Shown one piece after another: positions 1 through 62,012 of a stretch of DNA of 62,012 nucleotides. The notes beneath the pieces were generated by a model. The model had not been told where the DNA came from and did not search any database. It saw nothing but the letters and a program-made list of their open reading frames with translations. Position 1 is the stretch's first letter; each line of letters opens with the position of its first letter. A program made the translations under genes and the position numbers. The stretch spans positions 1 through 62,012 of the forward strand of contig CAZQWH010000005.1 in NCBI GenBank assembly GCA_964597145.1. Reading direction: 5' to 3'. The stretch comes from an uncultured Candidatus Saccharibacteria bacterium. GTDB taxonomy: Bacteria > Patescibacteriota > CAZHWT01.

Positions 1-56
1 CAGTCTACAGTCTACAGTCTACAGTCTACAGTCTACAGTCTACAGTCTACAGTCTC
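1..56. repeat. heptamer tandem array (CAGTCTA)x7 plus one imperfect unit, cut by the window edge
   Basis: Read directly. Seven perfect units at 1-49, then CAGTCTC. A promoter-like site follows immediately. Confidence 0.95.
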
Positions 57-60
57 CCAT

Positions 61-90
61 TTTACCCTTGCTTGTTTTTTCGTGTACAAT
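61..90 (+). promoter_or_regulatory. sigma70-like promoter TTTACC-18-TACAAT
   Basis: Read directly. Lies 20 nt upstream of the ATG at 110 and directly after the CAGTCTA array. Confidence 0.4.
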
Positions 91-109
91 ATGAGTACAG
101 AATCGATTC

Positions 110-973
110 ATGCTTATGCTGTCCAGCTTATTTTCACCCTATCGACAAAAGTTCAATCAATTTCCTCTCTACCTCAAAGTCTTAGTTGTCCTTGCCTTGG
201 CTTGGTTACTGGTCGTAGCCTGGCCAATAGCGGTTGCTGTGGTATTTGGGTTAGTGGTATTCGCCACCATGCAAAGCCCACAAACCCGTTATGCGTTGGC
301 CATTGTAATGCTTGTTCCAGCCTTGGTTATGGAAGGGTATTGGGTAAATGCGCTCTGGAAAGGAGTGTCTACTTCCTCAAATCAAGCAGCGAATAAACCC
401 GGCCAAGTAGCACTAGTAGACCACAATAACCAAGTTCAAGGGGCTCAATCGCAGCAGTCTCCTCAAGTACGGGTGATGAAGGCAATTAGTGGTGATACGG
501 TAGAAGTAGATCAGCAAGGCGAACAGTTTACCATTCGCTTAATTGGGATAGAAGCTCCTCGACCAGGTGAGGGAGCAAATGCCGCCCAATGTTTTGGCGA
601 TGAATCTAAGATGTTTCTCAATAGTCTGCTCGAGAATCGAATGATTGAAGTAGTAGATGATGCGGTAGTGGGCGATTCTAATGATAATGGCCAACTATTG
701 CGCTATATTCGAATGACCGATGGAACCAAGGTAAACGAGTTAATGCTAGAAGCGGGTCTGGCTCGAGAATTAACCGAAGCTGAATATGAGCAAAAAGATA
801 TTTTCGTTGAGCTAGCCAACTCCGCCCACCAGCAAAATAAAGGCTTATGGGCCAGTTGCGCCGACAACGGTCAACCCAAAATCACCCCCACGCCTAGCGT
901 GGTAGCAACTCCTACCCCTCAACTGGATCAACCAGAGCCAACCGGAGTAACGCCAGTAGATCCAGCAGAATAA
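110..973 (+). CDS. membrane-anchored thermonuclease (SNase-like) family protein
   Basis: 287-aa ORF. Hydrophobic N-terminal helices, then an SNase-like block (GDTVEV..IRLIGIEAP..LLRYI..NELMLEAGLA..GLW). P/T-rich tail. Confidence 0.6.
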   Translation: MLMLSSLFSPYRQKFNQFPLYLKVLVVLALAWLLVVAWPIAVAVVFGLVVFATMQSPQTRYALAIVMLVPALVMEGYWVNALWKGVSTSSNQAANKPGQVALVDHNNQVQGAQSQQSPQVRVMKAISGDTVEVDQQGEQFTIRLIGIEAPRPGEGANAAQCFGDESKMFLNSLLENRMIEVVDDAVVGDSNDNGQLLRYIRMTDGTKVNELMLEAGLARELTEAEYEQKDIFVELANSAHQQNKGLWASCADNGQPKITPTPSVVATPTPQLDQPEPTGVTPVDPAE

Positions 974-980
974 CTATAAG

Positions 981-1110
981 TAGGTCGTAGTTCGTATCTC
1001 GTATTTCGTATTTTGCATCCCGCATCCCGCATCCCGCATCCTTCAGTTTCAAAACCTTTCACCTTTGCTGAACTAGACATTTCGAATCTCGCATCCCGAA
1101 TCCTGCATCC
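981..1110. repeat. two degenerate heptamer arrays between convergent genes
   Basis: 981-1043 drifts from TAGGTCG/TAGTTCG/TATCTCG/TATTTCG/TATTTTG into CATCCCG x3. 1082-1110 reads TCGAATC/TCGCATC/CCGAATC/CTGCATC. Confidence 0.9.
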
Positions 1111-1129
1111 TAGCACCGTCCATGGCCTG

Positions 1130-2032
1130 CTATTTCACTTCAACATGAGACTGATAGCACTGGATAGAGTGGTATAACTTACGCTGATCCTGCTTGCACT
1201 GCTCACAAATTAAGACTAAATCGTTGCACTGGGGATAGGCGCAATTTTCGTAGTTGTTGGTTTTAGCCTGACAGTGGATACAGTCGCCAACTATCTTAGC
1301 TTGGTGAGAGAAGTCCAGCCTCATCCGACCATCAAAGACATGCAAGCTACCTTCCCACAATCCTTTATCGCCATACGTCTCGCCATACTTTACAATCCCA
1401 CCATCTATTTGGTAAACCTCTTTAAAACCCCGGTTCTTCATCAACGAACTTAAAATTTCACAGCGAATTCCACCAGTACAATAAGTTACTACCGCTTTAT
1501 CTTTCAGTTCGTCATATTTACCACTGTCTAATTCTTTCACAAAATCACGACTAGTCCGCGTGTTTGGGATAACCGCATTTTTAAATCGACCAATTTTCGC
1601 CTCATAGGCATTACGGCCATCAAAGAAAACCACTTCCTCGCCTCGTTCATCCACTAACTTATTTACCTCAGCTGGCTTAAGATGCTTGCCACCATTAACC
1701 ACCCCATTGCGGTCAACCACAAGCTCATCAGCTGCATCAAAAGCCACAATTTCCGGGCGGACCGTAACTTTCATTCGCGGAAAATCCTCCCGTCCGCCAT
1801 CGGACCATTTAAAGACTGTATTTTTAAAGCCGGTATACCCTTCTTTGGTAGCTTTAATATATTTTTTTAAATGAGTAATTTCGCCACCCACTGTTCCATT
1901 AATGCCATGCTCAGAAATCAAGATCCGGCCGCGAAGACCAAGGCTGTCGCAGAGCGTCTTTTGCCACAACTGCATTAGGTTGGGGTCGGTTATAGGCGTA
2001 AATTTGTAATACAGTAATATTTTTTGCGGCAT
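1130..2032 (-). CDS. trhO: rhodanese-domain tRNA uridine(34) hydroxylase (UPF0176/YceA family)
   Basis: 300 aa. [21 protein letters not shown]-terminus, rhodanese active-site loop [11 protein letters not shown], Cys-rich C-terminal tail. Confidence 0.75.
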
Positions 2033-2104
2033 AGTAAAATAAATTATTCGTTAGCGATTATACCAAATAGGTGAAAGTGGGTGGCCGCCTGGCCACCCTT
2101 CAGC

Positions 2105-2536
2105 TCAACCGAGCACAGGATAATACGTTTTGGAGGGTTTCATCGGAGCCGGGTGCCTGAGGCATTTCTCACCAAAGTTGCACTGACGCATAATCTGTAA
2201 GAAGATTTTCAGCAGATTATGCAGTGGCTGAATAGGATCTCTTTCCCATGGTTTTGGCCAAGGATCCACATCATCATGAAACTCAGCGTGGCAGCCAACA
2301 GCAGCCCAGAATAAATTGTGGCATACATCTGGATATGGCTGACCAGTCACCTCCTCATAAATTTCAGAAAAGACTACTTTAATCCGGTGATGACGATTAA
2401 GGAGCACTTGACCATGTCGCTTGGGGTGCTTACGAAATCGTTTACCGCAAAAGTAGCAACGGCCTCTCTCAATCGCTTCGGTAAGGTCAACGTAACGGTA
2501 TTTACCGTTAATTAAGGTTAGGGCTTTTTTCACCAC
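2105..2536 (-). CDS. hypothetical protein, possible HNH-type zinc-finger fold
   Basis: 143-aa ORF with CYFCGK..NRHHRI..CH..FH spacing that resembles an HNH motif. The similarity is weak. Confidence 0.3.
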   Translation of the reverse strand: MVKKALTLINGKYRYVDLTEAIERGRCYFCGKRFRKHPKRHGQVLLNRHHRIKVVFSEIYEEVTGQPYPDVCHNLFWAAVGCHAEFHDDVDPWPKPWERDPIQPLHNLLKIFLQIMRQCNFGEKCLRHPAPMKPSKTYYPVLG

Positions 2537-2750
2537 TCTCTCCTTGATGCAGCGAAGATGTTAAACCGGTTACCCTTGCCTGATTTAGTTGTACCCGACT
2601 AGGTTAAATATTTCAATTCCTGTTTTTATATGGTAGGTTTATGGTATGATAAGCATTAGCCGCTCCAGTCTTTGGGGCGTTTTTAATAGGCGGTTTTGAT
2701 ATAATACGGTCGAGCCAAAATAAGTATAGGTATGCGTAAGGAGTAATGTT

Positions 2751-3281
2751 ATGCAGTATGAAAAGTTAACTACTGGCCAAAAAGCCCCAGAGGTTGTTAA
2801 TGTCTTAATCGAAAACCAGCGTGGCCAAATTGGCAATAAATACGAGTTCGACAAAAAGATGGGCGTTATTATGCTAGACCGCGTAAATAATACCGAATTG
2901 GCCTATCCTGCAGATTACGGGTTTATTCCTCAGACGCTGTGCGAAGATGGTGACCCGTTAGATGCCTTGCTTGTCATTAATCACCCCGTAGCCCTAGGGG
3001 TAGTAGTTCCGTCTCGGCCAATCGGGGTATTTTATATGATCGACGATGGTGAGGCCGATGAAAAGCTCATTTGCGTAGCCGAGGACGATGTGAGCATGAA
3101 GCACGTTACCACTCTTAATGATTTAGGTGAGGAATTTAAAAAACGGGTTGAACACTTCTTTACCCATTACAAAGATTGGAAAAACGACTGGCAAGGAGTT
3201 GCCTTCGAGCACAAAGGCTGGGGGGATGCGTCACAAGCTAAACAAGTAGTTGAGGAATCCATTAAACGGGCAAAGAGCTAG
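2751..3281 (+). CDS. ppa: inorganic pyrophosphatase (family I)
   Basis: 176 aa with YEFDKKMG, DYGFIPQTLCEDGDPLDALLV and MIDDGEADEKL metal-binding motifs. Confidence 0.85.
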   Translation: MQYEKLTTGQKAPEVVNVLIENQRGQIGNKYEFDKKMGVIMLDRVNNTELAYPADYGFIPQTLCEDGDPLDALLVINHPVALGVVVPSRPIGVFYMIDDGEADEKLICVAEDDVSMKHVTTLNDLGEEFKKRVEHFFTHYKDWKNDWQGVAFEHKGWGDASQAKQVVEESIKRAKS

Positions 3282-3347
3282 TTGAGAAGCGCTTGTATAG
3301 GCCATATTTTGTATATCAAGGTTAGGTTTTAGACTTAGCCTCTCTCA

Positions 3348-3410
3348 TAGTATCGTCTTGTTGTATCTTGTATTCTGTCTTTGGTCTAGAGTCTAAAGTC
3401 TGTAGTCGAC
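3348..3410. repeat. degenerate heptamer array
   Basis: TAGTATC GTCTTGT TGTATCT TGTATTC TGTCTTT GGTCTAG AGTCTAA AGTCTGT AGTCGAC. Confidence 0.8.
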
Positions 3411-3416
3411 CGCATC

Positions 3417-3531
3417 GTCATTGCGAAGCCGTTCGGCTCTAAAGACTCAAGCCTCATTGCCCATTCGACGGTCTCAAGCTCATGGTCGAAGGATCAGGCT
3501 CGAATGAGGAGTGCTAGCGACTGTGGCAATC
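3417..3531 (+). repeat. GTCATTGCGA...GGCAATC hairpin module carrying nested inserts
   Basis: The ends match the 32-nt module at 59591-59622. The interior matches the 81-84-nt versions at 27837-27920 and 51151-51231, plus an extra insert of about 35 nt. Confidence 0.8.
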
Positions 3532-3592
3532 TACCTGCTTCACCGGCAGCTCAGCATCCCGTATTCCAGCCATCTCGCAATCCCGCAACCCC

Positions 3593-3621
3593 TTGACTTC
3601 CATCTAAATTAGATTCATAAT
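3593..3621 (+). promoter_or_regulatory. sigma70-like promoter TTGACT-17-CATAAT upstream of radC
   Basis: Read directly. Confidence 0.45.
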
Positions 3622-3648
3622 ACCGAAAATAACCCGAAAGGAACTGCA

Positions 3649-4341
3649 ATGTCGAGTATCCTAACTTTGCATGACCTGCCCCATGCCGACCGACCCCGTG
3701 AGCGTCTCGTAAACCACGGTGTACAATCGTTATCTTCGGTTGAAGTCTTGGCGATTATTGTAGGTATGGGCGTGCAAGGAGAACCGGTCGTAAAGCTGGC
3801 CGAGCGATTACTGGCGCAGTTTGGTTCAATACAAGGGATTGCCCAAGCCTCAATGGCCGATTTAATGAGCCTTAAGGGGATTGGGATGGCTAAGGCATGC
3901 CAAATCCAAGCTTGTGCCGAGATGGCCCGTCGTATGCTGCAACCAACGGTTAACACTACCCCAACAACCAAAATTACTTCTCCAAAGACCATACACTCCT
4001 TAGTCAAGAGCCATATCACCGACCCATACAAAGAGCATTATGTGCTCGTATCGCTAGATGTGCGCAGTCACCTGTTGGGGATAGATGTGGTTTCAGTTGG
4101 CATTCTAGATGCTGCCTTAGTCCATCCCCGGGAGACATTTGCCGCAGCCATCCGTCGCCACGCTGCTAAAGTAATTCTCAGTCATAACCATCCATCAGGT
4201 GAGGTAAACCCCTCAGACGACGATCTGGTTATCACCAAACGCTTGGCGACTGCTGGTAAAATCCTAGGTATTACCGTGGTTGATCATGTTATTGTGACAG
4301 ATGAAAAATTTTATAGCCTACAGGCTCAAGGACAGATGTAA
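3649..4341 (+). CDS. radC: RadC-family JAB-domain protein
   Basis: 230 aa. C-terminal JAMM-like ILSHNHPSGEVNPSDDD motif and an HhH-like middle region (LKGIGMAKA). Confidence 0.8.
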   Translation: MSSILTLHDLPHADRPRERLVNHGVQSLSSVEVLAIIVGMGVQGEPVVKLAERLLAQFGSIQGIAQASMADLMSLKGIGMAKACQIQACAEMARRMLQPTVNTTPTTKITSPKTIHSLVKSHITDPYKEHYVLVSLDVRSHLLGIDVVSVGILDAALVHPRETFAAAIRRHAAKVILSHNHPSGEVNPSDDDLVITKRLATAGKILGITVVDHVIVTDEKFYSLQAQGQM

Positions 4342-4403
4342 CTACCTCAGGGCTCGCCTAAAGGATGACCATCCTCCAGACGGCAAAAGGCAAAACTCAT
4401 TCA

Positions 4404-4466
4404 GGAATACAGAATACAGGATACAGGATACTAAATACTAAATACAAAATACGAAATACGAAATAC
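4404..4466. repeat. heptamer array, 9 units NNNATAC
   Basis: GGAATAC AGAATAC AGGATAC x2 TAAATAC x2 AAAATAC GAAATAC x2. Confidence 0.9.
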
Positions 4467-4467
4467 G

Positions 4468-4566
4468 AAACAAATCATAAACAAAACCCGTCCACCATGC
4501 GAGCCACAACCAGCCTTGCGGACAGGAATCACAAAATACCAACCCCATAACCAATCTCCAACCTCC
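4468..4566 (-). repeat. 99-nt conserved core, copy 1 (candidate sRNA or MITE core)
   Basis: Its reverse complement aligns along the full length with 12210-12308 and 21087-21185, with only a handful of mismatches by eye. Confidence 0.85.
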
Positions 4567-4594
4567 GATATACGATATACGACATACGAAATAC
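4567..4594. repeat. heptamer array GATATAC x2 GACATAC GAAATAC
   Basis: Read directly. Abuts the core. Confidence 0.85.
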
Positions 4595-4605
4595 GAACCC
4601 CTCCC

Positions 4606-4656
4606 GTCATCGCGCCCGTCCGCCTCTGGCGGAGGCGTAGCCGGAGAGATAGAATC
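4606..4656 (+). repeat. GTCAT...GATAGAATC hairpin module variant
   Basis: GTCATCGCGCCCGTCCGCCTCTGGCGGAGGCGTAGCCGGAGAGATAGAATC. Its 3' half matches the module at 12424-12460. Confidence 0.7.
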
Positions 4657-4811
4657 CCCTCTACAGTCCACGATCCACGCCCCAAGCAACAGCACCAGGT
4701 AAGCTGTACGTAGCCGAGGCGGGCATGATAAACTAAAGAAGCGACTGATAACAGTCAATAGTAAATGACATAGATGTTCTGAGCGAACATACTAAAAGGG
4801 AGTAAGTAGTT

Positions 4812-5309
4812 ATGGGAATTTTTGGTAATTTATTTGGTGGCGAAAAGCCAGCTGATAGTTTGAGCGATCGAGATAAACAAATGGCAGGTATGCCCAATCC
4901 CGAGTCAGCCCCACAAAGCCCTGCAAATTCCGAGGGCGAAGTGGATTTTCTTAATCATCCTGCCGGCGCTGCCCAATCAGCTGAATCTGCGCCAGCTGCT
5001 GCTCCCGAGCAATCTACCCCCCAGCCAGAGGCCGCGGCCAATCCACCTGCGGTAACCGCCTCAGCCGAAGTGAATCCTAGCGACGCCGATGTAGAACAGG
5101 TGGTTAATACGGTTAATCAGCAACTGGAAGGCACAGGCTTTAAATCAAGCGAGTCGGTAATTATCCAACCCAGCACAGATGTCTCACCCGAATCAACAAC
5201 CCCAACCCAACCTGAATCTTTGGAAACAACCACTCCTGCAGCGGAGTCTGCTCCCGTTGCGCCAGAGCAGCCAATCCAGCCAGGCAATGAAAAACCCGAA
5301 GCTGGTTAA
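4812..5309 (+). CDS. hypothetical low-complexity (P/A/E/S-rich) protein
   Basis: 165-aa ORF with an upstream GGGAG RBS. No recognisable domain. Confidence 0.4.
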   Translation: MGIFGNLFGGEKPADSLSDRDKQMAGMPNPESAPQSPANSEGEVDFLNHPAGAAQSAESAPAAAPEQSTPQPEAAANPPAVTASAEVNPSDADVEQVVNTVNQQLEGTGFKSSESVIIQPSTDVSPESTTPTQPESLETTTPAAESAPVAPEQPIQPGNEKPEAG

Positions 5310-5374
5310 GAATAGTAGAGAATGTTTCGGTGCCGAGTACCATCTTTCTGAAGTCTGATTACTGAACGATTTTT

Positions 5375-5400
5375 GTCATTCCTGTCTACGCAGGAATGAC
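5375..5400. repeat. perfect hairpin GTCATTCCTG-tctacg-CAGGAATGAC
   Basis: 10-bp perfect inverted repeat, a member of the GTCAT hairpin family. Lies between the 4812-5309 ORF and the helicase gene. Confidence 0.85.
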
Positions 5401-5438
5401 ATGTGTTAAAATCTCCTCTAAGAACGAAGAACTAACTC

Positions 5439-8400
5439 ATGGATGCCGAAGCCCAATTTCTAGAACGATATCAAAAATTAAATGACCAACAACGCCAAGC
5501 TGTCGATGCCTTAGATGGACCTGTATTGGTGGTGGCTGGACCCGGCTCAGGAAAAACTGAGCTGTTAAGTCTACGTGTGGCTAATATTTTACGACAAAAA
5601 GATCTCGCTCCGGGAAACATCCTGTGCCTGACTTTTACTGAGGCAGCCGCTACTAATATGCGGCAGCGCTTAGCCGGACTGGTTGGCCCCCTAGCCTACC
5701 GTGTTGCTATCCATACCTTTCATAGCTTTAGTACCGAAGTCATTAATCGGTATCCCGAATACTTTTATAGCGGAGCGTCCTTCCAGCCAGCTGATGAGTT
5801 AACCCAACTCGAGTTATTATCAGAAGTGTTTGCCACATTACCGTATAATAATCCACTATCTTCCAAGCATGAGCAAGAGTTTACCTATCTTCGCGATACC
5901 CAACGAGCCATCGGCGATTTGAAAAAAGCTGGATTAACCCCTAAGCAGTTTGAGAACATCTTAATTGCTAACCAAAAAGCGATGGAGGCAATCGTGGATT
6001 GGTTCGATCCAGTGTTTGGTCAACGTATCGGTAAGCAAACATTGCCAGCAGCTCAAAGCTTGGTTGAGCAATTAGCCCAAGCCGCTCAGAACACTGCGGG
6101 TCAGCCCGAGCCCGAAACAGTCCTCGGCCAACCCGAGTCAATCGTTCGTCAACTAGGTAAATCGCTGGCAATTGCGGTGGCGGAAGCCGAAGTCAGCCAT
6201 AAAACTGCACCACTGTCGGAGTGGAAAGCCAAATTCCTAACCAAAAACTCTAGCGGAGTATTCGTACCTAAGGATTATGTCGTATTTCCCAAGATGCAAT
6301 CCCTGCAAGCAATATATGACCAATATCGGCAAAGCATGCATCAGCAAGGCTACTTCGACTTTGATGATATGTTGTTGGATGTGCTGCAAGCCTTAACTGA
6401 GCATCCTGACTTGCGGTTTGCCATTCAGGAACAATATCAATATGTACTCGTCGATGAATTTCAAGATACCAATGATGCGCAATTGAGACTGGTCGGTTAT
6501 ATTACGGACGCACCTGTATACGAAGGCCGTCCCAATATTTTGGCCGTAGGTGATGATGACCAGGCAATATATAAGTTTCAGGGAGCTAAGATCTCCAATA
6601 TCCACCAATTTAATCAACACTATACCGGTGTCAATCAAATTGTACTAACTAAAAACTACCGGTCTGGAGCAGATATTTTGGCAATTGCCCGACAGGTGAT
6701 ACTTCAGGGTGAAGATAGGTTGGAAAATTACTATGCTGACATTAATAAAGAATTGGAAGCGGCCGGTGAGATCGGATCTGGTCGAGTAGCCTTTACGGCT
6801 TGCGATACGCGTGAACATGAATTCTACACCGTATCCCAACAAATCGCTCAACAAATTAAGAGCGGAGTTAGCCCGAATGAAATTGCTATAATTGCCCGCC
6901 GCCACAAGGATTTAGAAGATATCTCCGCATACCTAGAGAATCAGGGAGTACCAGTGCGGTACGACCGCCAGCGGAATGTACTACTGGAGCCGCATATTCA
7001 TCAGCTCGTTACCATAGCGCGCTTTGTACACCAAATGGCCCGGCACAATGCCGCAGAGGCCGATGAATTGTTGCCGGAAATTCTCAGCTATCCCTTCTGG
7101 GGATTAGATCGGGATACAGTCTGGGAGCTATCAGTTAAAGCCTCACAGGCCAATAAGCCGTCAGAACGGTTATGGGTATATCAAATGGAGCAGTCCAGCC
7201 AGAAGCAGCTACCGATTATTGCTGCCTGGTTTAAACAACTACGCAATTTAGCAGAGTCTGAACCATTAGAGAGTATGTTGGAAAAGCTGATTGGGGCGCA
7301 CACACCATTGCTGCCCATCGATATGGATGCCGATGATAGCACCTGGATGCAAGACCGGCCGCGGGTAAATGGCTATACTTCGCCATTTAAAGAGTATTAT
7401 TTCGACGAGCTTAAGCGTCAATCGGAACGAAGTCAGTATATTAGCTTCCTGTCTAGCCTCCAAGTGTTTATTACAGCCTTGCGGGCTTATAAACCAGGGC
7501 GACCACTCAAGTTGGAAGACGTAATTAATTTTGTCGATGTACATCAGGCCAATAACTTACCCGTTACCGATACCACGGTGTACGCCAGTGGAGAAAAAGC
7601 CGTGCAGCTGGTAACAGCCCACGGCGCTAAAGGCTTAGAATTTCCTTACGTCTACATACTTTCTTGTCAAAAATCAGTTTGGACTCCGGCAGCCAGGGGT
7701 AATAAGTTAGCTTTTCCCAGTAACTTACCCATTAGTTCCGAAGCCGACGATCGGGATGATATGTTGCGCATCTTCTACGTTGCTCTCACCCGTGCTCAGC
7801 GGGGATTATTCCTCAGCAACTATCGTTATGACGCTAAGGGTAAAGAAGTGGAAGGCTTGGAGTTTATTGCGGGAATTGAGTTGGAGTTGGCTCCAGTTGA
7901 GTCAGCCACATCGCAGTCGGAGCTAATTCTCTCTACAACATGGGAAACCTATCACCGCCCCCCATTGGTAGCCAGCGAAAAAGCTTTGCTCTTGCCACTC
8001 GTAGAGGATTACCAACTTAGCGTTACTCATCTCAATGACTTTTTAGATGTTACTCGAGGTGGCCCGCAGTCAGTATTGGAACAGCACTTGTTGCGATTTC
8101 CCCAGCCTTCAACTCTGGCCCAGGCATACGGAACAGCGGTTCATCGGTCTTTACAAGAGTTCTTTCAGCAATTTAAATATGATGCAGTATTGCCAGCACT
8201 AGAGTACTTATTACAAGCCCTACATCGGGCACTAACTCATGAACGATTAGCCGAGTCAGACTTTGAGCAATTGTGGCAACGAGGGCAAAGCGAGCTAACA
8301 CTTTACTATGAAAGTAAAAGTAGTAGCTTTGGATTGCAAGATATCGTCGAGCGCAACTTTAACTCGCAACAGGTAGTAGTAGGATCAGCCCATTTAACCG

Positions 8401-8816
8401 GTAAAATTGACCGGATTGTAGAAGTTGCCAAAGGTCGAGTAAGTGTTCACGATATTAAGACGGGTAAACCCTCAGCTAGCTGGAGCGGAGGAGACGCTAA
8501 CCAAAAAATAAAGCTCGATAAATATCGACGTCAGTTGTTATTCTATAAATTACTGGTAGAACACTCTCGCGACTACAGCAACTTGCAGGTCGTGTCGGGT
8601 ATCTTGGAATTTATTGAAGATTTAGATGGAAAATTCATTGAGCTTTCCTTGCCATTAGACGGATTAGATAAAGATGAGCTCGAGCGGTTAAAGTTGCTGA
8701 TAAATGCAGTTTATATTCATATCCAGCAGCTAAATTTCCCAGAAATTAGTGGATACTCTTCAGATATATCGGGAATGCGCCAATTTGAAGATGATCTAAT
8801 TGAAGGTAAGATTTAA
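5439..8816 (+). CDS. UvrD/PcrA-type helicase fused to a C-terminal PD-(D/E)xK (RecB/AddB-like) nuclease domain
   Basis: 1125 aa. Walker A VVAGPGSGKTE, motif II VLVDEFQDTN, VTAHGAKGLEF, YVALTRA. C-terminal GKIDRI..VHDIKTGK nuclease-like motif. Confidence 0.75.
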   Translation: MDAEAQFLERYQKLNDQQRQAVDALDGPVLVVAGPGSGKTELLSLRVANILRQKDLAPGNILCLTFTEAAATNMRQRLAGLVGPLAYRVAIHTFHSFSTEVINRYPEYFYSGASFQPADELTQLELLSEVFATLPYNNPLSSKHEQEFTYLRDTQRAIGDLKKAGLTPKQFENILIANQKAMEAIVDWFDPVFGQRIGKQTLPAAQSLVEQLAQAAQNTAGQPEPETVLGQPESIVRQLGKSLAIAVAEAEVSHKTAPLSEWKAKFLTKNSSGVFVPKDYVVFPKMQSLQAIYDQYRQSMHQQGYFDFDDMLLDVLQALTEHPDLRFAIQEQYQYVLVDEFQDTNDAQLRLVGYITDAPVYEGRPNILAVGDDDQAIYKFQGAKISNIHQFNQHYTGVNQIVLTKNYRSGADILAIARQVILQGEDRLENYYADINKELEAAGEIGSGRVAFTACDTREHEFYTVSQQIAQQIKSGVSPNEIAIIARRHKDLEDISAYLENQGVPVRYDRQRNVLLEPHIHQLVTIARFVHQMARHNAAEADELLPEILSYPFWGLDRDTVWELSVKASQANKPSERLWVYQMEQSSQKQLPIIAAWFKQLRNLAESEPLESMLEKLIGAHTPLLPIDMDADDSTWMQDRPRVNGYTSPFKEYYFDELKRQSERSQYISFLSSLQVFITALRAYKPGRPLKLEDVINFVDVHQANNLPVTDTTVYASGEKAVQLVTAHGAKGLEFPYVYILSCQKSVWTPAARGNKLAFPSNLPISSEADDRDDMLRIFYVALTRAQRGLFLSNYRYDAKGKEVEGLEFIAGIELELAPVESATSQSELILSTTWETYHRPPLVASEKALLLPLVEDYQLSVTHLNDFLDVTRGGPQSVLEQHLLRFPQPSTLAQAYGTAVHRSLQEFFQQFKYDAVLPALEYLLQALHRALTHERLAESDFEQLWQRGQSELTLYYESKSSSFGLQDIVERNFNSQQVVVGSAHLTGKIDRIVEVAKGRVSVHDIKTGKPSASWSGGDANQKIKLDKYRRQLLFYKLLVEHSRDYSNLQVVSGILEFIEDLDGKFIELSLPLDGLDKDELERLKLLINAVYIHIQQLNFPEISGYSSDISGMRQFEDDLIEGKI

Positions 8817-8839
8817 GGTCTGCCAGTAAATAACAGACA

Positions 8840-9535
8840 TCAGGAAACCTTCAATAACATTTTTAATCTATCCCAGATGGTAAGAGGATAAACAATCTGG
8901 TGAATCTCGTTAGCTAATAGGCTGTAACCTTGCCGGCTAAGGTGAAGACCATCTTTAGCCAAGAGCTGTTCTCGACCACTAGTCTGGTTTTTTGCCGCAG
9001 CATTGAGGAGGCTCCTGGCATCCAGTACCTCAAATCCATGGTTAGCACAAATCGTCTCCAGTAATTGGTTCGCTTCGGCCACAAAAGATCGAGTTCGAGG
9101 ATGTTCTCGGTGGTAAGGATTGTAAAGATTAATAAACAACACTTTGGTAGTTGGCGAAGTGTTTTGGGTAATAAGTTTAGCCAACTCATTCCAATTGTTG
9201 GTCAAGGTAGTCAAGGCTATACGCATTCGCTTCTCGCGCAAAAGGCGAGGGGTGGCTCGGTGGCCGTAGAGCCGCCAAGTGAGCCGTAAGTCGTTGCCAC
9301 CAATATTAACCGTAATAAGCTGAGCGAGCTTAAACTGGTCACGGTATTGGCTCTGTTTGCGCACTAATTGGGTGCTCGTTTGTCCGTTAGTAGCAAATAG
9401 CTGCAATGCTGTTGGCCGATGTTGTTCTAAAAGCGGCAGAAGCTGCTGCGGATACCCCCAGCCATTGCCCCCTACACCATTAGCCAGCGAGTCGCCCAGG
9501 GCAACGTAGTGAAATAATTTAGTTGATTGGGTCAT
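8840..9535 (-). CDS. SGNH/GDSL hydrolase family protein
   Basis: Start trimmed to the ATG at 9535 (MTQSTKL), because the upstream part of the ORF covers a hairpin. Motifs ALGDSLANG, NIGGNDL, DGLHLS. Confidence 0.65.
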   Translation of the reverse strand: MTQSTKLFHYVALGDSLANGVGGNGWGYPQQLLPLLEQHRPTALQLFATNGQTSTQLVRKQSQYRDQFKLAQLITVNIGGNDLRLTWRLYGHRATPRLLREKRMRIALTTLTNNWNELAKLITQNTSPTTKVLFINLYNPYHREHPRTRSFVAEANQLLETICANHGFEVLDARSLLNAAAKNQTSGREQLLAKDGLHLSRQGYSLLANEIHQIVYPLTIWDRLKMLLKVS

Positions 9536-9738
9536 GTTGATGTGTAATGCAAAAGGATACAAAAAAGGCCGCTTCTCAGCGGCAAATGTATGTATCAATT
9601 ATACGAAATTTTGAGGAGCCTTGTCAAATTTTATCCAAAATGAAGCCAAAAATTTTATTGTTTTGACAGCAGTAATTTTATCTGGGATAAATTAAGCTAA
9701 AAATAGCGGTGTGATATACTTGCTGGCAACTTGACCAA

Positions 9739-10191
9739 TTGATCACAGAAGAAGGTGTTGAGATGAACATCGATTGGATACGTTTGGTTATGAGCGTACC
9801 CATTGCCTTGGCCATTGCCCATCTGCTGAGTATTACAACCTTTGCCAGAATCCAGGTCATTAATCAGCGGCAATTGCCGTTGTACCAACAGGCTGCTCGT
9901 CAAATTGGTTGCCGGATGTCTGTTCACCACACTTACGTCGGGCTGGCCAACATTCCGCTTAAGCCCAACCAGGTCTGTATTCGCTATCCACACCGATATC
10001 TTCTGGAAATGGAGAGATTGGTGAGAAGTATAGAAGCCGATAAAAGAAAGAAGCTTGTACAAAGTCGGCATCAAACACCTAACGTGTATTACCATCGTTC
10101 GCTTCTGACCCCTCTTGAACAATTAGAACTTTACAAGATGGATGGGAAAAGAAGGGAGCTAAAAAGACGGTACTGGCTACCAAATGAGTAA
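9739..10191 (+). CDS. hypothetical membrane-associated protein
   Basis: 150-aa ORF with one hydrophobic helix and a charged tail. Supported by a putative upstream promoter and a downstream terminator hairpin at 10221-10246. It competes with an antisense ORF. Confidence 0.35.
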   Translation: MITEEGVEMNIDWIRLVMSVPIALAIAHLLSITTFARIQVINQRQLPLYQQAARQIGCRMSVHHTYVGLANIPLKPNQVCIRYPHRYLLEMERLVRSIEADKRKKLVQSRHQTPNVYYHRSLLTPLEQLELYKMDGKRRELKRRYWLPNE

Positions 10192-10220
10192 GTCGAATAC
10201 ACCCAGAGTCTGCCCTACCA

Positions 10221-10246
10221 GCCCGCATGCTTCATGCGGGCTTTTA
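10221..10246 (+). terminator. rho-independent terminator
   Basis: GCCCGCAT-gcttc-ATGCGGGC followed by TTTTAA. Confidence 0.6.
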
Positions 10247-10316
10247 ATGTGCCTACAGGCAAAACCCACAATTAAATAGCTTGCCCCTTTTCTCTTTTCC
10301 CTGTACCCTTAATCGT

Positions 10317-10970
10317 ATGATACGAGGATTATTTTTTGGTAAGCGCATCACGAGCTCTCCCGCCTTATCGGGCATAAACCCGGCGATTAGAGCCTTTATT
10401 ATTTCTGAGGTATTATTTTGGTCAGCTTGGAATATTATTATTCCGATTTTCGCCGTATTTGTGGTGGCTCAAATACCGGGCGCTACCATTGCCCAGGCAG
10501 CCTATGGGTTCACCACCTATTTGCTCGTTCGAATGGTAGTGGAATTATGGGTAAGTCATAAGATAAATCATCTTAGTAATGCCCAGCGGGCTATCCTAGA
10601 CATGGTCGGTATGTTTATTATTAGTTTGGCTTATTTAGGCCTAGTATTGCATCCAACTTTAGACGCAATTTTTGGCTTTTATATTGCCTGTGGCATAGGC
10701 ATGGGCATAGCTGCCCCCGCCAAAAATTCTTTGTTCAGTCGCAGTTTAGAGCCAGGCACCGAGTCAGCCATGTGGGGCGTCTATGATGTTGCCATCCTAT
10801 CTGGTATGGCTGTGGCTACCTCTCTCGGAGGGTATGTGGCCAGTCAGTACGGGTTTAAGGTCATATTACTGGCTGCTTGTGTAGTAAATATCCTGGGCGT
10901 AATCCCGTACTTCTTCTTCATTCGTCACTGGCGCAACAACCGTCGCACCATGCAAGGTCTATCCCGATAA
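10317..10970 (+). CDS. integral membrane protein (MFS-half-like, about 6 TM)
   Basis: Highly hydrophobic ORF. The ATG at 10317 is preferred over the TTG at 10281. Confidence 0.5.
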   Translation: MIRGLFFGKRITSSPALSGINPAIRAFIISEVLFWSAWNIIIPIFAVFVVAQIPGATIAQAAYGFTTYLLVRMVVELWVSHKINHLSNAQRAILDMVGMFIISLAYLGLVLHPTLDAIFGFYIACGIGMGIAAPAKNSLFSRSLEPGTESAMWGVYDVAILSGMAVATSLGGYVASQYGFKVILLAACVVNILGVIPYFFFIRHWRNNRRTMQGLSR

Positions 10971-11074
10971 GTTGGGCAGATTATCTCAGATGTCAATTAC
11001 TATAAGCTTTACAGCTTGGTCGATTCCTGCTATAATCTAAAGGAAGTTCATCAGAAGTCAGGCAAGGAGGAGAA

Positions 11075-11446
11075 ATGGCCAATCGACTGCAAGATGAAAT
11101 TCGTCGTTCTCAATTGCCGATAGACCGAATGGCTTCGATTCAAGGTGAAGAGATTTTGCGATCGTATAAGCACGGCAAGTACTACTTCGACGAATTAACC
11201 GGCCTGTACTGGATGATCGAAAGGGAAAGCCCCACCGATTTTCTGGCTCGGTTATTTCAGGTTGGCAGCGACGACGTTATGGTTGTAGAACGAAAGCAGG
11301 GCCGTGTTCGCAGTTACAAACATGGCCAGGACCAAGTCCACCCACTCCAGTTGGGATCAGACTCGTCAGCATATAAACTTCTAGAGAGCAAGCTGAGGTA
11401 TCCTCAGTTGCTGACCCAGCCAGATCTATGGAAAAAGCTAGCATAA
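11075..11446 (+). CDS. hypothetical protein
   Basis: 123-aa ORF with an AAGGAGGAG RBS upstream and a strong terminator at 11463-11495. Confidence 0.45.
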   Translation: MANRLQDEIRRSQLPIDRMASIQGEEILRSYKHGKYYFDELTGLYWMIERESPTDFLARLFQVGSDDVMVVERKQGRVRSYKHGQDQVHPLQLGSDSSAYKLLESKLRYPQLLTQPDLWKKLA

Positions 11447-11462
11447 TCTGCTAGTCAATCAT

Positions 11463-11495
11463 CTGCCGTAATCCAATGGATTGCGGCAGTTTTTT
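11463..11495 (+). terminator. rho-independent terminator
   Basis: CTGCCGTAAT..ATTGCGGCAG stem followed by TTTTTT. Confidence 0.7.
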
Positions 11496-11502
11496 ATGTG
11501 TT

Positions 11503-11952
11503 TTATAGCTGATGAGGCAAGTCTAAGAGTTTCAAGCCAGTCTCGGTATCAATGGATTTAGACAATGTGGTGGTTGTATGGAGTATTAGCTCAAGAGTTC
11601 CAGAAACACGCAGTTCAACCACATGTCCACCCAGGCAATGCATCTCGGTATCAGAAAAAGTACCATGGGCATGAATAACCAGCCCTTCTCGATCAAGCGC
11701 AATCGTGCCGGTGAGATTTGTCACTTCTAGAGCCTGGTCAAACTTTTTAGAACTATATTTCTGCGTGTCAACGTTGTAATGCGCTAGTTCGGCCTGGTCT
11801 ACCGCGCCAATCCCATAGAAAAAACCGCCCTCAATCTGCTCGTGCTGGCAAAATTCTTCCAAAGATGGTATGACCTTTTCCCCACGAACTAAACGCAGAA
11901 CAAAGCGATCAGTAGCCAATTTCTCGTAAAACATAACTCTATTGTAGTACAT
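11503..11952 (-). CDS. PPC/DUF296 DNA-binding domain protein
   Basis: 149 aa. The pattern RLVRGEKVIPSLEEF..GIGAV..LTGTIAL..HAHGTFSD..GGHV is typical of the PCC/DUF296 fold. Confidence 0.55.
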   Translation of the reverse strand: MYYNRVMFYEKLATDRFVLRLVRGEKVIPSLEEFCQHEQIEGGFFYGIGAVDQAELAHYNVDTQKYSSKKFDQALEVTNLTGTIALDREGLVIHAHGTFSDTEMHCLGGHVVELRVSGTLELILHTTTTLSKSIDTETGLKLLDLPHQL

Positions 11953-11962
11953 AGGGTGGTGA

Positions 11963-12025
11963 GGTCAAAGAGCAAAGCTCAAAAGGCAAAACGCATTCAG
12001 GAATACAGAATACAGGATACAGGAT
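11963..12025. repeat. degenerate heptamer array including the conserved end motif AAAACGCATTCAGGAATAC
   Basis: GGTCAAA GAGCAAA GCTCAAA AGGCAAA ACGCATT CAGGAAT ACAGAAT ACAGGAT x2. Confidence 0.85.
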
Positions 12026-12045
12026 GCTGGAGAAGGTTAGCATAC

Positions 12046-12160
12046 GTCATTGCGAAGGAGTGGTAACGACTGCGGCAACCTGCCCGCCATGCTTACGCAG
12101 CTGTTGCAGGCGGGTCTTGGTGGGATCTAGCAGATCGCCACGGCGTAGCCTCGCGATGAC
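12046..12160. repeat. pair of GTCAT hairpin modules in opposite orientation
   Basis: GTCATTGCGAAGGAGTGGTAACGACTGCGGCAAC (12046-12079, +) and GATCGCCACGGCGTAGCCTCGCGATGAC (12133-12160, -). The same pair occurs at 20985-21058 without the middle insert. Confidence 0.8.
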
Positions 12161-12171
12161 GGGGAAGGGAA

Positions 12172-12209
12172 TTTGTAGATCGTAGATTGTATATCGTATT
12201 TTGTATATC
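12172..12209. repeat. heptamer array TTTGTAG ATCGTAG ATTGTAT ATCGTAT TTTGTAT
   Basis: Read directly. Lies immediately 5' of core copy 2. Confidence 0.8.
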
Positions 12210-12308
12210 GGAGGTTGGAGATTGGTTATGGGGTTGGTATTTTGTGATTCCTGTCCGCAAGGCTGGTTATGGCTTGCCTAGTGGACGGGGCTTGTTTATG
12301 ATTTGTTT
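12210..12308 (+). repeat. 99-nt conserved core, copy 2 (candidate sRNA or MITE core)
   Basis: GGAGGTTGGAGATTGGTTATGGGGTTGGTATTTTGTGATTCCTGTCCGCAAGGCTGGTTATGGCTTGCCTAGTGGACGGGGCTTGTTTATGATTTGTTT. Confidence 0.85.
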
Positions 12309-12380
12309 GCTGATTGTGAGTTTCTAATTTTTGTATTTAATCGTCCTGTAGTTTGATCCCCTGCCTCCTGTCTTTTGTAT

Positions 12381-12415
12381 CCCACATCCCGACACCCGAC
12401 ACCCGACCCCCGACC
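12381..12415. repeat. heptamer array CCCACAT CCCGACA x2 CCCGACC x2
   Basis: Read directly. Confidence 0.85.
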
Positions 12416-12423
12416 CCCTTCCC

Positions 12424-12460
12424 GTCATTCTGGAACGAAGCGCAGCGAAGAGATAGAATC
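12424..12460 (+). repeat. 37-nt hairpin module GTCATTCTGGAACGAAGCGCAGCGAAGAGATAGAATC
   Basis: Copies or variants occur at 27949-27985 (+), 34137-34173 (-), 45164-45200 (-), 55818-54 (-) and 50273-50300 (+, inside atpD). Confidence 0.9.
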
Positions 12461-12464
12461 CCTT

Positions 12465-12520
12465 CCAAAGTCCAAAGTCCAAAGTCCAAAGTCCAAAGTC
12501 CAAAGTCCAAAGTCCAAAGT
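12465..12520. repeat. heptamer tandem array (CCAAAGT)x8
   Basis: Eight perfect units, followed by TCCCC and a promoter-like site upstream of the PIF1-like helicase gene. Confidence 0.95.
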
Positions 12521-12560
12521 TCCCCTTGAACCTTACCCCTTAAACCTGTAACCTTGTAAC

Positions 12561-13829
12561 GTGACTCAGGAACAAGCTCTACAACTACTCAAACAAGGCA
12601 AAAACGTATTTTTAACCGGTCCAGCTGGCAGTGGCAAAACCTATGTCTTAAATAAATTCATCGACCATTTGCGGCAATCCAAAGTGGTGGTGGGAGTAAC
12701 GGCTTCCACCGGAATTGCCGCCACCCATTTGGGGGGCGTAACTATTCACTCCTGGTCCGGCATGGGAATTAAAGATGCGCTAAGCGACGAAGATGTAGTC
12801 GCATTACTGATGCGGCCCTATCTGCGCAAGCGGATTGTCACCGCTAGCGTGCTGATTATCGATGAGGTTTCCATGCTTCACGCCTATCAATTGGACTTGG
12901 TAAATAAAGTCTGCCAAGCCTTCCGCGAGTCCAGCTTGCCGTTTGGGGGATTACAAGTAGTATTATGCGGCGATCTCTTCCAACTACCTCCGGTGTCAAA
13001 AAATAGAACTGAGAGTTTTTTTGTCACTGCCTCCGATAGTTGGCAGCAGGCCGAGGTTGTAGTGTGTTATTTAGAAGAGCAATATCGGCAAACCGATAGT
13101 CAATTAGAATCAATTTTGAACGCCATCCGCTATAACGAGGTTGACGAAGACGTATTCTTAACCTTGCAGCAGCGGTTTAATGCCGATGTTTCCGGATTAG
13201 CCCAGCCAACGCGATTATATTCACACAATATCGACGTCGATGCCGTTAACGCCGACCAACTCAAACAAATCGACGGTGAGGCAAGGGTGTTTGACATGCG
13301 CTTAACCGGCCAACCCCAATTAATTCAATCGCTAGTGAATGGGTGCTTGGCCCCCCAGCGTCTAACGCTTAAAGTTGGAGCGCAGGTCATGTTTGTTAAA
13401 AATAATTTTGAGAAAGGGTATGTTAATGGCACCATTGGCCAAGTAGTCGATTGGGATGCCGATGGTTTACCAGTAGTAGAAACCTTAGACGGTCGACTGT
13501 TAGACTTGGAAATGGCCAGCTGGCAGGTCGAAGAAGAAGGCAAAGTCCGGGCCGAATTAACCCAAATTCCACTCCGCTTAGCCTGGGCCATCACTATTCA
13601 TAAAAGTCAGGGCATGAGCTTAGACGCCGCTGAAATCGATTTATCCAAAAGCTTTGTCCCAGGAATGGGCTATGTGGCATTATCCCGTGTTCGCACCCTA
13701 GACGGCCTACGGATTAAAGGCATAAATAACACCGCTCTCCGGATTAATGAATTTGTCTTGGAATTAGACCAACAACTCCGCCAGCAATCGCGAATAGCAG
13801 CCGAAGAGATCACTCTTCACCCCGTATAG
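12561..13829 (+). CDS. PIF1/RecD-like superfamily 1 DNA helicase
   Basis: 422 aa with a GTG start. Walker A GPAGSGKTY, Walker B LIIDEVSM, LCGDLFQLPPV, C-terminal ITIHKSQGMS and YVALSR. Confidence 0.75.
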   Translation: MTQEQALQLLKQGKNVFLTGPAGSGKTYVLNKFIDHLRQSKVVVGVTASTGIAATHLGGVTIHSWSGMGIKDALSDEDVVALLMRPYLRKRIVTASVLIIDEVSMLHAYQLDLVNKVCQAFRESSLPFGGLQVVLCGDLFQLPPVSKNRTESFFVTASDSWQQAEVVVCYLEEQYRQTDSQLESILNAIRYNEVDEDVFLTLQQRFNADVSGLAQPTRLYSHNIDVDAVNADQLKQIDGEARVFDMRLTGQPQLIQSLVNGCLAPQRLTLKVGAQVMFVKNNFEKGYVNGTIGQVVDWDADGLPVVETLDGRLLDLEMASWQVEEEGKVRAELTQIPLRLAWAITIHKSQGMSLDAAEIDLSKSFVPGMGYVALSRVRTLDGLRIKGINNTALRINEFVLELDQQLRQQSRIAAEEITLHPV

Positions 13830-13855
13830 CAATGGTACAGCTCCACAAATGTATT

Positions 13856-13900
13856 AAAAAGCCGTGCTCATGAAATGAGCACGGCTTTCGCTTTGTTTGG
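13856..13900. terminator. bidirectional rho-independent terminator between convergent genes
   Basis: AAAGCCGTGCTCAT-gaa-ATGAGCACGGCTTT, flanked by an A-run and T-rich sequence. Confidence 0.75.
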
Positions 13901-13907
13901 TGGTGGG

Positions 13908-14468
13908 TTAAACCACCGTCTCCCAATATGAGCTCCAGCTGTAAACGGTCTTGCCGCTACTACTGAGGCTAAGAGGGCTGAATCGACGCCGGAACCGCCG
14001 ACTACTCATTGTCACAATTTGATGTGCTCTTGCATCTGGAAACAGCAGATTGAGCTGCTGTCCTATCTCCGAGTCGTCGGTAAAATGTTGATAGGCTTTG
14101 GCATCGGCCTCACCTATTCCAACCAGCCCGCCGGTGCGACTGTTGACGAATTCGTTAAAGTCTCTGTCTGTGGCCGGGTCGCAATAATTATTGATGTACA
14201 GTGACAGCCGTGGTCTCTGAAACCTATCGCTATTGCGTATAGTAACAAAATCACGGCCGTACCGGTCACTATCCAGGTGAACCTCTCTACCCTTACGACT
14301 ACTGTAGAGGCCACTTGGTCCACCCCACTGCGAGAAACTATCCCGCAACGAGTATTCAAGGGTAGCGATCAGGCTCGCTGTCGCTGCAATGCCATACTGT
14401 TGCAGGTAGTCTGCGATAGCATGGGCCGCTTCAATTCGATCCGGCTTCTTAATTTGCCATCGTGCCAC
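13908..14468 (-). CDS. hypothetical protein
   Basis: 186-aa ORF that shares a bidirectional terminator with the convergent helicase gene. No recognisable motif. Confidence 0.45.
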   Translation of the reverse strand: MARWQIKKPDRIEAAHAIADYLQQYGIAATASLIATLEYSLRDSFSQWGGPSGLYSSRKGREVHLDSDRYGRDFVTIRNSDRFQRPRLSLYINNYCDPATDRDFNEFVNSRTGGLVGIGEADAKAYQHFTDDSEIGQQLNLLFPDARAHQIVTMSSRRFRRRFSPLSLSSSGKTVYSWSSYWETVV

Positions 14469-14655
14469 GTCATTTCTCCTACTCAGACGAACACAAATCG
14501 AGATTTCAGCAAGTATAGCATTAAAACAGTAAAATGTAAACTATAGGTTTAATACAAAGATGAAGAAGAGCTTCCAGTTGTAATAATCAGAGAATAGGGC
14601 GAATAACTCCATAAACAGCCAAGGTTATATGTAGGTGTAAAAACGCGCGTCTAAC

Positions 14656-14910
14656 TTAAGCGTCTTTTTTCGTGTGGGAGTGGTGGTAAGCGCGTTGCAT
14701 GCGCTGTTCTTTAGCTAAAATTGCCGCTTCACGCTTCTGCTCTTGTTTAGCTACGTCAGAATCAACCTTAGCCTGGCACTCAGCATCGGCGCAAATCATC
14801 AGAGTGTGTTTCACTCGCGAAGTGCCACTGATCGTTTCGATTTCTTCATCCCAGGTTTTTGCAATCACGCGGGGGGCGCCGCAGCGAGGGCATGGTATTG
14901 GTAGATCCAT
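14656..14910 (-). CDS. hypothetical zinc-ribbon protein
   Basis: 84 aa with CPRC..C..C cysteine pairs and a basic helical tail. Confidence 0.45.
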   Translation of the reverse strand: MDLPIPCPRCGAPRVIAKTWDEEIETISGTSRVKHTLMICADAECQAKVDSDVAKQEQKREAAILAKEQRMQRAYHHSHTKKDA

Positions 14911-14986
14911 ACGGCCTTCTTCCCGGCAGTTCTTATAGTCTAGAGCAAATTATATCACAGATAGCCAAGTTTGCCTAATCCATCAC

Positions 14987-16186
14987 TTACGGAGTGGGGA
15001 CAAAAGTTAACGCCACGCCAGTTTGGCCAGCACGACCGGTTCGGCCAATGCGATGGGTATAATCTTCGTACGTTTGGGGAATATCAAAATTGATGACATG
15101 GGTCACATTGGGAATATCCAGACCGCGAGCGGCCACATCGGTCGCAATTAAGGCCTGAATTCGATTGTCTTTAAACTGAGACAAAGCCTTAGCTCGCTGG
15201 GGTTGGGTTTTGTTACCATGAATAGCGGCCACTTTAACCCCTTCCCGCTCTAACTTTTGAGCAATTTTTTGCACCCCCCACTTGGTTCCGCCAAAAACCA
15301 GCACCTTGCTAAACTCTGGCCGATGCAGCATTTTACGTAGTTGGTCCATTTTATCATCCGGTGAAGTCACGAAAACCACATCCTGCTCCACATGCTCACT
15401 AGTTTCGCGCGTCCGCACCGAGACCGTAATCGGATCGGTTAAGAAGGTATGAGCCAAGGCGTCAATTTCTTTAGTCATAGTGGCCGAGAAGAATAGGGAT
15501 TGGCGCTGTTTGGGCATAGCATCCACCAAAAAGCGGATATCGCGAATAAAGCCCATATCCAGCATCCGGTCGACCTCATCTAATACCAGCACGTTCGTCC
15601 GACTAACGTCTAAATTTCGGCGTACAATTAGATCCTTCAGTCGGCCCGGCGTGCCAATCACAATGCGGGGATGTTTTTTTAACTGGGAAATTTGCTTGTA
15701 CATGCTTTGCCCACCAATACAAACAGCTGTTTTAATGTTGAGGCCCTGGGTAAAGGCGGCGCATTCCTCGTTAATTTGCAGTGCTAACTCGCGAGTGGGC
15801 ACGATAATCAAAGATTCTTCACGACTACCAGCTAAGATGCGGTTAATAATTGGCAATAAAAAGGTAGCGGTTTTACCCGTACCGGTATTAGCCAGACCAA
15901 TTAAATCGTGTCCAGCCATGACCGGCTTCATGGCCTGGTCTTGAATTGCAGTAGGGTGAATATAGCCCCGATTTTCCAAATTAGTAGTCAACTTAGATCC
16001 AAAGTCAAAGTCGGCAAACGTGTGTGTTGGCTGGTAAGCCGCAACCTGCTCTACCACCTGAGCCGCATTAATAAAGCGTTCAATATTAATTTGGCTACCA
16101 GCTTTTTGACGCTTAGGCCCCAAAGCACGAGCGGCCGCAGCATTTCTACCACGATGACGTGGGTTAGGTGAAAAACGATGTTTCAT
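14987..16186 (-). CDS. DEAD-box ATP-dependent RNA helicase
   Basis: 399 aa. Q-motif region, ANTGTGKTATF, PTRELA, TPGR, DEVD (DEAD variant), SAT, ARGLD, HRIGRTGRAG. Confidence 0.85.
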   Translation of the reverse strand: MKHRFSPNPRHRGRNAAAARALGPKRQKAGSQINIERFINAAQVVEQVAAYQPTHTFADFDFGSKLTTNLENRGYIHPTAIQDQAMKPVMAGHDLIGLANTGTGKTATFLLPIINRILAGSREESLIIVPTRELALQINEECAAFTQGLNIKTAVCIGGQSMYKQISQLKKHPRIVIGTPGRLKDLIVRRNLDVSRTNVLVLDEVDRMLDMGFIRDIRFLVDAMPKQRQSLFFSATMTKEIDALAHTFLTDPITVSVRTRETSEHVEQDVVFVTSPDDKMDQLRKMLHRPEFSKVLVFGGTKWGVQKIAQKLEREGVKVAAIHGNKTQPQRAKALSQFKDNRIQALIATDVAARGLDIPNVTHVINFDIPQTYEDYTHRIGRTGRAGQTGVALTFVPTP

Positions 16187-16394
16187 ATGATTATTAGTCT
16201 AAAGGGGAGTCGTTGGGTAATAGTAAATAATGGAAGTCGACTCTAGGTTAAACGACCGTAACTTCCTCGCTGACTGTCACTAATGATTAAATGGCAGACC
16301 AGCACATCTATTCACGACAACGAGAGGCCAGTATACCACAACTTTTTATTTATATCAACTATAGGTTATTTATGAGTAAATCACCAAGGACGTT

Positions 16395-16418
16395 TGTTAC
16401 GTAACATGTTACGTAACA
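16395..16418. repeat. tandem pair of the perfect 12-nt palindrome TGTTACGTAACA
   Basis: Read directly. A near-identical 24-mer occurs at 55791-55814. Confidence 0.9.
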
Positions 16419-16562
16419 AAGCCATTTTATCTGAGTAAAAAGTGATAAAGAATGGTTAAGAGGTAGGCAAAAATTCGGGTCAATGTCTGGACGAAGTTCC
16501 TATCGAGCCAGTAATTATGGCGTGATTTTGTCAATTGCCGCAATCTGTCATAATGCCTCTAT

Positions 16563-17102
16563 ATGAATACTAAGCCCTCCATAAAGCAAAGCATATTAAT
16601 TACAGGGATTGCGGGGTCAGGCAAGTCGACTCTTTGCACCAAACTGATTGAGCGAGGCTATGAAGCCTATGGAATAGAGGATGTTGAGGGTATGTTTGCC
16701 ATGTATCGCATAGGCACCAAAGAACTTTTTACGGACTTTGATAATGCTGACCCAGAAAAAATTAATAACTCTGAGTGGCTGTGCAATATTGAGAAGCTAG
16801 AATCTCTCATTGCCAGTCAGACAAGCAATCTCGCCTTTTATTGTGGTGTTGGTTCCAATATGGAAGAGATTATCCCACTTTTTGACCGGGTATTTTTATT
16901 AAAAGCCAATGCAGCTGCCATTCATAGACGTCTCTCAAACCGCGAAGGAACGGATGATATGGGTAACACAGAAGAAAGCCGTCAGGCGGTACTCGGCTGG
17001 AAAGACTGGTGGGAAAACGATATGGTAGAAAAGGGCGCAATAATTATTGATGCTCAGGGAGAGCCAGACGCTGTTATTAAAAAGCTTTTAGAAAAACTTT
17101 AA
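16563..17102 (+). CDS. P-loop NTPase / nucleoside-kinase-like protein
   Basis: 179 aa with Walker A GIAGSGKST near the N-terminus. Size and layout resemble small-molecule or nucleotide kinases. Confidence 0.5.
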   Translation: MNTKPSIKQSILITGIAGSGKSTLCTKLIERGYEAYGIEDVEGMFAMYRIGTKELFTDFDNADPEKINNSEWLCNIEKLESLIASQTSNLAFYCGVGSNMEEIIPLFDRVFLLKANAAAIHRRLSNREGTDDMGNTEESRQAVLGWKDWWENDMVEKGAIIIDAQGEPDAVIKKLLEKL

Positions 17103-17232
17103 GATGGTAGAAAAGGAAAAACGCTGGTGTGGATGGTTGGGCAACTATCGGATTTGAATAGAAGCAGAATAAAGAAAAAAGCGGCACCCCTATACTGGGG
17201 TGCCGTCGGTGTTAATCAGTAGCGTTGGTGTG

Positions 17233-17550
17233 TTACTGACTGGCTGTCATGGCAAAGGTGAGCCTTGGCGATGGAAATTTTTGAGCGTAGGTCGGCCCTT
17301 CGTATGTCACCTTCCAACCTACATCTCGGTATGCACCTTCAACATCAAGCCATCCTTTCTTGTAAACCTCTCGGGAGTCGACACCCACCTCCTTTAGCCG
17401 CTGAACGACATCGTGTTCATAAATTGTGGCTACCCGACCACTACCAATAGTCTCTAAGATGAGAGCATTGAACACCTCAAACACCACCTCTGGTATCTGC
17501 GAGGCTTTGTTGCTGGCTACTTCTTCCGGTGTAATTGGCCGCTTCAACAC
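17233..17550 (-). CDS. hypothetical protein
   Basis: 105-aa ORF with no motif. An overlapping antisense ORF is less protein-like. Confidence 0.4.
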   Translation of the reverse strand: MLKRPITPEEVASNKASQIPEVVFEVFNALILETIGSGRVATIYEHDVVQRLKEVGVDSREVYKKGWLDVEGAYRDVGWKVTYEGPTYAQKFPSPRLTFAMTASQ

Positions 17551-17955
17551 GACACCACCTCCTTGGGAGTTACGACAAAGTCTTCGTCAGTACTCTACAG
17601 AACCCACGCAGTATACCAAACTATAGGGTAGTAATCAAAGAACTTGGTATAAAACTCAAAGAGTAACCCTGAAAGGAGAGCTACGTACTCATATTATTCT
17701 GTACTTTTAATACGGGTTGTCCTACTCTAGCGCAGCATCTATTCTGACCATCTATAGAGATCCTCAATCAAGCTGAGAATGACAAAAAAGATTACACACC
17801 TGAACTAGCGGTGTAAGTCCGGTTAAAACTCAACGTTAGTTACGGATGCTTAAATAGAAATAAAGTTATCTAAGATAAAAGAGAAAATTGCATTGAGTCT
17901 AAGGTGGCGATAGTCAGGATGAATGACTCTGTGCCACTCATCCTGACAAAACATC

Positions 17956-19236
17956 TCATCTAACCTTGCCGAGCTCCTTTACTCGTTGGACGAGTTCAGG
18001 GGATAGATAGGTGTGAACTTTATCGTCCGACCAGATGGCTTGCTGCAGAAATTGCTGCATGTGCGGCTCTTCTTGCAGAAGCTCGTTCATGATCGCTCGC
18101 AACAACTTTGGGCTTATGCCCACTTCACGGGCTGCTTGGCCAAGACTGCACCATCCCGGCTTAGGCAGGCTCTCCTTGATATGCCCCACCAAGTCAACAT
18201 GCACCACTTTGCGCTGCCGCCCCATCCAAGGATGCACGGCGACCAATGGCTGAAGATCTGGCTTTTGCTTGAATAGAGAGCGCATGGCCGTTTCTAAGCG
18301 GTATTTCGACACGCCAACTTCGGCTGCCGTCTCTCCTAAACTGAGCCAGCCAGGCTTTGGCAGTCGGTCGCAAGCTTCTTTGAGTAAGTCGACATGAACG
18401 AAGTATCGGGCAAGCCCCTTACCCACCCATTCAGCTCTACCCACTTCGCGCTTCGGATCTTCCTCAATCAGCTGATTAATTGTGTTGCGCAGTCGATCGC
18501 GCTTCACCCCCGTCAGCTGGGCCGCCTGGTAGAGACTAATCCAATCGGGTTTTGGCAGCTGTGCCTTAGCTAAGTCCAGAAGTTCAACATGAATAAACCG
18601 GTGAACGTGCCCTTCAAATACTCGTTCCTCACTCAGGTGGGCGAGTGTAGGGTTATTCTCAATCAACGCATCTATCACAGAGTGCAGCTTGGTTTTGTGC
18701 ACTCCTACCCATTGGGATGCAGGCAGCGTGTGTAGCCAACCAGGCTTAGATGAAGCTGGGGTAGCAGTGCGTCTCGATTGAGCCGACCAGAACTTTTTGG
18801 GTCCAACCTGCCACTGCGACCAAATTGTCTGTCCGTGTAGGTTCTTGGCAGCAACAGGACGCCCTACTAATCCAACTGGCCGCTTTCCTTCCGCGACCGC
18901 GTCGTATAGCAAGTCGTAGTCAAGCTGCAAGACCTGGTGTAATGCTGCAGCCATAAACTCAATATCCCCATGCCAAAAGCCCGTTTCTAGCTGTTCGATA
19001 TCCTTGGCTTGTAACCGTCCTAACTCGCACCGAATAGCTGCTTCTTCTACTGTCAGGTTGAGTTGCTTGCGCCGAATACAAGACACTGCCCCAAAGCTAA
19101 TTTTCCTCCGGGCTAGTAAGTCAATCAACCCAATTGGGCTGGTGCATACTCTGCCCCAATATCGGGGGAGGGTTTCGATAAGCGACTCCGATATCTCATC
19201 ATAGCCCACCTTAGGGTTGGCAACCGAGACGGTCAT
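17956..19236 (-). CDS. multi-HTH protein: N-terminal XRE-like HTH plus four tandem repeats of about 65 aa
   Basis: 426 aa. N-terminus RRKQLNLTVEEAAIRC. Four repeats are anchored by LPKPGW(L/C/I)SL..AA..(V/T)G(V/I) and ..VHVDL. Confidence 0.55.
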   Translation of the reverse strand: MTVSVANPKVGYDEISESLIETLPRYWGRVCTSPIGLIDLLARRKISFGAVSCIRRKQLNLTVEEAAIRCELGRLQAKDIEQLETGFWHGDIEFMAAALHQVLQLDYDLLYDAVAEGKRPVGLVGRPVAAKNLHGQTIWSQWQVGPKKFWSAQSRRTATPASSKPGWLHTLPASQWVGVHKTKLHSVIDALIENNPTLAHLSEERVFEGHVHRFIHVELLDLAKAQLPKPDWISLYQAAQLTGVKRDRLRNTINQLIEEDPKREVGRAEWVGKGLARYFVHVDLLKEACDRLPKPGWLSLGETAAEVGVSKYRLETAMRSLFKQKPDLQPLVAVHPWMGRQRKVVHVDLVGHIKESLPKPGWCSLGQAAREVGISPKLLRAIMNELLQEEPHMQQFLQQAIWSDDKVHTYLSPELVQRVKELGKVR

Positions 19237-19463
19237 ACAACTCTCCTTTGGTTTGTGCGTATATACATCTCCGCTATTTGGTTGCCAATCTTAGCATATA
19301 ACTCAGGAAAATGCACCGTATAGTGTTAATTATGAGGCTTGGGTAATTATCCGCCACAAAACTTCTGGTTCGGTGTACACTCCTGTGCAACCTATCGTGA
19401 TATCAAGATGCCTCAGAGGGTATGGGGTGAAAGTGGGTACAGCTTAGAGTGGTAGCACGCTAG

Positions 19464-20579
19464 TTGTCGGTCTTTGACAGGCTTCGATACAATAGATGGG
19501 TGCCAAATGTAGTCAGCTCAATTTTCTCTCAATCCACCCTTAATCTTTCTGTCTATGGTAATACGCTTTACCAATACGGCATAGCCTTGGCCGTAGCCTT
19601 AGCCGCCATTATTGGCTACAAAGTTATGCAACGTATTATTAGCAACCATCTCCAACACTTAGCCCAAAAAACCAAATCCGATATAGATGAGGTTGCTTTA
19701 GAGATGGTTGAATCGGTACGATGGCAGGTAGCTGCTTATGCGGGAGTGTTTGCCGGAGCTATGCCTCTAGCTATGCCCGAATTTGTCCACAACCTTTTAA
19801 TTATTGGTTTCGTCATTTTAATCATTCATCAAGTCATTGTAACGGGCAATATCTTCATTAAATATCTAGTTGCCAAGCGAATAGCAGCAGAGGATACTGG
19901 CCAGGCACAGGTTGCCACCCATGCCATAGGTTTAGCGCTCCAGATTGGGGTGTGGTCACTAGGGCTACTTTTTATTTTGTCTAATTTTGGCATAGATGTT
20001 ACCTCGCTCATTGCCGCTTTAGGTGTTGGAGGTATCGCGATTGCCTTTGCCCTACAGCAAATCTTAAGTGATTTATTTGGCTCGTTTGCCATATATTTCG
20101 ATAAACCTTTTGTTCCTGGGGATTTTGTAGTGGTGGGTAATCAAATGGGAACAGTCGAAAAAATTGGGATTAAAACCACCCGGATTAAATCGTTGGCTGG
20201 AGAGGAATTAGTATTCTCTAATCAGCAATTAACCACTGCTACTATTCAGAACTATCAGCGTATGAATGAACGCCGGGTCGTTTTTGAAATCAAACTTACC
20301 TATAACACTTCAGTTAAAAAGCTCAAACAAGCGGTCGAAATAATTAGGCAAGCAATCATTGAAGTGGATCCAACTCGCCTCGATCGGGTTCACTTTAAGC
20401 AGTTTGCCGAATCTTCCCTGGCTATCGAAGCGGTCTACTATTGCGAAACCCCAGACTACAATACCTATATGGATGTAAACCAAGATATTATGCTAACTAT
20501 TAAAGACAAGTTTGAAAAGGAAAAAATCGAGCTAGCCCTACCAACCCAAACAATCCATACTGTATCTCCAGCAAAGTAG
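19464..20579 (+). CDS. mscS: mechanosensitive ion channel (MscS family)
   Basis: 371 aa with a TTG start. TM helices, then the conserved FDKPFVPGDFVVVGNQMGTVEKIGIKTTRIKSLAGEELVFSN beta-domain. Confidence 0.75.
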   Translation: MSVFDRLRYNRWVPNVVSSIFSQSTLNLSVYGNTLYQYGIALAVALAAIIGYKVMQRIISNHLQHLAQKTKSDIDEVALEMVESVRWQVAAYAGVFAGAMPLAMPEFVHNLLIIGFVILIIHQVIVTGNIFIKYLVAKRIAAEDTGQAQVATHAIGLALQIGVWSLGLLFILSNFGIDVTSLIAALGVGGIAIAFALQQILSDLFGSFAIYFDKPFVPGDFVVVGNQMGTVEKIGIKTTRIKSLAGEELVFSNQQLTTATIQNYQRMNERRVVFEIKLTYNTSVKKLKQAVEIIRQAIIEVDPTRLDRVHFKQFAESSLAIEAVYYCETPDYNTYMDVNQDIMLTIKDKFEKEKIELALPTQTIHTVSPAK

Positions 20580-20740
20580 CCTAATTGCAAACGTCGCAAT
20601 CAAAAAACTAAGGGGTTATAGCCTTCATCTCCTAGCTTCTACCTCACCCTCCAAAAAACTTTAATCGCGGTCTTCTACCTTTTATTCCCCCATTCACTCT
20701 ACCCACCACCCTTCATCAAATTATCTGAGTTAATTTGGCA

Positions 20741-20770
20741 AACGTATATACGTCCGTATATACGTTTTTT
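20741..20770 (+). terminator. hairpin plus T-run downstream of mscS
   Basis: AACGTATATACG-tc-CGTATATACGTT followed by TTTT. Confidence 0.5.
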
Positions 20771-20795
20771 AAGCTACAGATTTTCATACTTCTTC

Positions 20796-20856
20796 GTCAT
20801 TCCCAACTCCTGCTCACAACGCTTCGCTTGCAATAGCCGGTGAGTGATTGGGAATC
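20796..20856 (+). repeat. GTCATTCCCAA...TTGGGAATC hairpin module with a long loop
   Basis: GTCATTCCCAACTCC..GCTTCGCTTGCAATAGCC..GTGATTGGGAATC. Confidence 0.7.
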
Positions 20857-21086
20857 TAAAATGTTATCAGCTCATTCAACACTTTTGATTCCCGCCGAAG
20901 GCTATACTACACTAGATTCAGTGCGGGAATGACAGGAAGGGTGTCAGAATGCAGGATGCTAAAGAAGGTTAGTATACATACATGGCGAAGGAGTGGTAAC
21001 GACTGCGTCAATCTTGGTGGGAATGGGGTAGATCGCCACGACGTAGCTTCACGATGACGGGGAAGGGGATTTGTATATCGTATATC

Positions 21087-21185
21087 GGGGGTTGGAGATT
21101 GGTTATTGGGTTGGTGTGTTGTGATTCCTGTCCGCAAGGCTGGTTATGGCTTGCCTAGTGGACGGGTCTTGTTTATGATTTGTTT
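21087..21185 (+). repeat. 99-nt conserved core, copy 3
   Basis: Aligns along the full length with 12210-12308, with about five mismatches by eye. Confidence 0.85.
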
Positions 21186-21238
21186 CGTATTTCGTATTTC
21201 GTATTTCGTATCCTGCATCCTGTATTCTGTATTCCTGA
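21183..21238. repeat. heptamer array (TTTCGTA)x4 then TCCTGCA TCCTGTA TTCTGTA TTCCTGA
   Basis: Read directly. Confidence 0.9.
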
Positions 21239-21292
21239 ATGCGTTTTACCCATTGCCCTTTACTCTATACAGATATGAAGCATGCGATGGCG

Positions 21293-22276
21293 CTAAGTAT
21301 TTACCAGAGTTAGCCTATTGGCTTGGCGACCTAAATTGCTGGCGAGTGCCAAAGCCTGCTTGGCATTTTCCACTCGCATTAGCCAATCACGAAGTTCAGC
21401 TGCATTGGGTAAGCCATGAACATAAATCTTAAAGAATTTTTTTAGCAAGTGAAAGTTTTTACTGTTGCCCCAGGTCTGCTCAAATAACTCAACGTGATAG
21501 GCTAACAGGTCCATCCGATCGGTTAGTGTTTTACGTCGTGGGTCAATAGTAGGGTCAAAAATCCAGGGGTTTTTAAAGATACCCCGGCCAATCATTACTC
21601 CGTCTACTCCGTAGCGGGCAATTTTATCCAGCCCATCTTCATAACTCAAAACGTCGCCATTACCAATTAGTTTTGTCTCAGGCGAAATTTTATTCCGCAA
21701 TTCAACCGCTAGCTTAATCTGGTCCCAGCGAGCCGGAAAATGAGACATCTCCTTAGCAATCCGCCCGTGTAGGGTTAGGGCGGCTAAATCATGTTTGAGT
21801 AGATGGCTAACCCAGGCTTCGGTCACCCAAGTACCAATTCCACACCGAGTTTTCACGCTAATCGGTAACCCTCCAGATCCTTCTTGGGTAGCTTTAATAA
21901 TCTCAGACGCATGGTTGGGAAAATTAATTAAACCAGAGCAGGCGCCACGGCGAACCTTTTTGTGTACTGGACACCCCATATTAATATCAATCCCCGCAAA
22001 GCCCATTTCCCGCAATTCCTGGGCAATTGTGTAGTAATTTTTCGGATCATCTCCCCATAACTGGGCAATAAGCGGTCGCTCCTCGGCACTAAATTGTAAC
22101 CGATGAATAACACGATCCCGGCCTCGGGATAAGAGTCCTTCAACATTCGTAAATTCGGTAAAGAAAATATCCGGGGCGCCCGTTTGTAACAGCACCTGGC
22201 GAAAGACTGTATCGGTTACATCTTCCATTGGAGCTTGAATAAATAGTGGCTTTGATCGATGCCATGGGTTTTGCAT
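21293..22276 (-). CDS. dus: tRNA-dihydrouridine synthase
   Basis: 327 aa. APMEDVTDTVFRQ, GIDINMGCP, LTLHGR and GNGDV motifs. Confidence 0.8.
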   Translation of the reverse strand: MQNPWHRSKPLFIQAPMEDVTDTVFRQVLLQTGAPDIFFTEFTNVEGLLSRGRDRVIHRLQFSAEERPLIAQLWGDDPKNYYTIAQELREMGFAGIDINMGCPVHKKVRRGACSGLINFPNHASEIIKATQEGSGGLPISVKTRCGIGTWVTEAWVSHLLKHDLAALTLHGRIAKEMSHFPARWDQIKLAVELRNKISPETKLIGNGDVLSYEDGLDKIARYGVDGVMIGRGIFKNPWIFDPTIDPRRKTLTDRMDLLAYHVELFEQTWGNSKNFHLLKKFFKIYVHGLPNAAELRDWLMRVENAKQALALASNLGRQANRLTLVNT

Positions 22277-22313
22277 AAGGACTATCTTATCAGTTCAGAG
22301 CAAGTAATACTGG

Positions 22314-23189
22314 CTAGAGCTGGGCCAAGGTCTTGTCAAACTGGAGACGCGCAGCAGCGCCTTGCTCAATAATAGTATGGGTCAATGCCGCCAGTGGCAG
22401 CGAGGTTTGATGTCGTTTAGACAGGGCCTGGATGCTCGTTGAGGTGTGGTACCCTTCAACAGTCGCGTTAATGACCGATAAAGCCTTTTGGGTCGTATGC
22501 TTAGCCAATAAGGTGCCAAAGGTGAAATTGCGGCTGTCAGTTGAAGAGCAAGTCATAACCAAGTCACCCATAATCCCTGGTTGAACAGCGCCATGGAACG
22601 GCCAGTTGCAAGCAGTAATATACTGAGCCGATTCTTGTAGGGCCAAGGTCATAATTTTAGCTCGGGCATTCATACCGTAGCCCAAGCCTTCGGCAAACCC
22701 ACACAAAATGGCATAGACATTTTTAAGCGCGGCCATATACTCTATCGCAATTAGATCGGGGCTAGTTTGGATGTGGCAATAAGGTGTGGCAAACAAGGAT
22801 TCAAGCGCAGAGCTTGGCTTTATCTTGGCATAACCTAAACTCAATAAGGTGGGCTGTTTTTGGGTTAATTCTTGAGCGAATGATGGACCCATTAAACAAT
22901 AATACTGAGATGGTCGGCACAGCTCTGCCACAATTTGGTAGGGGAGTCGATGAGTTTGCTGCTCAATCCCTTTAGCGCAATTAATAAAAATTGTCTCTGG
23001 TTTAAACCAGCGCTGGTTGTCGGTTAACGCCTGGCGAATAAATTGAGTCGGGGTCGCGATAATAACCAAGTCGGCCATATGTTGCATTGGTAGGTCAACA
23101 TCCACGTACTTAAATTTTTGTTGATTGCAGTCTAAGAGCGACCCAACCGCCGTGCCAAATAAACCCTTGCCAATAAGTGCAATATCCAT
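22314..23189 (-). CDS. gpsA: NAD(P)H-dependent glycerol-3-phosphate dehydrogenase-like
   Basis: Start at the ATG at 23189, preceded by AGGAG. NCAKGIE, GPSFAQE, AALKNVYAI, GDLVMTCSSTDSRNF. Confidence 0.7.
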   Translation of the reverse strand: MDIALIGKGLFGTAVGSLLDCNQQKFKYVDVDLPMQHMADLVIIATPTQFIRQALTDNQRWFKPETIFINCAKGIEQQTHRLPYQIVAELCRPSQYYCLMGPSFAQELTQKQPTLLSLGYAKIKPSSALESLFATPYCHIQTSPDLIAIEYMAALKNVYAILCGFAEGLGYGMNARAKIMTLALQESAQYITACNWPFHGAVQPGIMGDLVMTCSSTDSRNFTFGTLLAKHTTQKALSVINATVEGYHTSTSIQALSKRHQTSLPLAALTHTIIEQGAAARLQFDKTLAQL

Positions 23190-23401
23190 TTGATAGCTCC
23201 TGTATAATAATGTTATTGCCACACCACACTTCGGCTGGCCATAATCGTCGTATTGGCTATATCCGCTCGATTGTTCGCCGACCTGTCATATAGATAGCGA
23301 GCCTGTTGTTTCTCATAGTTGGGCTCAACCATTCGGTTATTTCGGCTTAAATCAAAAGTTTTGCCACAAGTACTAGTATGACATATTTGAGGAGATAAGC
23401 T

Positions 23402-23884
23402 ATAGAAACACCACACGTTGGACAAATAGCCCCAGATTTCACTTTACCCGATCAAGAAGGAAATACACACCAGCTATCACAGTACCAAGGTAATTGGGTA
23501 ATATTATATTTTTATCCCGAGGACGATACACCAGGCTGCACCACCGAGGCCTGCACCCTTAAAGATAACCTGCCTCATTTTACCAACAGTAATGCCGTCG
23601 TAATTGGCATAAGCGTCGACTCGGTCTCCTCCCATAAAAAATTTGCCCAAAAACATCAGTTGCCCTTTACTCTGTTAGCCGATGAGTCCAAGCAGGTAGT
23701 AGAGCGGTATGGAGTCTGTAAGGAAAAGATGAATTATGGCAAAAAATATATGGGTACAGCACGAACGACGTTTGTAATCAATCCATCAGGTGAGGTTGTT
23801 AAAATTTATGAGAAGGTTGAGCCAAAAATCCATGCTCGGGAAATTGTTCAAGATTTGAAAGTCATGCAGGGCGATAAAGCCTGA
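23402..23884 (+). CDS. bcp: peroxiredoxin (Bcp/PrxQ type); N-terminus lacks a canonical start codon
   Basis: The frame is open from 23399 and encodes IAPDFTLPDQEGN..WVILYFYPEDDTPGCTTEAC. The ORF track only starts at the internal TTG at 23660. GGAG at 23391 is followed by ATA at 23402. Confidence 0.65.
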   Translation: METPHVGQIAPDFTLPDQEGNTHQLSQYQGNWVILYFYPEDDTPGCTTEACTLKDNLPHFTNSNAVVIGISVDSVSSHKKFAQKHQLPFTLLADESKQVVERYGVCKEKMNYGKKYMGTARTTFVINPSGEVVKIYEKVEPKIHAREIVQDLKVMQGDKA

Positions 23885-23950
23885 AAGTATAATTCATTCC
23901 CCAGAATTGACACTAGATCTGGGATAATGCTGTAGTGTATCCTGAAATAA

Positions 23951-25021
23951 ATGCCTCGTCCTATTCGTAACTCGTCATCAAGTTTTTTTACGTACGCCAA
24001 AGCCTTTGTCTTGGTTGGGGTATTCGTTCTGCCAGCCATAAATTATATTTATTCTGCTTGGCTGGATGGATCTGAATCGCTTCGCCTTTGGCTCTATGTG
24101 GCTGGTGGTGTGTTTGTGCTGGCCAGCATTGGAGGAATCTGGCTCGCTTATGTTCGTTGGAATCGGGGCGGACGCGACTGGCGATGGGATCTGCCATCAG
24201 AACTGGATAATACTCAAGCACCTCATCCAAGGCAAATTGGGCTGAAAGAGGCAGTGGTCGTTGAATATGCGCCTCCATCAAATTTTCCTCCAGCTATGGT
24301 TGCCCTACTACTTAACGATTCAGTAGATTCTATTGATCTATATTATAGTTTAGTAGACCTTGCAAGACGTGGGTATGTTGAGATGCATGGTAGGCCAGAG
24401 TATCTCGAAGTGATGAATCCGAATAATCTATATACATTTAGGCCAACGGGAAAACTTGGAGAGGATTTATTCAAATTTGAGCAATGTCTACTGGCTGATG
24501 AGTATGATAATACACCAGATGGGTGGAGAAAGTTTGACCGGGCAGTAAGGAAATCTGAACAGGTATTGCATCAGGAGGTAAAAGAGTTGGGACTATATAC
24601 CCGGTTGCCCGGCTTAGCTAGCGGGCAAGGTCGAGCCGTGAGCTTTGTCGTGATTTTATCTAGCTTGTTTGTCCTACTGGGTGGTAGCTTTATGGTAACA
24701 CTGTTGCCGAAATTAGCATTTATCTTGATAGCAGTCGCTGGCGGTATGATCGTTTCAGGGGTGGCATTTGCTGTTGTCGGTGGTCGAATGCCGAAAAAAA
24801 CGGCTAAAGGGTATGATCATTACCGAAGGGTGCTTGGGTATGCAGAGTTTGTCACACATGCTACTCATCACAAAGGACGCTTCATTAATAACCAAACCCT
24901 TTTTGATGAGGTGTTTGTCTACTCGTTGCTGATGAATTCGAGGGATGAGATTCGAAAGCTATTGGAAATGTTCCCTATTCCGCCTTATCCATCGTGGATA
25001 TCGACGTCTAAGTGGTGTTAA
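23951..25021 (+). CDS. membrane protein resembling the C-terminal (TM) half of DUF2207 proteins
   Basis: 356 aa. N-terminal TM pair, central soluble region, several C-terminal TM helices. Confidence 0.45.
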   Translation: MPRPIRNSSSSFFTYAKAFVLVGVFVLPAINYIYSAWLDGSESLRLWLYVAGGVFVLASIGGIWLAYVRWNRGGRDWRWDLPSELDNTQAPHPRQIGLKEAVVVEYAPPSNFPPAMVALLLNDSVDSIDLYYSLVDLARRGYVEMHGRPEYLEVMNPNNLYTFRPTGKLGEDLFKFEQCLLADEYDNTPDGWRKFDRAVRKSEQVLHQEVKELGLYTRLPGLASGQGRAVSFVVILSSLFVLLGGSFMVTLLPKLAFILIAVAGGMIVSGVAFAVVGGRMPKKTAKGYDHYRRVLGYAEFVTHATHHKGRFINNQTLFDEVFVYSLLMNSRDEIRKLLEMFPIPPYPSWISTSKWC

Positions 25022-25023
25022 AG

Positions 25024-25052
25024 TTGACAGCCAAGCATTCATCAGGCACAAT
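25024..25052 (+). promoter_or_regulatory. sigma70-like promoter TTGACA-17-CACAAT; the ATG lies 7 nt after the -10 box
   Basis: Read directly. This spacing implies a leaderless transcript for the 25059 ORF. Confidence 0.4.
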
Positions 25053-25058
25053 TTAGCT

Positions 25059-25433
25059 ATGTCCGAATCAAATTCTGATCCAAATCAAGTAGACTCAGGT
25101 GCTCAAGCAACTCCAGCCGAGAATACATCAGCTTCCCCAGTAACGCCGCCAAACCAAGTCGCACCCGAATCGCAAGCTTCAGCCACCACTACACCAGCGT
25201 CTTCGACTCCAGCTTCCGTAGCCCAATCAATCACATCATCACCAGCTACCCCACAGTCCACAGAAGTCGCCTGGCCCGATGCCCAACCGGCAACCACTAA
25301 TGCTGCGACCCAGTCTGCACCCAACCAACCCACGACTACCGAATCATCTAGCTCCAGAACTAAAATGATTGCCGGGTTGCTAGTTCTGTTGGTGGTATTA
25401 ATTGGCGTCTATGTGGTTTTGCGGGTACTCTAA
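25059..25433 (+). CDS. S/T/P-rich protein with a C-terminal membrane anchor
   Basis: The ATG at 25059 lies right after a consensus-like promoter, so the transcript may be leaderless. The C-terminal helix is MIAGLLVLLVVLIGVYVVL. Confidence 0.45.
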   Translation: MSESNSDPNQVDSGAQATPAENTSASPVTPPNQVAPESQASATTTPASSTPASVAQSITSSPATPQSTEVAWPDAQPATTNAATQSAPNQPTTTESSSSRTKMIAGLLVLLVVLIGVYVVLRVL

Positions 25434-25450
25434 ATTCCCTAGATTTGCAT

Positions 25451-26242
25451 ATGTTTAAAAAAATAATGCTCTGTCTAACTGGAATAGTCTGTGTTGCTGT
25501 GGGATATCCAAGTTCCACCTTGGCCGAAGGCTCATGGGTCATAAACCGAGCCCATACCGTGCTAGCCGTCACCCAAGCTGGCCAGATTAAGGTAACCGAG
25601 ACAATTCGGGTAGATCTAGAGCAAAGCCATAAGACGGGTATTACGCGACATCTCCCGCTTAAATATACTGCCAATCATCAGGTCTGGTTTGTGGAAATTA
25701 ACAATATTAAGGTCCAACGCAATCAAGTCGACGAAGCATTTATAACCCATGCAACCACCAACGAGTTGGTTGTTGAGGTAGGAGATCCTCGGTTAAACTT
25801 AACCGGCAGTCAGGAATACACGCTTAACTATACGGTAGAAGGCGCCCTGCGTCATGGGGAAAAAACAGACTTTGTCTATTGGTACACCACTGGCGGCTGG
25901 GAAACAACCGTAGAGCAGGCCACGGCCATCGTCAAGCTGCCTCAAGATGGAGTCGCTAATCAGCGCTGCTTTATTATTCCAAGTAGCAATGATGAGTGCC
26001 AAAGTCTAAGCCTGAACCCAACCGAAAGTCGGTTTGCAGCCACCGATAGTTTGAGCCCCAGAGCTGCCATGGCAGCACAGATCCAATTTAGTGCTAATCT
26101 AGTGCCATTAACCAATGTGCGTCCACCACGGATTGTTGATTGGTTGGAGGTGTACCGCCAGCCAATAATTATTCTGGCAAGCATATCAGGAGCATGTTTT
26201 CTGGCTGCTGGTGCGCTTTGGCTAAAGTCTCGAAAAACCTAG
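25451..26242 (+). CDS. secreted/anchored protein resembling the N-terminal domain of DUF2207 proteins
   Basis: Signal peptide, then W.I....L.V...G.I.VTETI.VD......GI.R.LP, and a C-terminal TM helix. Confidence 0.5.
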   Translation: MFKKIMLCLTGIVCVAVGYPSSTLAEGSWVINRAHTVLAVTQAGQIKVTETIRVDLEQSHKTGITRHLPLKYTANHQVWFVEINNIKVQRNQVDEAFITHATTNELVVEVGDPRLNLTGSQEYTLNYTVEGALRHGEKTDFVYWYTTGGWETTVEQATAIVKLPQDGVANQRCFIIPSSNDECQSLSLNPTESRFAATDSLSPRAAMAAQIQFSANLVPLTNVRPPRIVDWLEVYRQPIIILASISGACFLAAGALWLKSRKT

Positions 26243-26295
26243 CCTAATCGTTCCAAAGATTGATAGACAACGAGTCGACATAGTACGCTACCGGC

Positions 26296-26324
26296 TTGAC
26301 AGGTAGGTGCTCGGTGTCTATTAT
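26296..26324 (+). promoter_or_regulatory. sigma70-like promoter TTGACA-17-TATTAT
   Basis: Near-consensus. Upstream of the 26424 ORF. Confidence 0.55.
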
Positions 26325-26423
26325 GGCCATAAGTAGCAGGCAAGCTGCTACACTACTTCGATTGCGGCTGGGCAATCGTCAACTCGTCTTTTTAATCTAT
26401 AGAGCAAGATCTGGAGGGAGATC

Positions 26424-26753
26424 ATGTTCACACTAGTGATCACTGCAATACTCGCGGTGAAGCAGTATAACCCCCCAGCCGAGCCGGGATCAGATTCTGG
26501 CAAGTGGGCAACGGTGGTAGTGGTGGTGGTTATTATCATCGCCCTGTCAATTCTGGCGCATTTCGATACCAAAGATCGATTTCAAGCCAAGTCTGGTGAA
26601 GTAAACCTAGAGCTCGACCAATCAGACATAGACTTGTCGGATGCTCCAGCACCAGAAATAAAACCTGCTGACTGGAATGAAATGCTCACCTATCGTCGCG
26701 ACTTGCGCCAGTCTCAGCCAAAAAGACCAAAGAAGCTTGCGACAGGAGATTGA
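26424..26753 (+). CDS. small membrane protein
   Basis: 109 aa with two hydrophobic helices. TTGACA-17-TATTAT promoter at 26296-26324 and a GGAGGGAG RBS. Confidence 0.4.
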   Translation: MFTLVITAILAVKQYNPPAEPGSDSGKWATVVVVVVIIIALSILAHFDTKDRFQAKSGEVNLELDQSDIDLSDAPAPEIKPADWNEMLTYRRDLRQSQPKRPKKLATGD

Positions 26754-26888
26754 TATTTTGAGTTTGGTTCAGACACAGACATGTTTGGGTCGAGCTCAAA
26801 AAAAGGAGAGATATATGACACAAAGTCGCTTATCCATTGACCGAACCCAGCCCCGGTCAATGGATTTTTTATGTGACACTAGCAAACG

Positions 26889-26917
26889 TTGACATTTTGG
26901 CTTCATCAGGCTAAGAT
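26889..26917 (+). promoter_or_regulatory. sigma70-like promoter TTGACA-17-TAAGAT
   Basis: Read directly. Upstream of the 26973 ORF. Confidence 0.5.
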
Positions 26918-26972
26918 GCAATAGCTTGGCTGATCAAGCGTGGTGATAGGCGTCCAACACTGGAGGGTAGTG

Positions 26973-27551
26973 ATGTTTGGGCTCGGAGTTGTTGAAACGG
27001 CCGCCGTTTTGGTCATCATTGTCATTATCATAGTCCTGTATCGGTCATCATCCAGCCAGTCCAAAGGCCAGGTTGTTGATTATCGGGAGATAGAATTTTA
27101 TCAGCAAGAGAAGCAAGAAGCGAAAGAGGACAAAGGATCGCACTGCCGTACCCGCGACGAACGCAACCAGGGTATACACGCGAGCGGTTCTGACTTTAAA
27201 GATTCAGATCGACTGCAGTCGGGTCGTTCTGACTCTTTAAGGGAGGACAGAGATAGCAAATCACAAATGCGCCGCATACCTCTAGGTACACCGCAGTCAT
27301 TGCGCGCTGCAGAACAAAAATTGGACGAGGCTAAACAAGTCTTGGATCAAGTGCGACGTGATGCAGTCTGGTATCGACACCCTGAGCTGGTTGGATCTCA
27401 GGTCCAGCGGGCAGAAAAGGAAGTTGAAGTCTGTCGGGAGGTGCGCAATTGCATCCTGATTGAGTCTCGAGTGCAAAAAATGCGCATTAGAGGTCAAAGT
27501 AAGTCCGGCCGACAGTTCAAAATCGGGGTGGCGCCGCCAAGAGTCATGTAG
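26973..27551 (+). CDS. hypothetical N-terminally anchored, highly charged protein
   Basis: The ATG at 26973 is preceded by GGAGGG. Promoter at 26889-26917 and terminator at 27570-27608. Confidence 0.4.
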   Translation: MFGLGVVETAAVLVIIVIIIVLYRSSSSQSKGQVVDYREIEFYQQEKQEAKEDKGSHCRTRDERNQGIHASGSDFKDSDRLQSGRSDSLREDRDSKSQMRRIPLGTPQSLRAAEQKLDEAKQVLDQVRRDAVWYRHPELVGSQVQRAEKEVEVCREVRNCILIESRVQKMRIRGQSKSGRQFKIGVAPPRVM

Positions 27552-27569
27552 ACTTGGTGATCTTTCATT

Positions 27570-27608
27570 GCCCTAGTTGGATATAAAAACATCCAACTAG
27601 GGCTTTTT
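27570..27608 (+). terminator. rho-independent terminator
   Basis: GCCCTAGTTGGAT-ataaaaac-ATCCAACTAGGGC followed by TTTTT. Confidence 0.75.
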
Positions 27609-27636
27609 CATACCCAAGCATCTGGATGGCGAATTG

Positions 27637-27696
27637 CAAAACGTATTCAGGGATACGGGATACAGGATGCGTGATACGGAAGGCAGGAGGCAGAAC
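27637..27696. repeat. end motif AAAACGTATTCAGGGATAC plus a degenerate heptamer array
   Basis: CAGGGAT ACGGGAT ACAGGAT GCGTGAT ACGGAAG GCAGGAG GCAGAAC. Confidence 0.8.
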
Positions 27697-27737
27697 TGCT
27701 GCGCGAGTGAAACACGAAGTTCGACCTCCCTCCTTCC

Positions 27738-27764
27738 CGTCATTCCGACCAACGTGGAGGAATC
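27738..27764 (+). repeat. hairpin module CGTCATTCCGACCAACGTGGAGGAATC
   Basis: Stem ATTCC/GGAAT inside conserved GTCAT..ATC flanks. Confidence 0.8.
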
Positions 27765-27836
27765 TTCCAATGCCAGGGTAGGTTGATACGGGCTACGAAG
27801 ATCCGCCTGGCCTATCTGTAGGCAAGTGACGGGCAG

Positions 27837-27920
27837 GATTGCCACAGTCGCTCTCACTCCTTATTCAAACCTGAGCGATGAGGTCGCCAGAGATCAGAGT
27901 CGAATGGCTTCGCAATGACG
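27837..27920 (-). repeat. 84-nt nested hairpin module (GATTGCC...CGCAATGAC)
   Basis: Homologous to 51151-51231 and to the interior of 3417-3531. Confidence 0.8.
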
Positions 27921-27948
27921 ATACCGTCGACTCCAGACACCCTCCCCG

Positions 27949-27985
27949 GTCATTCTGGAACAGAGCGTAGTGGGGAGATAGAATC
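27949..27985 (+). repeat. 37-nt hairpin module GTCATTCTGGAACAGAGCGTAGTGGGGAGATAGAATC
   Basis: Variant of the module at 12424-12460 in the same context: it is followed by CCTTC and a heptamer array. Confidence 0.9.
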
Positions 27986-27990
27986 CCTTC

Positions 27991-28046
27991 CACAGTCCAC
28001 AGTCCACAGTCCACAGTCCACAGTCCACAGTCCACAGTCCACAGTC
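27991..28046. repeat. heptamer tandem array (CACAGTC)x8
   Basis: Eight perfect units, followed by CAACCTCCCCC and a promoter-like site upstream of the 28093 ORF. Confidence 0.95.
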
Positions 28047-28092
28047 CAACCTCCCCCTTTACGTACTCTATTCAACCCGGTAATCTTATCCC

Positions 28093-28416
28093 ATGGCATC
28101 CCTTCAACATCGCGGCGGAAAGTACGGCAAAATTGTTTTAAAGCATCACCCAATTAAAGGATTGGTGAAGGCTCTGGAGCCACTCGAGGCTCTAACAGAA
28201 GTGCAAACTATCATGCCTGGGGTCATAACTTCAGTGAGAGGTCGTCCGATTGGCAGTCGTCAGCAAGGTGGATTGGTCCTCAAGCTCCAATACATAGCCC
28301 CCGATGGACATATCCGGCTACTGGCCCGGCAAGGCAACACTACGCAAGAGGTGCGAGTTATTGGCCAAGGTTCACAATCATTATTTCATCAAATCAAACG
28401 TCTCATTGCCGGATAA
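28093..28416 (+). CDS. hypothetical protein
   Basis: 107-aa ORF directly downstream of the hairpin module, heptamer array and promoter block. Confidence 0.4.
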   Translation: MASLQHRGGKYGKIVLKHHPIKGLVKALEPLEALTEVQTIMPGVITSVRGRPIGSRQQGGLVLKLQYIAPDGHIRLLARQGNTTQEVRVIGQGSQSLFHQIKRLIAG

Positions 28417-28432
28417 TCATGAGTAGGCTGCC

Positions 28433-28462
28433 TGTCAATTTAGCTATGGCAGATGCTAAAAT
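28433..28462 (+). promoter_or_regulatory. sigma70-like promoter TGTCAA-18-TAAAAT upstream of the pilin-like gene
   Basis: Read directly. RBS AGGGGG at 28481. Confidence 0.4.
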
Positions 28463-28495
28463 GGGTATACCATGCAATAAAGGGGGTGAAGTACA

Positions 28496-29104
28496 ATGAC
28501 CAAACAATCTGGATTTGGGATGATAGAAATAGTGGTTGCTCTAGTAGTAGTTGCCGTTTTAGCCGCTGCAGGGTTCTTGTTTGTCCAGGGCATAAATAAG
28601 CAACAAGAATCAGCAAATAATTCCAGCACCGAATCAGCTTCAATGTCGGATCACGACCATATGTCGATGTCAAACGAAGATCATCAAGCAATGATGGCAG
28701 ATTGGCAAACCTTTACCAGCGACCAATATGGCTTCACATTCAGCTACCCTCAAGATTGGACAGTTGAGGAAACTACGGTTGAGGCGTTTCCCAACCAGCC
28801 CAATGCCATTGTCAAAAATAAAGCCGGCCAGATTATTCTCGGGGTTTATGGGTACTTAGGCACCGGCTGTGAAGACACGCCAACTGGTAATGAGCCTACC
28901 GAAGTGCTAACCATAGCCGATACCGAAGTCATAGTAGCCAAGGATTGTAACTCGAGCTGGCATTGGATTACTGCCAAGTCACATGATGGTAGCGATCTAT
29001 TTATTACCACCCAAGGTTTCCTTGGACAGCCCGAAGAAGAAGACGCCCGCATGCTCTTGCAAAGCCTAACCGGAATCAGTGACAGTAAGGGAAATGTTAA
29101 CTAA
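28496..29104 (+). CDS. type IV pilin-like protein (prepilin-type N-terminal cleavage/methylation domain)
   Basis: N-terminus MTKQSGFGMIEIVVALVVVAVLAAAG, matching the G/F-x-x-x-E class III signal. RBS AGGGGG. Confidence 0.65.
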   Translation: MTKQSGFGMIEIVVALVVVAVLAAAGFLFVQGINKQQESANNSSTESASMSDHDHMSMSNEDHQAMMADWQTFTSDQYGFTFSYPQDWTVEETTVEAFPNQPNAIVKNKAGQIILGVYGYLGTGCEDTPTGNEPTEVLTIADTEVIVAKDCNSSWHWITAKSHDGSDLFITTQGFLGQPEEEDARMLLQSLTGISDSKGNVN

Positions 29105-29146
29105 GTAAGCGGGCAAGCAAGCGCTGAAATGAAAATGATATTCTAC

Positions 29147-29180
29147 AAAACACCGGCCGAGTAAGGCTGGTGTTTTTATT
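29147..29180. terminator. terminator between convergent pilin-cluster genes
   Basis: ACACCGGCC-gagtaa-GGCTGGTGT followed by TTTTTATTT, with an A-run on the other side. Confidence 0.6.
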
Positions 29181-29199
29181 TGCGCACAGCTGTAGCGTA

Positions 29200-30438
29200 T
29201 TAAGTTGGTCGGTTAGGATCGGGCTGCAGGTCTGATGACTCTTCCTGGCTGGTGGTGGCTAGTGGCTGTTCGGCTGGTGGCATAGCTGCAATAACTGATT
29301 CTGGTGGAGCAGCTGGAGGAGGAGTACTCGTAGCATGATCTTCGGCAGTTGGTAGTGGCTGGACCGGTGCTGGCGCTGTTGCCGTTTGTTGTTGGCCGGG
29401 TATAGGTGCAATCGTAGGCGTAGCTGGATGAGTTGGGGCTTCTGTTGCAACGGGTGCTGGATTGGCAGTCGGAGTACTACTAGCTGGCGGTGTTGGCTCA
29501 GTTGCTGGCGATTGCATTGGAGCCGCAGGTTGAACTAGCTCCTCTACGGGAGCGGAGGGGATTGGTAGGCTGGGCGGGGTGGTAGCCGATTGTGGCGTCG
29601 AGTTAGATGCAGGTGTAACTGTCGGTTGTTGGCCATTCGGCACCGCTAGGCCAGCTGGGGATGCTGGGGTAGTAGGCTTAGCGTGGTCTGGGTGAGGAAT
29701 TTGCTGAACAGCCGATGGTTGCTCTTGGCCACTGCTGACTCGGTAATTATATGCGCCCCAAGACCGCAGTAAATTATCCTGTTTGTTGTAATTCACCTGC
29801 TCATCTTTCTTTGGTTCTTCTAGGTGAGCGTAAAGGGAGAACTTTTGCCCATTTTCCTTGGGGTAATAAATGTACTGATTAACCTGTTGTTTAGCTTGGT
29901 AGTCAATGGCGGGGTCACTAATGGGCCAATCTGGTAGGTAACGAACCATATGCTCTTTATTGGGAAGACCGTAGTAATTCCAATCATTAGATAAATTGAC
30001 GCCAGTATAATATTGAGGCAGATAGGTAGCCGATAATGGATACTGTCCATGCTCTTGGCGATACGCTTCAAAAGCTTGGGCTAAGCGGGCTAAGTCCTGC
30101 TTGCGTTTATTATCTCGTTCGCGACGTTGTGAATCTTTATATTTAACTACCGCCAACACAATCACAATCAACAGTAAAACGATAACCAGTAAAATGCTGG
30201 AGCTCACAATTGAAACCGGAGACCGTTGTGGCACTTCGATCGTGCTACTGGCACTTGCCTGGGCCGAGCTTTCAAGCCGCGGAGTGGCCACAAAGTTAGC
30301 CGGATCACCCTGAGACTGAATCGGAGCAAAAATAAAATACAATATATTAAATACCACTACCAAAACAATGGTTGCAATCGAAATGGTAGAGACTAGTTTT
30401 TGGTTGTGTTGTACAAATTCCATAGATACTATAAGCAA
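29200..30438 (-). CDS. membrane protein with a pseudopilin-like globular domain and a P/T/A-rich tail
   Basis: 412 aa. TM helices, then RKQDLARLAQAFEAYRQEHGQYP (a pilin head-domain signature), then a long proline-rich C-terminus. Confidence 0.5.
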   Translation of the reverse strand: MLIVSMEFVQHNQKLVSTISIATIVLVVVFNILYFIFAPIQSQGDPANFVATPRLESSAQASASSTIEVPQRSPVSIVSSSILLVIVLLLIVIVLAVVKYKDSQRRERDNKRKQDLARLAQAFEAYRQEHGQYPLSATYLPQYYTGVNLSNDWNYYGLPNKEHMVRYLPDWPISDPAIDYQAKQQVNQYIYYPKENGQKFSLYAHLEEPKKDEQVNYNKQDNLLRSWGAYNYRVSSGQEQPSAVQQIPHPDHAKPTTPASPAGLAVPNGQQPTVTPASNSTPQSATTPPSLPIPSAPVEELVQPAAPMQSPATEPTPPASSTPTANPAPVATEAPTHPATPTIAPIPGQQQTATAPAPVQPLPTAEDHATSTPPPAAPPESVIAAMPPAEQPLATTSQEESSDLQPDPNRPT

Positions 30439-31109
30439 GCCAAGCCTGGAGTATACACCGCATAGGCGTAATCAGGACGAACCGGATCTACAAAAGCCCG
30501 GAGCTCAGGCTGGCCAGCTGGCCGAGGGTTAAAGTAGGTGCTATCATGGCTCGTCGGCTCGGTGCAATAGGGTGTAGTCGAGTAGAAGTCTCCAGTATTG
30601 AGTACCGATTTTGGTGGGGTGCAAAACGCAAATAATTTGTAATCAGTATTATTTGGCGGCGAAGGGGAGTAGTAAACATAGCCAGCATACGAGTTGCTGG
30701 GAATAGGGTTGCAGGCACTGCCTTGGTTGGTCCGCGTGTCTTGGGGTAAGTACTTAATAAATCCGTCAATAACTAAATGAGGTATCCAGTTATTAATACC
30801 CTTGGCCTGGTAATCCGCATAGGTACAATCTTGGCACCAATATTCACCATTAGTAGAAGGGTATTTGCCTCTATGCGCCGTGGCGTAATTTTCCAACGCG
30901 TTGCGAAGCACCGACAGATCGGTTTGGCGCTGGCTGTTGCCAGCTTCAGCAATTCGAGTAGCTGGGTTAACCGCAATTAAGACAATAGTCGCCAAAATAC
31001 TAACAATGGCGATCACCAGCAACATCTCGACTAAAACAAACCCTTGCGAGGCGCGCGACCACCGCGATAATTGTTGTAGCAATGGAAAATGGGCAGAACT
31101 ACCAACCAT
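30429..31109 (-). CDS. type IV pilin / T2SS pseudopilin-like protein
   Basis: GFVLVEMLLVIAIVSILATIVLIAV prepilin helix, followed by RQTDLSVLRNALENY. Confidence 0.65.
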   Translation of the reverse strand: MVGSSAHFPLLQQLSRWSRASQGFVLVEMLLVIAIVSILATIVLIAVNPATRIAEAGNSQRQTDLSVLRNALENYATAHRGKYPSTNGEYWCQDCTYADYQAKGINNWIPHLVIDGFIKYLPQDTRTNQGSACNPIPSNSYAGYVYYSPSPPNNTDYKLFAFCTPPKSVLNTGDFYSTTPYCTEPTSHDSTYFNPRPAGQPELRAFVDPVRPDYAYAVYTPGLACL

Positions 31110-31259
31110 GATACTAGTCTATCGTATTTACCCTTAAGGTGCAAAGGGTAGCCAGCACAACTCGTTGCCAGTAATGGGCGGTGGACCAAAAGACTCTCTC
31201 GCCAAAAATTCCCTTCTCAATCCACGCAACCTGCTAAAATCCCCGTCAACGCTTAACGC

Positions 31260-32774
31260 TCACCCAACGGGGCAGGTAATAATTTGCTGACTCAGCCATT
31301 CACGTCCGTCGCGATGCAGTAGTTCATCGGCAGCTTGTGGTCCCCAGCTGCCTGCTGGATACAAGGCCGGCTGTGCTGATTGGTCATCCCAGGCTTCAAG
31401 GGCTGTGGTTATGCTAGCCCAACTACCCTCCACTTCATCGCTACGCAAAAACAAGGTTTGGTCGCCAGCGAGTGCGTCTAAGAGTAATCGCTCGTAGGCA
31501 TCGGGGCTATCACCAAATGCGCTGCGGTAGCAAAACTCCATCCGGACGGGCTGCAGCCGCATAGTTAACCCCGGCTCCTTAACCGACATGCGCAGCGAAA
31601 TACCTTCATCTGGCTGTATCCGGAGCGTCAAAACATTTGAAACCACGGTATGCTCAGCCTGGCCAAAAATGTCAGCATCTGACTTTTTAAATTCAATCGT
31701 AATTTCAGTGACGCGTCGCTCTAACCGTTTGCCCGTGCGAACATAAAACGGTACATCTCGCCAACGATTGGTATCAATCCCCAGTTTCATCGCCACATAG
31801 GTACCAGTGGTAGAAGTATTGGCTACCTTAGGCTCATCACGATAGCCAACAACCGGCTGGCCGCTAATCTGTCCCTTATCGTACTGGCCATAAATCCAGA
31901 CGGGGTGGTTGTCTTTAGCTAAGCTAACTCTCGACAAAACTTCCATTTTAGCCTGACGAATATCTTCAGCCGACAAACTGCGTGGCTCTTCCATAGCCAC
32001 CAAGCTAAGTAACTGTAAAACATGGCTTTGGCCCATATCCCGCAGTGCTCCTACCATATCATAATAATCACCACGGTTCTCAACTCCCAACGTCTCGGCT
32101 ACGGTAATTTGAACATTATCAATATAATCAGCACACCAGGTTGGTTCAAATAATCGGTTGGCAAAGCGGAAGGCTAAAATATTCTGAACCGATTCTTTGC
32201 CTAAATAATGGTCAATCCGGTAAATTTGATCTTCGGTGTAGGTTTGAAGTAGCTGGGCATTTAAAGCTCGAGCGCTTGCCAAGTTATGACCAAACGGCTT
32301 TTCAATCACCAGTCGCGTCCATTCGTCGTGAATAGAGCAATTTTGGCTTAAGCCAACCCGTTGCAAATGGGAAAAAATGGCATTATACATCGAGGGCTTA
32401 GTGGCAAGGTAAAGGAGCGTGTTAAGGCAGGTTGGATTATCCCGTATAGATAGCTCTTTGAGCCGGTGGGCTAGGGCATCATAGCCTTCAGGTTGGTCAA
32501 ACTCCCCTTGGATATACTCTATCTTCTGGGTGAATGTTTGCCAGCTATCCTCATCTAATTCATGACGATAGTGCTGCGCAATAGCTGGCTTAATTTCATC
32601 GATATACGATTGTTGAGTATATGGCCGGCGAGCAAAAGCTAATATGTGTATAGCATTCGGCAAGGCCTTAATTTTTGAAAGATGGTACAACGCCGGGATT
32701 AGTTTGCGTTTAGTTAAGTCACCAGTAGCACCCAAAATGACAATGGCAACTGGAGATGAATCAGACTCGAACAT
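31260..32774 (-). CDS. zwf: glucose-6-phosphate 1-dehydrogenase
   Basis: 504 aa. ILGATGDLTKRKLIPALY, RIDHYLGKE and EKPFG motifs. Confidence 0.9.
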   Translation of the reverse strand: MFESDSSPVAIVILGATGDLTKRKLIPALYHLSKIKALPNAIHILAFARRPYTQQSYIDEIKPAIAQHYRHELDEDSWQTFTQKIEYIQGEFDQPEGYDALAHRLKELSIRDNPTCLNTLLYLATKPSMYNAIFSHLQRVGLSQNCSIHDEWTRLVIEKPFGHNLASARALNAQLLQTYTEDQIYRIDHYLGKESVQNILAFRFANRLFEPTWCADYIDNVQITVAETLGVENRGDYYDMVGALRDMGQSHVLQLLSLVAMEEPRSLSAEDIRQAKMEVLSRVSLAKDNHPVWIYGQYDKGQISGQPVVGYRDEPKVANTSTTGTYVAMKLGIDTNRWRDVPFYVRTGKRLERRVTEITIEFKKSDADIFGQAEHTVVSNVLTLRIQPDEGISLRMSVKEPGLTMRLQPVRMEFCYRSAFGDSPDAYERLLLDALAGDQTLFLRSDEVEGSWASITTALEAWDDQSAQPALYPAGSWGPQAADELLHRDGREWLSQQIITCPVG

Positions 32775-32789
32775 ACCCTAATTGTAGGT

Positions 32790-32810
32790 CGCCAAAGGCC
32801 AAAGGTCAAA
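32790..32810. repeat. short heptamer array GCCAAAG x2 GTCAAAG
   Basis: Read directly. Lies upstream of zwf. Confidence 0.7.
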
Positions 32811-32897
32811 GATTGCATTGCAAGGCCATAGTCAAATTTTTAACATATAACTCGCCAGCTGACGAATGAATTTAGCCTTTTAGCTTATTTGGCTAGG

Positions 32898-34061
32898 CTA
32901 GTAGCTAACGGCACTGCCACTTGGCACCGATATAACCCAAATCTGGCCACGGTTTAAGGCAATCTTCTTGCCCTGGCTATCAGTAATCAAAGTCCGGCTG
33001 TCGCGGCTATCTTTGCGCCAGGTACCTTCCGTACTCATACCATCCTCAATCACCACTGCTTCGCCCGACCCAATATTGTCCACCCGAACGGCAGCGTGGC
33101 CGTTCGTATCAACATAGTTAGTTACCGGTTGCATCAGTAAAATAATAGTTTTGGGATTCAATTGCTGGCCAGCAGCATCAACATGGGGTTGGCCGCCAGT
33201 TGAGCGCAGATACGTGTTAGATTCTGGCTGGTAATCAAAATGGGCAGCATAGCCAAAAGTGCCTAAGAAACCAAGGTCTATGGCTTGGCTCACCGGACGA
33301 GCATCTGCTGCCGCGTCATCTTTAAACGACCATGCATCAAAAGTAGCTGAGCTCTCCCACCCCTGTTTCTGGGCAGTTTTGCGGAGGCCCTCCATCGAAG
33401 TCGCCCCAGTATGCTCCAACGATCGGCCGGTTGAGTAGTCGCGATAAAAAGCGCCGGCATAGCGGAATTGGTCCAAATCCTTGGGGCGGGAATGACTATG
33501 CAAAAAATCAAGTGCTTCGGCACTGCCTCCCCAGTGGGCATAGATCGCATCATACTCCGCCGCCCAATTAATAAAGTGCAGCCTGGCCGAGCGCACCGGC
33601 ATAATTTTAGCCGGGCTATTGTGTAAGTAAAGCGCCATAAAGCGCGTAATGCCACCTTCGGCCATTGCTTCGTATATCATCTCGGCTTCGGCTAGGCCAG
33701 CTTGTGGTCGGGCGGCGGTATGGTTTTCTATCATTACCGCCATTGGCCGTCTGTCTTTAAATTGCTCAGCTTCCGCCTTGGTATAAAGAATACCATTCAA
33801 CGGATTGGGAATACTCGGCACTTCAGGAGTTGGCGTAGGAATGACCGGAATATACTTAGCGATTGGTGATGAAGGTTGGGATTGGATATACCAGTACAAA
33901 CCACCAGCTGCCGCGATTAGCAATACACCTAGCCCTCCAACTAAGCTGCGCCGTCGTTTAATCCAGACTCTTTTCCACCACGACAGCGCCTGGTTTTTGG
34001 GTTTAGCCTGGCTTAGCGCTTTTGAGTCATCTAGATCTACAGCAAGTACTTTTTGGGGCAT
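32898..34061 (-). CDS. DUF3048-domain secreted protein
   Basis: Start trimmed to the ATG at 34061, because the upstream ORF extension covers repeat sequence. RPMAVMIENHTAARPQAGL..IYEAMAEGGITRFMALY. Confidence 0.6.
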   Translation of the reverse strand: MPQKVLAVDLDDSKALSQAKPKNQALSWWKRVWIKRRRSLVGGLGVLLIAAAGGLYWYIQSQPSSPIAKYIPVIPTPTPEVPSIPNPLNGILYTKAEAEQFKDRRPMAVMIENHTAARPQAGLAEAEMIYEAMAEGGITRFMALYLHNSPAKIMPVRSARLHFINWAAEYDAIYAHWGGSAEALDFLHSHSRPKDLDQFRYAGAFYRDYSTGRSLEHTGATSMEGLRKTAQKQGWESSATFDAWSFKDDAAADARPVSQAIDLGFLGTFGYAAHFDYQPESNTYLRSTGGQPHVDAAGQQLNPKTIILLMQPVTNYVDTNGHAAVRVDNIGSGEAVVIEDGMSTEGTWRKDSRDSRTLITDSQGKKIALNRGQIWVISVPSGSAVSY

Positions 34062-34090
34062 ACCGTTTATTATACAGGATAGGGCGGGGA

Positions 34091-34173
34091 GGGGAATACG
34101 GTACACGGAATTCGGGATACAGAAGACGGTAGACGAGATTCTATCTCTTCGCTTCGCTACGCTCCAGAATGAC
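34091..34173 (-). repeat. degenerate heptamer array plus a 37-nt hairpin module (reverse orientation)
   Basis: GGGGAAT ACGGTAC ACGGAAT TCGGGAT ACAGAAG ACGGTAG, then GATTCTATCTCTTCGCTTCGCTACGCTCCAGAATGAC (34137-34173). Confidence 0.85.
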
Positions 34174-34218
34174 GACAAGTATCTCGTATCTCGGTTTTCT
34201 GCTTAGTTTGGTATTTAT

Positions 34219-34316
34219 GATTTCGAACTTGAGGTTTGTTTCGATTTTCGGATTTCGTATTTCGGATTTCGAACTTTGTCTTCAGTCCTCAGTCTACCGT
34301 CTTCTGTATCGCGACT
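34219..34316. repeat. long degenerate heptamer array
   Basis: GATTTCG AACTTGA GGTTTGT TTCGATT TTCGGAT TTCGTAT TTCGGAT TTCGAAC TTTGTCT TCAGTCC TCAGTCT ACCGTCT TCTGTAT. Confidence 0.8.
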
Positions 34317-34323
34317 TATATAT

Positions 34324-34351
34324 GAAAAGCAGCCTCGGCGTGGAGGCTGCT
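34324..34351 (-). terminator. rho-independent terminator (minus strand)
   Basis: AGCAGCCTC-ggcgtg-GAGGCTGCT, with TTTT on the minus strand. Confidence 0.6.
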
Positions 34352-34383
34352 GGTCTTGATTAGTATGTTGTAAAAGACGTTAG

Positions 34384-34812
34384 CTATTCTTCTGTTTCGC
34401 CAGTCGGCGTGGCGCTTGGAGTTGCCTGGGCATCATCACCAATAGTAACCGGTGCGACATTAATTACTTTGTTGGTACTAGGGCGATAGAGAAACGCTTT
34501 CTTAGCTTTAGCATAAATTAAAACTTTATCACCATTTTCAGCCTTAGAAAAAAACTCTTGGTCTTTTAGCTTATCCTTATCCTGAACAGTTGCCAAAGTT
34601 GGCTCACCGTTGGCAATATCGGCCTCGGGTAGGGCAATAATTTGAGACATTTCATCAATTAAGCGCTGCGTCTCTTCTTGGGCAGTCTTTTCTGGGTTAT
34701 TTAAGGCTTCCTGGGTCTTTTGGTACTGGTTGTAAAAATAATATGCAGTTCCACCCGCGCCAACTAGCACAATAACCAAGACAGCAATCACAATATTTTT
34801 AAGGGTAAACAT
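34384..34812 (-). CDS. hypothetical N-terminally anchored protein
   Basis: 142 aa with an N-terminal TM helix. Minus-strand terminator at 34324-34351. Confidence 0.5.
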   Translation of the reverse strand: MFTLKNIVIAVLVIVLVGAGGTAYYFYNQYQKTQEALNNPEKTAQEETQRLIDEMSQIIALPEADIANGEPTLATVQDKDKLKDQEFFSKAENGDKVLIYAKAKKAFLYRPSTNKVINVAPVTIGDDAQATPSATPTGETEE

Positions 34813-34909
34813 GTAAGGTCTCCATTTATGTTGATACGTAATGAATTATTTGACTGTGTCATAGTAATAGATTTTCTAGTTAGCTGGCAAGTGGATAACC
34901 ATCCCGGTC

Positions 34910-37900
34910 TTAAGGAGTTGCGGTGGTTTGGGCAAAAGCACTCCAGGAGAAAGTGTAGTCTTGAGTGGCTGGACCGTCCAACAATAGCGTAAAGCCTGTT
35001 GGTTCAACATCAGTTACCAGGTAGCGGGCACCATTGGTTAACAAGTTTTGTTGCATCTTAACCTGGCAATCTTCCAATGTATCTCCGTAAGCACAAACAT
35101 CGGCTTCAATTTGCTCAACTAAGCCACTAGCCGAAATTTTATCATCGAATAAGCTCGCGTTAATAATTGGCGCAGCTTGGTATGGCTTGGCAAAAGTTAC
35201 TTCAGCTCGGTCTTGTCCTTTGGCAATCTTTACCGTACCCACTGTATCGTTACTAAAGGCGACATGGTCAGCAAACGAAACTTCATGACGGAACACAACC
35301 GTATACAAGAACTCAGATAAAGCTTTAAAGATAGTCGGGCCGTTAAACTCGGCTGGGCCAGCTACACTCAGGCTACCTTGAACCGTTAAATCTTGAACCG
35401 TTTGACTGGTAATAGTACTGGTTGAGCTCGGATCCACTGCCACACCGCCAGCTACCTGAGCCTGTGGGTTGGCGTAACCGTTATCAACAAAAACCATAAT
35501 GGTATCGGTTTGGTGCACAGGATCCCAAGCTTGAAGTGCACGGCCAATCATAAAGCCTGGTTCAGTTGCCCGAATAGCCCGGCCCGGTTGGGTGGAGGTG
35601 GTTATATAATCTCCCGGCTCAATCGCCGTGGAGTGCGAAGCAATTTTAACCGGCACGCGGCCGTTAAGAGCTACTGGCATGGGATTGTCTGATTTATCAA
35701 CATTGTAGCCGGTAGAGCTAAAGTCGTTATAGTTATCGGATACAATGCCGATAACGCTGGAATCATAGTTGGTAGTTGATTTAACCAGCTGTTGGATAGA
35801 CTGCCCATCATCTGTTATCACTGTTTGATTGCCAATAGACACGATGTCACCGTAGGTTATACCACTGGCCACTGGATACATTTCGGCATAGTCAGCGGCA
35901 GGGTTGCCACTACAGTCAAACAATTTAACGTTGGTAGTCGAGGCGTCGGAGCCGCTATGACAAACTGCCTCAGTGGCCGTACCGGGATCTAGGTTGACGT
36001 GGATAAAACCTGCATCGTCTAAGGTCATGGCCAAACTTGGATCATTGCCTCCACCGCTTGTTTGCTTGGTATAGAACCGTAACTCGCCCATCGAATTGCC
36101 ATTGGTACGCACAAAAATCAGAGCTGCGCCAATGTTATGGTCGGTATTAGTAACAGAAAACGCTAAACCAGTTGAAAGGCCGTTAGTGGAGTTTGGATTG
36201 TGAAGGATTTGAGTGTAGTTAAATGAGCTACCAACATCATCGAGTGGATTATATGTACTAAAGACTTCAAATTGAGCGGTATGATCAATGTTGTCAACTC
36301 CACCAATTGCGAGACGCCCCTCGTCATCCAAACGCATCTTAATTTGGCGGGTGGCACCTCCATCGGTGGTGCCGAAGGCCAAACCGCCATCTTCGCTACC
36401 GGCGGTGTTATCGACAATGTAGGAGCCGAAATAAGCGTACGGGCTATTAACGCCGCCGGCATCATCCATATAAAAGTCGATGCCGCCACCCCTACCGATA
36501 GTTGAGCCTTGTCGTCGAAGGGCCAAAACGCCGACATTGTCAGTGGTCACATCATAATTGTACTCAAACCAGGCAGCGCCATCGCTATTACTGAGAGCGC
36601 TGGCTGTCAATGCCCAATCAAAACCTGGATTATTGATTTTTACTGCCCCGGTACTAGTGATCCTCAAAGCTTCTACCGTTGTGTCGCCGGCGTCAGTGTC
36701 TGGCTTAGTGAAGAAAACTAGATCGCCAATACTATTAGTGCCTTGGTCCTCAAAGACAATGCGAGCGCCAATGTTGCCGGTACCGGTGCTGCTAGAGAAC
36801 GAAATACCAGGCCCTGTACCGGTATTGCCATTTGTACTGCGCAAGACTATATGCTGGTTGCTTTCCCCCTGGGTCATGCCATTTTGGCTAGCAGAAATGT
36901 AGAGCGGGCCACTGAGGGTGGATTGATAGGTTGACCCGCTGTAAATGGCATTATTACCAGAAACAGTACTCGACTGGCCGATTAGCAGTAGAGTGTTATT
37001 GGTAGCGGCAGTAAGATTGTCGATGTTAATACCTACTTGGTTAGTCAACGATCCGCTGTTGATGGCATTTTCGATAAAAATCCCTGTGTGCGAGGAAACT
37101 GTAGCTCCGGATTCGATGGTAGGCAGAATATGTAGCCCTTGCGCAATACCGGTGGTTGACCCCGTTTCAAACTTGCCTAATGCTTCAAAGTTATATGTGC
37201 GAGTGGCGATGGCGCCGTTTTTAACCGTGATCAAGGACAGACTACCGGTTGAACTGGTGGTGGTGCCGCCATTACCACTTAGTATCACCGAAGGATTAAA
37301 AGCCACAACCGTTGCCTGGGTGCCCGAGGTATGCGACATAGTGGCGCCAACTAGCCCGCTAGTCAGCAACGAGGCACTGGCAGTATCCTGGTTAACGGCA
37401 ACGGTCAGCCCGCTTTCATTAGTTGATGAAGAAAAGTTTTTTAGGAAGCTCCATTGAGTAGCAGGAGTGTTAGTGCCAAAACCAATTCTGCCATCAGCTC
37501 GCGCATAAATGATGGTATATGGCCCAGAACCAGAGGTAACCGACAAAGCATAGGTACTGGCGGTATCATCGGAAGTGCCGACTAACAACCCATCGCCATC
37601 GGAGTCGTTATAAAGGATACTTGTGCCATCTACCTCTAAGTCGGCCGTAGGAGTAGTGTTAATACCCAGGCGCTTATTCGTGTTGTCCCAGACTAAACCA
37701 GCATCGGAGGAGATTGTGTTGGTGCCATTCCAAAAAGTGAGCTGACCTGAAGTGCCAGTGCCGGTGACGGTATTGGCGGCGTTACAACTCCCCCAGGTTG
37801 GTGAGCCTCCACCAGCGGACTGGAGACACTGTCCGGATGAGCCGGTGGCGGTCTGAGCGACTACTCCTGAGGTGTTGGTGTAGAGCAGACCGCCGTCGGT

Positions 37901-39940
37901 GGCGTAGTTGGAGAAGGTCACTGCTCCTGAGGCTTGGAGTGTACCAGCAACATCAAGCTTAGCACCTGGGGTAATCGTGCCTATGCCAACATCACCCATG
38001 GTTTTTATAGCAATGTCTTCATTGGCATTAAGTACTTGGTTGGCAAAGACAGTATTGGTTCCAGCATCATTGATGGATGCTGCGCCAGTACCAGATAATT
38101 TATTATCCGCCACATAACTAGAGTTAACATCAGAGGTTTGAATATCTATGGCAAAACCCGTTCCAATAGTGTCTGCAATATAATTGGTTGTAATGGTGTT
38201 GTTATCACTATTGGTTGTAATTCTAATTGAGCTGACGCTTCCTGTTCCAGCATTGTTAATGAGTGAGTTGCTTGAAATTAGATTATTTGACGCGGTAGTT
38301 ATAAAAATGCCGCTGCTGCCATTTGAGTATATATAATTAGACGTAACTGAGTTATGATCAGACCCGGAAGATAGGTACACACCAAAGTTAGAGTTTGATT
38401 CAAGGTGGTTGTTGGCTACTACATTATTATCTGAAGCGATTAGATATACCCCATTTGCATTTGATTGCGAGTAGTTATTTACAAAGGAATTGTTGTCTGC
38501 TGCCTGGAAGACTACACCCGAACTGCCACGAAAGTTGTTTTCTGTTACCATATTATTATCACTGTCTGGCTCTAAAAACATTCCATATCCATAAGTGTCT
38601 TGAACATTTATATTGCGAATTTGGGAATAGCTAACACTATTATCAAATAAAATTCCTACATTCTCTATGCCAGTATAAGTAGTTTTGGCGCCAGATATAG
38701 TTAGATTAGCGATGGTGACATTGCTTACAGGAGTTGTTCCATTATCCCCTACAGTAATTATTCCATCATAAGATGTTGCGTCATAGCCACGTTGTAGTAT
38801 AGTGCTGCTCCCTGCCCCAATAAGTGATATATTAGAAGCGGTAACATCGACCCCATCTGAACTTATTACATAAACACCTTCTAATAAGACCACCGCGCCA
38901 CCGTCTGCAGGTAGTGAGTTGACGGCATTTTCAATTGCAGTCTCGCAGCCTGAATTGGCGCAAACAAAATCGGCCTTTTGATAGTCTGCAGATGGTGACG
39001 TCGAATTACTTGTCCCAACAATGGCTGTGGCGATTGATCTATCGGCTTGCCATTTACCGTTGGCATAGACCTTGAGCTGATCATCATCAGAGTCGTAATA
39101 CATCGTACCTTCAGTTGTAGAGCTAGAGCTGGCACGGCCAGATAGGAGAATATCACCAGCAAATGAGGTTAGCCCTGTATGGTTGAAGGCAACATTTCCT
39201 GCCCCACCGGTGCTAAGAGTTAGCCCAGACCCAATAGATATGTCGGTGGAGGCATCCAGATTTAAAGCGTCGCTAAAGTCGTCGAAATCCAAAGAGTCAG
39301 CTTGAACACAGGTGTCGGTGTCGTAACAGACGGTGCCTCCAGCGCCAAAGTTAACCGATGAACTATCGGTACCGGTGAAAGTGAGGGAATTGTTGACAGT
39401 CAGGGTTTTGCCATTGGCGAAGGTCAGGCCGTCGACGGTGTCGGCTGATAGAGCGTTGGTGGCGGTTTCAGCCATGAAAGCGTAGGGAGCGGCGTTGAAG
39501 CGAAGTCTAGGTGTCATCTCTGAGTCTGATCCAACTTTGATGCCTAAGTATAGGCTATCCTGATTGAAATTGACGCTCGAGAGTGAACTAACGGATCCAA
39601 GGGACACCCGGAACATACCATCAGTAGTGGTGACTGACTGGGTTTCAGTCCAGATATTGCTGCCACTAGTGCTGACGGTATAGAGGGAGAAGACTACGCT
39701 GTGGCTACCATCCGTAACCGTCGTTCCGTCACTATTGAGTAGCCGGCCCTGGAAATTAATTTGCTCATTGATGCCTGGTGCGGCGTGGGCTGTGCTAGTA
39801 AATAGCAAATAGCAAATAGCAAATAGAATGATCGGCGTCAACAGCGTAACAGGCTTCAGCCACTGAAGACTGAAGACTACAGACTGAAGACTGTTCTTTG
39901 AACGCTGTCCGTTCAAAAAAGGCATAAATCGGGCAATCAT
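34910..39940 (-). CDS. giant secreted surface protein with right-handed beta-helix (PbH1) repeats and tail-fibre-like regions
   Basis: 1676 aa. Signal peptide ..LLFTSTAHA/AP. NNxxxxN-type beta-helix repeats (NNSFVNNYSQSNANGVYL..SNYIYSNGSSGIF). G/T/S-rich fibre-like segments. ADYAEMYPV motif near the C-terminal third. Confidence 0.7.
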   Translation of the reverse strand: MIARFMPFLNGQRSKNSLQSVVFSLQWLKPVTLLTPIILFAICYLLFTSTAHAAPGINEQINFQGRLLNSDGTTVTDGSHSVVFSLYTVSTSGSNIWTETQSVTTTDGMFRVSLGSVSSLSSVNFNQDSLYLGIKVGSDSEMTPRLRFNAAPYAFMAETATNALSADTVDGLTFANGKTLTVNNSLTFTGTDSSSVNFGAGGTVCYDTDTCVQADSLDFDDFSDALNLDASTDISIGSGLTLSTGGAGNVAFNHTGLTSFAGDILLSGRASSSSTTEGTMYYDSDDDQLKVYANGKWQADRSIATAIVGTSNSTSPSADYQKADFVCANSGCETAIENAVNSLPADGGAVVLLEGVYVISSDGVDVTASNISLIGAGSSTILQRGYDATSYDGIITVGDNGTTPVSNVTIANLTISGAKTTYTGIENVGILFDNSVSYSQIRNINVQDTYGYGMFLEPDSDNNMVTENNFRGSSGVVFQAADNNSFVNNYSQSNANGVYLIASDNNVVANNHLESNSNFGVYLSSGSDHNSVTSNYIYSNGSSGIFITTASNNLISSNSLINNAGTGSVSSIRITTNSDNNTITTNYIADTIGTGFAIDIQTSDVNSSYVADNKLSGTGAASINDAGTNTVFANQVLNANEDIAIKTMGDVGIGTITPGAKLDVAGTLQASGAVTFSNYATDGGLLYTNTSGVVAQTATGSSGQCLQSAGGGSPTWGSCNAANTVTGTGTSGQLTFWNGTNTISSDAGLVWDNTNKRLGINTTPTADLEVDGTSILYNDSDGDGLLVGTSDDTASTYALSVTSGSGPYTIIYARADGRIGFGTNTPATQWSFLKNFSSSTNESGLTVAVNQDTASASLLTSGLVGATMSHTSGTQATVVAFNPSVILSGNGGTTTSSTGSLSLITVKNGAIATRTYNFEALGKFETGSTTGIAQGLHILPTIESGATVSSHTGIFIENAINSGSLTNQVGINIDNLTAATNNTLLLIGQSSTVSGNNAIYSGSTYQSTLSGPLYISASQNGMTQGESNQHIVLRSTNGNTGTGPGISFSSSTGTGNIGARIVFEDQGTNSIGDLVFFTKPDTDAGDTTVEALRITSTGAVKINNPGFDWALTASALSNSDGAAWFEYNYDVTTDNVGVLALRRQGSTIGRGGGIDFYMDDAGGVNSPYAYFGSYIVDNTAGSEDGGLAFGTTDGGATRQIKMRLDDEGRLAIGGVDNIDHTAQFEVFSTYNPLDDVGSSFNYTQILHNPNSTNGLSTGLAFSVTNTDHNIGAALIFVRTNGNSMGELRFYTKQTSGGGNDPSLAMTLDDAGFIHVNLDPGTATEAVCHSGSDASTTNVKLFDCSGNPAADYAEMYPVASGITYGDIVSIGNQTVITDDGQSIQQLVKSTTNYDSSVIGIVSDNYNDFSSTGYNVDKSDNPMPVALNGRVPVKIASHSTAIEPGDYITTSTQPGRAIRATEPGFMIGRALQAWDPVHQTDTIMVFVDNGYANPQAQVAGGVAVDPSSTSTITSQTVQDLTVQGSLSVAGPAEFNGPTIFKALSEFLYTVVFRHEVSFADHVAFSNDTVGTVKIAKGQDRAEVTFAKPYQAAPIINASLFDDKISASGLVEQIEADVCAYGDTLEDCQVKMQQNLLTNGARYLVTDVEPTGFTLLLDGPATQDYTFSWSAFAQTTATP
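39800..39827. repeat. heptamer array (AAATAGC)x3 plus one imperfect unit, inside the signal-peptide coding region of the giant gene
   Basis: Read directly. On the coding strand it encodes FAICYLLF. Confidence 0.9.
39863..39897. repeat. heptamer array CTGAAGA x2 CTACAGA CTGAAGA CTGTTCT inside the 5' coding end of the giant gene
   Basis: Read directly. Encodes SLQSVVFSLQ, between the ATG at 39940 and the hydrophobic core of the signal peptide. Confidence 0.9.
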
Positions 39941-40084
39941 AATTACATCCAGTGTAGCAAAATCTGGAGTTGGCAGGCAAGCAGGAAAATACTACCGTCA
40001 ACCGTTAGTCTGGCCATGAGAAATGAGGCCCACCTGCCACGCAAACCAGCACCCAAGCACCTACAGGTAGGAAAAAGAGGAAAG

Positions 40085-40106
40085 AATTTAATTATATAAT
40101 TAAATT
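40085..40106. repeat. perfect 22-nt AT palindrome AATTTAATTATATAATTAAATT
   Basis: Read directly. Lies in the intergenic region upstream of the giant surface protein gene. Confidence 0.85.
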
Positions 40107-40245
40107 AAAATAACTCAGATAATTAACAAACAGATGGTAGCTAGGAAGGTAAAGGGGAAAAGAGGTTAAAACTCCGTGCACTACTCAAAAGTCACTCCCC
40201 AAAACAGCTTCTCATCCAGCTTGCTAAAATCCCTTGTCAGTAGTC

Positions 40246-42405
40246 TTATCGATCAATTTTAACTTGAATATAATACGCACCGGTTTTGGGTACAGGTGTA
40301 CCACTACTAAAATAGCTTAGAAAATCAATGTAGGTGTTGCTCAGATTACTCGTCGAGCCATGATAGGCAGGCAAGGTGGCTGGGGTAAAACTGATAACAT
40401 AATACTTGCCCGATTCGAGCGGGGCATTAAGGGTGGCCTGATCCCAATTGGATTGGCTAGAAGCGGTGGTTGAGCTGGCGAGCTGTTGGCCAATAGTACC
40501 GCCGCTATCCGAACTATAAACGGTAAAAGGAGTACCAAGGCCACAAGTGTAGCAGGATAGCTGAATGATAGCCGCATCGGCCTTGGCTTTGATCAAGGTA
40601 TACTTCTGACCAACGACCCGAGTTTTAATTAAGTTGGAAATATCAGGGTAGGCCGCAGCGGTGTTTTGATTAGCGGCCACAATCGAATAACTGGCAGTCA
40701 ATTGATTATTGCTGGTTGAGAGCTCTTGCCCATCTTGGTTGTAATTAACATATACCCGAGCGGTAAAACTGCCCACGGATGGCATAGTCCAATATTTTTG
40801 CCCACCAAACTTTCCAGGGTCAGAGAGTGAGTCGTACGTCGCACTGGTCTGCCCGCTTAATTCTGGAGTTGTAGCCGAAACACTAACATCGGAAACAGTG
40901 TCAGTCGCCACTGTGGATGAGGCGTCTGAGTAGACTTGCGAGACAATGGTATCTGAGGTGGCATCAAGGGCCAGGCCACCATCGTTATCGATGGTAAATT
41001 TAGGATAAATCGCCTCTCCTGGAAAAAAACTAGTCCGGACTCGGCCGCTGGCATCGGTTAAGACTAGGCTGCTAACGGTTAGGTCGGCTGTAGGTGCCGG
41101 GCTGGTGACAGCCTCATAGGCGTTAACCCGGCCATATTGCCAATAAGTACCCGTACCGGTGATGGCATCGGAGGTAACCTCTATCTGTTTTCGAACCATT
41201 TCGTTGGTCCAGGTTGGATGAGCTGAGAATAGTAGCGCCGCAATCCCAGCCACCAAAGGCGAGGAATAGGATGTTCCAGAGACAGTACAATAAGTACTAT
41301 TAATCCCATTATCTGAGCAAGGAGCTAAGACATCTTTACCCGGAGCAGTAACATCAACCCAGTCACCACGAGTACTATCACTGGCAATAGTATCGTTGCT
41401 ATCTACTGAAGCTACGGATAAGACGTGCTCAAACACTGCGGGATACTGTCTGCGGTCAGAGCCGTTGTTCCCAGCTGAAGCCACAACCACCACCCCATTA
41501 TTCCAAGCATAATCGACTGCATCCCGGAAGGCTACTGCTCCTTGAGTTTCTTCATAAAAGCCAACACTCATATTGATAACCTTGGCTCCTTGATCGGTAG
41601 CCCAGGTAATTCCACTAACCAGCCAGGAATAATTTCCCCACAACTCATGATTAAGAATTTGGGCAGAGATCAACTTGCTGTTGGGGGCCACTCCGGCAAT
41701 ACCCACCCCATTATTGGCTTTGGCAGCGATGATTCCGCCGGTACGAGTGCCATGATAAAAGTTGGCCTCCATTTCATCATTGGTAAAATTATTGGTGGCT
41801 ACCACCTGGCCAGATAAATCTTCATGGTTATCTAAGATGCCGGTATCAAGTATGGCTACCTTAACCGTGGCCGAGCCCATGGTCGTATCCCAAGCCTCAG
41901 GTACCTTGGTATTAACTAAATTATATTGCTCATCAAATCTGGCGTCATTGACGCTGGTAGCATTGGCCACTACCTTCTTATCGACTTCGGCATATTCAAC
42001 AATTGGATTTTGCTCCAGCTTGTCCACCACTAGTTGAGTAGTAGCAGTTGGAATATTGGCAATATAGGTATCTATAGGTTCAATGTACTGGTACACTTTA
42101 GCCTTAACCGTGGTCATGGCGGCTTGCATTTGGTCATGACGAGCACTCGGTTTAAATTTAACCAAAAAGGTTTGCTCGACTGGAGCATTAAAGTCGGTTT
42201 GCTTAGGCAATGGCTGTCTTGCCTGGGAAGTTGTGGGGTTAATAAACTGAGCCAGCGCCTGGTGCAGGCCATTGGCCAAGCCATCTCCAAATAGCAGCAC
42301 CCCAGTAGTTGCCATAAGGACAAGCAGTAGAATCCCGGTAAGTTTTATTGTTACCGGGATATGGCGGAAGTGTATTCGATTTCGAGTGAATCCAAGATGA
42401 CCCAT
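40246..42405 (-). CDS. subtilisin-like serine protease (S8) with C-terminal beta-rich domains
   Basis: 719 aa. Catalytic triad contexts VAILDTG, HGTRTGGIIAA and GTSYSSPLVAGIAALL. N-terminal TM/signal sequence. Confidence 0.8.
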   Translation of the reverse strand: MGHLGFTRNRIHFRHIPVTIKLTGILLLVLMATTGVLLFGDGLANGLHQALAQFINPTTSQARQPLPKQTDFNAPVEQTFLVKFKPSARHDQMQAAMTTVKAKVYQYIEPIDTYIANIPTATTQLVVDKLEQNPIVEYAEVDKKVVANATSVNDARFDEQYNLVNTKVPEAWDTTMGSATVKVAILDTGILDNHEDLSGQVVATNNFTNDEMEANFYHGTRTGGIIAAKANNGVGIAGVAPNSKLISAQILNHELWGNYSWLVSGITWATDQGAKVINMSVGFYEETQGAVAFRDAVDYAWNNGVVVVASAGNNGSDRRQYPAVFEHVLSVASVDSNDTIASDSTRGDWVDVTAPGKDVLAPCSDNGINSTYCTVSGTSYSSPLVAGIAALLFSAHPTWTNEMVRKQIEVTSDAITGTGTYWQYGRVNAYEAVTSPAPTADLTVSSLVLTDASGRVRTSFFPGEAIYPKFTIDNDGGLALDATSDTIVSQVYSDASSTVATDTVSDVSVSATTPELSGQTSATYDSLSDPGKFGGQKYWTMPSVGSFTARVYVNYNQDGQELSTSNNQLTASYSIVAANQNTAAAYPDISNLIKTRVVGQKYTLIKAKADAAIIQLSCYTCGLGTPFTVYSSDSGGTIGQQLASSTTASSQSNWDQATLNAPLESGKYYVISFTPATLPAYHGSTSNLSNTYIDFLSYFSSGTPVPKTGAYYIQVKIDR

Positions 42406-42511
42406 GCTTGCTTAGCATATAATAGCCAGCTAGTAGCAGGCAAGAGCAGCCGGTAGGTGGGAATACGAAATACGACCTTTCCCCTCCTCCCCTCCATGGC
42501 TGCATGATGAT

Positions 42512-43615
42512 ATGATACATAGTGTTATGAAGATTTTTTGGGTAGTAGCTGGATTGGCCATTATAGTATCTCCATTTATGCATCCTGGTGTGGCAATAGC
42601 TCAATTGCAAAGTGAAAGCTATCAGCTAGACGATTATTCGATTGGCTCTAGCACCACCGATCCGAGTACCGGATCTTCTAACTTTAAATTATTTGGTCAG
42701 GCCGGCAGCAATGATGCGCTCACTGGATCAAGCCAAAACTATACCTACAATGGCGGGTTAATCTATGCCATGCAAGCCAATTCTCCCGCCACGCCAACAT
42801 TCGAAAACCCCGTCGATTATTATGATCGGCTCAAATTTACCCTAGACCCCGGCGATGATCCAACCGACTATGTCTATGCTCTGGCTATAAGCCAAGATGA
42901 TTTCGCCACCACCCAATATATTTCAAACGACCTAACCCTTGTCGATACCTTGGCCGCCGACGATTGGCAGACATTTGCCCAATGGGGTGGAGCCACGGGA
43001 GCAGTAGTAACCGGCCTAGCGGCTAATACCGAATACGCCATTAAAGTCAAAGCCAAGCAAGGCACCTTTACCGAATCAAGTTATAGCCCAACGGCGACAG
43101 CTAGCACGGTCTGGCCCAGCCTAACGTTTAGTGTAAACGGCGATGCCGATATGGGTACCTGGCGTGAAGAAAACAACTACAGTTCAACCGCCGTTTCAAC
43201 TTTAACCACCTCAACCAACGCCTATAATGGATACAGCATTTATGCCTTCGCCACCGGAGCCCTAACCCGGCAAAATGGCAGCGAAACGATTGCCAATATA
43301 TCTGGTAGCTACGCCAACCCCATTGCCTGGTTGAGCGGAATAGGATTTGGCTACACCACTAACGACACTTCCATTGCCGGAGCGCCAAAATGGAACCAAA
43401 ACCCTTGTCCGGGCGATAGCGGCCCACCCCTATGTTACGCCGCTTTTAGTCAGACTGGGCCAGGCGATGTTGTGGTCGATCATGAGGCTGTTTTAGGTGA
43501 GTCAACCATCTCGGATGAAGAATTTAGTTTAACCTATAAAGTTGTTACCCAAGCCACGCAAACCGCCGGCACCTATTCCACCACCATCGTCTACACCGTA
43601 GTCCCAACTTATTAG
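42512..43615 (+). CDS. secreted protein with an FN3-like domain and a WxL-like (Y-variant) C-terminal domain
   Basis: 367 aa with a signal peptide. Its C-terminus ATQTAGTYSTTIVYTVVPTY shares the motif ATQTAGxY...I.Y...P with the ORF at 53500-54687. Confidence 0.5.
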   Translation: MIHSVMKIFWVVAGLAIIVSPFMHPGVAIAQLQSESYQLDDYSIGSSTTDPSTGSSNFKLFGQAGSNDALTGSSQNYTYNGGLIYAMQANSPATPTFENPVDYYDRLKFTLDPGDDPTDYVYALAISQDDFATTQYISNDLTLVDTLAADDWQTFAQWGGATGAVVTGLAANTEYAIKVKAKQGTFTESSYSPTATASTVWPSLTFSVNGDADMGTWREENNYSSTAVSTLTTSTNAYNGYSIYAFATGALTRQNGSETIANISGSYANPIAWLSGIGFGYTTNDTSIAGAPKWNQNPCPGDSGPPLCYAAFSQTGPGDVVVDHEAVLGESTISDEEFSLTYKVVTQATQTAGTYSTTIVYTVVPTY

Positions 43616-43633
43616 TATCTAGTCAGTAGCAGG

Positions 43634-43661
43634 TTACAATTAAAATTCATTACCAGACACC
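43634..43661 (+). repeat. 28-nt motif TTACAATTAAAATTCATTACCAGACACC, copy 1
   Basis: Matches 50742-50769 with two mismatches. Both copies are preceded by TATCTAG. Confidence 0.85.
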
Positions 43662-43670
43662 TTTCCTTCG

Positions 43671-43699
43671 TTGACATGTTTGCCTGATATCGATAGACT
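43671..43699 (+). promoter_or_regulatory. sigma70-like promoter TTGACA-17-TAGACT upstream of atpF
   Basis: Read directly. Confidence 0.5.
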
Positions 43700-43756
43700 A
43701 AAATTGTTTAAGATTAGGCCTTAGTTGCCAATAAAATAAGTCAAAAGATTCTGCCC

Positions 43757-44581
43757 ATGCCCAACATAGTTATTATTGCGGTTCTATTTTGTATCTTTGT
43801 CATCGCGCTATCAGTAGTGTATGTTTGGTTGCATCGTCGTGAACAAAAACTGTTACGCGAGCTAGACGAAACCAAACGGCAGGCTTCGGATGGCGCTTTT
43901 TTGGAAAAAAGATTGAAAGAAATCCAGGCCCGCGCTCTCGATCATGAGCAAAAAATACTTAATGAAGCCGAAGACCAGGCCAACCACGTGGTTGATAACG
44001 CCCAAACTCAAGCTCAAAAAGTAGTTACTCAAGCCCAAGCCGAGGCCAATCGATCTCTAACCGAAGCCAAGCAACATTCCACTGCCTTAGCCACTGGCGC
44101 CGAAACCCAAGCCAAACAGCTGGTAGCCGAGGCAGCCCAGGCCATGCAACTAGCTGAACAAAAATTCCAGCAAGAGGCCCAGGCCAAACTCACTCCGGTA
44201 TACGATAAGGCTGCCAATGATGTGGCGGCTGCCACCGGCACGCTCAACCAAAAGACTCAAGATTTATTTGCTCGCTTAGAATCCGAAATGTTGACCCAAA
44301 TTAAAAGTCGACAGCAAGAGCTAGACAGCAAAATGAACGAAGAGTGGGCCCAAGCTCGGACCGAAATTCAAGACTATAAGACTCAAAAACAGCAAGAGTT
44401 AGATGAGTGGAAAGCCAACTCCGAAGCTGAGTTAGAAAAAACTATCTTAAACCTCATTTCAGATACCCTAAAAGAAACCATCCACGTTACCCTAACCCCC
44501 AAGGAGCACCAGCAATTAGTATTTGAAGCCTTAGAACGAGCCAAGGAGAGTCATGCCTTCGACGCCCCAGATCCAAAGTGA
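43757..44581 (+). CDS. atpF: F-type ATP synthase subunit b-like (unusually long)
   Basis: 274 aa. Single N-terminal TM helix, then a long A/Q/E-rich coiled coil. Lies directly upstream of the delta subunit gene. Promoter at 43671-43699. Confidence 0.6.
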   Translation: MPNIVIIAVLFCIFVIALSVVYVWLHRREQKLLRELDETKRQASDGAFLEKRLKEIQARALDHEQKILNEAEDQANHVVDNAQTQAQKVVTQAQAEANRSLTEAKQHSTALATGAETQAKQLVAEAAQAMQLAEQKFQQEAQAKLTPVYDKAANDVAAATGTLNQKTQDLFARLESEMLTQIKSRQQELDSKMNEEWAQARTEIQDYKTQKQQELDEWKANSEAELEKTILNLISDTLKETIHVTLTPKEHQQLVFEALERAKESHAFDAPDPK

Positions 44582-45092
44582 TTTAATGGCATTAGTCCGC
44601 TCATTGCCCACCGTCAAAGACGCGGTCCAAGCCAAACAAGGCTTGCGCAGTTTGCGCGATGAGCTGCTCTATCGTCATGCCGACCAGCCACTATCCTTAA
44701 CCGATACTGCCAAAATGGAAGAGTTGGAAATTAGTGAATTAGTACAAGCCTGGTTTAATTCGCCAGCCGGAGAGTCGATTGTTGAGGATATTAAATCAGT
44801 GGGAGCCGATGATGTACTGCAAGAATTTGAGGCAGCCCTTAAGCAAGTCGAGTTGGTCCAGCTTAACTTAGCCTACGCCGCCCCTACTCAAGACCTATCT
44901 CGTTATCACCGCTGGTTTAACCAAGTAATTGGTAAGTCGGTGATGCTAGATGTCCAGGTGGATCGGCAGCTCCTAGCCGGTGCCAGTTTTGTTTACCAAA
45001 ATCATTTACACGATTACAGCCTGCAGCAACAAATGCCGGAAATTGAGGCCCTGCTTTTGCAGAAAGCCAAGGCTGTCGGGAGTAGTGGGTAG
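44553..45092 (+). CDS. atpH: F-type ATP synthase subunit delta (OSCP)
   Basis: 179 aa with the C-terminal OSCP-like block VMLDVQVDRQLLAGASFVYQNHLHDYSL. An alternative ATG at 44586 would avoid the overlap with atpF. Confidence 0.6.
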   Translation: MPSTPQIQSDLMALVRSLPTVKDAVQAKQGLRSLRDELLYRHADQPLSLTDTAKMEELEISELVQAWFNSPAGESIVEDIKSVGADDVLQEFEAALKQVELVQLNLAYAAPTQDLSRYHRWFNQVIGKSVMLDVQVDRQLLAGASFVYQNHLHDYSLQQQMPEIEALLLQKAKAVGSSG

Positions 45093-45129
45093 GATGTTGA
45101 CGAGATAATTACAATACTTAAATTATTTC

Positions 45130-45200
45130 GTCATCCTGGAGCCGAAGGCGATAGGATCTCTGAGATTCTATCTCTCCGCTGCGCTTCGCTCCAGAATGAC
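45130..45200. repeat. two hairpin modules facing each other between atpH and atpA
   Basis: GTCATCCTGGAGCCGAAGGCGATAGGATC (+), then GATTCTATCTCTCCGCTGCGCTTCGCTCCAGAATGAC (-). Confidence 0.85.
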
Positions 45201-45218
45201 TGAGTAATCTCAAAATTT

Positions 45219-46862
45219 ATGATTAAAACCTACGACGAATACATTAATGCTAATCACGAAACCGGATCCATTTTATCGGCTCAAGGTTTCTCGGCCATGG
45301 CCAAGGGGTTGCCTCAAGTAGCGGTTAACGAGCTCGTTTTAACCGAGACCGGCGCCTTGGGAATTGTCAACGCGTTGGGGGAGGATACCACCGAGATTCT
45401 CATGATCGACCGCAGCGGAGCGTCTAAAGGCGAGCCGTTGGTGGCAGTTAACGAACTGCTGTCGGTGCCAGTGGGCGATGCCCTATTAGGTCGGACGGTC
45501 AGTCCATTGGGGGTAATACTAGATGGTGGCGAGCCGTTAGGCGAAACCGAAATGCGGCCACTAGAGCAAGATGCCCCACCCATTTACATGCGCGACCGCA
45601 TCAACCAGCAGCTCATTACGGGGGTAATGCTATCCGATTTATTGGTCCCACTTGGTCGGGGTCAGCGCGAAGTGGTTATGGGTGACGCCAAGTCGGGTAA
45701 AACCAGTTTTCTGCTCCAAATTTTAATGCATGTTAAAGATGAAAACATGATAGGTATTTATGTTGGCATAGGTAAAACTCGTGCTGAGCTACGTCGTATT
45801 TCTACCTTACTAACCGAAAATACCGGCTTTCCCATTGTGGTAGTGGCTGCCTCGGCGTCCGATTCCACAACCTTACAGTATCTGGCCCCCTATGCTGGAA
45901 TGACGATGGCGGAGCATTTTAGAGATAAAGGCCAAGAAGTCTTTTTAGTGCTAGATGACTTAGGTAACCATGCTCGAGCTCACCGCGAAATTTCCTTACT
46001 CAACAATCGCCTGCCAGGCCGTGATTCGTATCCAGGAGATATTTTTTACACCCACTCTCGGTTGCTCGAGCGTGCCGGAAAAGTTAAAGGCCAAGATGGC
46101 CAAGGCCACACCATCACCCTTATGCCTATCATCGAAACCATTGGTGGCGATTTAACTGGATACGTCCAAACCAACCTTATTTCAATGTCAGATGGCCACA
46201 CCCTGTTTGATCTAGAGACGTTTTATAAAGGTATTCGACCAGCCATCAATATTGGGCTGTCGGTGTCTCGTGTAGGTAAACAAACCCAAACTAAATTACA
46301 AAAGTACGTGGCCAGCGAGCTACGAACTATGTTAGCCCAATACGATGATGCTAAAAACTTTGTCCGATTTGGCGCAGAGTTAACCGACACAACCAAGGCG
46401 CTGTTTTTAAAAGGTACAATTTTTGAGGAACTAATTAAGCAGGACCTATCCACCTATCTGCGCCGGGAACAACAGTTAACAATTATGCTAGCTCTCCTCG
46501 ATGGTTTTTTTGATCCCTATCCAATTAATCAAATCCTTGAAGTCCGGTACTTTTTACTCGAAACTCTAGCCAACCCTAAGCATGAGCCATTAGTTAAAGC
46601 GCTGGCCGAAAGCGCCGACGAGTCGGTCCGCAAGCCGCTTCAAGAAGCATTATATGCCGAGTTAAAGCAGCGCATTCAAGCCCAGAAGCCCGCCACCGAA
46701 GATCCGCAGACAGTCAAATCACCAGACAGTCAACCACCAAGCGATTCGGCTCAGCCAAATCAGGAAGCGAAAGGCTCGCCTAGCGCAAACTCCGACCAAG
46801 CCAGTGGAATGCAAGATGCGAAGCAAAAGCCCGAGGAGGCGGGGAAGAAGGAGAAAACTTAA
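45219..46862 (+). CDS. atpA: F-type ATP synthase subunit alpha
   Basis: 547 aa. Walker A GDAKSGKTS, LVLDDL, PGRDSYPGDIFYTHSRLLERA. Short low-complexity C-terminal tail. Confidence 0.9.
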   Translation: MIKTYDEYINANHETGSILSAQGFSAMAKGLPQVAVNELVLTETGALGIVNALGEDTTEILMIDRSGASKGEPLVAVNELLSVPVGDALLGRTVSPLGVILDGGEPLGETEMRPLEQDAPPIYMRDRINQQLITGVMLSDLLVPLGRGQREVVMGDAKSGKTSFLLQILMHVKDENMIGIYVGIGKTRAELRRISTLLTENTGFPIVVVAASASDSTTLQYLAPYAGMTMAEHFRDKGQEVFLVLDDLGNHARAHREISLLNNRLPGRDSYPGDIFYTHSRLLERAGKVKGQDGQGHTITLMPIIETIGGDLTGYVQTNLISMSDGHTLFDLETFYKGIRPAINIGLSVSRVGKQTQTKLQKYVASELRTMLAQYDDAKNFVRFGAELTDTTKALFLKGTIFEELIKQDLSTYLRREQQLTIMLALLDGFFDPYPINQILEVRYFLLETLANPKHEPLVKALAESADESVRKPLQEALYAELKQRIQAQKPATEDPQTVKSPDSQPPSDSAQPNQEAKGSPSANSDQASGMQDAKQKPEEAGKKEKT

Positions 46863-46955
46863 AACTCAAAGCGTAAAACCACAGCTAAAAGGTAAAAGTT
46901 TTTAGTTTTGACTTGTGGTTTTGAGTTTTGATCTTTGACTTTTGAGTTTAGTTTT

Positions 46956-47864
46956 ATGAAAAAACTAAAACAAATTGAACAAGAATTAAACGATGTTGGC
47001 ATGCTACGGGATTTAACGTCCACTTTTGAATCAATCGCCGCTCAGAATCTGGCCAATACCCGCAACAAAGTACTCTCGGCCCGGGCTTTTCTAGAAGAAG
47101 CCCAGAAAGTCTATACCGAAGCTCGGGACATCTTTATTGCCGATCATAAACTAGTCGAAAAAAAGTTAGAGTACCACCAGCAATTATCAATTAAGCAAGA
47201 CAATGGTAAACATTTATCCATCGTTATTGCTCCCAATACCAAGCTATATGGAGCCTTGCCCGATCAATTACTAAATGCCGTTACCGAAGAAATTCGTAAA
47301 GAGCCTCGCGACGTCTTGGTGTTGGGCAAAGTAGCCGAAGATCATTTTAGTCGCCTCAAACCACCAATACCCTACACCTCAATCCCGGTAGAAGATGAGG
47401 ATTTTACGATTGAGCAGATAAGTAAAATTGTGCATCATGTCTCAGCCTACCGCAAAGTAACCGCTTATTATAACCACTTTCGCACCATCTTAACCGCCGA
47501 TGTATTGGAAGCACCGTTAAATTTGGTCGCTGCCGAGAGTAATCAAGACCAGCCTCCCTCACCCGAACCCGAGCCAAAAGGTTTAGCTAAATTTATTAAA
47601 AAAGATGATGCCTTGTTTGAACCCAGCTTAGAAGAAGTCCTTAACTTCTTTGAAACGACCATTCTCAAAACCTTACTCCGGCAAAAGGTTCGAGAGTCGC
47701 TCTTATCCCGCTATGCCGCCCGAATGGTGGCAATGGATGTAGCCACCGAAAACGCCAAAACTGCCGCCAAAGGGTTGCACCGAGATATGCGCCGAGCCAA
47801 ACGGCTCAAAGCCAACCAACGAATGCTCGACTCGTACTCGGGAATGAGTCTGTGGAAGGGCTAG
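46956..47864 (+). CDS. atpG: F-type ATP synthase subunit gamma
   Basis: ATG at 46956. C-terminus SRYAARMVAMDVATENAK..RRAKRLKANQ is typical of gamma. Confidence 0.8.
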   Translation: MKKLKQIEQELNDVGMLRDLTSTFESIAAQNLANTRNKVLSARAFLEEAQKVYTEARDIFIADHKLVEKKLEYHQQLSIKQDNGKHLSIVIAPNTKLYGALPDQLLNAVTEEIRKEPRDVLVLGKVAEDHFSRLKPPIPYTSIPVEDEDFTIEQISKIVHHVSAYRKVTAYYNHFRTILTADVLEAPLNLVAAESNQDQPPSPEPEPKGLAKFIKKDDALFEPSLEEVLNFFETTILKTLLRQKVRESLLSRYAARMVAMDVATENAKTAAKGLHRDMRRAKRLKANQRMLDSYSGMSLWKG

Positions 47865-47886
47865 GACGCTGGAAGCGTTTTAGCCC

Positions 47887-50709
<2,823 letters not shown>

Positions 50710-50741
50710 TATTTAGCCATTAGTATTTAGTATCTAGAAAA

Positions 50742-50769
50742 TTACAATTAAAATCCATTACCAGATACC
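50742..50769 (+). repeat. 28-nt motif TTACAATTAAAATCCATTACCAGATACC, copy 2
   Basis: See 43634-43661. It runs directly into the CCAGATA array. Confidence 0.85.
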
Positions 50770-50809
50770 AGATACCAGATACCAGATACCAGATACCAGA
50801 TACCAGATA
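50761..50809. repeat. heptamer tandem array (CCAGATA)x7
   Basis: Seven perfect units ending 10 nt before the atpC start codon. Confidence 0.95.
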
Positions 50810-50819
50810 CCTACCCGCT

Positions 50820-51080
50820 ATGGCTTTTGTTAAACCAACCTTTAACCTATTAATTACTAACCCTGAGCGGATCTTTTTTGAAGGCGAAGCGTATAGCTTG
50901 TCCTCAACCAATAATTCGGGGCCATTCGACATCCTACCCAACCATGCCCATTTTATTTCGTTGCTTAACGACGCCACGGTTGAGATACTAGATAAAGATA
51001 ATAAAAAATCAGCCTACAAAATCTCTCGTGGCCTCATTTCGGCCAAAGCTAATAATGTCCGGGTATTTGTGGACTTGTAG
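50820..51080 (+). CDS. atpC: F-type ATP synthase subunit epsilon, N-terminal beta-sandwich only
   Basis: 86 aa (L.I..PE..FFEG.A..L....SGPF.ILPNHA.FI..L). The usual C-terminal helical hairpin is missing. Confidence 0.65.
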   Translation: MAFVKPTFNLLITNPERIFFEGEAYSLSSTNNSGPFDILPNHAHFISLLNDATVEILDKDNKKSAYKISRGLISAKANNVRVFVDL

Positions 51081-51150
51081 ACAGTAGACAGGCACTCTAT
51101 AGTTGTCGTTATGGCGAGTGGTGGCGAAGCCGTCTTTTATATGGACAATG

Positions 51151-51231
51151 GATTGCCACGTCGTTAATACTCCTCATTCGAGCCTGAGCGATGAGGCTTG
51201 AGTCTTTAGAGTCGAATGGCTTCGCAATGAC
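51151..51231 (-). repeat. 81-nt nested hairpin module (GATTGCC...CGCAATGAC)
   Basis: GATTGCCACGTCGTTAATACTCCTCATTCGAGCCTGAGCGATGAGGCTTGAGTCTTTAGAGTCGAATGGCTTCGCAATGAC. Confidence 0.85.
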
Positions 51232-51370
51232 GACCTAGCATCATTAACAAAACACTTCTTACTCTTGGCGCATTCGCCAGTATTCGTAAATTCGTATAAA
51301 ATCTATTCACGAGACAAATAGGTTGCCTGCTATACTAGAATTCAAACCAGCCATATGCGAAAAACAATAT

Positions 51371-51405
51371 GCCAGATACGAGATACAAAATACGCTATAC
51401 TAAAA
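51371..51405. repeat. degenerate heptamer array upstream of, and in frame with, the CscA-like gene
   Basis: GCCAGAT ACGAGAT ACAAAAT ACGCTAT ACTAAAA. Confidence 0.8.
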
Positions 51406-51414
51406 CGTACGGTC

Positions 51415-52389
51415 ATGAAGCGACTTTTGGTTAAACATAGTTATTGGATAATTTTAGCCTGCTGCTTTTTATTTTTTGTGGTGGGCGGGCATGTTCATGG
51501 TCAATCGACCGGCTCGACCACATTCACCTTAACTCCGGCTTTAAAGGAGCTAAAAGTAAATCCTGGCTATACCGGCCAGTTTACCTTAACGTTGCTTAAT
51601 CACAGCCAAGCGGCAGTACCGTTTAAAGTCTATACCCGCAACTTTTTGGCCGATGGTATAGATGGAAAAATTACTTTTGGTGACGATGATAGCTCCAGTT
51701 ATGCTGCTGGAGACTGGTTAATTCCGGCCACCGATTCTATTCTGTTAAACCCCGGTGGAGAACAACAGGTGTCGGTGGCGGTTTCGGTGCCTGCGAACGC
51801 CGAACCCGGAGGGCATTATGCCAGCGTTTTATTTGAACAAATTTTGCCTCAAGGCGTAGCCAGTAAAAACTCTCAAGTCCAAGTAGCCACCCGCATGACG
51901 GCCTTAATTTATTTTACGGTTAGTGGAGACATTGTAGAAGCTGGTCAAATTTTAGGGGCCAAAAGCGGCCAAGCGTGTAGTGCCGTAGTCTGCGGGCTCG
52001 AAGTTCAGCCGTTTTTCGACCATGGTCCCATTCCATTCCATTTTATCTTTAATAACACCGGCAATATCCATGTCCGCCCCAAAGGCACCATTACTATCTC
52101 GCAGTTTGGCCATGAGGTGGCCAAAATACCCGTCCCAGACCGGGCTGTTTTACCTAACAGTCAACGCAAATTTACTACCACCTGGGACAAAGGGCTAGTC
52201 ATTGGCCCGTACCAGGCCAAACTCCACCTCGTCTACGGTTCTAAAAACTACGAACTAACCGCTGCCACCACGTTCTGGGCCTTTCCTTGGCAAATCGCCC
52301 TAGGAGTGGCCTTACTAGCCCTCCTCATTGCCGCGATCATCCTCTCGCGCAAGTACTTTAGGGTAAAGCGGTTACATCATCGAAAGTGA
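51415..52389 (+). CDS. DUF916/DUF3324-like (WxL-interacting, CscA-like) surface protein with a C-terminal TM anchor
   Basis: Signal peptide from the ATG at 51415. PANAEPGGHYASVLF and VLPNSQRKFTTTW motifs. C-terminal helix plus a basic tail. Paralogue of the ORF at 56583-57530. Confidence 0.55.
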   Translation: MKRLLVKHSYWIILACCFLFFVVGGHVHGQSTGSTTFTLTPALKELKVNPGYTGQFTLTLLNHSQAAVPFKVYTRNFLADGIDGKITFGDDDSSSYAAGDWLIPATDSILLNPGGEQQVSVAVSVPANAEPGGHYASVLFEQILPQGVASKNSQVQVATRMTALIYFTVSGDIVEAGQILGAKSGQACSAVVCGLEVQPFFDHGPIPFHFIFNNTGNIHVRPKGTITISQFGHEVAKIPVPDRAVLPNSQRKFTTTWDKGLVIGPYQAKLHLVYGSKNYELTAATTFWAFPWQIALGVALLALLIAAIILSRKYFRVKRLHHRK

Positions 52390-52397
52390 TGATGTAA

Positions 52398-52914
52398 AGA
52401 ATGCGGAATACGGGATGCAGGATACGGAAATAATTAACTCGTTTTCTGGAAGGCTTTAATCAATCCAAGAATAAGTTTACTAACTCGCGAGCTTTGGTTG
52501 GCTAAGAGCCCGAATTGCTCTGTATTTAAATAACCCAGGTCTCTACATATTAGTAATTGATTTTGCACTTCTTTGATTGAACCGTAAGCAATAAAGAGAA
52601 ATTGCACCTTCTCTTTATTGGATAGCCTAGCGAATCCCTCGGCAATATTACTAGTTATCGAAACAACTGCTCGCTGCAACTGGTCGACAAGATTATACCT
52701 TTCGCTGTTTGGTAACACTTTAAGTTCTTTGTAGACGAGCAATACGAGTTTATGCCCTTCTTGCCAGGCAACCAGGTCAGTAAATGAATTGAGTTTTGTG
52801 CTTTTCTGCTCTGATGACATGGGCCTACTATATACCTTTGGTCAATACCGCATCCTGATTTCTGTATTCCGCATCCCATATCCCATATTCCCGTATTCCC
52901 GCCTCCCGCATTCT
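52398..52914 (-). mobile_element. cassette: four-helix-bundle gene flanked by inverted heptamer arrays
   Basis: Left GAATGCG GAATACG GGATGCA GGATACG (52399-52427). Right CCGCATC CTGATTT CTGTATT CCGCATC CCATATC.. (52848-52914). Perfect 11-nt inverted pair ATGCGGAATAC / GTATTCCGCAT. Confidence 0.5.
52434..52820 (-). CDS. four-helix-bundle protein (23S rRNA IVS / Avd-like family)
   Basis: 128 aa. DLVAWQEGHKL..LPNSERYNLVDQLQRAVVSITSNIAEGFAR..GSIKEVQNQLLICRDLGYL. Confidence 0.8.
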   Translation of the reverse strand: MSSEQKSTKLNSFTDLVAWQEGHKLVLLVYKELKVLPNSERYNLVDQLQRAVVSITSNIAEGFARLSNKEKVQFLFIAYGSIKEVQNQLLICRDLGYLNTEQFGLLANQSSRVSKLILGLIKAFQKTS

Positions 52915-53036
52915 AGCTACATTCAAAAACAACACCGCACCATTAACCCGCTACAACAGCTAATTAACATATTGACAAGCAAGCAAGAACTTGTCATCAT
53001 GGAACAAGCAGGCGTTTTGCCTGGCTGATTTCAGTT

Positions 53037-53273
53037 GTCATGCTGAACTCGTTTCAGCATCTGGCTACTCCAGTTAGATCCTGAAATAAATTCAGGATGA
53101 TAGCAAGATAAAGGAGGTGGTAGCAAACACATAAATACCTAAATATTTATGCTAGTAGGCGCTAGATTGCGCCTGGTGCTTTTACCCGACGGGCTCCGTC
53201 ATTCTAGCGCGGTTGTCATCCTGAATTTATTTCAGGATCTAACCAATAGATGCTGAATCAAGTTCAGCATGAC
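53037..53273. mobile_element. 237-bp MITE-like element with composite terminal inverted repeats of about 60 bp
   Basis: The left arm is GTCATGCTGAAC..TTCAGCATC plus GATCCTGAAATAAATTCAGGATGA. The right arm is GTCATCCTGAATTTATTTCAGGATC plus GATGCTGAATCAAGTTCAGCATGAC. There is no ORF inside. Confidence 0.6.
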
Positions 53274-53499
53274 AGGGTCTTAAGGTAAAAATATGTCTGC
53301 CAAATAGGCAACAGCATAGCAATATACTTAAACTTATTAGCAGGCGTAACCAAGCGCCTATTCAGAGAAAATTCGAAAGTTCAAAAATCGCCAAATGGCG
53401 AAACGGATGCGGGACCTAAGAATAAATCACTAAATTCAATATCCCACATCCCAAATTCAAAATTGTCGGCTTCGTCCGGCAGAAAGATGACAAAGATAT

Positions 53500-54687
53500 A
53501 TGAAATTATCTACTGTCCACAAACAGCGTCTTGCCAAACTAGGTCGCGTGACCTTGGCAGGTGCTATGGTTGTGAGTTCATTGAGCGTATCAGTAGTTGC
53601 TCCCGCTCAGGCTGCACAGTTAGCCCAAAACTCAACTACCATTTCAGATTCTGGTACGTCTGCTGTCACCACCTATGTGATTAGTTTTCAACCACCATCT
53701 TCATCCCTAACCACCCTTATTGACCAGGTGGATGTTAAGTTCTGCGCTGAAGCAGGTAACTGGGCTGATACGTGCAATGCTCCAGCTGGTTTTAACCTGG
53801 ATGCTGGACTAAGTACCGGTAACACCAGTATATCCTCTACTTTTGGTGCTGGCGGCGGTACAGCAGGTACCCTAAATACAGTAACTCGTGACAGTGCTTC
53901 TTCGATGCATATCACCATTACTGCAGGTACCGGTACGGCAGAAACAGCCGTTGCCCATACTATCACCATGACTAATGTGGTAACCAATCCGAGTGGTGCA
54001 GCAACCTACTATACTCGAGTAAAAACCTCAACCGATGTACCAGCTGACATTGACGTTGGTGAATCAGCTTTTGCGATTTTGAGCCCAGTCACTGTTTCTG
54101 GTCGTGTATTGGAAACTCTTACTTTTAACGTTGGACTAGTTGGAAGCGGTTCTGCTTGTGGAACATACGAGAATTCCACTGTTGCAAGTACTACAGCTAC
54201 AGTGCCATTTGGTAACTTTGTTTCAGGTACTCCGCGCGTTGGATGCCAAACAATTGCTACTGGCACCAATGCTGATGGTGGATACGCAACTACTATTAAA
54301 GAAGTAAATGGTGGTGTGGCACCAGTTGGCGGCATGTGTCGACAGACAGCACTAAATTGCAACGCCAGTGGAGGGCAGACCGGTGTAGCTTCAACCGATG
54401 TTATCGGTGATACAGTGCTAAATGCTACTCCTGCTGCCTGGACTAATAACACTACCTTTGGTCTCGGTTTTGGGGTGAGTGGTGCCGATAAGGACTCAGC
54501 TTTCACCGTTGATGACACTTATCGATCCTTGTTTGGGGTAAATCCAATAAACGTTTCAAGCGATCCTAATCCAACTACAACTGGAGATAGTACAGTGTAT
54601 GTAGTCTTTAAGGCTGATGTAACTGCTACCCAAACCGCTGGTAACTACCAAAATGCGATTGAGTACATTACGACTCCACTATTCTAA
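53500..54687 (+). CDS. secreted WxL-like (Y-variant) surface protein
   Basis: 395 aa. Signal peptide ..VVAPAQA. TLTFNV..VPFGNF..GTNADGGYATTIKE. C-terminus ATQTAGNYQNAIEYITTPLF. Strong terminator at 54711-54740. Confidence 0.5.
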   Translation: MKLSTVHKQRLAKLGRVTLAGAMVVSSLSVSVVAPAQAAQLAQNSTTISDSGTSAVTTYVISFQPPSSSLTTLIDQVDVKFCAEAGNWADTCNAPAGFNLDAGLSTGNTSISSTFGAGGGTAGTLNTVTRDSASSMHITITAGTGTAETAVAHTITMTNVVTNPSGAATYYTRVKTSTDVPADIDVGESAFAILSPVTVSGRVLETLTFNVGLVGSGSACGTYENSTVASTTATVPFGNFVSGTPRVGCQTIATGTNADGGYATTIKEVNGGVAPVGGMCRQTALNCNASGGQTGVASTDVIGDTVLNATPAAWTNNTTFGLGFGVSGADKDSAFTVDDTYRSLFGVNPINVSSDPNPTTTGDSTVYVVFKADVTATQTAGNYQNAIEYITTPLF

Positions 54688-54710
54688 TTCACTTAGATAT
54701 TAGGAACCAC

Positions 54711-54740
54711 AAAAACTCCCGCTTTAGGCGGGAGTTTTTG
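54711..54740 (+). terminator. rho-independent terminator
   Basis: AAAAACTCCCGC-tttag-GCGGGAGTTTTT. Confidence 0.8.
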
Positions 54741-54999
54741 GTTGGGTAATACATGTACATTTTTATTTGGCGATGTTTTCATGTCCTGATTAGCCTAAAA
54801 AAGCCTGCATGTCGGTAGACAGGTTTGGAACGACAGTGAGATGGTGTCATGCTGAGTTTGTTTCAATGTCTAGACTGTGTCTTTATCCGGTATTTAGATC
54901 CTTCACTTCGTTCAGGATGGCAAGGGGAGTGGGCCAATAGCAGAACTAAATCAAAAGATAGCCAAAAACTCTCACTTCGGTAGGAATTTTTTGTTTGGA

Positions 55000-55035
55000 C
55001 TAATAAAAGTTATATTTAAATATAACTTTTATTAG
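55000..55035. repeat. perfect 36-nt AT-rich palindrome
   Basis: CTAATAAAAGTTATATTT/AAATATAACTTTTATTAG with no loop, followed by TTTTT. Confidence 0.9.
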
Positions 55036-55306
55036 TTTTTGTAAGTATATATTTTACAACCTAATTACCGTCTAGCATGCCATTCTTGCGTAAGTTTTTG
55101 ATTCTACCCACTCAATTACAGTCAGGGCATCCTGAGTTGTATCGAGGGATGAGGACAAAGTCTGTCTTCGAGAGCCTAACGACTCTTCAGAGTCTTGAAC
55201 GGCAGACTCAGACTATCAGGGTATTTCGTCATTGCGAGCACTGAATCAAGTTCAGCACAGGCTCCGCGCGGCAATCTAGGCTGGATAGTTGTAGTATGCT
55301 TAGAAT

Positions 55307-55441
55307 ATGACTAAGCAGCCCCGTGTTTACGTCTTAACTAATGCCACTCGATGTGTGCTTTATGTTGGTGTTACTTCAAACTTAGCCAAGCGCATATTTG
55401 AGTATAAGAGCAGTGCTGCCCCCGGATTTACTCAAAAATAG
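55307..55441 (+). pseudogene. GIY-YIG nuclease gene remnant (premature TAG, 3' part lost)
   Basis: Encodes MTKQPRVYVLTNATRCVLYVGVTSNLAKRIFEYKSSAAPGFTQK, then TAG where the paralogue at 59676-59921 has Y (GFTQKYHVH). Downstream sequence has diverged. Confidence 0.55.
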
Positions 55442-55480
55442 CACATTGAATTCCATTGTTCTGCATGGTAAAGTCGGGCT

Positions 55481-55678
55481 ATGTTAAACGATAAAGAACT
55501 GCAACAATATAATGAAGTCGTACAAAAATCTATTCGACAAGAGCTAGAACCTATCAAGGAAGATATTAAAAAGATTCGCCAAAACCAGCAAACAATTTCT
55601 AACTTTTTCGATAGTGAATATCTCGAGCTTCGTCATCGTGTGGAAAAGCTGGAGCAAATTGTAGCCTCAATAACCTAA
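55481..55678 (+). CDS. hypothetical small coiled-coil protein
   Basis: 65-aa charged helical ORF lying inside the element that also holds the GIY-YIG remnant. Confidence 0.3.
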   Translation: MLNDKELQQYNEVVQKSIRQELEPIKEDIKKIRQNQQTISNFFDSEYLELRHRVEKLEQIVASIT

Positions 55679-55790
55679 ACTTCTCAAATTAAACAGAACT
55701 AAAAGTTTTTGATTCCTGCTTGCGCAGACATGGTAATGAAATAAAAAGATTGCCACGTCGTCACCACTCCTCGCAATGACAGCGAGTTGA

Positions 55791-55814
55791 TGTTACGTAG
55801 CATGTTACGTAACA
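55791..55814. repeat. TGTTACGTAGCA-TGTTACGTAACA tandem palindromes
   Basis: One mismatch relative to 16395-16418. Confidence 0.9.
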
Positions 55815-55817
55815 AAA

Positions 55818-55910
55818 GATTCTATCTCTCCACTTCGTTTCGTTCCAGAATGACTTACATTATTAGAGATTGCTGTACTACCTTCGTCAAAGGCCGACAG
55901 GCGCAATGAC
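55818..55910 (-). repeat. two reverse-orientation hairpin modules
   Basis: GATTCTATCTCTCCACTTCGTTTCGTTCCAGAATGAC (55818-55854) and GATTGCTGTACTACC..GGCGCAATGAC (55868-55910). Confidence 0.8.
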
Positions 55911-55934
55911 GGATTAGTATAAGCCAGAAGATGG

Positions 55935-56424
55935 GGTATGGAATTTAGGATGTAGGATACAGGAGATAGTATTTAGTAGCTAGGATTTGGTTTTGAATGA
56001 TTTGATTAATCCGTGCAATAGTTTGCCCACAACAATCATCTGTTTTTCTAAAGTAAGGTATTGTTCGCTAGAGATGTATCCAAGGTCTTTTGCTATTGTT
56101 AACTGGTTTTCAACCTCTTTAACTGATCCTAATGAAATGTAGAAGAATTGAATTTTTCTTTGAATGATTGTCGAGTAAATCCCTCGGCAATATTACTCGT
56201 AATAGAAACGGCGGCTCGCTGCAATTGATCAACCAAGTTGTATTTTTCTGAGTTTGGTAATTTAGATGTCTCATTATAAATTTGCAGCACTAATTTATGA
56301 CCTTCCTGCCACGCAATGAGATCTTTAAATGAATGTAGTAATCCCTTATCTGTGGTTAACTGCATGCAGATATTTACACCGACTAGTCAAGCACACTACA
56401 TCCTACATCCTAAATTCCATATCC
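55935..56424 (-). mobile_element. cassette: frameshifted four-helix-bundle gene flanked by a perfect 22-bp inverted repeat built from heptamers
   Basis: TATGGAATTTAGGATGTAGGAT (55937-55958) and its exact reverse complement ATCCTACATCCTAAATTCCATA (56400-56421). Confidence 0.6.
55980..56365 (-). pseudogene. four-helix-bundle (IVS/Avd-like) gene with a frameshift in an A-run
   Basis: The N-terminal 70 aa align with the ORF at 52434-52820 (DLIAWQEGHKL..NLVDQLQRAAVSITSNIAEGF). After KEK the homologous continuation IQFFYISLGSVKEVENQLTIAKDLGYIS..LIKSFKTKS is in another frame, with its stop at 55980. Confidence 0.65.
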
Positions 56425-56449
56425 TAAAACCAGCTCAGCTGGTTTTATA

Positions 56450-56478
56450 TTGACGCTTGCTTGCTCTATTGGTAGACT
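56450..56478 (+). promoter_or_regulatory. sigma70-like promoter TTGACG-17-TAGACT
   Basis: A second candidate, TTGACA-17-TACTAT, lies at 56496-56524. Both are upstream of the CscA-like gene. Confidence 0.45.
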
Positions 56479-56582
56479 GATAAAGCAGGCCCATGCTTGA
56501 CAGTGTCTCTGGGGATAGCTACTATGTTTATATAGAGCCGATATCAAGAGACGGACCATTATTTATTTTTTATAGGAATATA

Positions 56583-57530
56583 ATGAAAAAACCCTTCCTC
56601 CTCGCGTCTCTGCCCACCGCACTTATTTTTACCTTAGTTTTAAGTCTCATTTCTCCGGTATTTTCCAATCCTGTTCGTGCCCAAGCCGAAGGCGGTACTC
56701 GGATCGGTATTTCACCGGTAACGTTCAATTTAACTGCCAATCCTGGTGATACCCTAGATCAGGTTATTAAAGTTAGGAATGATGCGGCAGCTACTCAACA
56801 AATTACCATAGAAGCGGAAAACTTCACGGCCGTTGGCGAAGAAGGTCAGGTGGCATTGACTGATGAAGATACTAGTTTCAACCTGGCTAGCTGGATAGAG
56901 TTTGAGAGTAGCACCTTTGTTCTTGGTAGTGGTGAAGAAATTCAGGTTCCGTTCCTCATTCGAGTTCCGGGCAATGCGGAGCCAGGTGGTCACTACGCCA
57001 GTGTATTTGCCCATGTCGGCCCGGTAAGTCCAGATGGATCGGGTTCAGCAATTGGCCAAAAAATTGGCTCATTAATACTTTTGCGCGTAGCTGGTGATGT
57101 AGAAGAATCTGCGTCGGTAGAATCATTTGCAGTTGGCAAGTTCGATCCTGGACAACCAGTGCCTTTCGAGATAAGGGTCAAGAACCAAGGCTCGGTGCAT
57201 ATCCGCCCTGCAGGATTCGTGACAATTAACGACTTTATGGGTAATAAGGTTAAGGATGTTAGCATTGAAGATAGCAATATATTCCCTGGAGCAATTCGGA
57301 AGATACACGCAACTTGGGAAGACCCTGGATTTATCGGCCGGTATACGGCCAATGCCCTGATGTACTATGGCGATACTAACCAACAGTTGACTGCCACCAC
57401 CACCTTCTGGATCATCCCTTGGAAAACGGTTGGAATTGTGGCTGGTGCAGCTCTGGTTGTCGTATTGATCCTCTGGTTTGGCCGCCGACGAATTGGCCGA
57501 TCTATCAAAGCTTTGGTATCCGGGAGCTAG
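56583..57530 (+). CDS. DUF916/DUF3324-like (WxL-interacting, CscA-like) surface protein with a C-terminal TM anchor
   Basis: ATG at 56583 (MKKPFLLASL..). PGNAEPGGHYASVFA and IFPGAIRKIHATW motifs. C-terminal TM helix plus RRRIGR tail. Promoter-like sites at 56450-56478 and 56496-56524. Confidence 0.55.
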   Translation: MKKPFLLASLPTALIFTLVLSLISPVFSNPVRAQAEGGTRIGISPVTFNLTANPGDTLDQVIKVRNDAAATQQITIEAENFTAVGEEGQVALTDEDTSFNLASWIEFESSTFVLGSGEEIQVPFLIRVPGNAEPGGHYASVFAHVGPVSPDGSGSAIGQKIGSLILLRVAGDVEESASVESFAVGKFDPGQPVPFEIRVKNQGSVHIRPAGFVTINDFMGNKVKDVSIEDSNIFPGAIRKIHATWEDPGFIGRYTANALMYYGDTNQQLTATTTFWIIPWKTVGIVAGAALVVVLILWFGRRRIGRSIKALVSGS

Positions 57531-57533
57531 AAT

Positions 57534-59531
57534 GTGCGCTCGATTAAACTGCCCAGTTTACTATTTGTAATCTCGTTGTTTGGCCTGCTTTGGCTAGCGG
57601 GAGCAGTGAATCTAGGTAGTTTTGATACGTTTGCTCAGATAAGTAAATGTGATATTTTGACTCCGCAAGGAGTATGTACTATCGATGGGGCGGGCAATCC
57701 CCCGGGGGCAATTGACTTTCAAGTTTCAGTTAGTGGTTTCGTTCCTGAGACCGCCATCCAGCTCAAAGGATATACTGCTCCTGGTGCCTTCGTGATTGTC
57801 AGTGAGGGTACCGATGTAGTGGGCGCGGCTACCGCTGAATCAGATGGTGCTTTTGACTTTACCTTACATGCCCTGCAGGCTGGGTCACCACATGCCCTAT
57901 CCATTATTGCCTCGACTAGTTACCAAACCACACCTGGTACTGGATTTGTGGTTACGCCTGTTGCAAACTCATTGGTTACCGTCGACAACATCACCTTGCC
58001 TCCATTTATTCAGGTTACACCTACCTCAGCTGACTTAGGCAATCCTTTTACTATCTATGGAGAGGCTGCGCCAGGTGCGACCGTCAATGTGTTTGTCGAG
58101 TCACCGCTGGTCAGTGCGACTACGGTTGTTGATGCCAATGGTGACTGGAGTATTGATACCATCACAGAGTTTGGGGTATTGCCCCAGGGGTCATATATCA
58201 CCTACGCCTATCAGTCGGTCGGGGCATTTCAGAGTAATAACTCGCAAATCATCAGTTTTGAAGTTAGAGAAACTCAGAGTACAACCTTCTTAGCCATGAA
58301 TGGGTATGGCCCGCCGGGGGCATTTATGACCATTAAAAATGGTAATACAGTGGTAGGCAGCGGCATTGTTGATGTTGATGGGACATTTAGCAACACTGTT
58401 TCTTTCCCCGATGTTAATGCCACGGTAGATATGAGCATTGTTGTAGATGATGGCGACCAGGTGTCGTTACCAACCGAGTTTAGTGCCAACTTAATCTCCA
58501 CCCAAACTACCACCGTCGACGATATCCTACTCCCCACCTTTATTAGCGTTAGCCCGCTCATAGCCAACGAAGGCTCGGCTATTACCGCCAGTGGTGTGGC
58601 CACTCCCAATGCTACCGTTACCCTAACCATCGAAAGTCCTACCAAGACAGTTGCTCTCACCTCAGATGCAAGTGGTGCCTGGAGTCAGGAGCTGATAGCC
58701 GAGTTTGGCAGCCTGCCTGAGGGTGTCTATACCGCCTCAGCCATAGTCAGCCTGCCAGGGCTAACCGACAGCGTCGAATCTCGCACCATTACCTTTACTG
58801 TCACGGAAGTCACCACCGCTACCGATTTAGTGGTAGAGGGTATGGGTCCGCCCGGCGCCTTTATTAGTTTTACCGAAAATAGCTTGGTAATTGGCACCGA
58901 TACCATTCATGCAGATGGCCAATTCTCGCATACTCTTAAATTTAGCGACCAAACCCTGCCTCATACCATTAGCATTGTGGCCAGCAACGATACCCAACAA
59001 ACCCCACCCACCACCTTTACCGTTACGGTTAATGCCTTCTCGGTTACCACCGTGTCTAATATTATTTTACCAACCTTTATTGAAGTGGTGCCCAAATCGG
59101 TACCGTACGGGGATACCGTTATTGCCAAGGGTACTGCAGTCCCCAATGCCTTAGTTATGGTTTACATGCGCGAACCATTAGTCAGCAAGCCCACCACCAG
59201 CGGGCCAGATGGTAAATGGCAACTAGACCTCAACACTATCGCTGGGACTATTAATAAAGGGAAGTATACTGCCTATGCCCGGGTTACCACCCTACCCGAC
59301 GAATATCAAAGCGGCCTCTCCCGCGAAGTTGAGTTCGAGGTGATTGAAGCCGACGAGTGCGCTATCCGCCGCTCCGACCTCAACTGTGACAACCGGGTCG
59401 ATATTACCGACCTAGGTATTTTAATTTTCTACTGGGGCACTGCCGGAGCCGGCCAAAAAGCCGATATCAACCAAGACGGCACAGTCAATATTCAGGATGT
59501 GGGGATAATGGTGTACGATTGGACGTACTAA
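57534..59531 (+). CDS. secreted protein with three Ig-like repeat pairs and a C-terminal dockerin-like domain
   Basis: 665 aa with a GTG start. Three A-B repeat pairs of about 170 aa (GPPGAF.. / LPTFI..). C-terminus DLNCDNRVDITDLGILIFYW..DINQDGTVNIQDVGIMVYDW gives two Ca-loop dockerin segments. Confidence 0.65.
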   Translation: MRSIKLPSLLFVISLFGLLWLAGAVNLGSFDTFAQISKCDILTPQGVCTIDGAGNPPGAIDFQVSVSGFVPETAIQLKGYTAPGAFVIVSEGTDVVGAATAESDGAFDFTLHALQAGSPHALSIIASTSYQTTPGTGFVVTPVANSLVTVDNITLPPFIQVTPTSADLGNPFTIYGEAAPGATVNVFVESPLVSATTVVDANGDWSIDTITEFGVLPQGSYITYAYQSVGAFQSNNSQIISFEVRETQSTTFLAMNGYGPPGAFMTIKNGNTVVGSGIVDVDGTFSNTVSFPDVNATVDMSIVVDDGDQVSLPTEFSANLISTQTTTVDDILLPTFISVSPLIANEGSAITASGVATPNATVTLTIESPTKTVALTSDASGAWSQELIAEFGSLPEGVYTASAIVSLPGLTDSVESRTITFTVTEVTTATDLVVEGMGPPGAFISFTENSLVIGTDTIHADGQFSHTLKFSDQTLPHTISIVASNDTQQTPPTTFTVTVNAFSVTTVSNIILPTFIEVVPKSVPYGDTVIAKGTAVPNALVMVYMREPLVSKPTTSGPDGKWQLDLNTIAGTINKGKYTAYARVTTLPDEYQSGLSREVEFEVIEADECAIRRSDLNCDNRVDITDLGILIFYWGTAGAGQKADINQDGTVNIQDVGIMVYDWTY

Positions 59532-59550
59532 AAACAGCGGAGCTGTTTTT
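59531..59550 (+). terminator. rho-independent terminator
   Basis: AAAACAGC-gga-GCTGTTTTT, directly after the dockerin protein stop codon. Confidence 0.65.
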
Positions 59551-59590
59551 AGTCGTAGGTGGGAGATCGGAGATAGAAGATCGATAACTC

Positions 59591-60021
59591 GTCATTGCGA
59601 GGAGTGGAGCGACGTGGCAATCTTGCATATAATCTACTCGTCATCGCGAGCGCAGTACGGCAATCCTAGTTAGAGTTATTGAGTTAACTTCTGGTACAAA
59701 TCTTCCCAAAGTGGGTTAGCTTGCTCAATCAACCGTAGCTTCTTTTCCCTCGAGCCAGCCTTAAGTTGCTTCTCCCGTTTAATGGCAGACTCGATGTCTT
59801 CAAATACTTCAAAATAAACTAATTTGTGGACATGATATTTTTGAGTGAAACCTACTATTGAATTTGATCTGTGTTCAAAAATTCGCTTAGTTATATTACT
59901 GGTTACGCCAATGTACAACACGCAGCCAGTTTTATTTAGTAATTAATATAAACATAGGATTGCTTCATAACTGAGATTTTACTCCAGTATGGCAAGATTG
60001 CCACGCTACGCTCGCAATGAC
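59591..60021 (-). mobile_element. GIY-YIG gene flanked by inverted GTCAT..GCAATC hairpin modules
   Basis: Left: GTCATTGCGAGGAGTGGAGCGACGTGGCAATC (59591-59622) and GTCATCGCGAGCGCAGTACGGCAATC (59640-59665), both +. Right: GATTGCCACGCTACGCTCGCAATGAC (59996-60021), -. Confidence 0.5.
59676..59921 (-). CDS. GIY-YIG nuclease family protein (N-terminal strand appears frameshifted off)
   Basis: 81 aa from a GTG: LYIGVTSNITKRIFEH..KYHVHKLVYFEVF..AIKREKQLK. The expected N-terminus (ATG at 59955, MFILI..) is in another frame. Confidence 0.6.
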   Translation of the reverse strand: MLYIGVTSNITKRIFEHRSNSIVGFTQKYHVHKLVYFEVFEDIESAIKREKQLKAGSREKKLRLIEQANPLWEDLYQKLTQ

Positions 60022-60236
60022 GGCATTATTTTACCTCTTTTTTGGCAATTTTGGCGCAGAGAAGAAAATCCTTTTTGCTCAGTTTTTCGTTAGTCTTTAA
60101 ATAATTCATGCATATATTTAAAATTTTTAATAATTCTAATTTGTTTTGAATTTCTGTTTTCAAATTTTGAATTTTATTCACAATGCTTGCCCGCTATTGG
60201 TTATCTCTATATACTAACTTTATATATTGTTTTCGA

Positions 60237-61826
60237 ATGAAGAAACATTTTTACCTACTAACAAGTTTATGTATAGCGGGTCTAGCACTGTGGCTGCTGC
60301 CTACGGCAGCAGAAGCCGCCACCATCCACTTCAACCCCAGCCCTATCACGGTTGGTAAAGACCAGACGGCCGAAGTCCAAATTGTGGCTAGTAGCGATGT
60401 GCCGATTAATAGTGTCGTGGTAGAGTTCACCTATCCCACAAATTTAGTTTTGGCGGTAGAGGCTAATGCTCGCGGCTCGGTGTTTCCTATCACCGTCTTC
60501 CCTCCAACTCGGGATAATAATACTGGTCGGGCGCAGTTTACCGTGGCCGTTACTCCGCCAGGGTATACGGGCAGCAATGGGGTTATTGGCACGTTGGTAT
60601 TGCGCGGCCAAACCTTGGGCAATGGCAAGCTCAAGGTAGATAACAGCCAAACCAAAGTTATTGCCGCCGATGGCCACGGCACCAATGTATTTACCGGTTC
60701 AACCGACGGGGATATTATTGTAGATAATTCAGTAGAACCGCAATTCATTGAAACCGGTGAAGTTGGGCCGGTGCCCATTGTAACCTCAACCTCTCACCCC
60801 GATCCATCCAAATGGTATAAAGATCGGGCGGTTACCTTTACCTGGGAAGGGGCAGACGAATACAACTGGGTCTTCGATCAGTCTCCCGACACCATCCCTG
60901 CTACTAATTCCAAAGGCTCGGCGACCTCCACTACCATTGGCGGAGTGGCGGATGGCGTGTGGTACATTCATGTCCGAGGTGTTAAGGGCAACAAATGGGG
61001 GGCAACCACTACCTTTAAGGTGCAAGTTGATGGTAGTCCGCCGCCCGGCTTTAGCTTAGGCTTCGATCCAGAGCCAAGCACCGACCCATCGGCATTGCCC
61101 GTTATAACCTTCCAAACCGACGGCGCCCAAGCCGGTATCGATAGATACGAGTTGAGCCTAGATGGGGACGAATTTGTGGTAGTTCGCTCGCCATACCAAT
61201 TACCTCAAGTAGCACCCGGCAAGCACACTATTCAAGTTAAAGCTTTAGATAAGGCTGGCAATGAAACCATCGCCTCGGCCGAGCTGAATGTGGTGCCGTT
61301 ATCGCCCAAGCCAGCTATTAAATCACCAGGTTCAGGCTTTAACTTTGCCATCGGCGAAGATAACAGTATTAAGGGCACGGCACCACCCAAATCTTCAGTT
61401 CAGCTATTTGCCAATGGCCAGTTTGTGATGGCCGTTGATGCCAACGACAAAGGCGAATTTGAAATCAAACTAAATTCTCAGCTGGAACCGGGCGACTACA
61501 AGTTCAAGGTCCGAGCGGTCAAGGCCGGCCATTTATACTCCGAATTCTCCAACGAGATTAGTGGTACGGTCGCACCAGGCGGCGGTGGGTTAAATATTGG
61601 CGGGTTTGTGATTCCACTTTGGCTAACTTTAATTTTGTATGTGGTAGTAATTTTGCTCTTGCTAGGACTATTAGGGTATCTATATTACCGTTGGCGTAAA
61701 GCCCGTCGCGAACAGAAACTGGCCTTGCAAAAGTTAGAGTTAATGACCGAATCCGACCCAACTTCCGAGGCTCCCGCCGACGCGAAGCCAATTGATACCG
61801 GGGTTGGGCAAGAAGAAACTAAATAA
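60237..61826 (+). CDS. cohesin-domain surface protein with Ig/FN3-like domains and a C-terminal TM anchor
   Basis: ATG at 60237 and a signal peptide. Cohesin-like block IHFNPSPITVGKDQTAEVQIVASSDVPINSVVVEFTYP..GRAQFTVAV..NGVIGTLVLRG. C-terminal helix LTLILYVVVILLLLGLLGYLYY plus RWRKARR. Confidence 0.6.
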   Translation: MKKHFYLLTSLCIAGLALWLLPTAAEAATIHFNPSPITVGKDQTAEVQIVASSDVPINSVVVEFTYPTNLVLAVEANARGSVFPITVFPPTRDNNTGRAQFTVAVTPPGYTGSNGVIGTLVLRGQTLGNGKLKVDNSQTKVIAADGHGTNVFTGSTDGDIIVDNSVEPQFIETGEVGPVPIVTSTSHPDPSKWYKDRAVTFTWEGADEYNWVFDQSPDTIPATNSKGSATSTTIGGVADGVWYIHVRGVKGNKWGATTTFKVQVDGSPPPGFSLGFDPEPSTDPSALPVITFQTDGAQAGIDRYELSLDGDEFVVVRSPYQLPQVAPGKHTIQVKALDKAGNETIASAELNVVPLSPKPAIKSPGSGFNFAIGEDNSIKGTAPPKSSVQLFANGQFVMAVDANDKGEFEIKLNSQLEPGDYKFKVRAVKAGHLYSEFSNEISGTVAPGGGGLNIGGFVIPLWLTLILYVVVILLLLGLLGYLYYRWRKARREQKLALQKLELMTESDPTSEAPADAKPIDTGVGQEETK

Positions 61827-61845
61827 CTTTGTTATTGAGTTCCTT

Positions 61846-61984
61846 GAGAATACAAAATACAGGATGTGGAATGCAGTAGTAATGAGGTTCCTGCACCCTG
61901 CGCCTTCTGTTTGGCTTGTCGTACTTGTTTCAGTTGTCATCCTGAACTTGTTTCAGTTGTCATCCTGAACTTGTTTCAGGATCT
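61846..61984. repeat. degenerate heptamers, then a tandem duplication of the 22-nt unit TTGTCATCCTGAACTTGTTTCAG
   Basis: GAGAATA CAAAATA CAGGATG TGGAATG (61846-61873). GTCATCCTGAACTTGTTTCAG occurs twice, the second copy closing as ..TTTCAGGATC (61925-61984). Confidence 0.8.
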
Positions 61985-62012
61985 CAACTCTTGACTCATC
62001 AATATAAACTTG

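Follow-up and report, generated by a model that had tools for sequence, protein, structure and literature searches.

SRM/NTS, the Ssn-related motifs, are single-stranded DNA (ssDNA) hairpins that are bound and cut by Ssn, a GIY-YIG nuclease of ~95 amino acids (Chenal 2025, Nat Commun 16:2388; PMC11893778). According to the main text of that paper, the activity was demonstrated with the Neisseria and Wolbachia enzymes. Binding by the Neisseria enzyme requires the hairpin to be ssDNA, and the cut falls a few nucleotides upstream of the hairpin; the base most crucial for binding is the C that follows the palindrome, and three nucleotides upstream matter in cleavage. Ssn ignores RNA, and Neisseria SsnA is sequence-specific. 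The NTS-ssnA-NTS architecture is IS-like, and the sole tested Ssn/NTS role presented in that text is the modulation of natural transformation, that is, the restriction of transforming ssDNA in Neisseria. The CGTC REPs carry a CGTC, TGTC or CCTC tag, stems of 8-9 bp starting with AT, loops of 4-5 nt and a short tail (Di Nocera 2013, BMC Genomics 14:522). They include Neisseria dRS3 and Rickettsia RPE-4 and RPE-6, and no linked transposase was found for them.

Here, the window is the whole stretch of DNA analysed, 62,012 nt in length. The nearest named relatives of its proteins are from Saccharibacteria/Patescibacteria and Chloroflexota. The initial annotation had described its GTCAT...ATC modules as REP/BIME-like hairpin elements. 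They belong to an already described repeat family, matching both the CGTC-tagged REPs of Di Nocera 2013 and the SRM/NTS of Chenal 2025. The modules are probably CGTC-tagged REP/SRM elements partnered by Ssn that spread as non-autonomous cassette derivatives, with two inserts, X and then X', nested in the loops of class B modules.

Number and Anatomy of the Modules

The pattern GTCATN{15,45}ATC gave 86 matches in the window vs 42.7±6.6 in shuffles. Strict hairpins, defined by a perfect stem of at least 5 bp starting at AT with C directly after the stem, numbered 24 at a length of up to 60 nt, vs 1.3±1.2 (maximum 6) in 200 dinucleotide shuffles. Together with three long nested forms and 6-8 degenerate copies, they make up about 30 oriented modules; the initial annotation had counted more than 25 with GTCAT and ATC flanks. 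Nearly all modules are located in the non-coding DNA of the window, and 19 of the 24 strict hairpins lie outside long ORFs, i.e., in 22% of the window. Three or four matches within genes (4181, 10860, 45861) are probably due to chance.

Every scored module starts with (C/T/G)GTCAT, in keeping with the (C/T)GTC 5' flank of SRM. GTC is the commonest 3-nt tag before hairpins starting with AT (29 vs no more than 18 for each other tag). All intact modules end in ATC and have, like SRM, a C right after the palindrome; this C is invariant in 26 canonical sequences. Among pairs no more than 100 nt apart, seven are tail-to-tail vs two head-to-head. The window contains at least five stem classes, and its modules without X are as follows.

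53037-53061, plus strand: canonical class A (8-bp stem, 5-nt loop); covariance model R1, E = 2e-6
53077-53101, minus strand: class A with ATC replacing the GTC tag, tail-to-tail with 53037-53061; R1, E = 3e-4
53215-53239, plus strand: canonical class A; R1, E = 5e-6
53249-53273, minus strand: canonical class A, tail-to-tail with 53215-53239; R1, E = 1e-7
61936-61983, plus strand: canonical class A (61959) preceded by a 23-nt tandem copy of its own 5' half
17759-17783, minus strand: imperfect class A; R1, E = 1.6e-4
54846-54870, plus strand: degenerate class A copy
59591-59622, plus strand: class B base module, 32 nt (alignment)
55748-55780, minus strand: class B base module of 33 nt, inverted and on the far side of ssn remnant 2 (alignment)
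59996-60021, minus strand: class B, 27 nt upstream of ssn pseudogene 1 and on the same strand as the gene (geometry as in 80 loci)
59640-59665, plus strand: B/D hybrid (ATCGC...GCAAT, one stem mismatch), 10 nt past the stop of ssn pseudogene 1, opposite strand
55228-55276, plus strand: class B upstream of ssn remnant 2, with a reversed class-A-like hairpin in the loop
55868-55910, minus strand: class B stem whose loop holds an unrelated insert of 27 nt
12046-12080, plus strand: degenerate class B, X-less GCGAAGGAG form, tail-to-tail with 12133-12160
20979-21013, plus strand: degenerate class B that lost the GTC tag, paralogue of 12046-12080
12133-12160, minus strand: class D (outer stem ATCGC/GCGAT, inner stem GGC/GCC)
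21031-21058, minus strand: class D
12424-12460, plus strand: class C, 37 nt (ATTCT/AGAAT)
27949-27985, plus strand: class C
34137-34173, minus strand: class C
45164-45200, minus strand: class C between atpH and atpA, tail-to-tail with 45130-45158
45130-45158, plus strand: short class C-like (ATCCT/AGGAT, inner GCC-GAA-GGC)
55818-55854, minus strand: class C
50273-50300, plus strand: short class C, in frame within the C-terminal extension of the atpD ORF
4606-4656, plus strand: chimera of a class D-type 5' arm and a class C-type 3' arm, with an inserted hairpin
20796-20856, plus strand: Neisseria-type stem ATTCCCAA/TTGGGAAT, loop insert of 41 nt; R1, E = 1e-3
20887-20933, minus strand: Neisseria-type stem ATTCCCGC/GCGGGAAT, loop insert of 27 nt; DNA fold z = -3.0
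27739-27764, plus strand: module with an ATTCC/GGAAT stem

The window also contains heptamer arrays, and the class C module at 12424-12460 lies between two of them.

The class A modules at 53037, 53215, 53249 and 61959 have the stem and loop of CGTC REPs. The published SRM search motif, HGTCWYN(0-2)YYVSBRHN(0-5)WNVSBRGN(0-2)RNCYNB, had no match in the window (0.2 in shuffles). This motif was tuned for finding ATTCCCGCG-type stems and does not define the family. That every module in the window escapes it is a new observation.

Covariation of the Stems

The initial annotation had claimed compensatory changes in the stems. All six stem pairs listed there are present, and the covariation is statistically significant. 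The nine distinct stem families of the window are all complementary at three variable positions (permutation probability 3.3e-5). A covariance-model alignment, the check proposed in the initial annotation, comprised 110 distinct canonical hairpins, drawn from the window and from 80 other genomes, and again gave significant covariation. In this alignment, 99.4% of cells were paired, and compensatory changes occurred in seven of the eight pairs. Double-change cells numbered 176 vs 47±5 in shuffles, a value reached by none of 500 shuffles; slid controls gave at most 0.07 vs 0.524 for the true register. Folding was better than that of shuffled DNA for the 8-bp forms only (z = -3.5, -3.0). The 5-bp stem classes, with z near 0, folded no better than shuffled DNA. 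Thus, their pairing rests on covariation, not on energy.

Such strong stem covariation could also be expected from RNA pairing if the modules were structured RNA elements, acting either as small RNAs or to stabilise mRNA. In the 5' arm of X at 3417-3531, two A-to-G changes would keep G·U pairs. We consider this explanation extremely unlikely, since the window has no Rfam match at gathering thresholds, the copies lie on both strands whatever the direction of the neighbouring gene, and RNA is ignored by the partner protein that has been characterised. Inner motifs such as GCGAAGC look like stable DNA mini-hairpins, which also counts against RNA. A tRNA scan of the window found nothing.

Decayed ssn Genes between Inverted Modules

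There is no intact ssn ORF in the window, which carries two copies, both decayed.

59676-59968, minus strand: ssn pseudogene 1, GIY-YIG, 96 codons after removing a 2-nt frameshift (Pfam PF01541, 4.6e-11)
55310-55447, plus strand: ssn remnant 2, the first ~44-45 codons, then a stop and loss of similarity (PF01541, 5e-6; tblastn, 2e-16)

The frameshift of ssn pseudogene 1 is located after YVYI (codon 8) and is the same in six independent assemblies; a contig search with the window ssn returned the same locus only, from six runs of one study. The pseudogene has kept 20 of the 20 family-invariant residues. Corrected for the frameshift, it aligns without gaps with the N. gonorrhoeae SsnA orthologue at 49% identity (E = 4e-30), and the gene of this orthologue adjoins CGTCATTCCCGC…GGGAATC repeats. 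The catalytic residues Y6, Y17 and E64 are conserved in the window ssn; Y7, Y18 and E65 are invariant in the family alignment. By its PF01541 match and this identity, pseudogene 1 belongs to the Ssn family (cd10448, single-domain GIY-YIG of ~94 aa). NCBIfam contains no specific model for Ssn, the PDB yielded distant UPF0213 structures only (1ZG2, 1YWL), and the phage collection yielded no Ssn homologue.

Both copies have modules on either side, as SRM loci do: pseudogene 1 lies between 59996-60021 (minus) and 59640-59665 (plus), and remnant 2 between 55228-55276 (plus) and 55748-55780 (minus). These class B modules, one of them the B/D hybrid, are inverted with their tags outward, which makes an IS-like cassette, and their distances to ssn match the medians of 80 loci. 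The tail-to-tail module pairs that contain no gene have the same geometry as the ssn cassettes. The small GIY-YIG genes are the sole nucleases associated with the modules, as already stated in the initial annotation; this matches the published Ssn/SRM pairing, which we re-derived on 80 loci. From the sequence, we infer that Ssn is the likely nuclease partner in the present lineage.

In the sample of 80 ssn loci from many phyla, perfect-stem hairpins were found within 200 nt of the gene in 46, at a density of 2.14 per kb near ssn vs 0.19 per kb at a distance. The six variable stem positions were fully complementary at 62 of 151 GTCAT sites in oriented ssn flanks vs 43 of 935 elsewhere. A relaxed detector was positive at 69/80 loci, and on both sides at 49/80. 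Hairpins identical to those of the window stand beside ssn in other phyla (class A in L021, L061 and L076; class B in L019). The two-tier ATTGCGAG…GCAAT class flanks ssn in at least 19 of the 80 sampled genomes; this class is new here, and it is widespread.

The modules look similar to REPINs moved by RAYT (TnpA-REP, an IS200-like Y1 transposase), being short tagged hairpins with inverted doublets and intergenic clusters. Such an enzyme could be encoded elsewhere, and the linkage to GIY-YIG would then be coincidental. However, the modules bear a (C/T)GTC tag instead of GTAG, Di Nocera 2013 found CGTC repeats without a linked transposase, and ssn is linked to the hairpins at 69/80 loci across phyla. 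Domain searches of the window ORFs detected no RAYT, IS200, Y1_Tnp or any transposase domain, in line with the initial annotation. We therefore give RAYT mobilisation almost no weight.

Lineage-Specific Expansion

In a relative whose PPase is 86% identical and whose ppa-radC synteny is the same, the counterpart of the 367 nt of repeats in the window is a spacer of 112 nt that contains a plain terminator. No modules were found in 19 kb from four relatives. Thus, the module expansion is lineage-specific. This bears on the idea that the modules are domesticated host elements, either sites where Ssn trims ssDNA around genes (control of transformation or recombination) or REP-like structural signals in mRNA or DNA, their numbers reflecting selection. 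Modulation of natural transformation, the sole tested Ssn/NTS function, would agree with such a role; RadC and a type IV pilin-like protein are both encoded in the window, and modules are located between genes, even inside the atp operon. Nevertheless, we regard domestication as unlikely: both ssn copies of the window are broken, the 19 kb from four close relatives are entirely devoid of modules, and many copies are degenerate, chimeric or insert-bearing. Furthermore, no T-run follows the hairpins, hence they are not intrinsic terminators. The broken ssn genes, the gene-less tail-to-tail doublets and the absence of the repeats from the 19 kb of close relatives give circumstantial support to the view that SRM-ssn-SRM cassettes behave as insertion sequences in decay and not as fixed genes of the host.

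Nested Inserts in Class B Modules

Three class B modules of the window carry X.

3417-3531, plus strand: three-level composite of class B (5' part 3417-3428, 3' part 3509-3531), X within it and X' within X (alignment)
3429-3508, plus strand: X, 47 nt without X', palindromic ends CCRTTCGRC...CTCGAATGAG (alignment, other genomic copies)
3461-3493, plus strand: X', 33 nt, CCATTCGACGGTCTCAAGCTCATGGTCGAAGGA (depth, loose end at 3461)
27837-27919, minus strand: class B module with an X insert (alignment)
51151-51231, minus strand: class B module with an X insert (alignment)

The initial annotation had reported that the 32-nt form also occurs with an insert of about 50 nt, itself carrying about 35 nt more at 3417-3531, and had interpreted this as repeated insertion into hairpins. 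The series of 32, ~82 and 115 nt does align with clean junctions, the additions being 48-51 nt (27837-27919, 51151-51231) and then a further 33 nt (3417-3531). Mapping of the insertion points, also suggested there, gave precise junctions, and the nested forms are not unrelated sequences. Within class B, X sits in the purine-rich internal loop, its insertion point being GCGAAG^GAGT, and the X-less base form GCGAAGGAGTGG is present at 12046-12080. X' is a shorter homologue of X and sits in the loop of X after CCTCAT-YGC. The joints 3426->3507 (without X) and 3457->CGC->3494 (without X') were found in other genomic copies, and the loose end at 3461 marks the same X' junction at another locus. The contig depth of X' is 1100-1300 vs ~23 for single-copy DNA (~50 times); over unique DNA (~23x), depth rises 4-6 times at the ends of class B, 10-20 times at the flanks of X and ~50 times in X', where depth is that of assembler unitigs of a metagenome and extra copies could partly belong to related strains. 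Unrelated loop inserts occur in several other modules, and expanded loops in ~10% of covariance-model matches in other phyla.

Junctions, copy-number gradient and other loop inserts thus speak for insertion into hairpins. The earlier reading needs correcting in two respects: the inserts are not further GTCAT copies, and the three B+X copies are not independent, since a single insertion point points to one event followed by spread as a composite. X and X' form a palindromic family of their own, lineage-specific and distinct from the GTCAT module. No X-like copies outside class B modules were found in the window, the 80 ssn loci or four relatives, and blastn of the 115-nt composite against plasmids gave no match. 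In a metagenome scan with the loose pattern CCATTCGACN{3,12}CTCAAGC, the matches listed were all due to chance, and a literature text search for the repeat sequences gave primer coincidences only.

The nested forms could have arisen with no insertion at all, by deletion from longer ancestral repeats, slippage or template switching within palindromes. Slippage does happen here: at 61923-61979, half a module is duplicated in tandem over 23 nt. Since X' is homologous to X, an alternative reading of 3417-3531 is a partial tandem duplication of TGC…CCATTCGAC…CTCAAGC.TCAT. However, the 32-nt form is the one common to other phyla (e.g., L015, L028) and is therefore ancestral, X is absent from 80/80 ssn loci, and X' is far commoner than its host sequence and occurs in other contexts. 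An origin without insertion is accordingly quite improbable, and we retain insertion of X and X' into class B.

Proposed Mechanism and Significance

Each module is an oriented hairpin made up of a (C/T)GTC tag, a palindrome starting and ending with AT, and C directly after; Ssn would recognise it as ssDNA. They may have spread in the lineage as non-autonomous derivatives of ssn cassettes, probably via ssDNA intermediates. Because the protein reads the stem and its flanks and the loops are single-stranded, extra DNA could be taken up freely both there and in the purine-rich internal loop of the two-tier class B. Apparently, a palindromic micro-element whose ends are CCATTCGAC…TCGAAKGA (X of 47 nt, X' of 33 nt) entered the internal loop of class B, and a second copy of the X family may then have entered the loop of X. 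The composites would have remained copyable, reaching at least three sites in the window.

Several points weigh against this explanation. The window has no intact ssn ORF, its 5-bp classes fold no better than shuffled DNA, and its modules all escape the published motif. Given the sequence specificity of Neisseria SsnA, five stem classes would call for several enzymes or for one of relaxed specificity. Ssn cuts upstream of the hairpin and not inside it; therefore, it does not explain the insertion points of X and X'. The Ssn role demonstrated in Neisseria, the restriction of transforming ssDNA, is a host function and not transposition, which counts against the explanation.

A bolder and rather doubtful proposal is that X/X' represent a new ultra-small (33-47 nt) non-coding palindromic mobile element, inserting a few nucleotides downstream of (G/C)TCAT in single-stranded loops of Ssn-type hairpins and of its own relatives. 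Each insertion would bring a new TCAT loop and so permit self-nesting. If this is true and the same ssDNA nuclease system is at work, the junctions would be the first direct read-out of the copying of CGTC/SRM repeats, a question open since 2013. The nested X/X', with exact junctions and a copy-number gradient, offer a handle on how tiny palindromes move. An uncultured soil lineage, probably related to Patescibacteria, thus joins the genomes colonised by Ssn-type hairpin repeats. Whole repeat classes, including the ATTGCGAG…GCAAT class, are missed by the published SRM search motif. With a view to the development of ssDNA tools, these variant hairpins suggest that Ssn enzymes of new specificity exist.

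Comparison with Known Systems

Nesting of small repeats is reportedly also found in Nostoc, where Elhai in 2008 is said to have described repeats of 21-27 nt nested in one another and embedded in heptamer arrays. Their host is reportedly a heterocystous cyanobacterium with HIP1, and SDR5 is said to lie inside HIP1. The heptamer arrays of the window led us to consider the modules as SDR4/5/6 of Nostocales. We rejected this, as the protein neighbours are non-cyanobacterial and HIP1 (GCGATCGC) does not occur in the 62 kb, so that the host is not a cyanobacterium. The two systems, compared by description only, are alike in nesting and differ in host.

With SRM/NTS (Chenal 2025), the modules share the oriented hairpin, the (C/T)GTC tag, the palindrome starting with AT and the C right after it. 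They are also high-copy and intergenic, and a ~95-aa single-domain GIY-YIG gene has inverted copies on both sides. Unlike SRM/NTS, the window modules mostly have 5-bp outer stems and a second inner hairpin, or long loops, and both ssn copies are pseudogenes. Nested inserts and the present host lineage are absent from the main text of that paper (PMC11893778). The likeness to CGTC REPs is seen in class A and the ATTCCC-stem modules, with a TGTC/CGTC tag, 8-bp stems starting with AT and 5-nt loops; as in RPEs, one module copy lies in frame in a coding region. In contrast, classes B, C and D have 5-bp stems and interiors of 14-23 nt. The tails in the window are mostly CTN or CCN, with CCA once (51151-51231), whereas the CGTC REP tail is close to CCA, and module pairs are mainly tail-to-tail, whereas head-to-head pairs predominate in the survey of Di Nocera 2013.

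The REP/REPIN-RAYT system (Nunvar 2010; Bertels and Rainey 2011; Ton-Hoang 2012) is similar in its short tagged ssDNA hairpin, its inverted doublets and a small nuclease gene amid its own repeats. It differs in the GTAG tag and in a HUH/Y1 transposase in place of GIY-YIG; the window has no RAYT. Finally, IS1397, ISKpn1 and ISPpu9 in REP loops likewise use hairpin repeats as landing sites for mobile DNA, but the inserted unit here is a 33-47-nt palindrome without coding capacity.

Hairpin modules in the window

The initial annotation described more than 25 modules flanked by GTCAT and ATC. We found about 30, counting strict hairpins together with three long nested modules and several degenerate ones. 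The pattern GTCATN{15,45}ATC matched 86 times in the window when compared to 42.7 ± 6.6 times in shuffled sequences. A hairpin was called strict when its stem, starting at the AT of GTCAT, was perfect over 5 bp or more and a C stood directly 3' of the 3' arm. Strict hairpins of up to 60 nt numbered 24, against 1.3 ± 1.2 (maximum 6) in 200 dinucleotide shuffles, and 19 of them lie outside long ORFs, in what is 22% of the window. The observation of GTCAT…ATC modules is thus confirmed, and every stem pair listed earlier was found. The modules are named by stem:

Class A: 8-bp stem ATSCTGAA, 5-nt loop
Class B: stem ATTGC…GCAAT
Class C: stem ATTCT…AGAAT, 37 nt
Class D: stem ATCGC…GCGAT
Neisseria-like: few modules, ATTCC(C) stems

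Among module pairs within 100 nt of each other, seven are tail-to-tail and two head-to-head. The tail-to-tail geometry is that of SRM-ssn-SRM without the gene, where ssn is a small GIY-YIG ssDNA nuclease gene and SRM is the Ssn-related motif. Two modules have mixed arms: 59640-59665 combines ATCGC with GCAAT, leaving a single C·A mismatch, and 4606-4656 joins a class D 5' arm to a 3' arm of class C. Such mixtures could represent half-compensated intermediates or between-class recombinants.

Stem covariation

The claim of compensatory stem changes held both in the window and beyond it. In the window, all three variable positions are complementary in each of nine distinct stem families (permutation probability 3.3e-5). 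A covariance model built from 26 canonical hairpins gave 201 matches in 618 kb. An alignment of 110 distinct hairpins, fitted to this model, has 99.4% pairing cells and compensatory changes in 7 of 8 stem pairs. In this fitted alignment there are 176 double-change cells, compared to 47 ± 5 after shuffling (0/500 shuffles); the covariation score is 0.524 versus at most 0.07 with slid partners, and stem pairs 1 and 2 are invariant (A-T and T-A). An unfitted test used GTCATs in oriented ssn flanks: all six variable stem positions were complementary in 62 of 151, compared to 43 of 935 GTCATs more than 500 nt from ssn genes.

Folding as ssDNA surpassed that of shuffled sequences only for the 8-bp forms (z = -3.5 and -3.0), with z near 0 for classes B, C and D. 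Comparison across phyla shows class B to be a two-tier hairpin, with a 5-bp outer stem, an internal loop rich in purines, GA(G)/(C)GWR, and an inner stem-loop. The latter varies in sequence and length among genomes but keeps its self-complementarity (GCCCC/GGGGC, TTGGTCAA/TTGACCAA, AAACGGAA/TTCCGTTT). Such paired stems might be read as RNA structure; we rate this lower than an origin of the modules from SRM-ssn-SRM cassettes.

Association with ssn genes

Two small ORFs in the window have Pfam GIY-YIG matches:

59676-59921, minus strand: gene of 96 codons, frameshifted by 2 nt after YVYI
55310-55441, plus strand: ORF stopping after about 44 codons

The same frameshifted ORF recurs in six independent assemblies. 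Both window copies of ssn are dead. After frameshift correction, the window Ssn aligns gap-free with its N. gonorrhoeae orthologue at 49% identity, with Y6, Y17 and E64 kept. The orthologous gene adjoins CGTCATTCCCGC…GGGAATC repeats.

Homologues of the window ORFs are proteins of about 95 aa found in very many phyla. We compared 80 loci encoding them. A perfect (C/T)GTCAT-stem-ATC(C/T)A hairpin lies within 200 nt of ssn in 46 loci, typically one 30-120 nt upstream on the ssn strand and one just downstream on the opposite strand. The density of perfect hairpins is 2.14 per kb near ssn and 0.19 per kb elsewhere. With a relaxed detector, 69 of the 80 loci were positive, 49 of them two-sided, and 19 of the 80 carried class B. 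The small GIY-YIG genes, which had been noted as the only nucleases associated with the modules, are thus neighbors of such hairpins in other genomes as well.

Individual hairpins are also shared. The window hairpin GTCATCCTGAACTTGTTTCAGGATC adjoins ssn in one alphaproteobacterium and one gammaproteobacterium in identical form; a genome of Moraniibacteriota contains the near-identical GTCATCCTGAACTTGATTCAGGATC, and a Woesebacteria genome has a class B copy, GTCATTGCGAGCGAAGCGTGGCAATC, differing from the window's by one loop base. The window types are nearest those beside ssn in candidate-phyla-radiation genomes (loci L019, L045 and L061).

As initially noted for these REP/BIME-like hairpins, the window has no RAYT or IS200 transposase; none of its ORFs contains a domain of any other transposase either. 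Mobilization by a RAYT is rated lower than the Ssn-linked explanation.

Nested inserts

The 32-nt class B form stands at 59591-59622 and, on the minus strand, at 55748-55780. The modules 27837-27919 and 51151-51231 (both minus strand) align with it end to end, with 48-51 extra bases after GTCATTGCGAAG. The module 3417-3531, GTCATTGCGAAG…GTGGCAATC, aligns too and has 33 further bases within that insert, as the nested series described initially requires. Its layers are as follows:

3417-3428: class B, 5' part
3429-3508: X, ends CCRTTCGRC…CTCGAATGAG, inserted at GCGAAG^GAGT
3461-3493: X', CCATTCGACGGTCTCAAGCTCATGGTCGAAGGA, inserted after CCTCAT-YGC
3509-3531: class B, 3' part

The X-less sequence GCGAAGGAGTGG is present at 12046-12080. 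We profiled depth across the composite using assembler contigs from four soil-metagenome runs containing the window's contig. The unique flanks are covered about 23x, the class B ends 4-6 times and the X flanks 10-20 times that level, and the X' core 1100-1300, about 50 times. Depth rises inward, so the innermost unit, X', is the most abundant repeat. This gradient fits successive insertion. In the same contigs, X'-less copies (CCTCAT-CGC-TCAGG) and class B without X occur at other loci, and X' occurs in at least one further context. Unrelated DNA fills the loops of further modules (55228, 55868, 20796, 20887, 4606). Slippage or deletion could be proposed for the nested forms instead of insertion; given the abundance of X' and its occurrence in other contexts, we rate it lower than repeated insertion. 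The insertion point is identical in the three B+X copies, which thus represent a single insertion event later spread as a composite. X is homologous to X', and neither is homologous to the GTCAT modules. It is these self-nesting palindromes that merit further study.

Other repeats around the modules

About 35 tandem arrays of 7-nt period fill the intergenic DNA (e.g., 1-55, 4405-4470, 12388-12418, 12464-12520, 27989-28048, 50759-50811), with units including CAGTCTA, TCCAAAG, TCCACAG, TACCAGA, GCATCCC and TCGTATT. They abut modules, in many cases on the 5' side a few bases from the GTC tag and on the 3' side directly after ATC, and class C copies stand where two different arrays meet. Similar arrays are known from Nostoc, although the window's host is not a cyanobacterium; HIP1 is absent from the window.

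The atpD ORF (48496-50709, F1 ATP synthase beta) encodes 737 aa versus the usual 470 or so. In the DNA encoding the low-complexity extension of about 260 aa (about 49900-50709), heptamer arrays are accompanied by an SRM-like module that lies in frame (50273-50300, translated as 10 residues), recalling the Rickettsia palindromic elements in frame inside genes. Three genes encode PF05635 four-helix bundles of the 23S rRNA-intervening-sequence type:

47963-48364, plus strand
52434-52820, minus strand
56129-56365, minus strand

One sits between atpG and atpD in the atp operon; one of the three is truncated. Inverted heptamer arrays enclose each gene, as if it had been inserted as a cassette; a 107-nt stretch is shared at 74% identity (52609-52715, 56154-56260).

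A composite repeat of about 250-350 nt (11966-12310, 20945-21190, reversed 4384-4600; partly up to 94-96% identical) contains a degenerate class B module and a class D module, tail-to-tail. Its 12046-12160 copy has an extra 36-nt hairpin, GCCCGCC…GGCGGGTCT (about 12076-12111), missing from 20979-21058, which is another small palindromic insertion. At 61923-61983, a 23-nt unit is perfectly duplicated in tandem (2.5 copies); it covers a class A hairpin's 5' half and the conserved TTTCAGTT leader. The duplication likely arose by slippage between leader and 3' arm, since the six bases that open this arm (TTTCAG) recur in the leader.

Lineage history

The window is a whole contig of 62,012 nt found in soil metagenomes, and its host is an uncultured soil bacterium. 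The nearest named PPase homologues are from Saccharibacteria and Patescibacteria (62-65% identity), and those of G6PD (about 50%) from Chloroflexota, Verrucomicrobiota and Armatimonadetes. Given these homologues and the absence of HIP1, a cyanobacterial origin was rejected. In a relative whose PPase is 86% identical, the ppa-radC synteny is retained. Its spacer is only 112 nt and contains a plain terminator as well as the radC promoter and leader, which are conserved; the window's is 367 nt and is filled with heptamers and the composite. No modules were found in 19 kb from four relatives. Therefore, the repeats expanded within the window's lineage. The radC promoter and leader (TTGAC…N17…CATAATACCGAAAATAACCCGAAA) are conserved between 3570-3648 and positions 2360-2403 of the relative's sequence (L209), and the remaining spacer is unrelated; therefore, the repeat block was added upstream of an intact promoter. 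A domesticated host function of the modules is rated lower than their spread as mobile derivatives.

Proposed mechanism and known systems

In other systems, Ssn has been shown to recognize the hairpin as ssDNA and to nick upstream of it. The modules are probably non-autonomous derivatives of SRM-ssn-SRM cassettes, spread via ssDNA intermediates. Inserts in the loops and the class B internal loop would be tolerated, or even targeted there, because these are single-stranded and not read by the protein. X/X' would be a separate micro-element landing a few bases 3' of (G/C)TCAT and carrying in a new such motif.

The kind is already known. CGTC-tagged REPs, which include Neisseria dRS3 and Rickettsia RPE-4 and RPE-6, have a CGTC/TGTC/CCTC tag, 8-9-bp stems starting with AT and 4-5-nt loops, followed by a short tail; the authors stressed that no transposase is linked to them (Di Nocera et al. 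2013, BMC Genomics 14:522). Window classes B, C and D fall outside these stem and loop ranges. According to the main text of Chenal et al. (2025, PMC11893778), the Neisseria repeat NTS (CGTCATTCCCGCGMAVGCGGGAATCYRG) and related SRMs flank ssnA, whose 94-aa product has GIY-YIG as its single domain. Only the ssDNA form of the hairpin is bound by SsnA, which makes its cut a few nucleotides upstream. The key base for binding is the C that follows the palindrome, and the key bases for cleavage are the three that precede the palindrome. The authors liken NTS-ssnA-NTS to an insertion sequence and find symbionts enriched among SRM-rich genomes; the main text does not mention nested inserts or this host lineage. 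The association of hairpins with GIY-YIG genes is explained by these two bodies of work, and the interpretation of the modules as REP-like, Ssn-linked hairpins is supported.

The flanks GTC-AT and AT-C are exact counterparts of the determinants in that main text, whereas the degenerate SRM motif given there matches none of the window's modules. Neisseria SsnA is sequence-specific, whereas five stem classes coexist here. The window also differs from the published picture in its mostly tail-to-tail pairs and in both ssn copies being dead. With its variant hairpin classes, it adds a new member of the known kind from a lineage not studied before.

Follow-up and report, generated by a model that had tools for sequence, protein, structure and literature searches.

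A 99-nt intergenic sequence of a Patescibacteria bacterium as the probable overlap of longer, recently gained mosaic repeats

Genomes of Patescibacteria (CPR bacteria) are usually compact. REP elements, known from other bacteria, can stop or stabilise transcripts. Heterocystous cyanobacteria reportedly harbor STRR heptamer arrays and small dispersed repeats, of which Mazel in 1990 and Elhai in 2008 are said to have given accounts. GTAG- and CGTC-tagged palindromic repeats were described by Di Nocera et al. 2013 (PMC3733652): a tagged REP has an unpaired tag at one end, a stem of 8-9 bp starting with AT and a loop of 4-5 nt, and REPs reach a high copy number per genome, those of the GTAG type being associated with a RAYT transposase (PMC3733652). 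Heptamer repeats have been described in two further papers (PMC4692102; PMC4679880). Here we describe a 99-nt sequence present three times in a 62-kb stretch of Patescibacteria DNA (62,012 nt, hereafter the window). We regard it, with reasonable confidence, as a non-coding mosaic repeat of the REP/BIME/MITE type, gained recently, the 99 nt being the overlap of mosaics of approximately 200-400 nt.

The host belongs to the Patescibacteria/CPR, and its intergenic regions are unusually large and filled with repeats. Intergenic DNA accounts for 22.6% of the window, which starts and finishes in tandem repeats, and 35 of its 59 tandem-repeat (TRF) rows have a period of 7. Arrays of this period amount to 16.6 bp/kb in the window. 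None of the 75 CPR loci compared with it reached this density, and their median was 0. The genes are chromosomal, including those for pyrophosphatase, RadC, a UvrD-like helicase-nuclease, PIF1-like and DEAD-box helicases, MscS, DusB, GpsA, Zwf and ATP synthase. No transposase, integrase, reverse transcriptase or RAYT/Y1-transposase domain was found in the 43 ORFs scanned across the 62 kb, and no tRNA gene was found in the window. A CPR host had already been guessed in the earlier note on this DNA, and the gene relationships agree with the guess. The DusB gene adjoining one of the three copies has relatives among GTDB species representatives that are all Patescibacteria/CPR. The best of them (L005) is 65% identical, and several genes of its contig are also present in the window. 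When the PIF1-like helicase and DusB were searched against a large protein collection, all names returned were those of Patescibacteria. A cyanobacterial origin, considered on account of the heptamer arrays and of modules of the type 'CGTCATTGCGA...', was rejected, as the DusB and PIF1-helicase relatives are all Patescibacteria and syntenic, and neither the core nor the whole mosaics have a blastn match in any of the 72,556 PLSDB plasmids.

The three copies of the 99-nt core are found at 4468-4566 on the minus strand (copy A) and at 12210-12308 and 21087-21185 on the plus strand (copies B and C, respectively), and all of them lie between ORFs. The earlier note had reported the sequence in these three places with few mismatches; all three were located, and the ungapped alignment of all 99 nt shows identities of 95% for B-C, 94% for A-B and 91% for A-C. 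The 28-nt 5' part of the core occurs at exactly three places, with 0 mismatches at 12210 (+), 2 at 21087 (+) and 0 at 4566 (-), for a chance expectation of 0 matches in the window. A fourth copy was not found in the 62 kb, either by short-word BLAST or in an unfiltered search with a covariance model made from the three copies. In base composition the core is 76% G+T (T39 G36 A13 C11). Its last part, at positions 81-99, is a T-rich tail.

Ten sites vary across the copies. Copy B is the nearest to the consensus, with a single private change at core position 81. Copy C has four, all within the 5' heptamer-like tract (positions 3, 21, 30 and 32), and copy A has five (positions 60, 66, 69, 71 and 82), four of them in the inner hairpin. 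The variable sites look neutral, as those of copy A cluster in the inner stem and loop, where the change at position 69 breaks a G-C pair and none is compensated. The same sites bear on the idea that the core encodes a small protein. Frame 2 (EVGDWLWGWYFVIPVRKAGYGLPSGRGLFMIC) is free of stops in every copy, and A and C are crossed by ORFs of 84 and 108 aa, but nine codons differ between the copies and every one of them changes the amino acid (one of the ten variable sites is synonymous in this frame). Moreover, the copies have no start codon in common, the frame-2 peptide has no relative among 5.8 billion proteins, and an open frame is expected from 76% G+T. We give a coding role practically no credit, in agreement with the earlier note, which had considered a conserved peptide poorly supported. 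A template/variable repeat pair of a diversity-generating retroelement (DGR) was also rejected, as the variable sites involve all four bases, a reverse transcriptase is lacking and all copies are intergenic; so was a tRNA-derived element.

Core positions 1-40 (12210-12249 on the plus strand in copy B) are a decayed array of GT-rich heptamers, reading GGAGGTT GGAGATT GGTTATG GGGTTGG TATTTTG TGATTCC. The lag-7 autocorrelation of this tract is 0.58-0.61 in the three copies (0.61 in copy B) against approximately 0.35 at other lags, with a shuffle p of 0.003 in A and B and of 0.02 in C. The many GG tracts that had been pointed out in the 5' half of the core are indeed present, six of them within 28 nt, and might be taken as a sign of an element acting at the DNA level, such as a two-tetrad G-quadruplex, a cruciform at the palindrome or an array of protein-binding sites. 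Quadruplex-forming arrays of G-rich heptamers are known from Nostoc and Xanthomonas (PMC4692102), and the gene downstream of copy B is that of a PIF1-family helicase. Nevertheless, tracts of GG only would lead to weak, two-tetrad structures, copy C turns one GGGG into TGGG, and the helicase gene adjoins just one of the three copies, so that we consider such an element very unlikely.

The decayed array is followed, at core positions 41-80, by a 40-nt imperfect palindrome, located at 12250-12289 (+) in copy B, at 21127-21166 (+) in copy C, where the sequence is identical to that of B, and at 4487-4526 (-) in copy A. The 9-bp stem with two G-T pairs that the earlier note had seen in the core, CCTGTCCGC/GTGGACGGG, is present and invariant in all copies, and makes up the outer part of a longer hairpin of 16 pairs, four of them G-U. 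The B/C hairpin has a predicted RNA folding energy of -24.3 kcal/mol on the GT-rich strand versus -13.5 kcal/mol on the complement, and none of 200 shuffles was as stable on the GT-rich strand (z -5.3). In copy A the inner stem is weakened and the predicted energy is -19.6 kcal/mol (z -2.6). DNA folding parameters rank the hairpins as RNA parameters do. The suggestion that the stem pairs work as G-U on one strand only was also correct, all four wobble pairs being G-U on one and the same strand. Significant structure is confined to positions 41-80, the stability of the whole 99 nt on the GT-rich strand being ordinary (z -1.0 to -2.2).

Fifteen of the 16 pairs are invariant across the three copies, one is broken in A and none is compensated; since only three near-identical sequences are available, covariation says nothing for or against the structure. 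By arithmetic from the observed divergence, the probability of zero change in the 18 stem bases is approximately 0.15. Strand asymmetry and an invariant outer stem are expected of a transcribed RNA, and also of a sequence with 76% G+T and low divergence. One module alone, at 20878-20930, has a stretch of 22 nt in common with the 5' arm of the core hairpin, a likeness that is nominally significant, weak after 22 comparisons, and to be taken as a hint only.

A hairpin followed by a T-rich tail could point to a cis-acting RNA module, kept for its action as an intrinsic terminator, an insulator or a 3'-end stabiliser when the GT-rich strand is transcribed. The strength of the 16-pair hairpin (-24.3 kcal/mol, z -5.3) and the sequence that follows it, GCUUGUUUAUGAUUUGUUU, with 11 U in the last 17 bases, are consistent with this possibility, as is copy C, which stands in sense orientation downstream of MscS, in the convergent spacer between MscS (+) and DusB (-). 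However, MscS already has a canonical palindromic terminator (20740-20772), beyond which core C lies by approximately 350 nt. Within it, the palindromic terminator-like site AAACGTATATACGTCCGTATATACGTTT (20740-20767) is conserved in relatives and served as the anchor for site C. The other two copies fit a cis-acting module less well: copy A (-) is antisense to both of its neighbours, RadC and a 165-aa ORF, which are plus-strand genes, and copy B lies ahead of a gene, in the spacer that separates a PCC-domain gene (-) from the divergently oriented gene of the PIF1-like helicase (+). The orientation of the core relative to the neighbouring genes is therefore not fixed. In addition, the clear terminators of this genome are short-loop hairpins followed by unbroken T runs, whereas the U-rich tail of the core is interrupted and a terminator pattern scan did not call the core hairpin; four changes in copy A weaken the inner stem as well. 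We find it doubtful that the core is maintained for such a role, although a cis-acting RNA role can be compatible with the repeat explanation, as a co-opted one.

The mosaic repeat that we favour becomes apparent when the surroundings of the core are considered. Composite C (20945-21266, +) starts with inverted heptamers CAGAATGCAGGATGC, followed by module X, module Y (ending GATGACGGGGAAGGG), GTATATC x2 and the core; 3' of the core come TTTCGTA x4, heptamers of the GTATCCT type and the end module Z. Composite B (11969-12520, +) is made up of an inverted Z, heptamers, X, an extra 34-nt GC hairpin (12084-12117), Y, heptamers and the core, and then of decayed heptamers, an inverted CGTC-tagged module (12421-12463) and TCCAAAG x8; its repeat region extends approximately 40 nt further, up to the GTG start codon at 12561. 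Composite A (4382-4678, -) comprises a GGGATTCTATCTCT...GATGACGGGAGGGG module, heptamers, the core, heptamers and Z. A fourth mosaic, at 27630-28063 (+), has no core: its outer frame is as in B, with Z and heptamers on the left and a CGTC-tagged module and TCCACAG x8.6 on the right, and its inner modules are different.

Composites B and C thus have in common the order CAGGATR heptamers, X (CATKGCGAAGGAGTGGTAACGACTGCG...), Y (...AGATCGCCACGRCGTAGCYTCRCGATGACGGGGAAGGG), GTATATC heptamers and core, and A and C share, 3' of the core, (C)GTATTT heptamers, GTATCCT-type heptamers and Z (CTGTATTCCTGAATGMGTTTTRCC), the Z of composite B being inverted and on the left side. The heptamers around the copies had been described in the earlier note as different. 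This holds for the 3' flank of B alone, as every copy has GTATATC x2 directly on its 5' side, and both A and C are followed by (C)GTATTT repeats. The ends of composite C, CAGAATGCAGGATGC and GCATCCTGTATTCTG, are 15-nt heptamer sequences (20945-20959 and 21215-21229) that are 93% complementary and 255 nt apart; the inverted ends of B are decayed (72% over 18 nt) and A is devoid of a left end.

Homology between the copies continues well beyond 99 nt in every pair. Between B and C it joins 12013-12308 with 20945-21185 (298 columns, including the 34-nt extra hairpin of B), between A and C 4382-4580 with 21257-21073 (199 nt, 85% identity), and between A and B 4439-4614 with 12339-12152 (188 columns, 82% identity). 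Since the homology runs on in each case, the limits of the 99 nt are the overlap of three differently cut mosaics and no edges of a unit. The view of the 99 nt as a core unit had to be given up, as pairwise similarity extends for 190-300 nt into heptamer arrays and palindromic modules. The flanking modules are 89-91% similar between copies, about as much as the core itself (91-95%), which argues that the 99 nt are not selectively conserved. The earlier note had also foreseen that the copies might be internal parts of a longer element encoding a protein: they do lie inside longer repeats, but no parent that encodes a protein was found in the window.

The companions of the core also recur in the window without it. 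Z is present in four copies, one of them with its heptamers at 27630, and X-like modules in three, one of them at 3499. At least six copies of a GTCATTCTGG...AGAATC module were found, the form GTCATTCTGG...GAGATAGAATC being located at 12424, 27949, 34135, 45162 and 55816 and, in part, at 4643. The heptamers that accompany a module may change from place to place: one and the same module has TCCAAAG x8 behind it at 12464 and TCCACAG x8.6 at 27989. In each of the three spacers, a total of 283 to 488 nt recurs at some other place in the window.

Such an abundance of repeats raises the question of whether the contig itself is sound. Tandem repeats stand at both window ends, and short-read contigs break in the heptamer arrays and modules around the mosaics, as they would if a repeat had been collapsed or mis-joined. 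Per-sample assemblies of the same population (runs SRR11843815-37) have contig ends mostly in repeats around the composites (4639, 12018, 12491, 21177 and 21212-21218); one more, at 20768, lies in the palindromic terminator, and several others are in unique sequence. Contig breaks at heptamer arrays and modules are nonetheless what multi-copy sequence produces. Against an artefact, the three copies differ at 10 sites and stand in different flanks, and these independent assemblies agree with the window at 99.95-100% identity as far as the edges of the repeats. Two of their contigs end 9 nt inside core C, confirming its junction with the heptamers and Z. We regard an assembly error as extremely improbable.

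The age of the mosaics can be judged from sister lineages recovered from other metagenomes, in which the local gene order is kept and the helicases are 80-89% and DusB 76-81% identical to those of the window; the comparison of orthologous spacers covers sites B and C. At site B, the spacer between the PCC-domain gene and the PIF1-like helicase gene has 608 nt in the window versus 86 nt in L219/L220, 55-109 nt in L221, 81-162 nt in L218 and 304 nt in L222. Each of these five relatives has a GTACAATGC motif (GGTGTACAATGC in four of the five) 30-45 nt upstream of the conserved GTG start of the helicase, and L218-L221 have a purine-rich AGGA/GAAGG stretch between this motif and the GTG. Both are missing upstream of the GTG in the window, where the repeat-filled spacer is found instead. 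In L218 this spacer contains heptamer arrays too, made of other units (GTAGTAA and TACATAC).

At site C, the palindrome and AACTCAGATAA are conserved between the window (20720-20767) and L229/L218, and the distance from the palindrome to the DusB stop is 525 nt in the window versus approximately 85 nt in those two relatives. The extra ~440 nt consist of composite C and two CGTC-tagged stem-loops. Neither the core nor modules X, Y and Z nor the CGTC-tagged module were found by blastn or by the covariance model in ~55 kb from the relatives, and a more distant relative (L231, helicase 72% identical) is 9.6% intergenic and has no period-7 arrays. Regarding target-site duplications, no flanking direct repeat was seen besides the heptamer arrays, and the spacers of the relatives are too diverged for insertion points. 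Since the same spacers are short and devoid of these mosaics in the nearest relatives, the mosaics were gained recently in this lineage.

Searches in wider collections gave a similar picture. The 20-base 5' anchor of the core has no exact match in GTDB genomes, the 5' and hairpin anchors have none in JGI metagenomes, and IMG/VR yielded chance k-mer matches only, of up to 21 nt. The covariance model found no core in 1.2 Mb of CPR loci, and a search for diverged copies with BLAST and the covariance model in the window, in 75 CPR DusB loci and in 8 loci of closer relatives returned noise only. As far as public data show, the repeat is restricted to this population.

These absences also bear on the possibility that the copies are three paralogous genes for a trans-acting small RNA of approximately 100 nt, transcribed from the GT-rich strand. 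The strand-asymmetric hairpin with its four G-U pairs and invariant outer stem would suit such an RNA, and the U-rich tail could act as its terminator. On the other hand, neither the orthologous spacers of close relatives nor any of the collections searched contain the core, and the 5' 40 nt are a decayed microsatellite. A comparison with Rfam covariance models, which the earlier note had recommended, produced nothing: with Rfam 15 there were 0 matches at the gathering score in the window and 0 even at E<=10 in the region 11900-12600. Nor do the copies share a promoter-like site upstream at a fixed distance, as the upstream heptamer arrays differ in length. The sole promoter-like match in common, TTGCCT-17-TATGAT, is inside the core and faces outwards; it carries no weight, because promoter-like sites in the scan are at chance level (33 found vs 28.9 expected). 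A small-RNA role has the strand asymmetry in its favour, which 76% G+T also explains, and is otherwise unsupported; we consider three small-RNA genes quite unlikely. Of the two options in the earlier note, a small RNA or a MITE core, that of a repeat element fits, as the core is internal to mosaics, its orientation to genes is not fixed and the orthologous sites B and C are empty in close relatives; the small RNA and a MITE in the strict sense are unsupported.

A mosaic repeat would explain these observations as follows. The mosaics draw on a small vocabulary of live heptamer microsatellites, decayed heptamer tracts and short stem-loop modules, of which the core supplies a decayed heptamer tract and the 40-nt imperfect palindrome, together with its T-rich tail. 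They probably spread as DNA, as selfish or expanding repeats, and two routes may be envisaged: copying by a trans-acting enzyme encoded elsewhere in the genome, in the manner of REPs and MITEs, or recombination and gene conversion between heptamer arrays. The arrays themselves would grow and become homogenised through replication slippage, for which the TCCAAAG and TCCACAG arrays behind one and the same module may serve as an example. When the GT-rich strand is transcribed, the hairpin of -24 kcal/mol and the U-rich tail could stop or stabilise transcripts, an RNA-level effect that would be a by-product or a later co-option and no cause of the repetition. The apparent conservation of the 99-nt core would then follow from its three copies being young paralogues of a longer repeat.

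A bolder proposal is that mosaics of heptamer arrays and hairpins constitute an undescribed class of self-propagating elements in Patescibacteria, with the core as a building block and a copying enzyme that perhaps recognises the GT-strand hairpin as single-stranded DNA or RNA. In a variant of this proposal, the hairpin RNA of the GT-rich strand would be a functional small RNA or insulator born from the repeats. We hold this to be unlikely. If the proposal were true, such elements would have more than doubled the intergenic DNA of a streamlined genome and replaced native promoter and ribosome-binding regions.

The main use of the present result is that it averts the false lead of a conserved non-coding core. 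A CPR genome inflated by repeats is more notable than the core itself. At the PIF1-like helicase gene, the mosaic extends as far as the start codon and has taken the place of promoter-like and Shine-Dalgarno motifs retained in the relatives, and the sister lineages, with different arrays at the same loci, offer a natural series for the study of the origin of mosaics and of their effects on gene expression.

Compared with known systems, the mosaic repeat shares features with three of them. It resembles MITEs in that the mosaics are small, non-coding, multi-copy and intergenic, and absent from orthologous sites, sites B and C being short and empty in relatives with 81-89% protein identity. Composite C is bounded by 15-nt inverted sequences that are 93% complementary. 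Unlike in MITEs, these inverted ends are heptamer repeats; composite B retains them in decayed form and composite A on one side only. The 99-nt core itself is without inverted ends, and neither a parent insertion sequence nor a transposase was found in the 62-kb window. The abundant intergenic tandem heptamers of many types, nested with hairpin modules, recall the landscape of STRR and small dispersed repeats in cyanobacteria, and tandem heptamers make up the flanks and the 5' tract of the core, though not the hairpin. Here, however, the host belongs to Patescibacteria/CPR, the heptamer units are others, and there is no similarity to PLSDB, cyanobacterial plasmids included.

The closest likeness in organisation is to the REP/BIME elements of Proteobacteria. 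Like them, the core has a short, GC-rich imperfect palindrome, with a 9-bp outer stem, extragenic in all copies, found in both orientations, combined with other motifs into mosaics, species-specific in sequence and abundance, and possibly forming an RNA hairpin when transcribed. The window does hold many stem-loops of the form '[C/T]GTC-AT-stem...stem-AT-C', which fit the CGTC-tag pattern, and the core palindrome is not one of those listed. Its membership among CGTC-tagged REPs was rejected, since CGTC occurs in it on the reverse strand only, inside the stem (CCCGTCCAC), and is followed by CC and not by AT. It further differs from REP/BIME in being 40 nt long with an internal branch and without an unpaired tag, in having heptamer microsatellites as partner motifs, and in a window without a RAYT gene. 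The core repeat is, then, a new sequence family of a known kind, a REP/BIME-like mosaic.

Copies A (4468-4566, minus strand) and B (12210-12308, plus strand) of the 99-nt core lie within a series of genes for DNA repair and helicases (3649-16186), encoding RadC, a UvrD-like helicase that carries a PD-(D/E)XK nuclease domain, and PIF1-like and DEAD-box helicases. The UvrD-like, PIF1-like and DEAD-box helicases retain their order in relatives, which rules out a mobile island. Between the DEAD-box helicase and DusB, the window carries an extra segment of ~4.5 kb (16187-20720) with genes for an AAA ATPase, two unknown proteins of 105 and 426 aa, and MscS; a second segment, with a 186-aa ORF (13908-14468), lies after the PIF1-like helicase. 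Both segments are missing from two relatives with conserved local gene order (L218 and L229) and from the more distant L231, and in all three the flanking genes are adjacent.

The start region of the PIF1-like helicase gene, next to copy B, was compared with that of five relatives (L218-L222). All five have the promoter-like motif GTACAATGC upstream of a conserved GTG start, the motif reading GGTGTACAATGC in four of them, and a purine-rich AGGA/GAAGG Shine-Dalgarno-like stretch is likewise kept in four of the five. Neither the motif nor the Shine-Dalgarno-like stretch is present at 12521-12563 of the window, in which the repeat-filled spacer extends directly to the GTG.

Intergenic DNA makes up 22.6% of the window, a Patescibacteria contig, and 9.6% of L231, a relative that has the same gene order. 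Arrays of period 7, built from many differing units, account for 35 of the 59 tandem repeats recorded in the window (for example, 1-55, 12464-12520, 27989-28048 and 50759-50811), and their density of 16.6 bp/kb exceeds that of all 75 CPR loci compared with the window. Heptamer arrays like those of the window were absent from L231, and the sister lineage L218 has other heptamers at the same spacer. In another CPR metagenome-assembled genome (L059), a ~110-nt element consists of two heptamer arrays separated by 37 nt and is present twice, in inverted orientation and identical in sequence, with 1.3 kb between the copies (13631-13727 and 14936-15032), while inverted heptamer arrays form long hairpins in L061 (3917-4060) and L019 (3457-3532). 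Taken together, these arrays indicate that a layout of heptamers around a short unique piece recurs in the CPR group with unrelated sequences.

The ATP synthase beta ORF (48496-50709) is 737 aa long, its Pfam domains stop near residue 429, and the reading frame of its C-terminal third crosses heptamer arrays at 50058-50587; this length is therefore probably either an artefact of stop-free repeats or the product of a repeat-encoded tail.

Within the core itself, copies B and C share a sigma-70-like match, TTGCCT-17 nt-TATGAT (12274-12302 and 21151-21179), directed out of the 3' end, and in copy A its -35 part is changed. An outward-reading promoter would fit this match, which we treat only as a lead because the sigma-70-like scan as a whole was at chance level. 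A stem-loop, GATTCCCGC...GCGGGAATGAC, lies ~150 nt upstream of copy C (20878-20930) and contains a 22-nt stretch, TTTTGATTCCCGCCGAAGGCT, that also occurs in the region of the core hairpin's 5' arm. The likeness, weak after multiple comparisons, hints that the core palindrome derives from the module family of that stem-loop.

In contrast to the 99-nt core, a REP-like family, TGTCATCCTGA-(loop)-TCAGGATCT, is found across species. It has an 8-bp stem beginning with AT and a loop of ~5 nt, and occurs in the window at 53029-53062, 53207-53240, 54838-54871 and 61928-61984, forming a 23-nt tandem at the right end. The family is also found directly downstream of DusB in the relative L230 (~8052-8080) and once in L026.

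A superfamily of stem-loops in the window has the form [C/T]GTC-AT-stem...stem-AT-C, with loops of ~12 to >100 nt and tags starting at 3416, 12045, 12423, 20795, 27738, 27920, 45129, 51232, 55227, 55911, 59590 and 60022. Intergenic DNA carries CGTCATT at 8.6 times the density found in coding DNA. CGTC-tagged REPs were not reported beyond five other phyla in the survey of Di Nocera et al. (2013; PMC3733652), and the [C/T]GTC stem-loops of the window match the form of the CGTC-tagged pattern described there.

Follow-up and report, generated by a model that had tools for sequence, protein, structure and literature searches.

A probable Pam-type pilus locus with WxLIP-like anchored proteins in a Candidatus Saccharibacteria genome

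Pam pili are surface fibres recently described, together with their gene cluster, for ultra-small CPR bacteria, and those of Ca. Mycosynbacter amalyticus are the subject of a cryo-EM preprint (Troman et al. 2026, bioRxiv 10.64898/2026.03.03.709456). The pam operon interleaves pilin genes with genes for PamC and PamD, which are membrane-anchored, FimC/PapD-like proteins with a C-terminal transmembrane (TM) helix, PamD bearing an extra hairpin at its hinge; ATP synthase genes are conserved neighbours of the operon, and a conserved 'tail fibre-like protein' is mentioned in its neighbourhood (10.64898/2026.03.03.709456). Two NCBIfam models, NF058581 (CPR_Pam_pilin_C) and NF058579 (CPR_pilus_PamT), derive from the same preprint, and the M. 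amalyticus proteins PamC, PamD, and PamR correspond to WP_260763277.1, WP_260763284.1, and WP_260763282.1, respectively. In the Csc/WxL clusters of Lactobacillales and Bacillales, a WxLIP (DUF916/PF06030 and DUF3324/PF11797 domains followed by a TM helix) is found with WxL-domain proteins (Siezen 2006, PMC1534035; Hassan et al. 2023, PMC10599100). Hassan et al. (2023, PMC10599100) define such a cluster as one or more WxLIPs together with two or more WxL proteins within four genes, and predict that a strand of the WxLIP completes the WxL sandwich.

Here, we describe a locus from an uncultured Candidatus Saccharibacteria bacterium (GCA_964597145.1 CAZQWH010000005.1:1-62012), in which genes for two secreted proteins, Sec1 and Sec2, alternate with genes for two anchored proteins, Anc1 and Anc2 (Table 1); the window refers to the whole 62,012-nt stretch that was analysed. 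We consider it likely that this region encodes a Pam-type pilus in a CPR/Patescibacteria bacterium, with the Sec proteins as pilins and the Anc proteins as their chaperones. The four ORFs, their motifs, their paralogy, and their shared C-terminal domain are well beyond what chance would produce, and many relatives of each of the four proteins are present in public data.

Table 1. Features of the locus, with positions counted from the first nucleotide of the window.
Feature	Position	Strand	Length	Basis
Sec1, secreted pilin-like subunit	42512..43615	+	367 aa	
F-type ATP synthase genes b, delta, alpha, gamma, beta, epsilon and one 23S-rRNA-IVP-family gene	43757..51080	+		Pfam, NCBIfam matches
Anc1, putative membrane-tethered chaperone, WxLIP-like	51415..52389	+	324 aa	
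Sec2, secreted pilin-like subunit	53500..54687	+	395 aa	
Anc2, WxLIP-like anchored protein	56583..57530	+	315 aa	
Secreted Ig-repeat protein, Big_6 x4, C-terminal type I dockerin	57534..59531	+		Pfam
Protein with signal peptide, Ig-like domains, C-terminal TM helix, and charged tail	60183..61826	+		Pfam Big_13, Big_6

The two anchored proteins are paralogous (BLASTP E 1e-49, 32% identity across 308 residues), with hydrophobic, signal-peptide-like N-termini and C-termini in which a hydrophobic helix is followed by a basic tail, implying that the TM helix stays in the cell's own membrane. Both carry the motif NAEPGGHYASV as well as a second motif, LPNSQRKFTTTW in Anc1 and FPGAIRKIHATW in Anc2, and a sequence-only reading of this DNA that had described two such anchored paralogs is borne out in these respects. 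Anc1, a member of Anc family alignment A2, has two Ig-like domains between the signal peptide and the TM helix, and its hinge contains a 14-residue, Cys-containing insertion relative to Anc2 that is visible in the BLASTP alignment (the Anc1 cysteines are Cys188 and Cys193). The AlphaFold model of Anc2 (pLDDT 90.8) consists of two sandwiches, a DUF916/WxLIP_PGBD-like domain 1 (residues 41-170) and domain 2 (residues 177-277), plus a TM helix (residues 280-312). Anc2 is the best conserved of the cassette components, with a family of 11,709 clusters at E<=1e-10.

Several lines of evidence identify Anc1 and Anc2 as remote homologs of the Firmicutes WxLIP, with its DUF916 and DUF3324 domains and TM helix. 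Matches of the window proteins to Pfam WxLIP_PGBD (PF06030) are sub-threshold (E 0.0049 for Anc1 and 0.018 for Anc2), while 101 of 121 Anc relatives are matched with a best E of 1.5e-9, one relative already carries the NCBI name 'WxL protein peptidoglycan domain-containing protein', and a WxLIP HMM matches 67 Anc ORFs of the CPR loci. Aligned by hhalign with a profile of 10 Firmicutes WxLIPs, the Anc family matches at full length (271 columns, E 1.2e-15), domain 1 alone matches WxLIP domain 1 with E 4.1e-11, and domain 2 aligns with WxLIP domain 2 at E 0.017 over 72 columns in register. The WxLIP N-terminal motif NQIDKxxxYFDLK is represented in Anc by (T/Y)F(E/D/N)L only, with an 11-column hhalign gap at NQIDK, and DUF3324 (WxLIP_HBD) has no Pfam match in Anc1, Anc2, or the 121 relatives. 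Of the DUF916/DUF3324 layout proposed for these proteins from sequence, the DUF916/WxLIP part stands, whereas DUF3324 is undetectable by sequence on its own. Foldseek searches with the Anc2 model place Enterococcus faecium WxLIP structures at the top (9i1y_A and 9i25_C, E 7.5e-12; 261 columns spanning both domains for 9i1y), followed by CfaA, CsuC, YadV, FimC, Caf1M, PapD, and DraB (E 1e-9 to 1e-7, target TM 0.46-0.57). Anc1 and Anc2 have the same fold as the periplasmic chaperones of chaperone-usher systems; the likeness is one of fold only, as neither the Anc family nor the scanned neighbouring ORFs have a Pfam match to PapD_N/PapD_C or an usher.

The secreted proteins had been noted to share a C-terminal motif, and what they share proves to be an entire domain. 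By BLASTP, Sec1 (C-terminus QATQTAGTYSTTIVYTVVPTY) and Sec2 (C-terminus TATQTAGNYQNAIEYITTPLF) are alike only in their last 37 residues (E 0.003), while profiles of the two families align by hhalign across the whole C-terminal domain (137 columns, probability 95.1%, E 3.1e-8). This corresponds to the 'Pam pilin' C-terminal domain, a conserved unit whose exact end is P-x-(Y/F)-COOH: P-T-Y in Sec1 (domain at about residues 200-367) and P-L-F in Sec2 (about residues 234-395). Of 85 pilin-type ORFs, 77 have Y or F as the last residue, and in 55 position -3 is P. Sec1 matches NF058581 over model positions 5-148 of 148 (E 1.7e-7), with a score of 31.5 bits that lies below the NCBIfam curated cutoff of 55 bits; NF058581 matches 117 of its 118 relatives, and NF058579 (PamT) matches 102. 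For Sec2, NF058581 matches two of nine relatives (best E 2.4e-5) and not Sec2 itself, which contains three invariant Cys pairs. Ahead of this domain in Sec1 (AlphaFold pLDDT 85.3) are a signal peptide, a low-confidence N-terminal extension bearing three repeats of the form S-x-(N/S)-(Y/F)-x-(L/Y) (about residues 30-90), and an FN3-like sandwich (about 95-200; Pfam fn3 matches 76 of 118 relatives). Foldseek of full-length Sec1 returns mostly FN3 matches; apart from the CfaE tip adhesin at rank 27, its top 50 contain neither a pilin-type nor a WxL match. Pam subunits are characterised by an N-terminal beta-sandwich domain plus a donated linker strand; the N-terminal domain of Sec1 is FN3-like, and we identify no donor strand in it.

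Taken together, these features indicate that the locus is probably a diverged counterpart of the Pam gene cluster. As in the Pam system, the locus is of CPR origin and lacks an usher, ATP synthase genes adjoin it, its Sec-exported subunits have a conserved, truncated Ig-type C-terminal domain and paired cysteines (the three invariant pairs of Sec2 resemble PamB), and two anchored, two-domain, chaperone-like proteins, one of them with an extra hinge element, are encoded among the pilin genes. The putative assignment of Anc1 and Anc2 as counterparts of PamC and PamD (or PamR) rests on fold, layout, and synteny; no Pam-named NCBIfam model matches the Anc family. The locus differs from the Pam system in several ways. 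Its similarity is remote and under NCBIfam cutoffs; in Sec1, the middle domain is FN3-like and the N-terminal extension contains repeats; PamT, PamE, and PamR are not recognised as separate genes in the window; the ATP synthase genes for F1 and the stalk fall within the cluster; and a conserved dockerin-bearing partner gene is present that is unnamed in the Pam preprint. Pam subunits polymerise into a helical filament through donor-strand exchange, a step that Sec1 and Sec2 would share. A csc-type surface complex with a variant anchoring motif had been proposed as new for a CPR-like genome, a claim of novelty that no longer holds as stated because the Sec proteins match the pilin families of the 2026 preprint and carry the C-terminal domain of a published CPR system.

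Cassettes of this kind recur across CPR genomes, in a sample of 80 loci returned by a genome scan that does not include Ca. Mycosynbacter amalyticus. The order pilin, anchor, pilin, anchor, dockerin protein is repeated, 36 loci have at least two Anc genes, and 66 of 99 Anc genes are immediately preceded by a pilin-type gene. Against the Pam-pilus reading, 28 of 79 loci contain the Anc2-dockerin pair with no detectable pilin nearby. The NCBIfam scores below cutoff, the FN3-dominated Foldseek result for Sec1 and its missing donor strand, the lack of a Pam-named match for Anc, and the unrecognised PamT, PamE, and PamR genes speak against it too.

If the locus does encode a Pam-type pilus, Sec1 and Sec2 would leave the cell via Sec, and each Anc protein would capture a subunit by inserting a strand into its incomplete Ig-like C-terminal domain, the likely strand being the conserved QKIGSLILLRVAG segment that follows a flexible loop (residues 141-159). 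Kept in its folded state by the Anc protein at the membrane surface, the subunit would then be passed on to the growing fibre through donor-strand exchange, allowing Sec1 and Sec2 to polymerise with neither an usher nor an outer membrane. Chaperone-usher pili (Pap/Fim classical, CFA/I alternative, Csu archaic) likewise have a chaperone with a two-Ig-domain fold, subunits that end in an aromatic residue after a beta-strand of alternating hydrophobics, and a donor-strand principle of the sort that we infer here. They differ in having an usher and an outer membrane, in PapD_N/PapD_C Pfam domains, in chaperones that are not tethered by a TM helix, and in subunits without the extra N-terminal domains seen here.

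Alternatively, the Anc proteins could display Sec1 and Sec2 non-covalently as a static Csc/WxL-type surface complex, with a diverged WxL domain (Y for W) and no polymerisation, a reading that we regard as unlikely. The anchored protein is homologous to WxLIP (9i1y and 9i25 being the nearest solved structures) and has the same layout, with a signal peptide, a pair of Ig domains, and a TM helix at the C-terminus; the cassette of large and small secreted proteins with a common C-terminal domain plus an anchored protein mirrors the large-WxL, small-WxL, WxLIP clusters; and strand insertion from anchored protein to client is predicted in both. The proposal that Y replaces the W of WxL draws on profile alignments in which hhalign pairs the distal WxL tryptophan with the tyrosine of 'IVY' in the Pam C-terminal domain and, with relaxed settings, also pairs the proximal GWxL with the invariant GYxV. 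The best local alignment is the terminal hairpin, with a motif Y-x-T-T-(L/V)-x-(W/Y) located 6-8 residues from the C-terminus in both domains, and it scores 19-21.5, above 300 of 300 shuffles and all real-profile controls (<=17.1). However, the hhalign probability is only 1-3%, the WxL domain (PF13731) has no Pfam match at E<=1 in Sec1, Sec2, or 118 relatives, and across 79 CPR loci a custom WxL HMM gives no match at E<=10. The Y-for-W likeness to the WxL motifs is present and scores above shuffles, but is not statistically convincing. The locus further departs from Csc/WxL clusters in that the at least two WxL-domain proteins (dual Trp-x-Leu) of Hassan et al. are undetectable by HMM or profile, the Anc proteins lack the NQIDK part, no window ORF of at least 70 aa has the LPXTG-type C-terminus of a small CscD-type protein, and the host belongs to CPR rather than Firmicutes. 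Finally, the relatives of these C-terminal domains are polymerised pilins by cryo-EM (10.64898/2026.03.03.709456).

A broader relationship is conceivable, and we raise it tentatively: the Pam pili of CPR and the Csc/WxL complexes of Firmicutes may be two branches of one ancient, usher-less, single-membrane system in which a tethered two-Ig-domain protein (WxLIP or PamC/D-like) completes an incomplete Ig-like C-terminal domain by strand insertion, the WxL domain being a homolog of the Pam pilin C-terminal domain with W for Y in both motifs (GWxL vs GYxV; TWxL vs (I/V)xY). Were this so, WxL proteins could polymerise, or Pam-type subunits could also form static surface complexes. The searchable literature contains no mention of a link between Pam and WxL/Csc, which deserves follow-up.

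The protein encoded immediately after Anc2 has Pfam matches above cutoff (Big_6, E 5e-22; Dockerin_1, E 6.9e-7) and matches a PDB dockerin with E 0.016, and within the Pam-type system it is probably a candidate adhesin or accessory, or a tip or base component. That it is instead the real client of Anc2, anchored or folded by it with pilin adjacency secondary, seems improbable to us. In the CPR loci, a dockerin-ending homolog lies directly downstream of 74 of 75 Anc2-type ORFs, the pairs include loci set among glycolysis genes with no detected pilin-type gene, and the 'tail fibre-like protein' near the pam genes would fit; yet the homologs of Anc (WxLIP and, by fold, chaperone-usher chaperones) bind incomplete Ig-type domains rather than dockerins, pilin-type genes adjoin most Anc genes as counted above, and no cohesin signal is found in Anc or in the 60183-61826 protein. 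A third possibility, that the Sec proteins have a spore-coat-U (SCPU) or other unrelated fold with a chance C-terminal motif, draws on the short BLASTP overlap and is effectively refuted by the family-profile alignment (E 3.1e-8), the NCBIfam domain matched by both Sec families, and the conserved synteny with Anc genes; Spore_coat_U (PF05229) has no Pfam match at E<=1 in Sec1 or Sec2 and is not among the families listed for the 118 relatives.

The last protein of Table 1 has phmmer homologs in 52 of 79 CPR loci, a count inflated by its repeat domains, and no Pam-named NCBIfam match; it is possibly, and tentatively, a further membrane-anchored accessory of the system. The ATP synthase block sits between Sec1 and Anc1 and is treated here as context; ATP synthase genes are also found within 10 kb in loci L001, L048, L065, L075, and L076.

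All four open reading frames on which the sequence-only reading was built are present as it described them, with their motifs, signal peptides and C-terminal anchors. The two membrane-anchored, two-domain proteins, Anc1 and Anc2, are paralogous (32% identity, E 1e-49) and have in common the motifs NAEPGGHYASV and (L/F)P..(Q/I)RK...TW, a signal-peptide-like N-terminus, and a hydrophobic helix at the C-terminus with a basic tail behind it. Similarity between the two secreted, pilin-like proteins, Sec1 and Sec2, is limited in BLASTP to the last 37 residues (E 0.003), and the profiles of their relatives align across the entire C-terminal domain (Sec2 234-395, Sec1 212-367; probability 95%, E 3.1e-8). 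Together, the reading frames, the paralogy, the motifs and this shared domain therefore confirm the original observation. Just upstream of Sec1, the opposite strand encodes a secreted S8 subtilase, whose prodomain is fervidolysin-like, and a right-handed beta-helix protein.

Features of the pilus locus and its surroundings (strand in brackets where recorded)
Feature	Position	Remarks
Prepilin-type N-terminal methylation motifs	28496-29104 (+), 29200-30438 (-), 30429-31109 (-)	three genes, type IV pilin/pseudopilin-like
Right-handed beta-helix protein	34910-39940 (-)	1,676 aa
S8 subtilase	40246-42405 (-)	
Sec1	42512-43615	367 aa
ATP synthase b, delta, alpha, gamma, beta, epsilon genes	43757-51080	between Sec1 and Anc1
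Tandem CAGATAC heptamers	50755-50823	related sequence at 48445-48499
Small '23S rRNA intervening sequence protein' (IVP) family and GIY-YIG genes	47963-48364 (+), 52434-52820 (-), 56129-56365 (-), 59676-59921 (-), 55307-55441 (+)	
Anc1	51415-52389	324 aa
Inverted repeats flanking IVP 52434-52820	52401-52427/52848-52874	25-27 nt
Sec2	53500-54687	395 aa
Inverted repeats flanking IVP remnant 56129-56365	55934-55958/56400-56424	25-27 nt
Anc2	56583-57530	315 aa
Secreted Ig-repeat protein	57534-59531	four Big_6 ('Ca_tandemer') and a C-terminal type I dockerin (Dockerin_1)
Ig-like membrane protein	60183-61826	signal peptide, Ig-like domains (Big_13, OmpL47-type barrel), C-terminal TM helix, charged tail
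Repeated palindromic element (TCATCCTGAA...TTCAGGATGA)	53029-53274, 54838-54872, 61928-61984	several copies

The C-terminal domain of the secreted proteins is homologous to that of the pilins of Pam, the pilus system of Ca. Mycosynbacter amalyticus. Sec1 matches NF058581 ('CPR_Pam_pilin_C, Pam pilus system pilin subunit') over the whole model at E 1.7e-7, with a score below the curated cutoff; among its 118 relatives, 117 match the same model (best 6.9e-15) and 102 match NF058579 ('CPR-type pilus protein PamT'; best 1.4e-17). Two of nine Sec2 relatives match NF058581 as well. In the AlphaFold model of Sec1 (pLDDT 85), a signal helix is followed by an N-terminal extension of low confidence (residues 30-90), then by an FN3-like sandwich and, at the C-terminus, by a beta domain modelled with confidence (residues 200-367). 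FN3 matches dominate the Foldseek search with the full-length protein, and Pfam gives a weak fn3 match in 76 of the 118 relatives. Sequence searches of the PDB with Sec1 and Sec2 returned only noise, and the Sec1-family profile only FN3 domains, in copies that apparently lacked PamA/PamB (25PZ, 25QA). A general donor-strand role for the S-x-N-Y-x-L repeats at the Sec1 N-terminus was dropped, the repeats being confined to the Sec1 subfamily of about 360 aa.

Two filaments of M. amalyticus, itself a CPR bacterium, have been solved by cryo-EM, with paired cysteines reported in their subunits (Troman et al. 2026 preprint, 10.64898/2026.03.03.709456). The Pam operon described there encodes PamC and PamD, FimC/PapD-like two-domain chaperones unusual in their C-terminal transmembrane helix, PamD with an extra hairpin at the hinge, along with PamE, PamT and a TM-anchored two-FnIII protein, PamR; ATP synthase genes are its conserved neighbours. 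The window fits this picture: genes for pilin-like proteins alternate with genes for anchored two-domain proteins, the Anc1 hinge carries a 14-residue Cys-containing insertion relative to Anc2, Sec2 has three invariant Cys pairs, and ATP synthase genes are again the neighbours. The locus belongs to the Pam-type pilus system as a divergent member and is therefore not new in kind, as a Csc-type complex in a CPR-like genome had been supposed to be. In Table S1 of the preprint, the PamC label stands on a 119-kDa protein outside the operon, and an unlabeled 36.5-kDa protein, QHN43268.1, has an accession adjacent to those of the operon genes. The M. amalyticus proteins themselves are PamA WP_260763287.1, PamB WP_260763280.1, PamC WP_260763277.1, PamD WP_260763284.1, PamR WP_260763282.1 and PamT WP_260763289.1; the accession that the preprint prints for PamE, WP_26076385.1, seems to have been cut short.

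The anchored proteins are remote homologs of WxLIP, the WxL-interacting protein (DUF916/DUF3324 plus TM helix) of Firmicutes surface clusters, and have a pilus-chaperone fold. With Pfam WxLIP_PGBD (DUF916), Anc1 and Anc2 themselves stay below threshold (E 0.005 and 0.018); in the family at large, 101 of 121 members match it (best 1.5e-9), and one relative is already named 'WxL protein peptidoglycan domain-containing protein' by NCBI. When profiles were compared locally, with the Firmicutes WxLIP profile drawn from ten WxL loci on Firmicutes plasmids, the alignment of the two families began at the first strand, reached the TM helix and covered 271 columns (probability 98.6%, E 1.2e-15). Domain 1 alone gave E 4.1e-11, and domain 2 alone aligned in register without reaching significance (E 0.017; reversed and cross-domain controls 0.04-0.34). 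An HMM from the ten WxLIPs picks up 67 CPR Anc reading frames at E<1e-3, and the best PDB sequence match of the Anc family profile is EfmWxLIP1 (E 0.025). AlphaFold models Anc2 (pLDDT 90.8) as two beta-sandwich domains with a long helix at the C-terminus; the nearest solved structures to this model in Foldseek are those of an Enterococcus faecium WxLIP, on its own and in complex with a long WxL protein (9i1y and 9i25, E 7.5e-12), followed by the chaperone-usher chaperones CfaA, CsuC, YadV, FimC, Caf1M, PapD and DraB (E 1e-9 to 1e-7). A further match, RbmA, superposes poorly. The WxLIP/DUF916 assignment proposed at the outset thus holds for the anchored proteins.

The companion proposal, that the secreted proteins carry a WxL domain with tyrosine in place of the signature tryptophan, fared differently. 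Spore_coat_U/SCPU, named beside it as the alternative, found no support, since Pfam searches with Sec1 and Sec2 returned nothing specific and neither SCPU nor WxL at E≤1; nor did Pfam find a WxL domain in any of the 118 Sec1 relatives. A profile built from 16 Firmicutes WxL domains, of which 13 bear that annotation, found nothing at E≤10 in the window or in 79 CPR loci, and no WxL chain is among the 50 Foldseek matches listed for full-length Sec1, whose E-values reach 4.5e-4. Direct comparison of the WxL and Pam C-terminal domains with hhalign gave a probability of 1-3% (E 0.02-0.05). The best single local alignment is nonetheless the terminal hairpin that had first drawn attention, with the distal Trp of WxL facing Tyr361 of Sec1. 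At a relaxed threshold the match is collinear, pairing the FG motif too and placing the proximal GWxL opposite the invariant TNAxxGY of the Pam domain. Its score (19.2-21.5) exceeds all 300 column/block shuffles (maximum 15.9) and every real-profile control (9-17), and both families have an aromatic residue 6-8 residues from the C-terminus. WxL identity is unproven; at the level of sequence, the likeness hints at deep homology, or at a terminal hairpin reached by convergence, and falls short of proof.

Scanning a genome collection with the Anc profile yielded 137 relatives and 80 loci, M. amalyticus not among them, from MAGs labelled CPR2, WWE3, Berkel-, Parcu-, Woese-, Uhr-, Terry-, Beckwith- and Moraniibacteria, Microgenomates and 'Saccharibacteria'. 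Clustered at 50% identity, the family numbers 18,761 clusters at E≤1e-3, 11,709 at 1e-10 and 3,301 at 1e-30. Gene order is conserved: local HMMs give a typical cassette of a Sec1-type gene, a divergent Anc, a Sec2-type pilin, an Anc2 ortholog and an Ig-repeat protein ending in a dockerin. Of the 99 Anc genes for which the contig reaches far enough upstream, 66 have a pilin-type gene as their immediate upstream neighbour. At least two Anc genes occur in 36 loci, and 77 of 85 pilin-type reading frames have a C-terminal Y or F. Five loci, among them L001, the closest relative, have ATP synthase genes no more than 10 kb away. The upstream Anc genes are not clearly Anc1 orthologs, a tight ortholog group being formed by the Anc2 type only. 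The first gene, recognized by its Sec1-type C-terminal domain, encodes a protein of about 360 aa or a very large one (≤2,556 aa). Giant forms of 1,300-2,556 aa with this domain at the end occur in many CPR genomes (L010, L013, L025, L035, L036, L042, L068 and others), a parallel to the 'large WxL protein' of Firmicutes clusters. Contigs titled 'uncultured Pseudomonadales' or 'Gammaproteobacteria' (L009, L017, L020, L034, L037, L038, L043-L046, L053, L055, L056, L064, L071, L072, L074, L079) carry the CPR-type Anc2-dockerin pair, several with the full pilin cassette, and these MAG titles are probably wrong.

A life attached to host cells is the presumed habit of CPR bacteria, and their surface fibres are prime candidates for host contact. 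This locus shows the Pam-type cassette to extend beyond the close kin of M. amalyticus. What WxL/Csc clusters do has been under debate since 2006; the Anc-WxLIP homology ties them to a structurally characterised pilus system, linking two literatures, and suggests that one mechanism may serve both, with a membrane-tethered chaperone providing the complementing strand. By analogy with the Pam preprint's models and with the prediction that a hairpin strand of WxLIP completes the WxL sandwich (Hassan et al. 2023, PMC10599100), the Anc proteins would be tethered in the membrane of the cell itself, the basic tail pointing inwards, would insert a strand that complements the incomplete C-terminal domain of Sec1 and of Sec2, and could hand subunits on to the growing fibre through donor-strand exchange with no usher involved. 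Because the Anc proteins are homologous to Firmicutes WxLIPs, it can be argued that the WxLIP TM helix likewise sits in the bacterium's own membrane. The Pam preprint nowhere mentions WxL, DUF916 or Csc, and no paper in the literature searched joins these terms with CPR.

The dockerin-bearing Ig-repeat protein, missing from the sequence-only list of components, has a homolog directly downstream of the Anc2 type in 74 of 75 CPR cases, including loci without a nearby pilin gene; no cohesin partner for its dockerin was identified. The Ig-like membrane protein that follows has phmmer homologs in 52 CPR loci, and its N-terminus resembled, by eye, a cohesin able to pair with this dockerin, a likeness that Pfam and PDB sequence searches did not support. 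Sec1 occupies the place immediately ahead of atpF, and no ATP synthase a or c subunit gene was seen there. At 737 aa, the beta subunit ends in a low-complexity tail of about 270 aa rich in Ser, Gln, Pro and Glu, and the alpha tail is shorter. Tandem heptamers occupy the atpD-atpC intergenic region, with related sequence upstream of atpD.

Scans of the window for promoter and terminator consensus sequences gave no more than chance, and Rfam and tRNA searches gave no matches. Scattered among the pilus and ATP synthase genes are two intact IVP genes and one truncated remnant, with one intact GIY-YIG gene and one fragment; the IVP copy and the remnant bracketed by inverted repeats look as if they were small inserted cassettes. 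The palindromic element, found on both sides of Sec2 and after the Ig-like membrane protein gene, could be a REP-like or terminator-like hairpin family. Finally, the three genes with prepilin motifs indicate a second, unrelated pilus type in the same stretch of genome.

Follow-up and report, generated by a model that had tools for sequence, protein, structure and literature searches.

Between two protein-coding genes of the 62,012-nucleotide stretch of DNA analysed here (the window) lies a 490-bp unit, cassette 3 (55935-56424), in which a minus-strand gene is enclosed by an inverted repeat. As the original prediction had it, the sequence TATGGAATTTAGGATGTAGGAT occurs there in two exact copies that are perfect reverse complements of each other, at 55937-55958 (plus strand) and 56400-56421 (minus strand). 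Allowing up to three mismatches, we found no further match in the whole window, and none in 100 shuffles. A repeat finder extends the inverted repeat to 25 nt with one mismatch (55934-55958 and 56400-56424). Both arms are built from 7-nt units, as had also been claimed. The left arm (55934-55958), which is the 3′ arm on the coding strand, belongs to an array of seven G[TAG]A[TG]NNN units at 55941-55989 (on the plus strand GAATTTA, GGATGTA, GGATACA, GGAGATA, GTATTTA, GTAGCTA and GGATTTG) that extends across the gene's stop codon and final codons. The right arm (56397-56424), the 5′ arm on the coding strand, is an array of four units (on the minus strand GGATATG, GAATTTA, GGATGTA and GGATGTA). 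The heptamer arrays are thus longer than the 22-bp repeat, which takes in just their outer 3.5 units. The repeat does not provide the clearest boundaries for the family, as had been proposed, and the arms of most relatives reach right up to the start and stop codons. Scored as a flanking inverted repeat, copy 3 reaches 45. Against a harder null, in which the upstream arm of one locus is paired with the downstream arm of a different locus among 78 heptamer-flanked relatives, this score is matched by 0.3% of 6000 cross-locus arm pairs.

A 34-nt spacer (56366-56399, minus strand) separates the 5′ arm from the ATG and contains a TAAATA −10-like element 5 nt before the start codon. A sigma-70 consensus scan called no promoter for the copy 3 gene and found only the tandem promoters of the neighbour. 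Directly outside the cassette is a hairpin, AAAACCAGC-TCA-GCTGGTTTT (56425-56449). Because one relative (L092) has a hairpin of different sequence in the same place, we assign it to the neighbour gene, of whose conserved upstream region it is part. An Rfam scan of the whole window gave no family, rRNA included, at gathering score.

The gene is frameshifted in an A-run, as predicted. An N-terminal ORF of 78 aa is left (56129-56365, minus strand, ATG at 56365), and the C-terminal half (IQFFYISLGSVKEVENQL...LIKSFKTKS), homologous to the protein family described below, continues in another frame (55980-56152, minus strand; IQFFYISLGS...KSFKTKS) to a stop codon at 55980-55982. The break is a 1-nt deletion in the conserved KEK codons AAA GAA AAA, leaving A5 where A6 is needed (56153-56157; T5 on the plus strand, coding strand AAAGAAAAATTC). 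One added A restores ...SFKEKIQFFY..., which fits the family consensus KEKxQFYY.

The frameshift is not a one-off assembly error, the possibility that the original prediction had wanted checked. Within 55800-56600, the window is matched at 100% identity by five Logan contigs, each from a different run of one soil study; three of them span the whole interval and two begin at about 55926-55928. Four further runs each gave one contig across the copy 3 region, at depth 9-26 and with no variant, and the 78-aa product is found on eight contigs. This comparison is at contig level, so a minor intact allele is possible. The ORF had been described as degenerating. It is indeed inactivated, but it is hardly degenerate: after repair it scores 129.7 bits against PF05635, above the two intact paralogues in the window (116.5 and 124.5 bits). 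Because copy 3, one missing A aside, has a higher Pfam score than both intact copies, the lesion is recent. No intact orthologue was found in the protein database, where the best protein is 63% identical.

Judged by its sequence, the copy 3 gene is a member of PF05635/TIGR02436, the four-helix-bundle "S23p" protein of 23S rRNA intervening sequences (IVSs), although its reading frame is not intact and only the 78-aa N-terminal ORF remains. The repaired protein matches PF05635 over the full model (1-106 of 106; 6.4e-38, cut-off 33.8 bits) and the NCBIfam model TIGR02436 (four helix bundle protein; 6e-36, 123 bits, cut-off 24). It also matches two solved structures, the toroidal pentamer 2GSC_A (XCC0516; E = 6.3e-19) and 2RLD_A (E = 5.5e-06). 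A search of 5.8 billion proteins returned more than 1200 relatives, the named ones from Patescibacteria/CPR, and all are at most 63% identical except for a paralogue in the window (65%) and the truncated product of copy 3 itself. Matches to PF22296 and NF033474, the models of the Avd/bAvd proteins of diversity-generating retroelements (DGRs), are weak. These relatives, which share a homologous fold family with copy 3, are nucleic-acid-binding pentamers. We rejected an identification as the DGR accessory protein Avd: NF033474 gives 29.2 bits where 80 are needed, and no reverse transcriptase, template or variable repeat is adjacent. Between 45 and 62 kb the genes encode ATP synthase subunits, surface proteins and a GIY-YIG fragment, and none of them is a reverse transcriptase. 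PADLOC defence models did not match either of the two intact paralogues.

These paralogues lie in two further cassettes of the window, which bears out the earlier view of the locus as the third cassette of a four-helix-bundle gene family. Cassette 1 (47898-48472, plus strand) has arms of 26 nt at 47898-47923 and 48447-48472 that match at 85% and consist of TAGTATY units. Its intact gene (47963-48364, plus strand, 133 aa) lies between atpG and atpD. Cassette 2 (52398-52920, minus strand) has arms of 33 nt at 52399-52431 and 52858-52890 that match at 79% and consist of GGATRCG/GAATACG units, and its gene (52434-52820, minus strand, 128 aa) is likewise intact. Copies 1 and 2 are 47% and 65% identical to copy 3 in protein sequence, and identities among the three range from 41 to 65%. 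All three cassettes have the same anatomy, with heptamers that differ from copy to copy. Copies 2 and 3 are antisense to both of their neighbours and have spacers of 34-37 nt before the ATG.

The window as a whole is rich in such repeats. It holds 33 heptamer arrays of the core type, against 1.4 expected, and about 40 intergenic period-7 arrays, many of them unrelated to four-helix-bundle genes. Part of the flanking arrays may therefore be genomic background. Inward-facing pairs of arrays without a gene between them are present at 980-1041 and 21187-21234.

We extended the analysis to relatives at 80 GTDB loci from species-representative genomes, almost all of them Patescibacteria MAGs, and counted arrays within 100 nt of the 75 genes that had enough flanking sequence. 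Period-7 arrays are found upstream of 42 genes, downstream of 50 and on both sides of 29, whereas arrays of period 5, 6, 8 or 9 at the same genes number between 0 and 2. Relative to the background density in these loci (0.023 per 100 nt), arrays are about 20-fold denser beside PF05635 genes. The arms mostly abut the gene, the median gap being 8.5 nt on the ATG side and 8 nt on the stop-codon side. Cassettes have a median flanking inverted-repeat score of 25.5 and cross-locus pairs one of 16 (Mann-Whitney p = 4e-23), and the score reaches at least 29 in 44% of cassettes but in only 5% of similar-sized control ORFs from the same loci. Weak arm complementarity is nevertheless common, with 56% of loci scoring below 29.

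The arrays have a consistent orientation. Of 136 arrays typed by the G[TAG]A[TG] core, 121 point inward and 2 the opposite way. On the coding strand, upstream units have the form G[TAG]A[TG]NNN (GTATnnn, GAATnnn, GTAGnnn, GGATnnn) and downstream units are their reverse complements. The arrays point inward because the inverted repeat places a purine-rich array 5′ on either strand. Gene pairs that include a cassette are co-oriented in 88% of cases, compared with 74% for other adjacent pairs in the Patescibacteria loci. Core type tracks protein similarity, an effect that is weak but significant (59.3% versus 57.5% identity, p = 0.001).

The two arms of one cassette change together, yet differ between cassettes. 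The arms agree in their core at 37 of 43 loci (17.5 expected) and in the entire consensus heptamer at 14 loci (2 expected), and 92 of 129 variable positions match (about 60 expected, even when shuffled within core classes); none of 5000 permutations reached the observed values. Among 48-60 loci we detected no G:U wobble asymmetry between the arms on the sense strand (34 versus 32, and 47 versus 46), and the arm mismatches are mostly transversions. Since there is no excess of G:U pairs, the complementarity of the arms could persist at the DNA level or through gene conversion between them. A reading of the heptamers as Shine-Dalgarno or −10-like elements was rejected as a general account because it does not suit the dominant GTATTAA, GAATTAT and GTAGTAA units. 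Such a reading does fit some cyanobacterial units (AGGAGAT, AGGTGAT) and some TAGAAT/TAGTAT units.

The same gene is found outside this phylum. A tblastn search of a plasmid collection returned PF05635 genes chiefly from Nostocales, and also from Picosynechococcus, Stanieria and Riemerella. On plasmids of Nostoc, Calothrix, Anabaena, Picosynechococcus, Stanieria and Riemerella, heptamer arrays flank the gene. We inspected eight plasmid genes, which have G-rich heptamer arrays before the ATG and C-rich complements after the stop codon. The units at the plasmid loci include GGGAAAA, AGGGTGT, AGGAGAT, CAGGAGT, AGGTGAC, AAGGTTY and GCAGAGG. In seven of the eight cases the gene runs in the same direction as both neighbours, and nothing but the arms lies between it and them. 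Two cyanobacterial cassettes lie in cas operons, one within cas10-cmr3 and one within cas6-cas4. Viral contigs show the same arrangement of gene and arrays, and arrays flank the gene on both sides at 12 of the 22 loci from plasmids and viral contigs. In summary, a gene between inverted heptamer arrays is a property of the PF05635 family in Patescibacteria and is seen again in the sampled viral contigs and plasmids of cyanobacteria and Riemerella, and the cassettes are mostly co-oriented inside gene strings and operons.

We compared the cassette sites between relatives. Where AtpG is 66% or 62% identical, atpD follows 187-208 nt after atpG with no PF05635 gene between them. In the relatives at 92% and 77% AtpG identity, other heptamer arrays and dispersed repeats make up the sequence that follows atpG, and the available 365-430 nt contain no PF05635 gene. 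Intergenic regions of two relatives (L086 and L087) are likewise built of heptamers. Exact cassette boundaries cannot be defined at the atpG-atpD site because the relatives diverge directly past the atpG stop codon. For the neighbour of copy 3, the relative with an orthologue at 70% identity has a GIY-YIG gene and dispersed repeats upstream and lacks the cassette, and the relative with one at 60% carries a PF05635 gene in the same cluster of genes but at a different junction. The cassettes are thus present or absent among close relatives, as dispensable and patchy DNA.

That much agrees with the original suggestion of a selfish or mobile cassette. The marks of a classical terminal-inverted-repeat (TIR) transposon, however, are missing. 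No target-site duplication abuts the arms of cassette 3, where the outside flanks AGCCAGAAGATG and TAAAACCAGCTC form no direct repeat. Searches for the 22-mer elsewhere, in the window as above and as exact matches to TATGGAATTTAGGATGTAGGAT in JGI metagenome contigs, found none. Because the arms of the three copies differ and no other copy of the 22-mer was found, the arms are not TIRs shared across the family for recognition by a transposase. With no transposase present either, we rejected the classical TIR transposon.

The closest known thing, which went unrecognised in the original prediction, is the 23S rRNA IVS with its S23p ORF. In Coxiella burnetii the IVS is a 428-444-nt element in 23S rRNA with terminal inverted repeats that form a 28-bp stem. 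The S23p ORF lies in the loop, tandem GACAGAT heptamers of variable copy number are situated just 5′ of its ATG, RNase III cleaves at the first repeat, and the ORF is undergoing reductive evolution (PMC4990558). In CPR bacteria, 23S_rRNA_IVP (PF05635) ORFs occur in 16S and 23S insertions (PMC11270868). The IVSs of C. burnetii, Leptospira and Brucella (PMC4990558, and Ralph & McClelland 1993 as cited there) carry an ORF of the same family, PF05635, as cassette 3. The two kinds of element also have in common a size of about 430-490 nt, a terminal stem of 22-28 bp whose loop contains the ORF, tandem heptamers beside the ORF, and an ORF that decays while the ends are kept. IVSs are regarded as selfish and horizontally transferred, a further likeness to cassette 3. 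Unlike them, cassette 3 lies not in an rRNA gene but between protein-coding genes, antisense to both, and both of its arms consist of heptamers that share a conserved core; its processing by RNase III, moreover, is an inference.

Other known elements resemble the cassette less fully. Copy 3 is a clear sequence member of the stand-alone four helix bundle genes (TIGR02436; 2GSC XCC0516, 2RLD), whose products are small (about 125 aa), have a single domain and abound in Patescibacteria, Cyanobacteria and Bacteroidota. In the literature searched these genes are annotated as isolated, and their bracketing by inverted arrays and their placement in operons are not part of the annotation. Xanthomonas has 70-75 convergent pairs of GGGAATC arrays, near ORF ends, for which the authors discuss stem-loop or G4 potential and make no link to S23p (PMC4692102). 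Like these, and like the STRR-type GGGGAYT arrays of Nostoc and Anabaena, the cassette arms are tandem intergenic 7-nt units that converge on opposite strands (PMC4692102), but their A/T-rich G-W-A-K-NNN units are incapable of forming G-quadruplexes. With MITEs, cassette 3 shares its small size, a perfect terminal inverted repeat, an intergenic position and a patchy distribution. It differs in carrying a conserved protein gene and in having no target-site duplication, no shared ends and no near-identical copies.

We hold with moderate confidence that the unit is an IVS-type PF05635 cassette residing outside rRNA, that is, an S23p gene between inward-facing inverted heptamer arrays that is dealt with by RNase III in read-through RNA. 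Predicted minimum-free-energy and centroid folds of both strands place the arms in a terminal stem (z = −2.5 and −3.8) of 22 perfect base pairs, or about 27-31 bp with wobble pairs. In a read-through transcript from the host, pairing of the two arms would give a long duplex closing a loop that contains the ORF. RNase III processing has been demonstrated for the Coxiella, Leptospira and Salmonella IVSs, and by analogy with these the arms in read-through RNA probably form an RNase III substrate. A cut in the arm duplex would free the cassette RNA from the flanking host RNA, and we propose that, because the RNAs are separated in this way, insertion into an operon or an rRNA can be tolerated. We also propose that, because each arm is a heptamer array, the duplex could pair in several registers and so survive slippage. 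Spread and loss of the cassettes would proceed by a mechanism that they do not themselves encode and that is not classical TIR transposition. Copy 3 would be a cassette whose ORF was lost only recently and whose arms remain perfect, a parallel to the Coxiella IVS, in which the stem is kept and the S23p ORF is decaying.

Several observations count against this RNase III model. Arm complementarity is weak at many loci, some of the flanking arrays may be genomic background, and copies 2 and 3, antisense to both neighbours and with 34-37 nt of spacer before the ATG, may have mRNAs that omit the 5′ arm. A search for RNA runs containing the locus returned none. An RNase III substrate has no need of the conserved polar core of the heptamers (G-W-A-K in Patescibacteria, G-rich elsewhere), which hints at sequence-specific recognition, and the arm mismatches show no G:U bias on the sense strand. 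These last two points favour the main rival explanation, in which the arrays serve as repeated sites to which a sequence-specific factor binds, either the encoded pentamer or a conserved host protein. The factor would bind DNA or single-stranded RNA for autoregulation, insulation or recruitment, and arm pairing would be incidental. The phylum-wide conservation and polarity of the four-base core, the strict period of 7, the abutment of the arms on the ATG and stop codon and the relation between core type and protein similarity all favour such a role, as does nucleic-acid binding by the Avd/bAvd relatives, although the match to the bAvd model is weak. However, the arms agree at variable positions too, beyond their shared core, which argues for pairing or for copying between arms. 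The heptamers are also wholly different between phyla whose proteins are clearly homologous, and copy 3 has perfect arms around a broken gene. We therefore consider binding sites an unlikely explanation, but the one to be taken most seriously beside the RNase III model.

Two further explanations are less likely. The cassette could be a mobile element at the DNA level, its ends serving as recognition or hairpin-forming sites for a recombinase provided in trans (as in MITE, REP/RAYT or IS200-type elements) and its gene as cargo. The perfect terminal inverted repeat, the presence or absence of cassettes at conserved gene junctions and their occurrence on viral contigs and plasmids are consistent with this, and the geneless inward array pairs of the window might be footprints or empty sites. 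We nevertheless find it doubtful: besides the lack of a target-site duplication, of shared arms, of further copies of the 22-mer and of a transposase in or beside the cassettes, the 41-65% protein identity among the copies indicates that there was no recent burst. It is also conceivable that the cassette has no function and that polymerase slippage makes arrays everywhere, their symmetry being a by-product of, for example, template switching. The many arrays of the window that lie away from four-helix-bundle genes and the heptamer-built intergenic regions of L086 and L087 would fit, and heptamers are given as the commonest class of long simple-sequence repeats in bacteria in a passage of PMC4679880 that cites this. 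Slippage would not by itself account for the roughly 20-fold higher density of arrays beside PF05635 genes in the same loci, the rarity of flanking inverted repeats at control ORFs or the inward orientation. Nor would it explain why the anatomy is also found inside rRNA IVSs and in phyla whose genomes are not otherwise heptamer-rich. We regard this explanation as improbable.

Finally, it is very improbable that copy 3 is a functional gene whose frameshift is an artefact of sequencing or assembly, or is one that ribosomes bypass by a −1 slip on A AAA A. The lesion is indeed one base in a homopolymer of an otherwise pristine gene, and the sequence suggests that a P-site tRNA-Lys could re-pair on AAA after a −1 slip. 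However, contigs from at least five to eight independent runs, at depth 9-26, agree. Illumina homopolymer errors usually need a longer run than A5, which is also too short for slippage during transcription; an X XXY YYZ heptamer is absent, and no intact protein of nearly identical sequence was found in the database.

Returning to the IVS-type cassette, a broader and much more speculative reading, which we think unlikely to hold in full, is that PF05635 genes with inverted heptamer arrays form one ancient, phylum-spanning class of invaders of operons and rRNA genes. The 23S IVSs would be its rRNA-resident subset, many of the STRR and convergent heptamer repeats in cyanobacteria and xanthomonads its arms or footprints, and the arrays functional ends acted on by an Avd-like pentamer. 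The pentamer might act on the stem-loop RNA after its excision, in concert with a reverse transcriptase from the host or a DGR, and mobility through an RNA intermediate would follow.

IVS elements with S23p ORFs have been known since about 1990, and we know of no accepted function or mobility mechanism for them; "four helix bundle protein" genes are, to our knowledge, among the commonest unexplained small genes of CPR bacteria and cyanobacteria. The full-text literature searched holds no description of a general association of PF05635 with inverted heptamers, an absence that is not proof of novelty. PF05635 genes with paired inverted arrays have now been seen in intergenic regions, in essential operons such as atpG-atpD, in cas operons, on plasmids and viral contigs and, from the literature, in the 23S rRNA of Coxiella. 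This joins three things that had been described separately: IVSs, stand-alone four-helix-bundle genes and convergent heptamer repeats. The question can be tested in culturable hosts, namely Nostoc, Picosynechococcus, Riemerella and Xanthomonas. For annotation, the association accounts for many odd heptamer-rich intergenic regions in Patescibacteria. The main interest thus lies beyond the single locus, in the wider regularity that inward-facing inverted arrays are a family-wide companion of the PF05635 gene.

The intergenic DNA of the window is saturated with tandem arrays of period 7, which lie at positions 1-55, 12464-12520, 27989-28048 and 50759-50811 and at about 35 further sites. Four arrays in the window are perfect, each with about eight copies of its unit (CAGTCTA, TCCAAAG, TCCACAG or TACCAGA). 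For the G[TAG]A[TG]NNN type, the core type of Patescibacteria cassette heptamers, the count is 33 arrays against an expectation of 1.4, and the intergenic regions of two loci from relatives (L086 and L087) are likewise composed of period-7 arrays. Such DNA also occurs within the ATP synthase beta ORF (48496-50709), which at 737 aa exceeds the usual length by about 250 aa and carries period-7 arrays at 50058-50587, within the extension. AtpD in the relative L089 is 718 aa long, so the extra length seems to be characteristic of the lineage.

At two places, 980-1041 and 21187-21234, a pair of inward-facing heptamer arrays lies directly adjacent without a gene between them. In neither pair are the two arms complementary to each other. 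Each pair may be a cassette that is empty or has collapsed, or a footprint. Two other repeats were noted: a perfect 23-nt direct repeat in 2.5 copies (ACTTGTTTCAGTTGTCATCCTGA) at the end of the window (61923-61979), and, at two sites far apart (16395-16418 and 55790-55813), a tandem duplication of the palindromic 12-mer TGTTACGTAACA or a close variant of it.

Cassettes carrying a PF05635 gene are also found inside CRISPR-Cas operons on cyanobacterial plasmids, between cas10 and cmr3 in Picosynechococcus PCC 7003 and between cas6 and cas4 in Anabaena sp. 90. Both are co-oriented with the adjoining cas genes, from which the heptamer arms are the sole separation.

At copy 3, the cassette with the frameshifted PF05635 gene, two independently assembled soil-metagenome contigs from Logan (L002 and L004) end at 55926-55928, 6-8 nt outside the left arm, and other assemblies read through this position. 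Either low coverage or a variant in the population at this edge of the cassette could account for the breaks. The stretch 56425-56525, 5' of the gene for a 315-aa surface protein, contains a hairpin and, after it, two promoter-like sites in tandem (TTGACG-17-TAGACT and TTGACA-17-TACTAT). This arrangement is kept in relatives (L092, 1-215; L090, 4860-5000), and the hairpin of L092 differs in sequence from that of the window with its pairing retained.

A dispersed repeat roughly 36 nt long (…gattgccacg…ctcgcaatgac…) is present at 55746-55782, 59588-59624 and 59995-60030, as well as on many other contigs from the same metagenomes. Inverted copies of it flank a GIY-YIG gene on the minus strand (about 59660-59950), a truncated GIY-YIG ORF of 44 aa (55307-55441) lies 500 nt away from copy 3, and in the relative L090 analogous repeats accompany an intact GIY-YIG gene. 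The GIY-YIG gene and its inverted repeats are thus a second kind of small-gene cassette.
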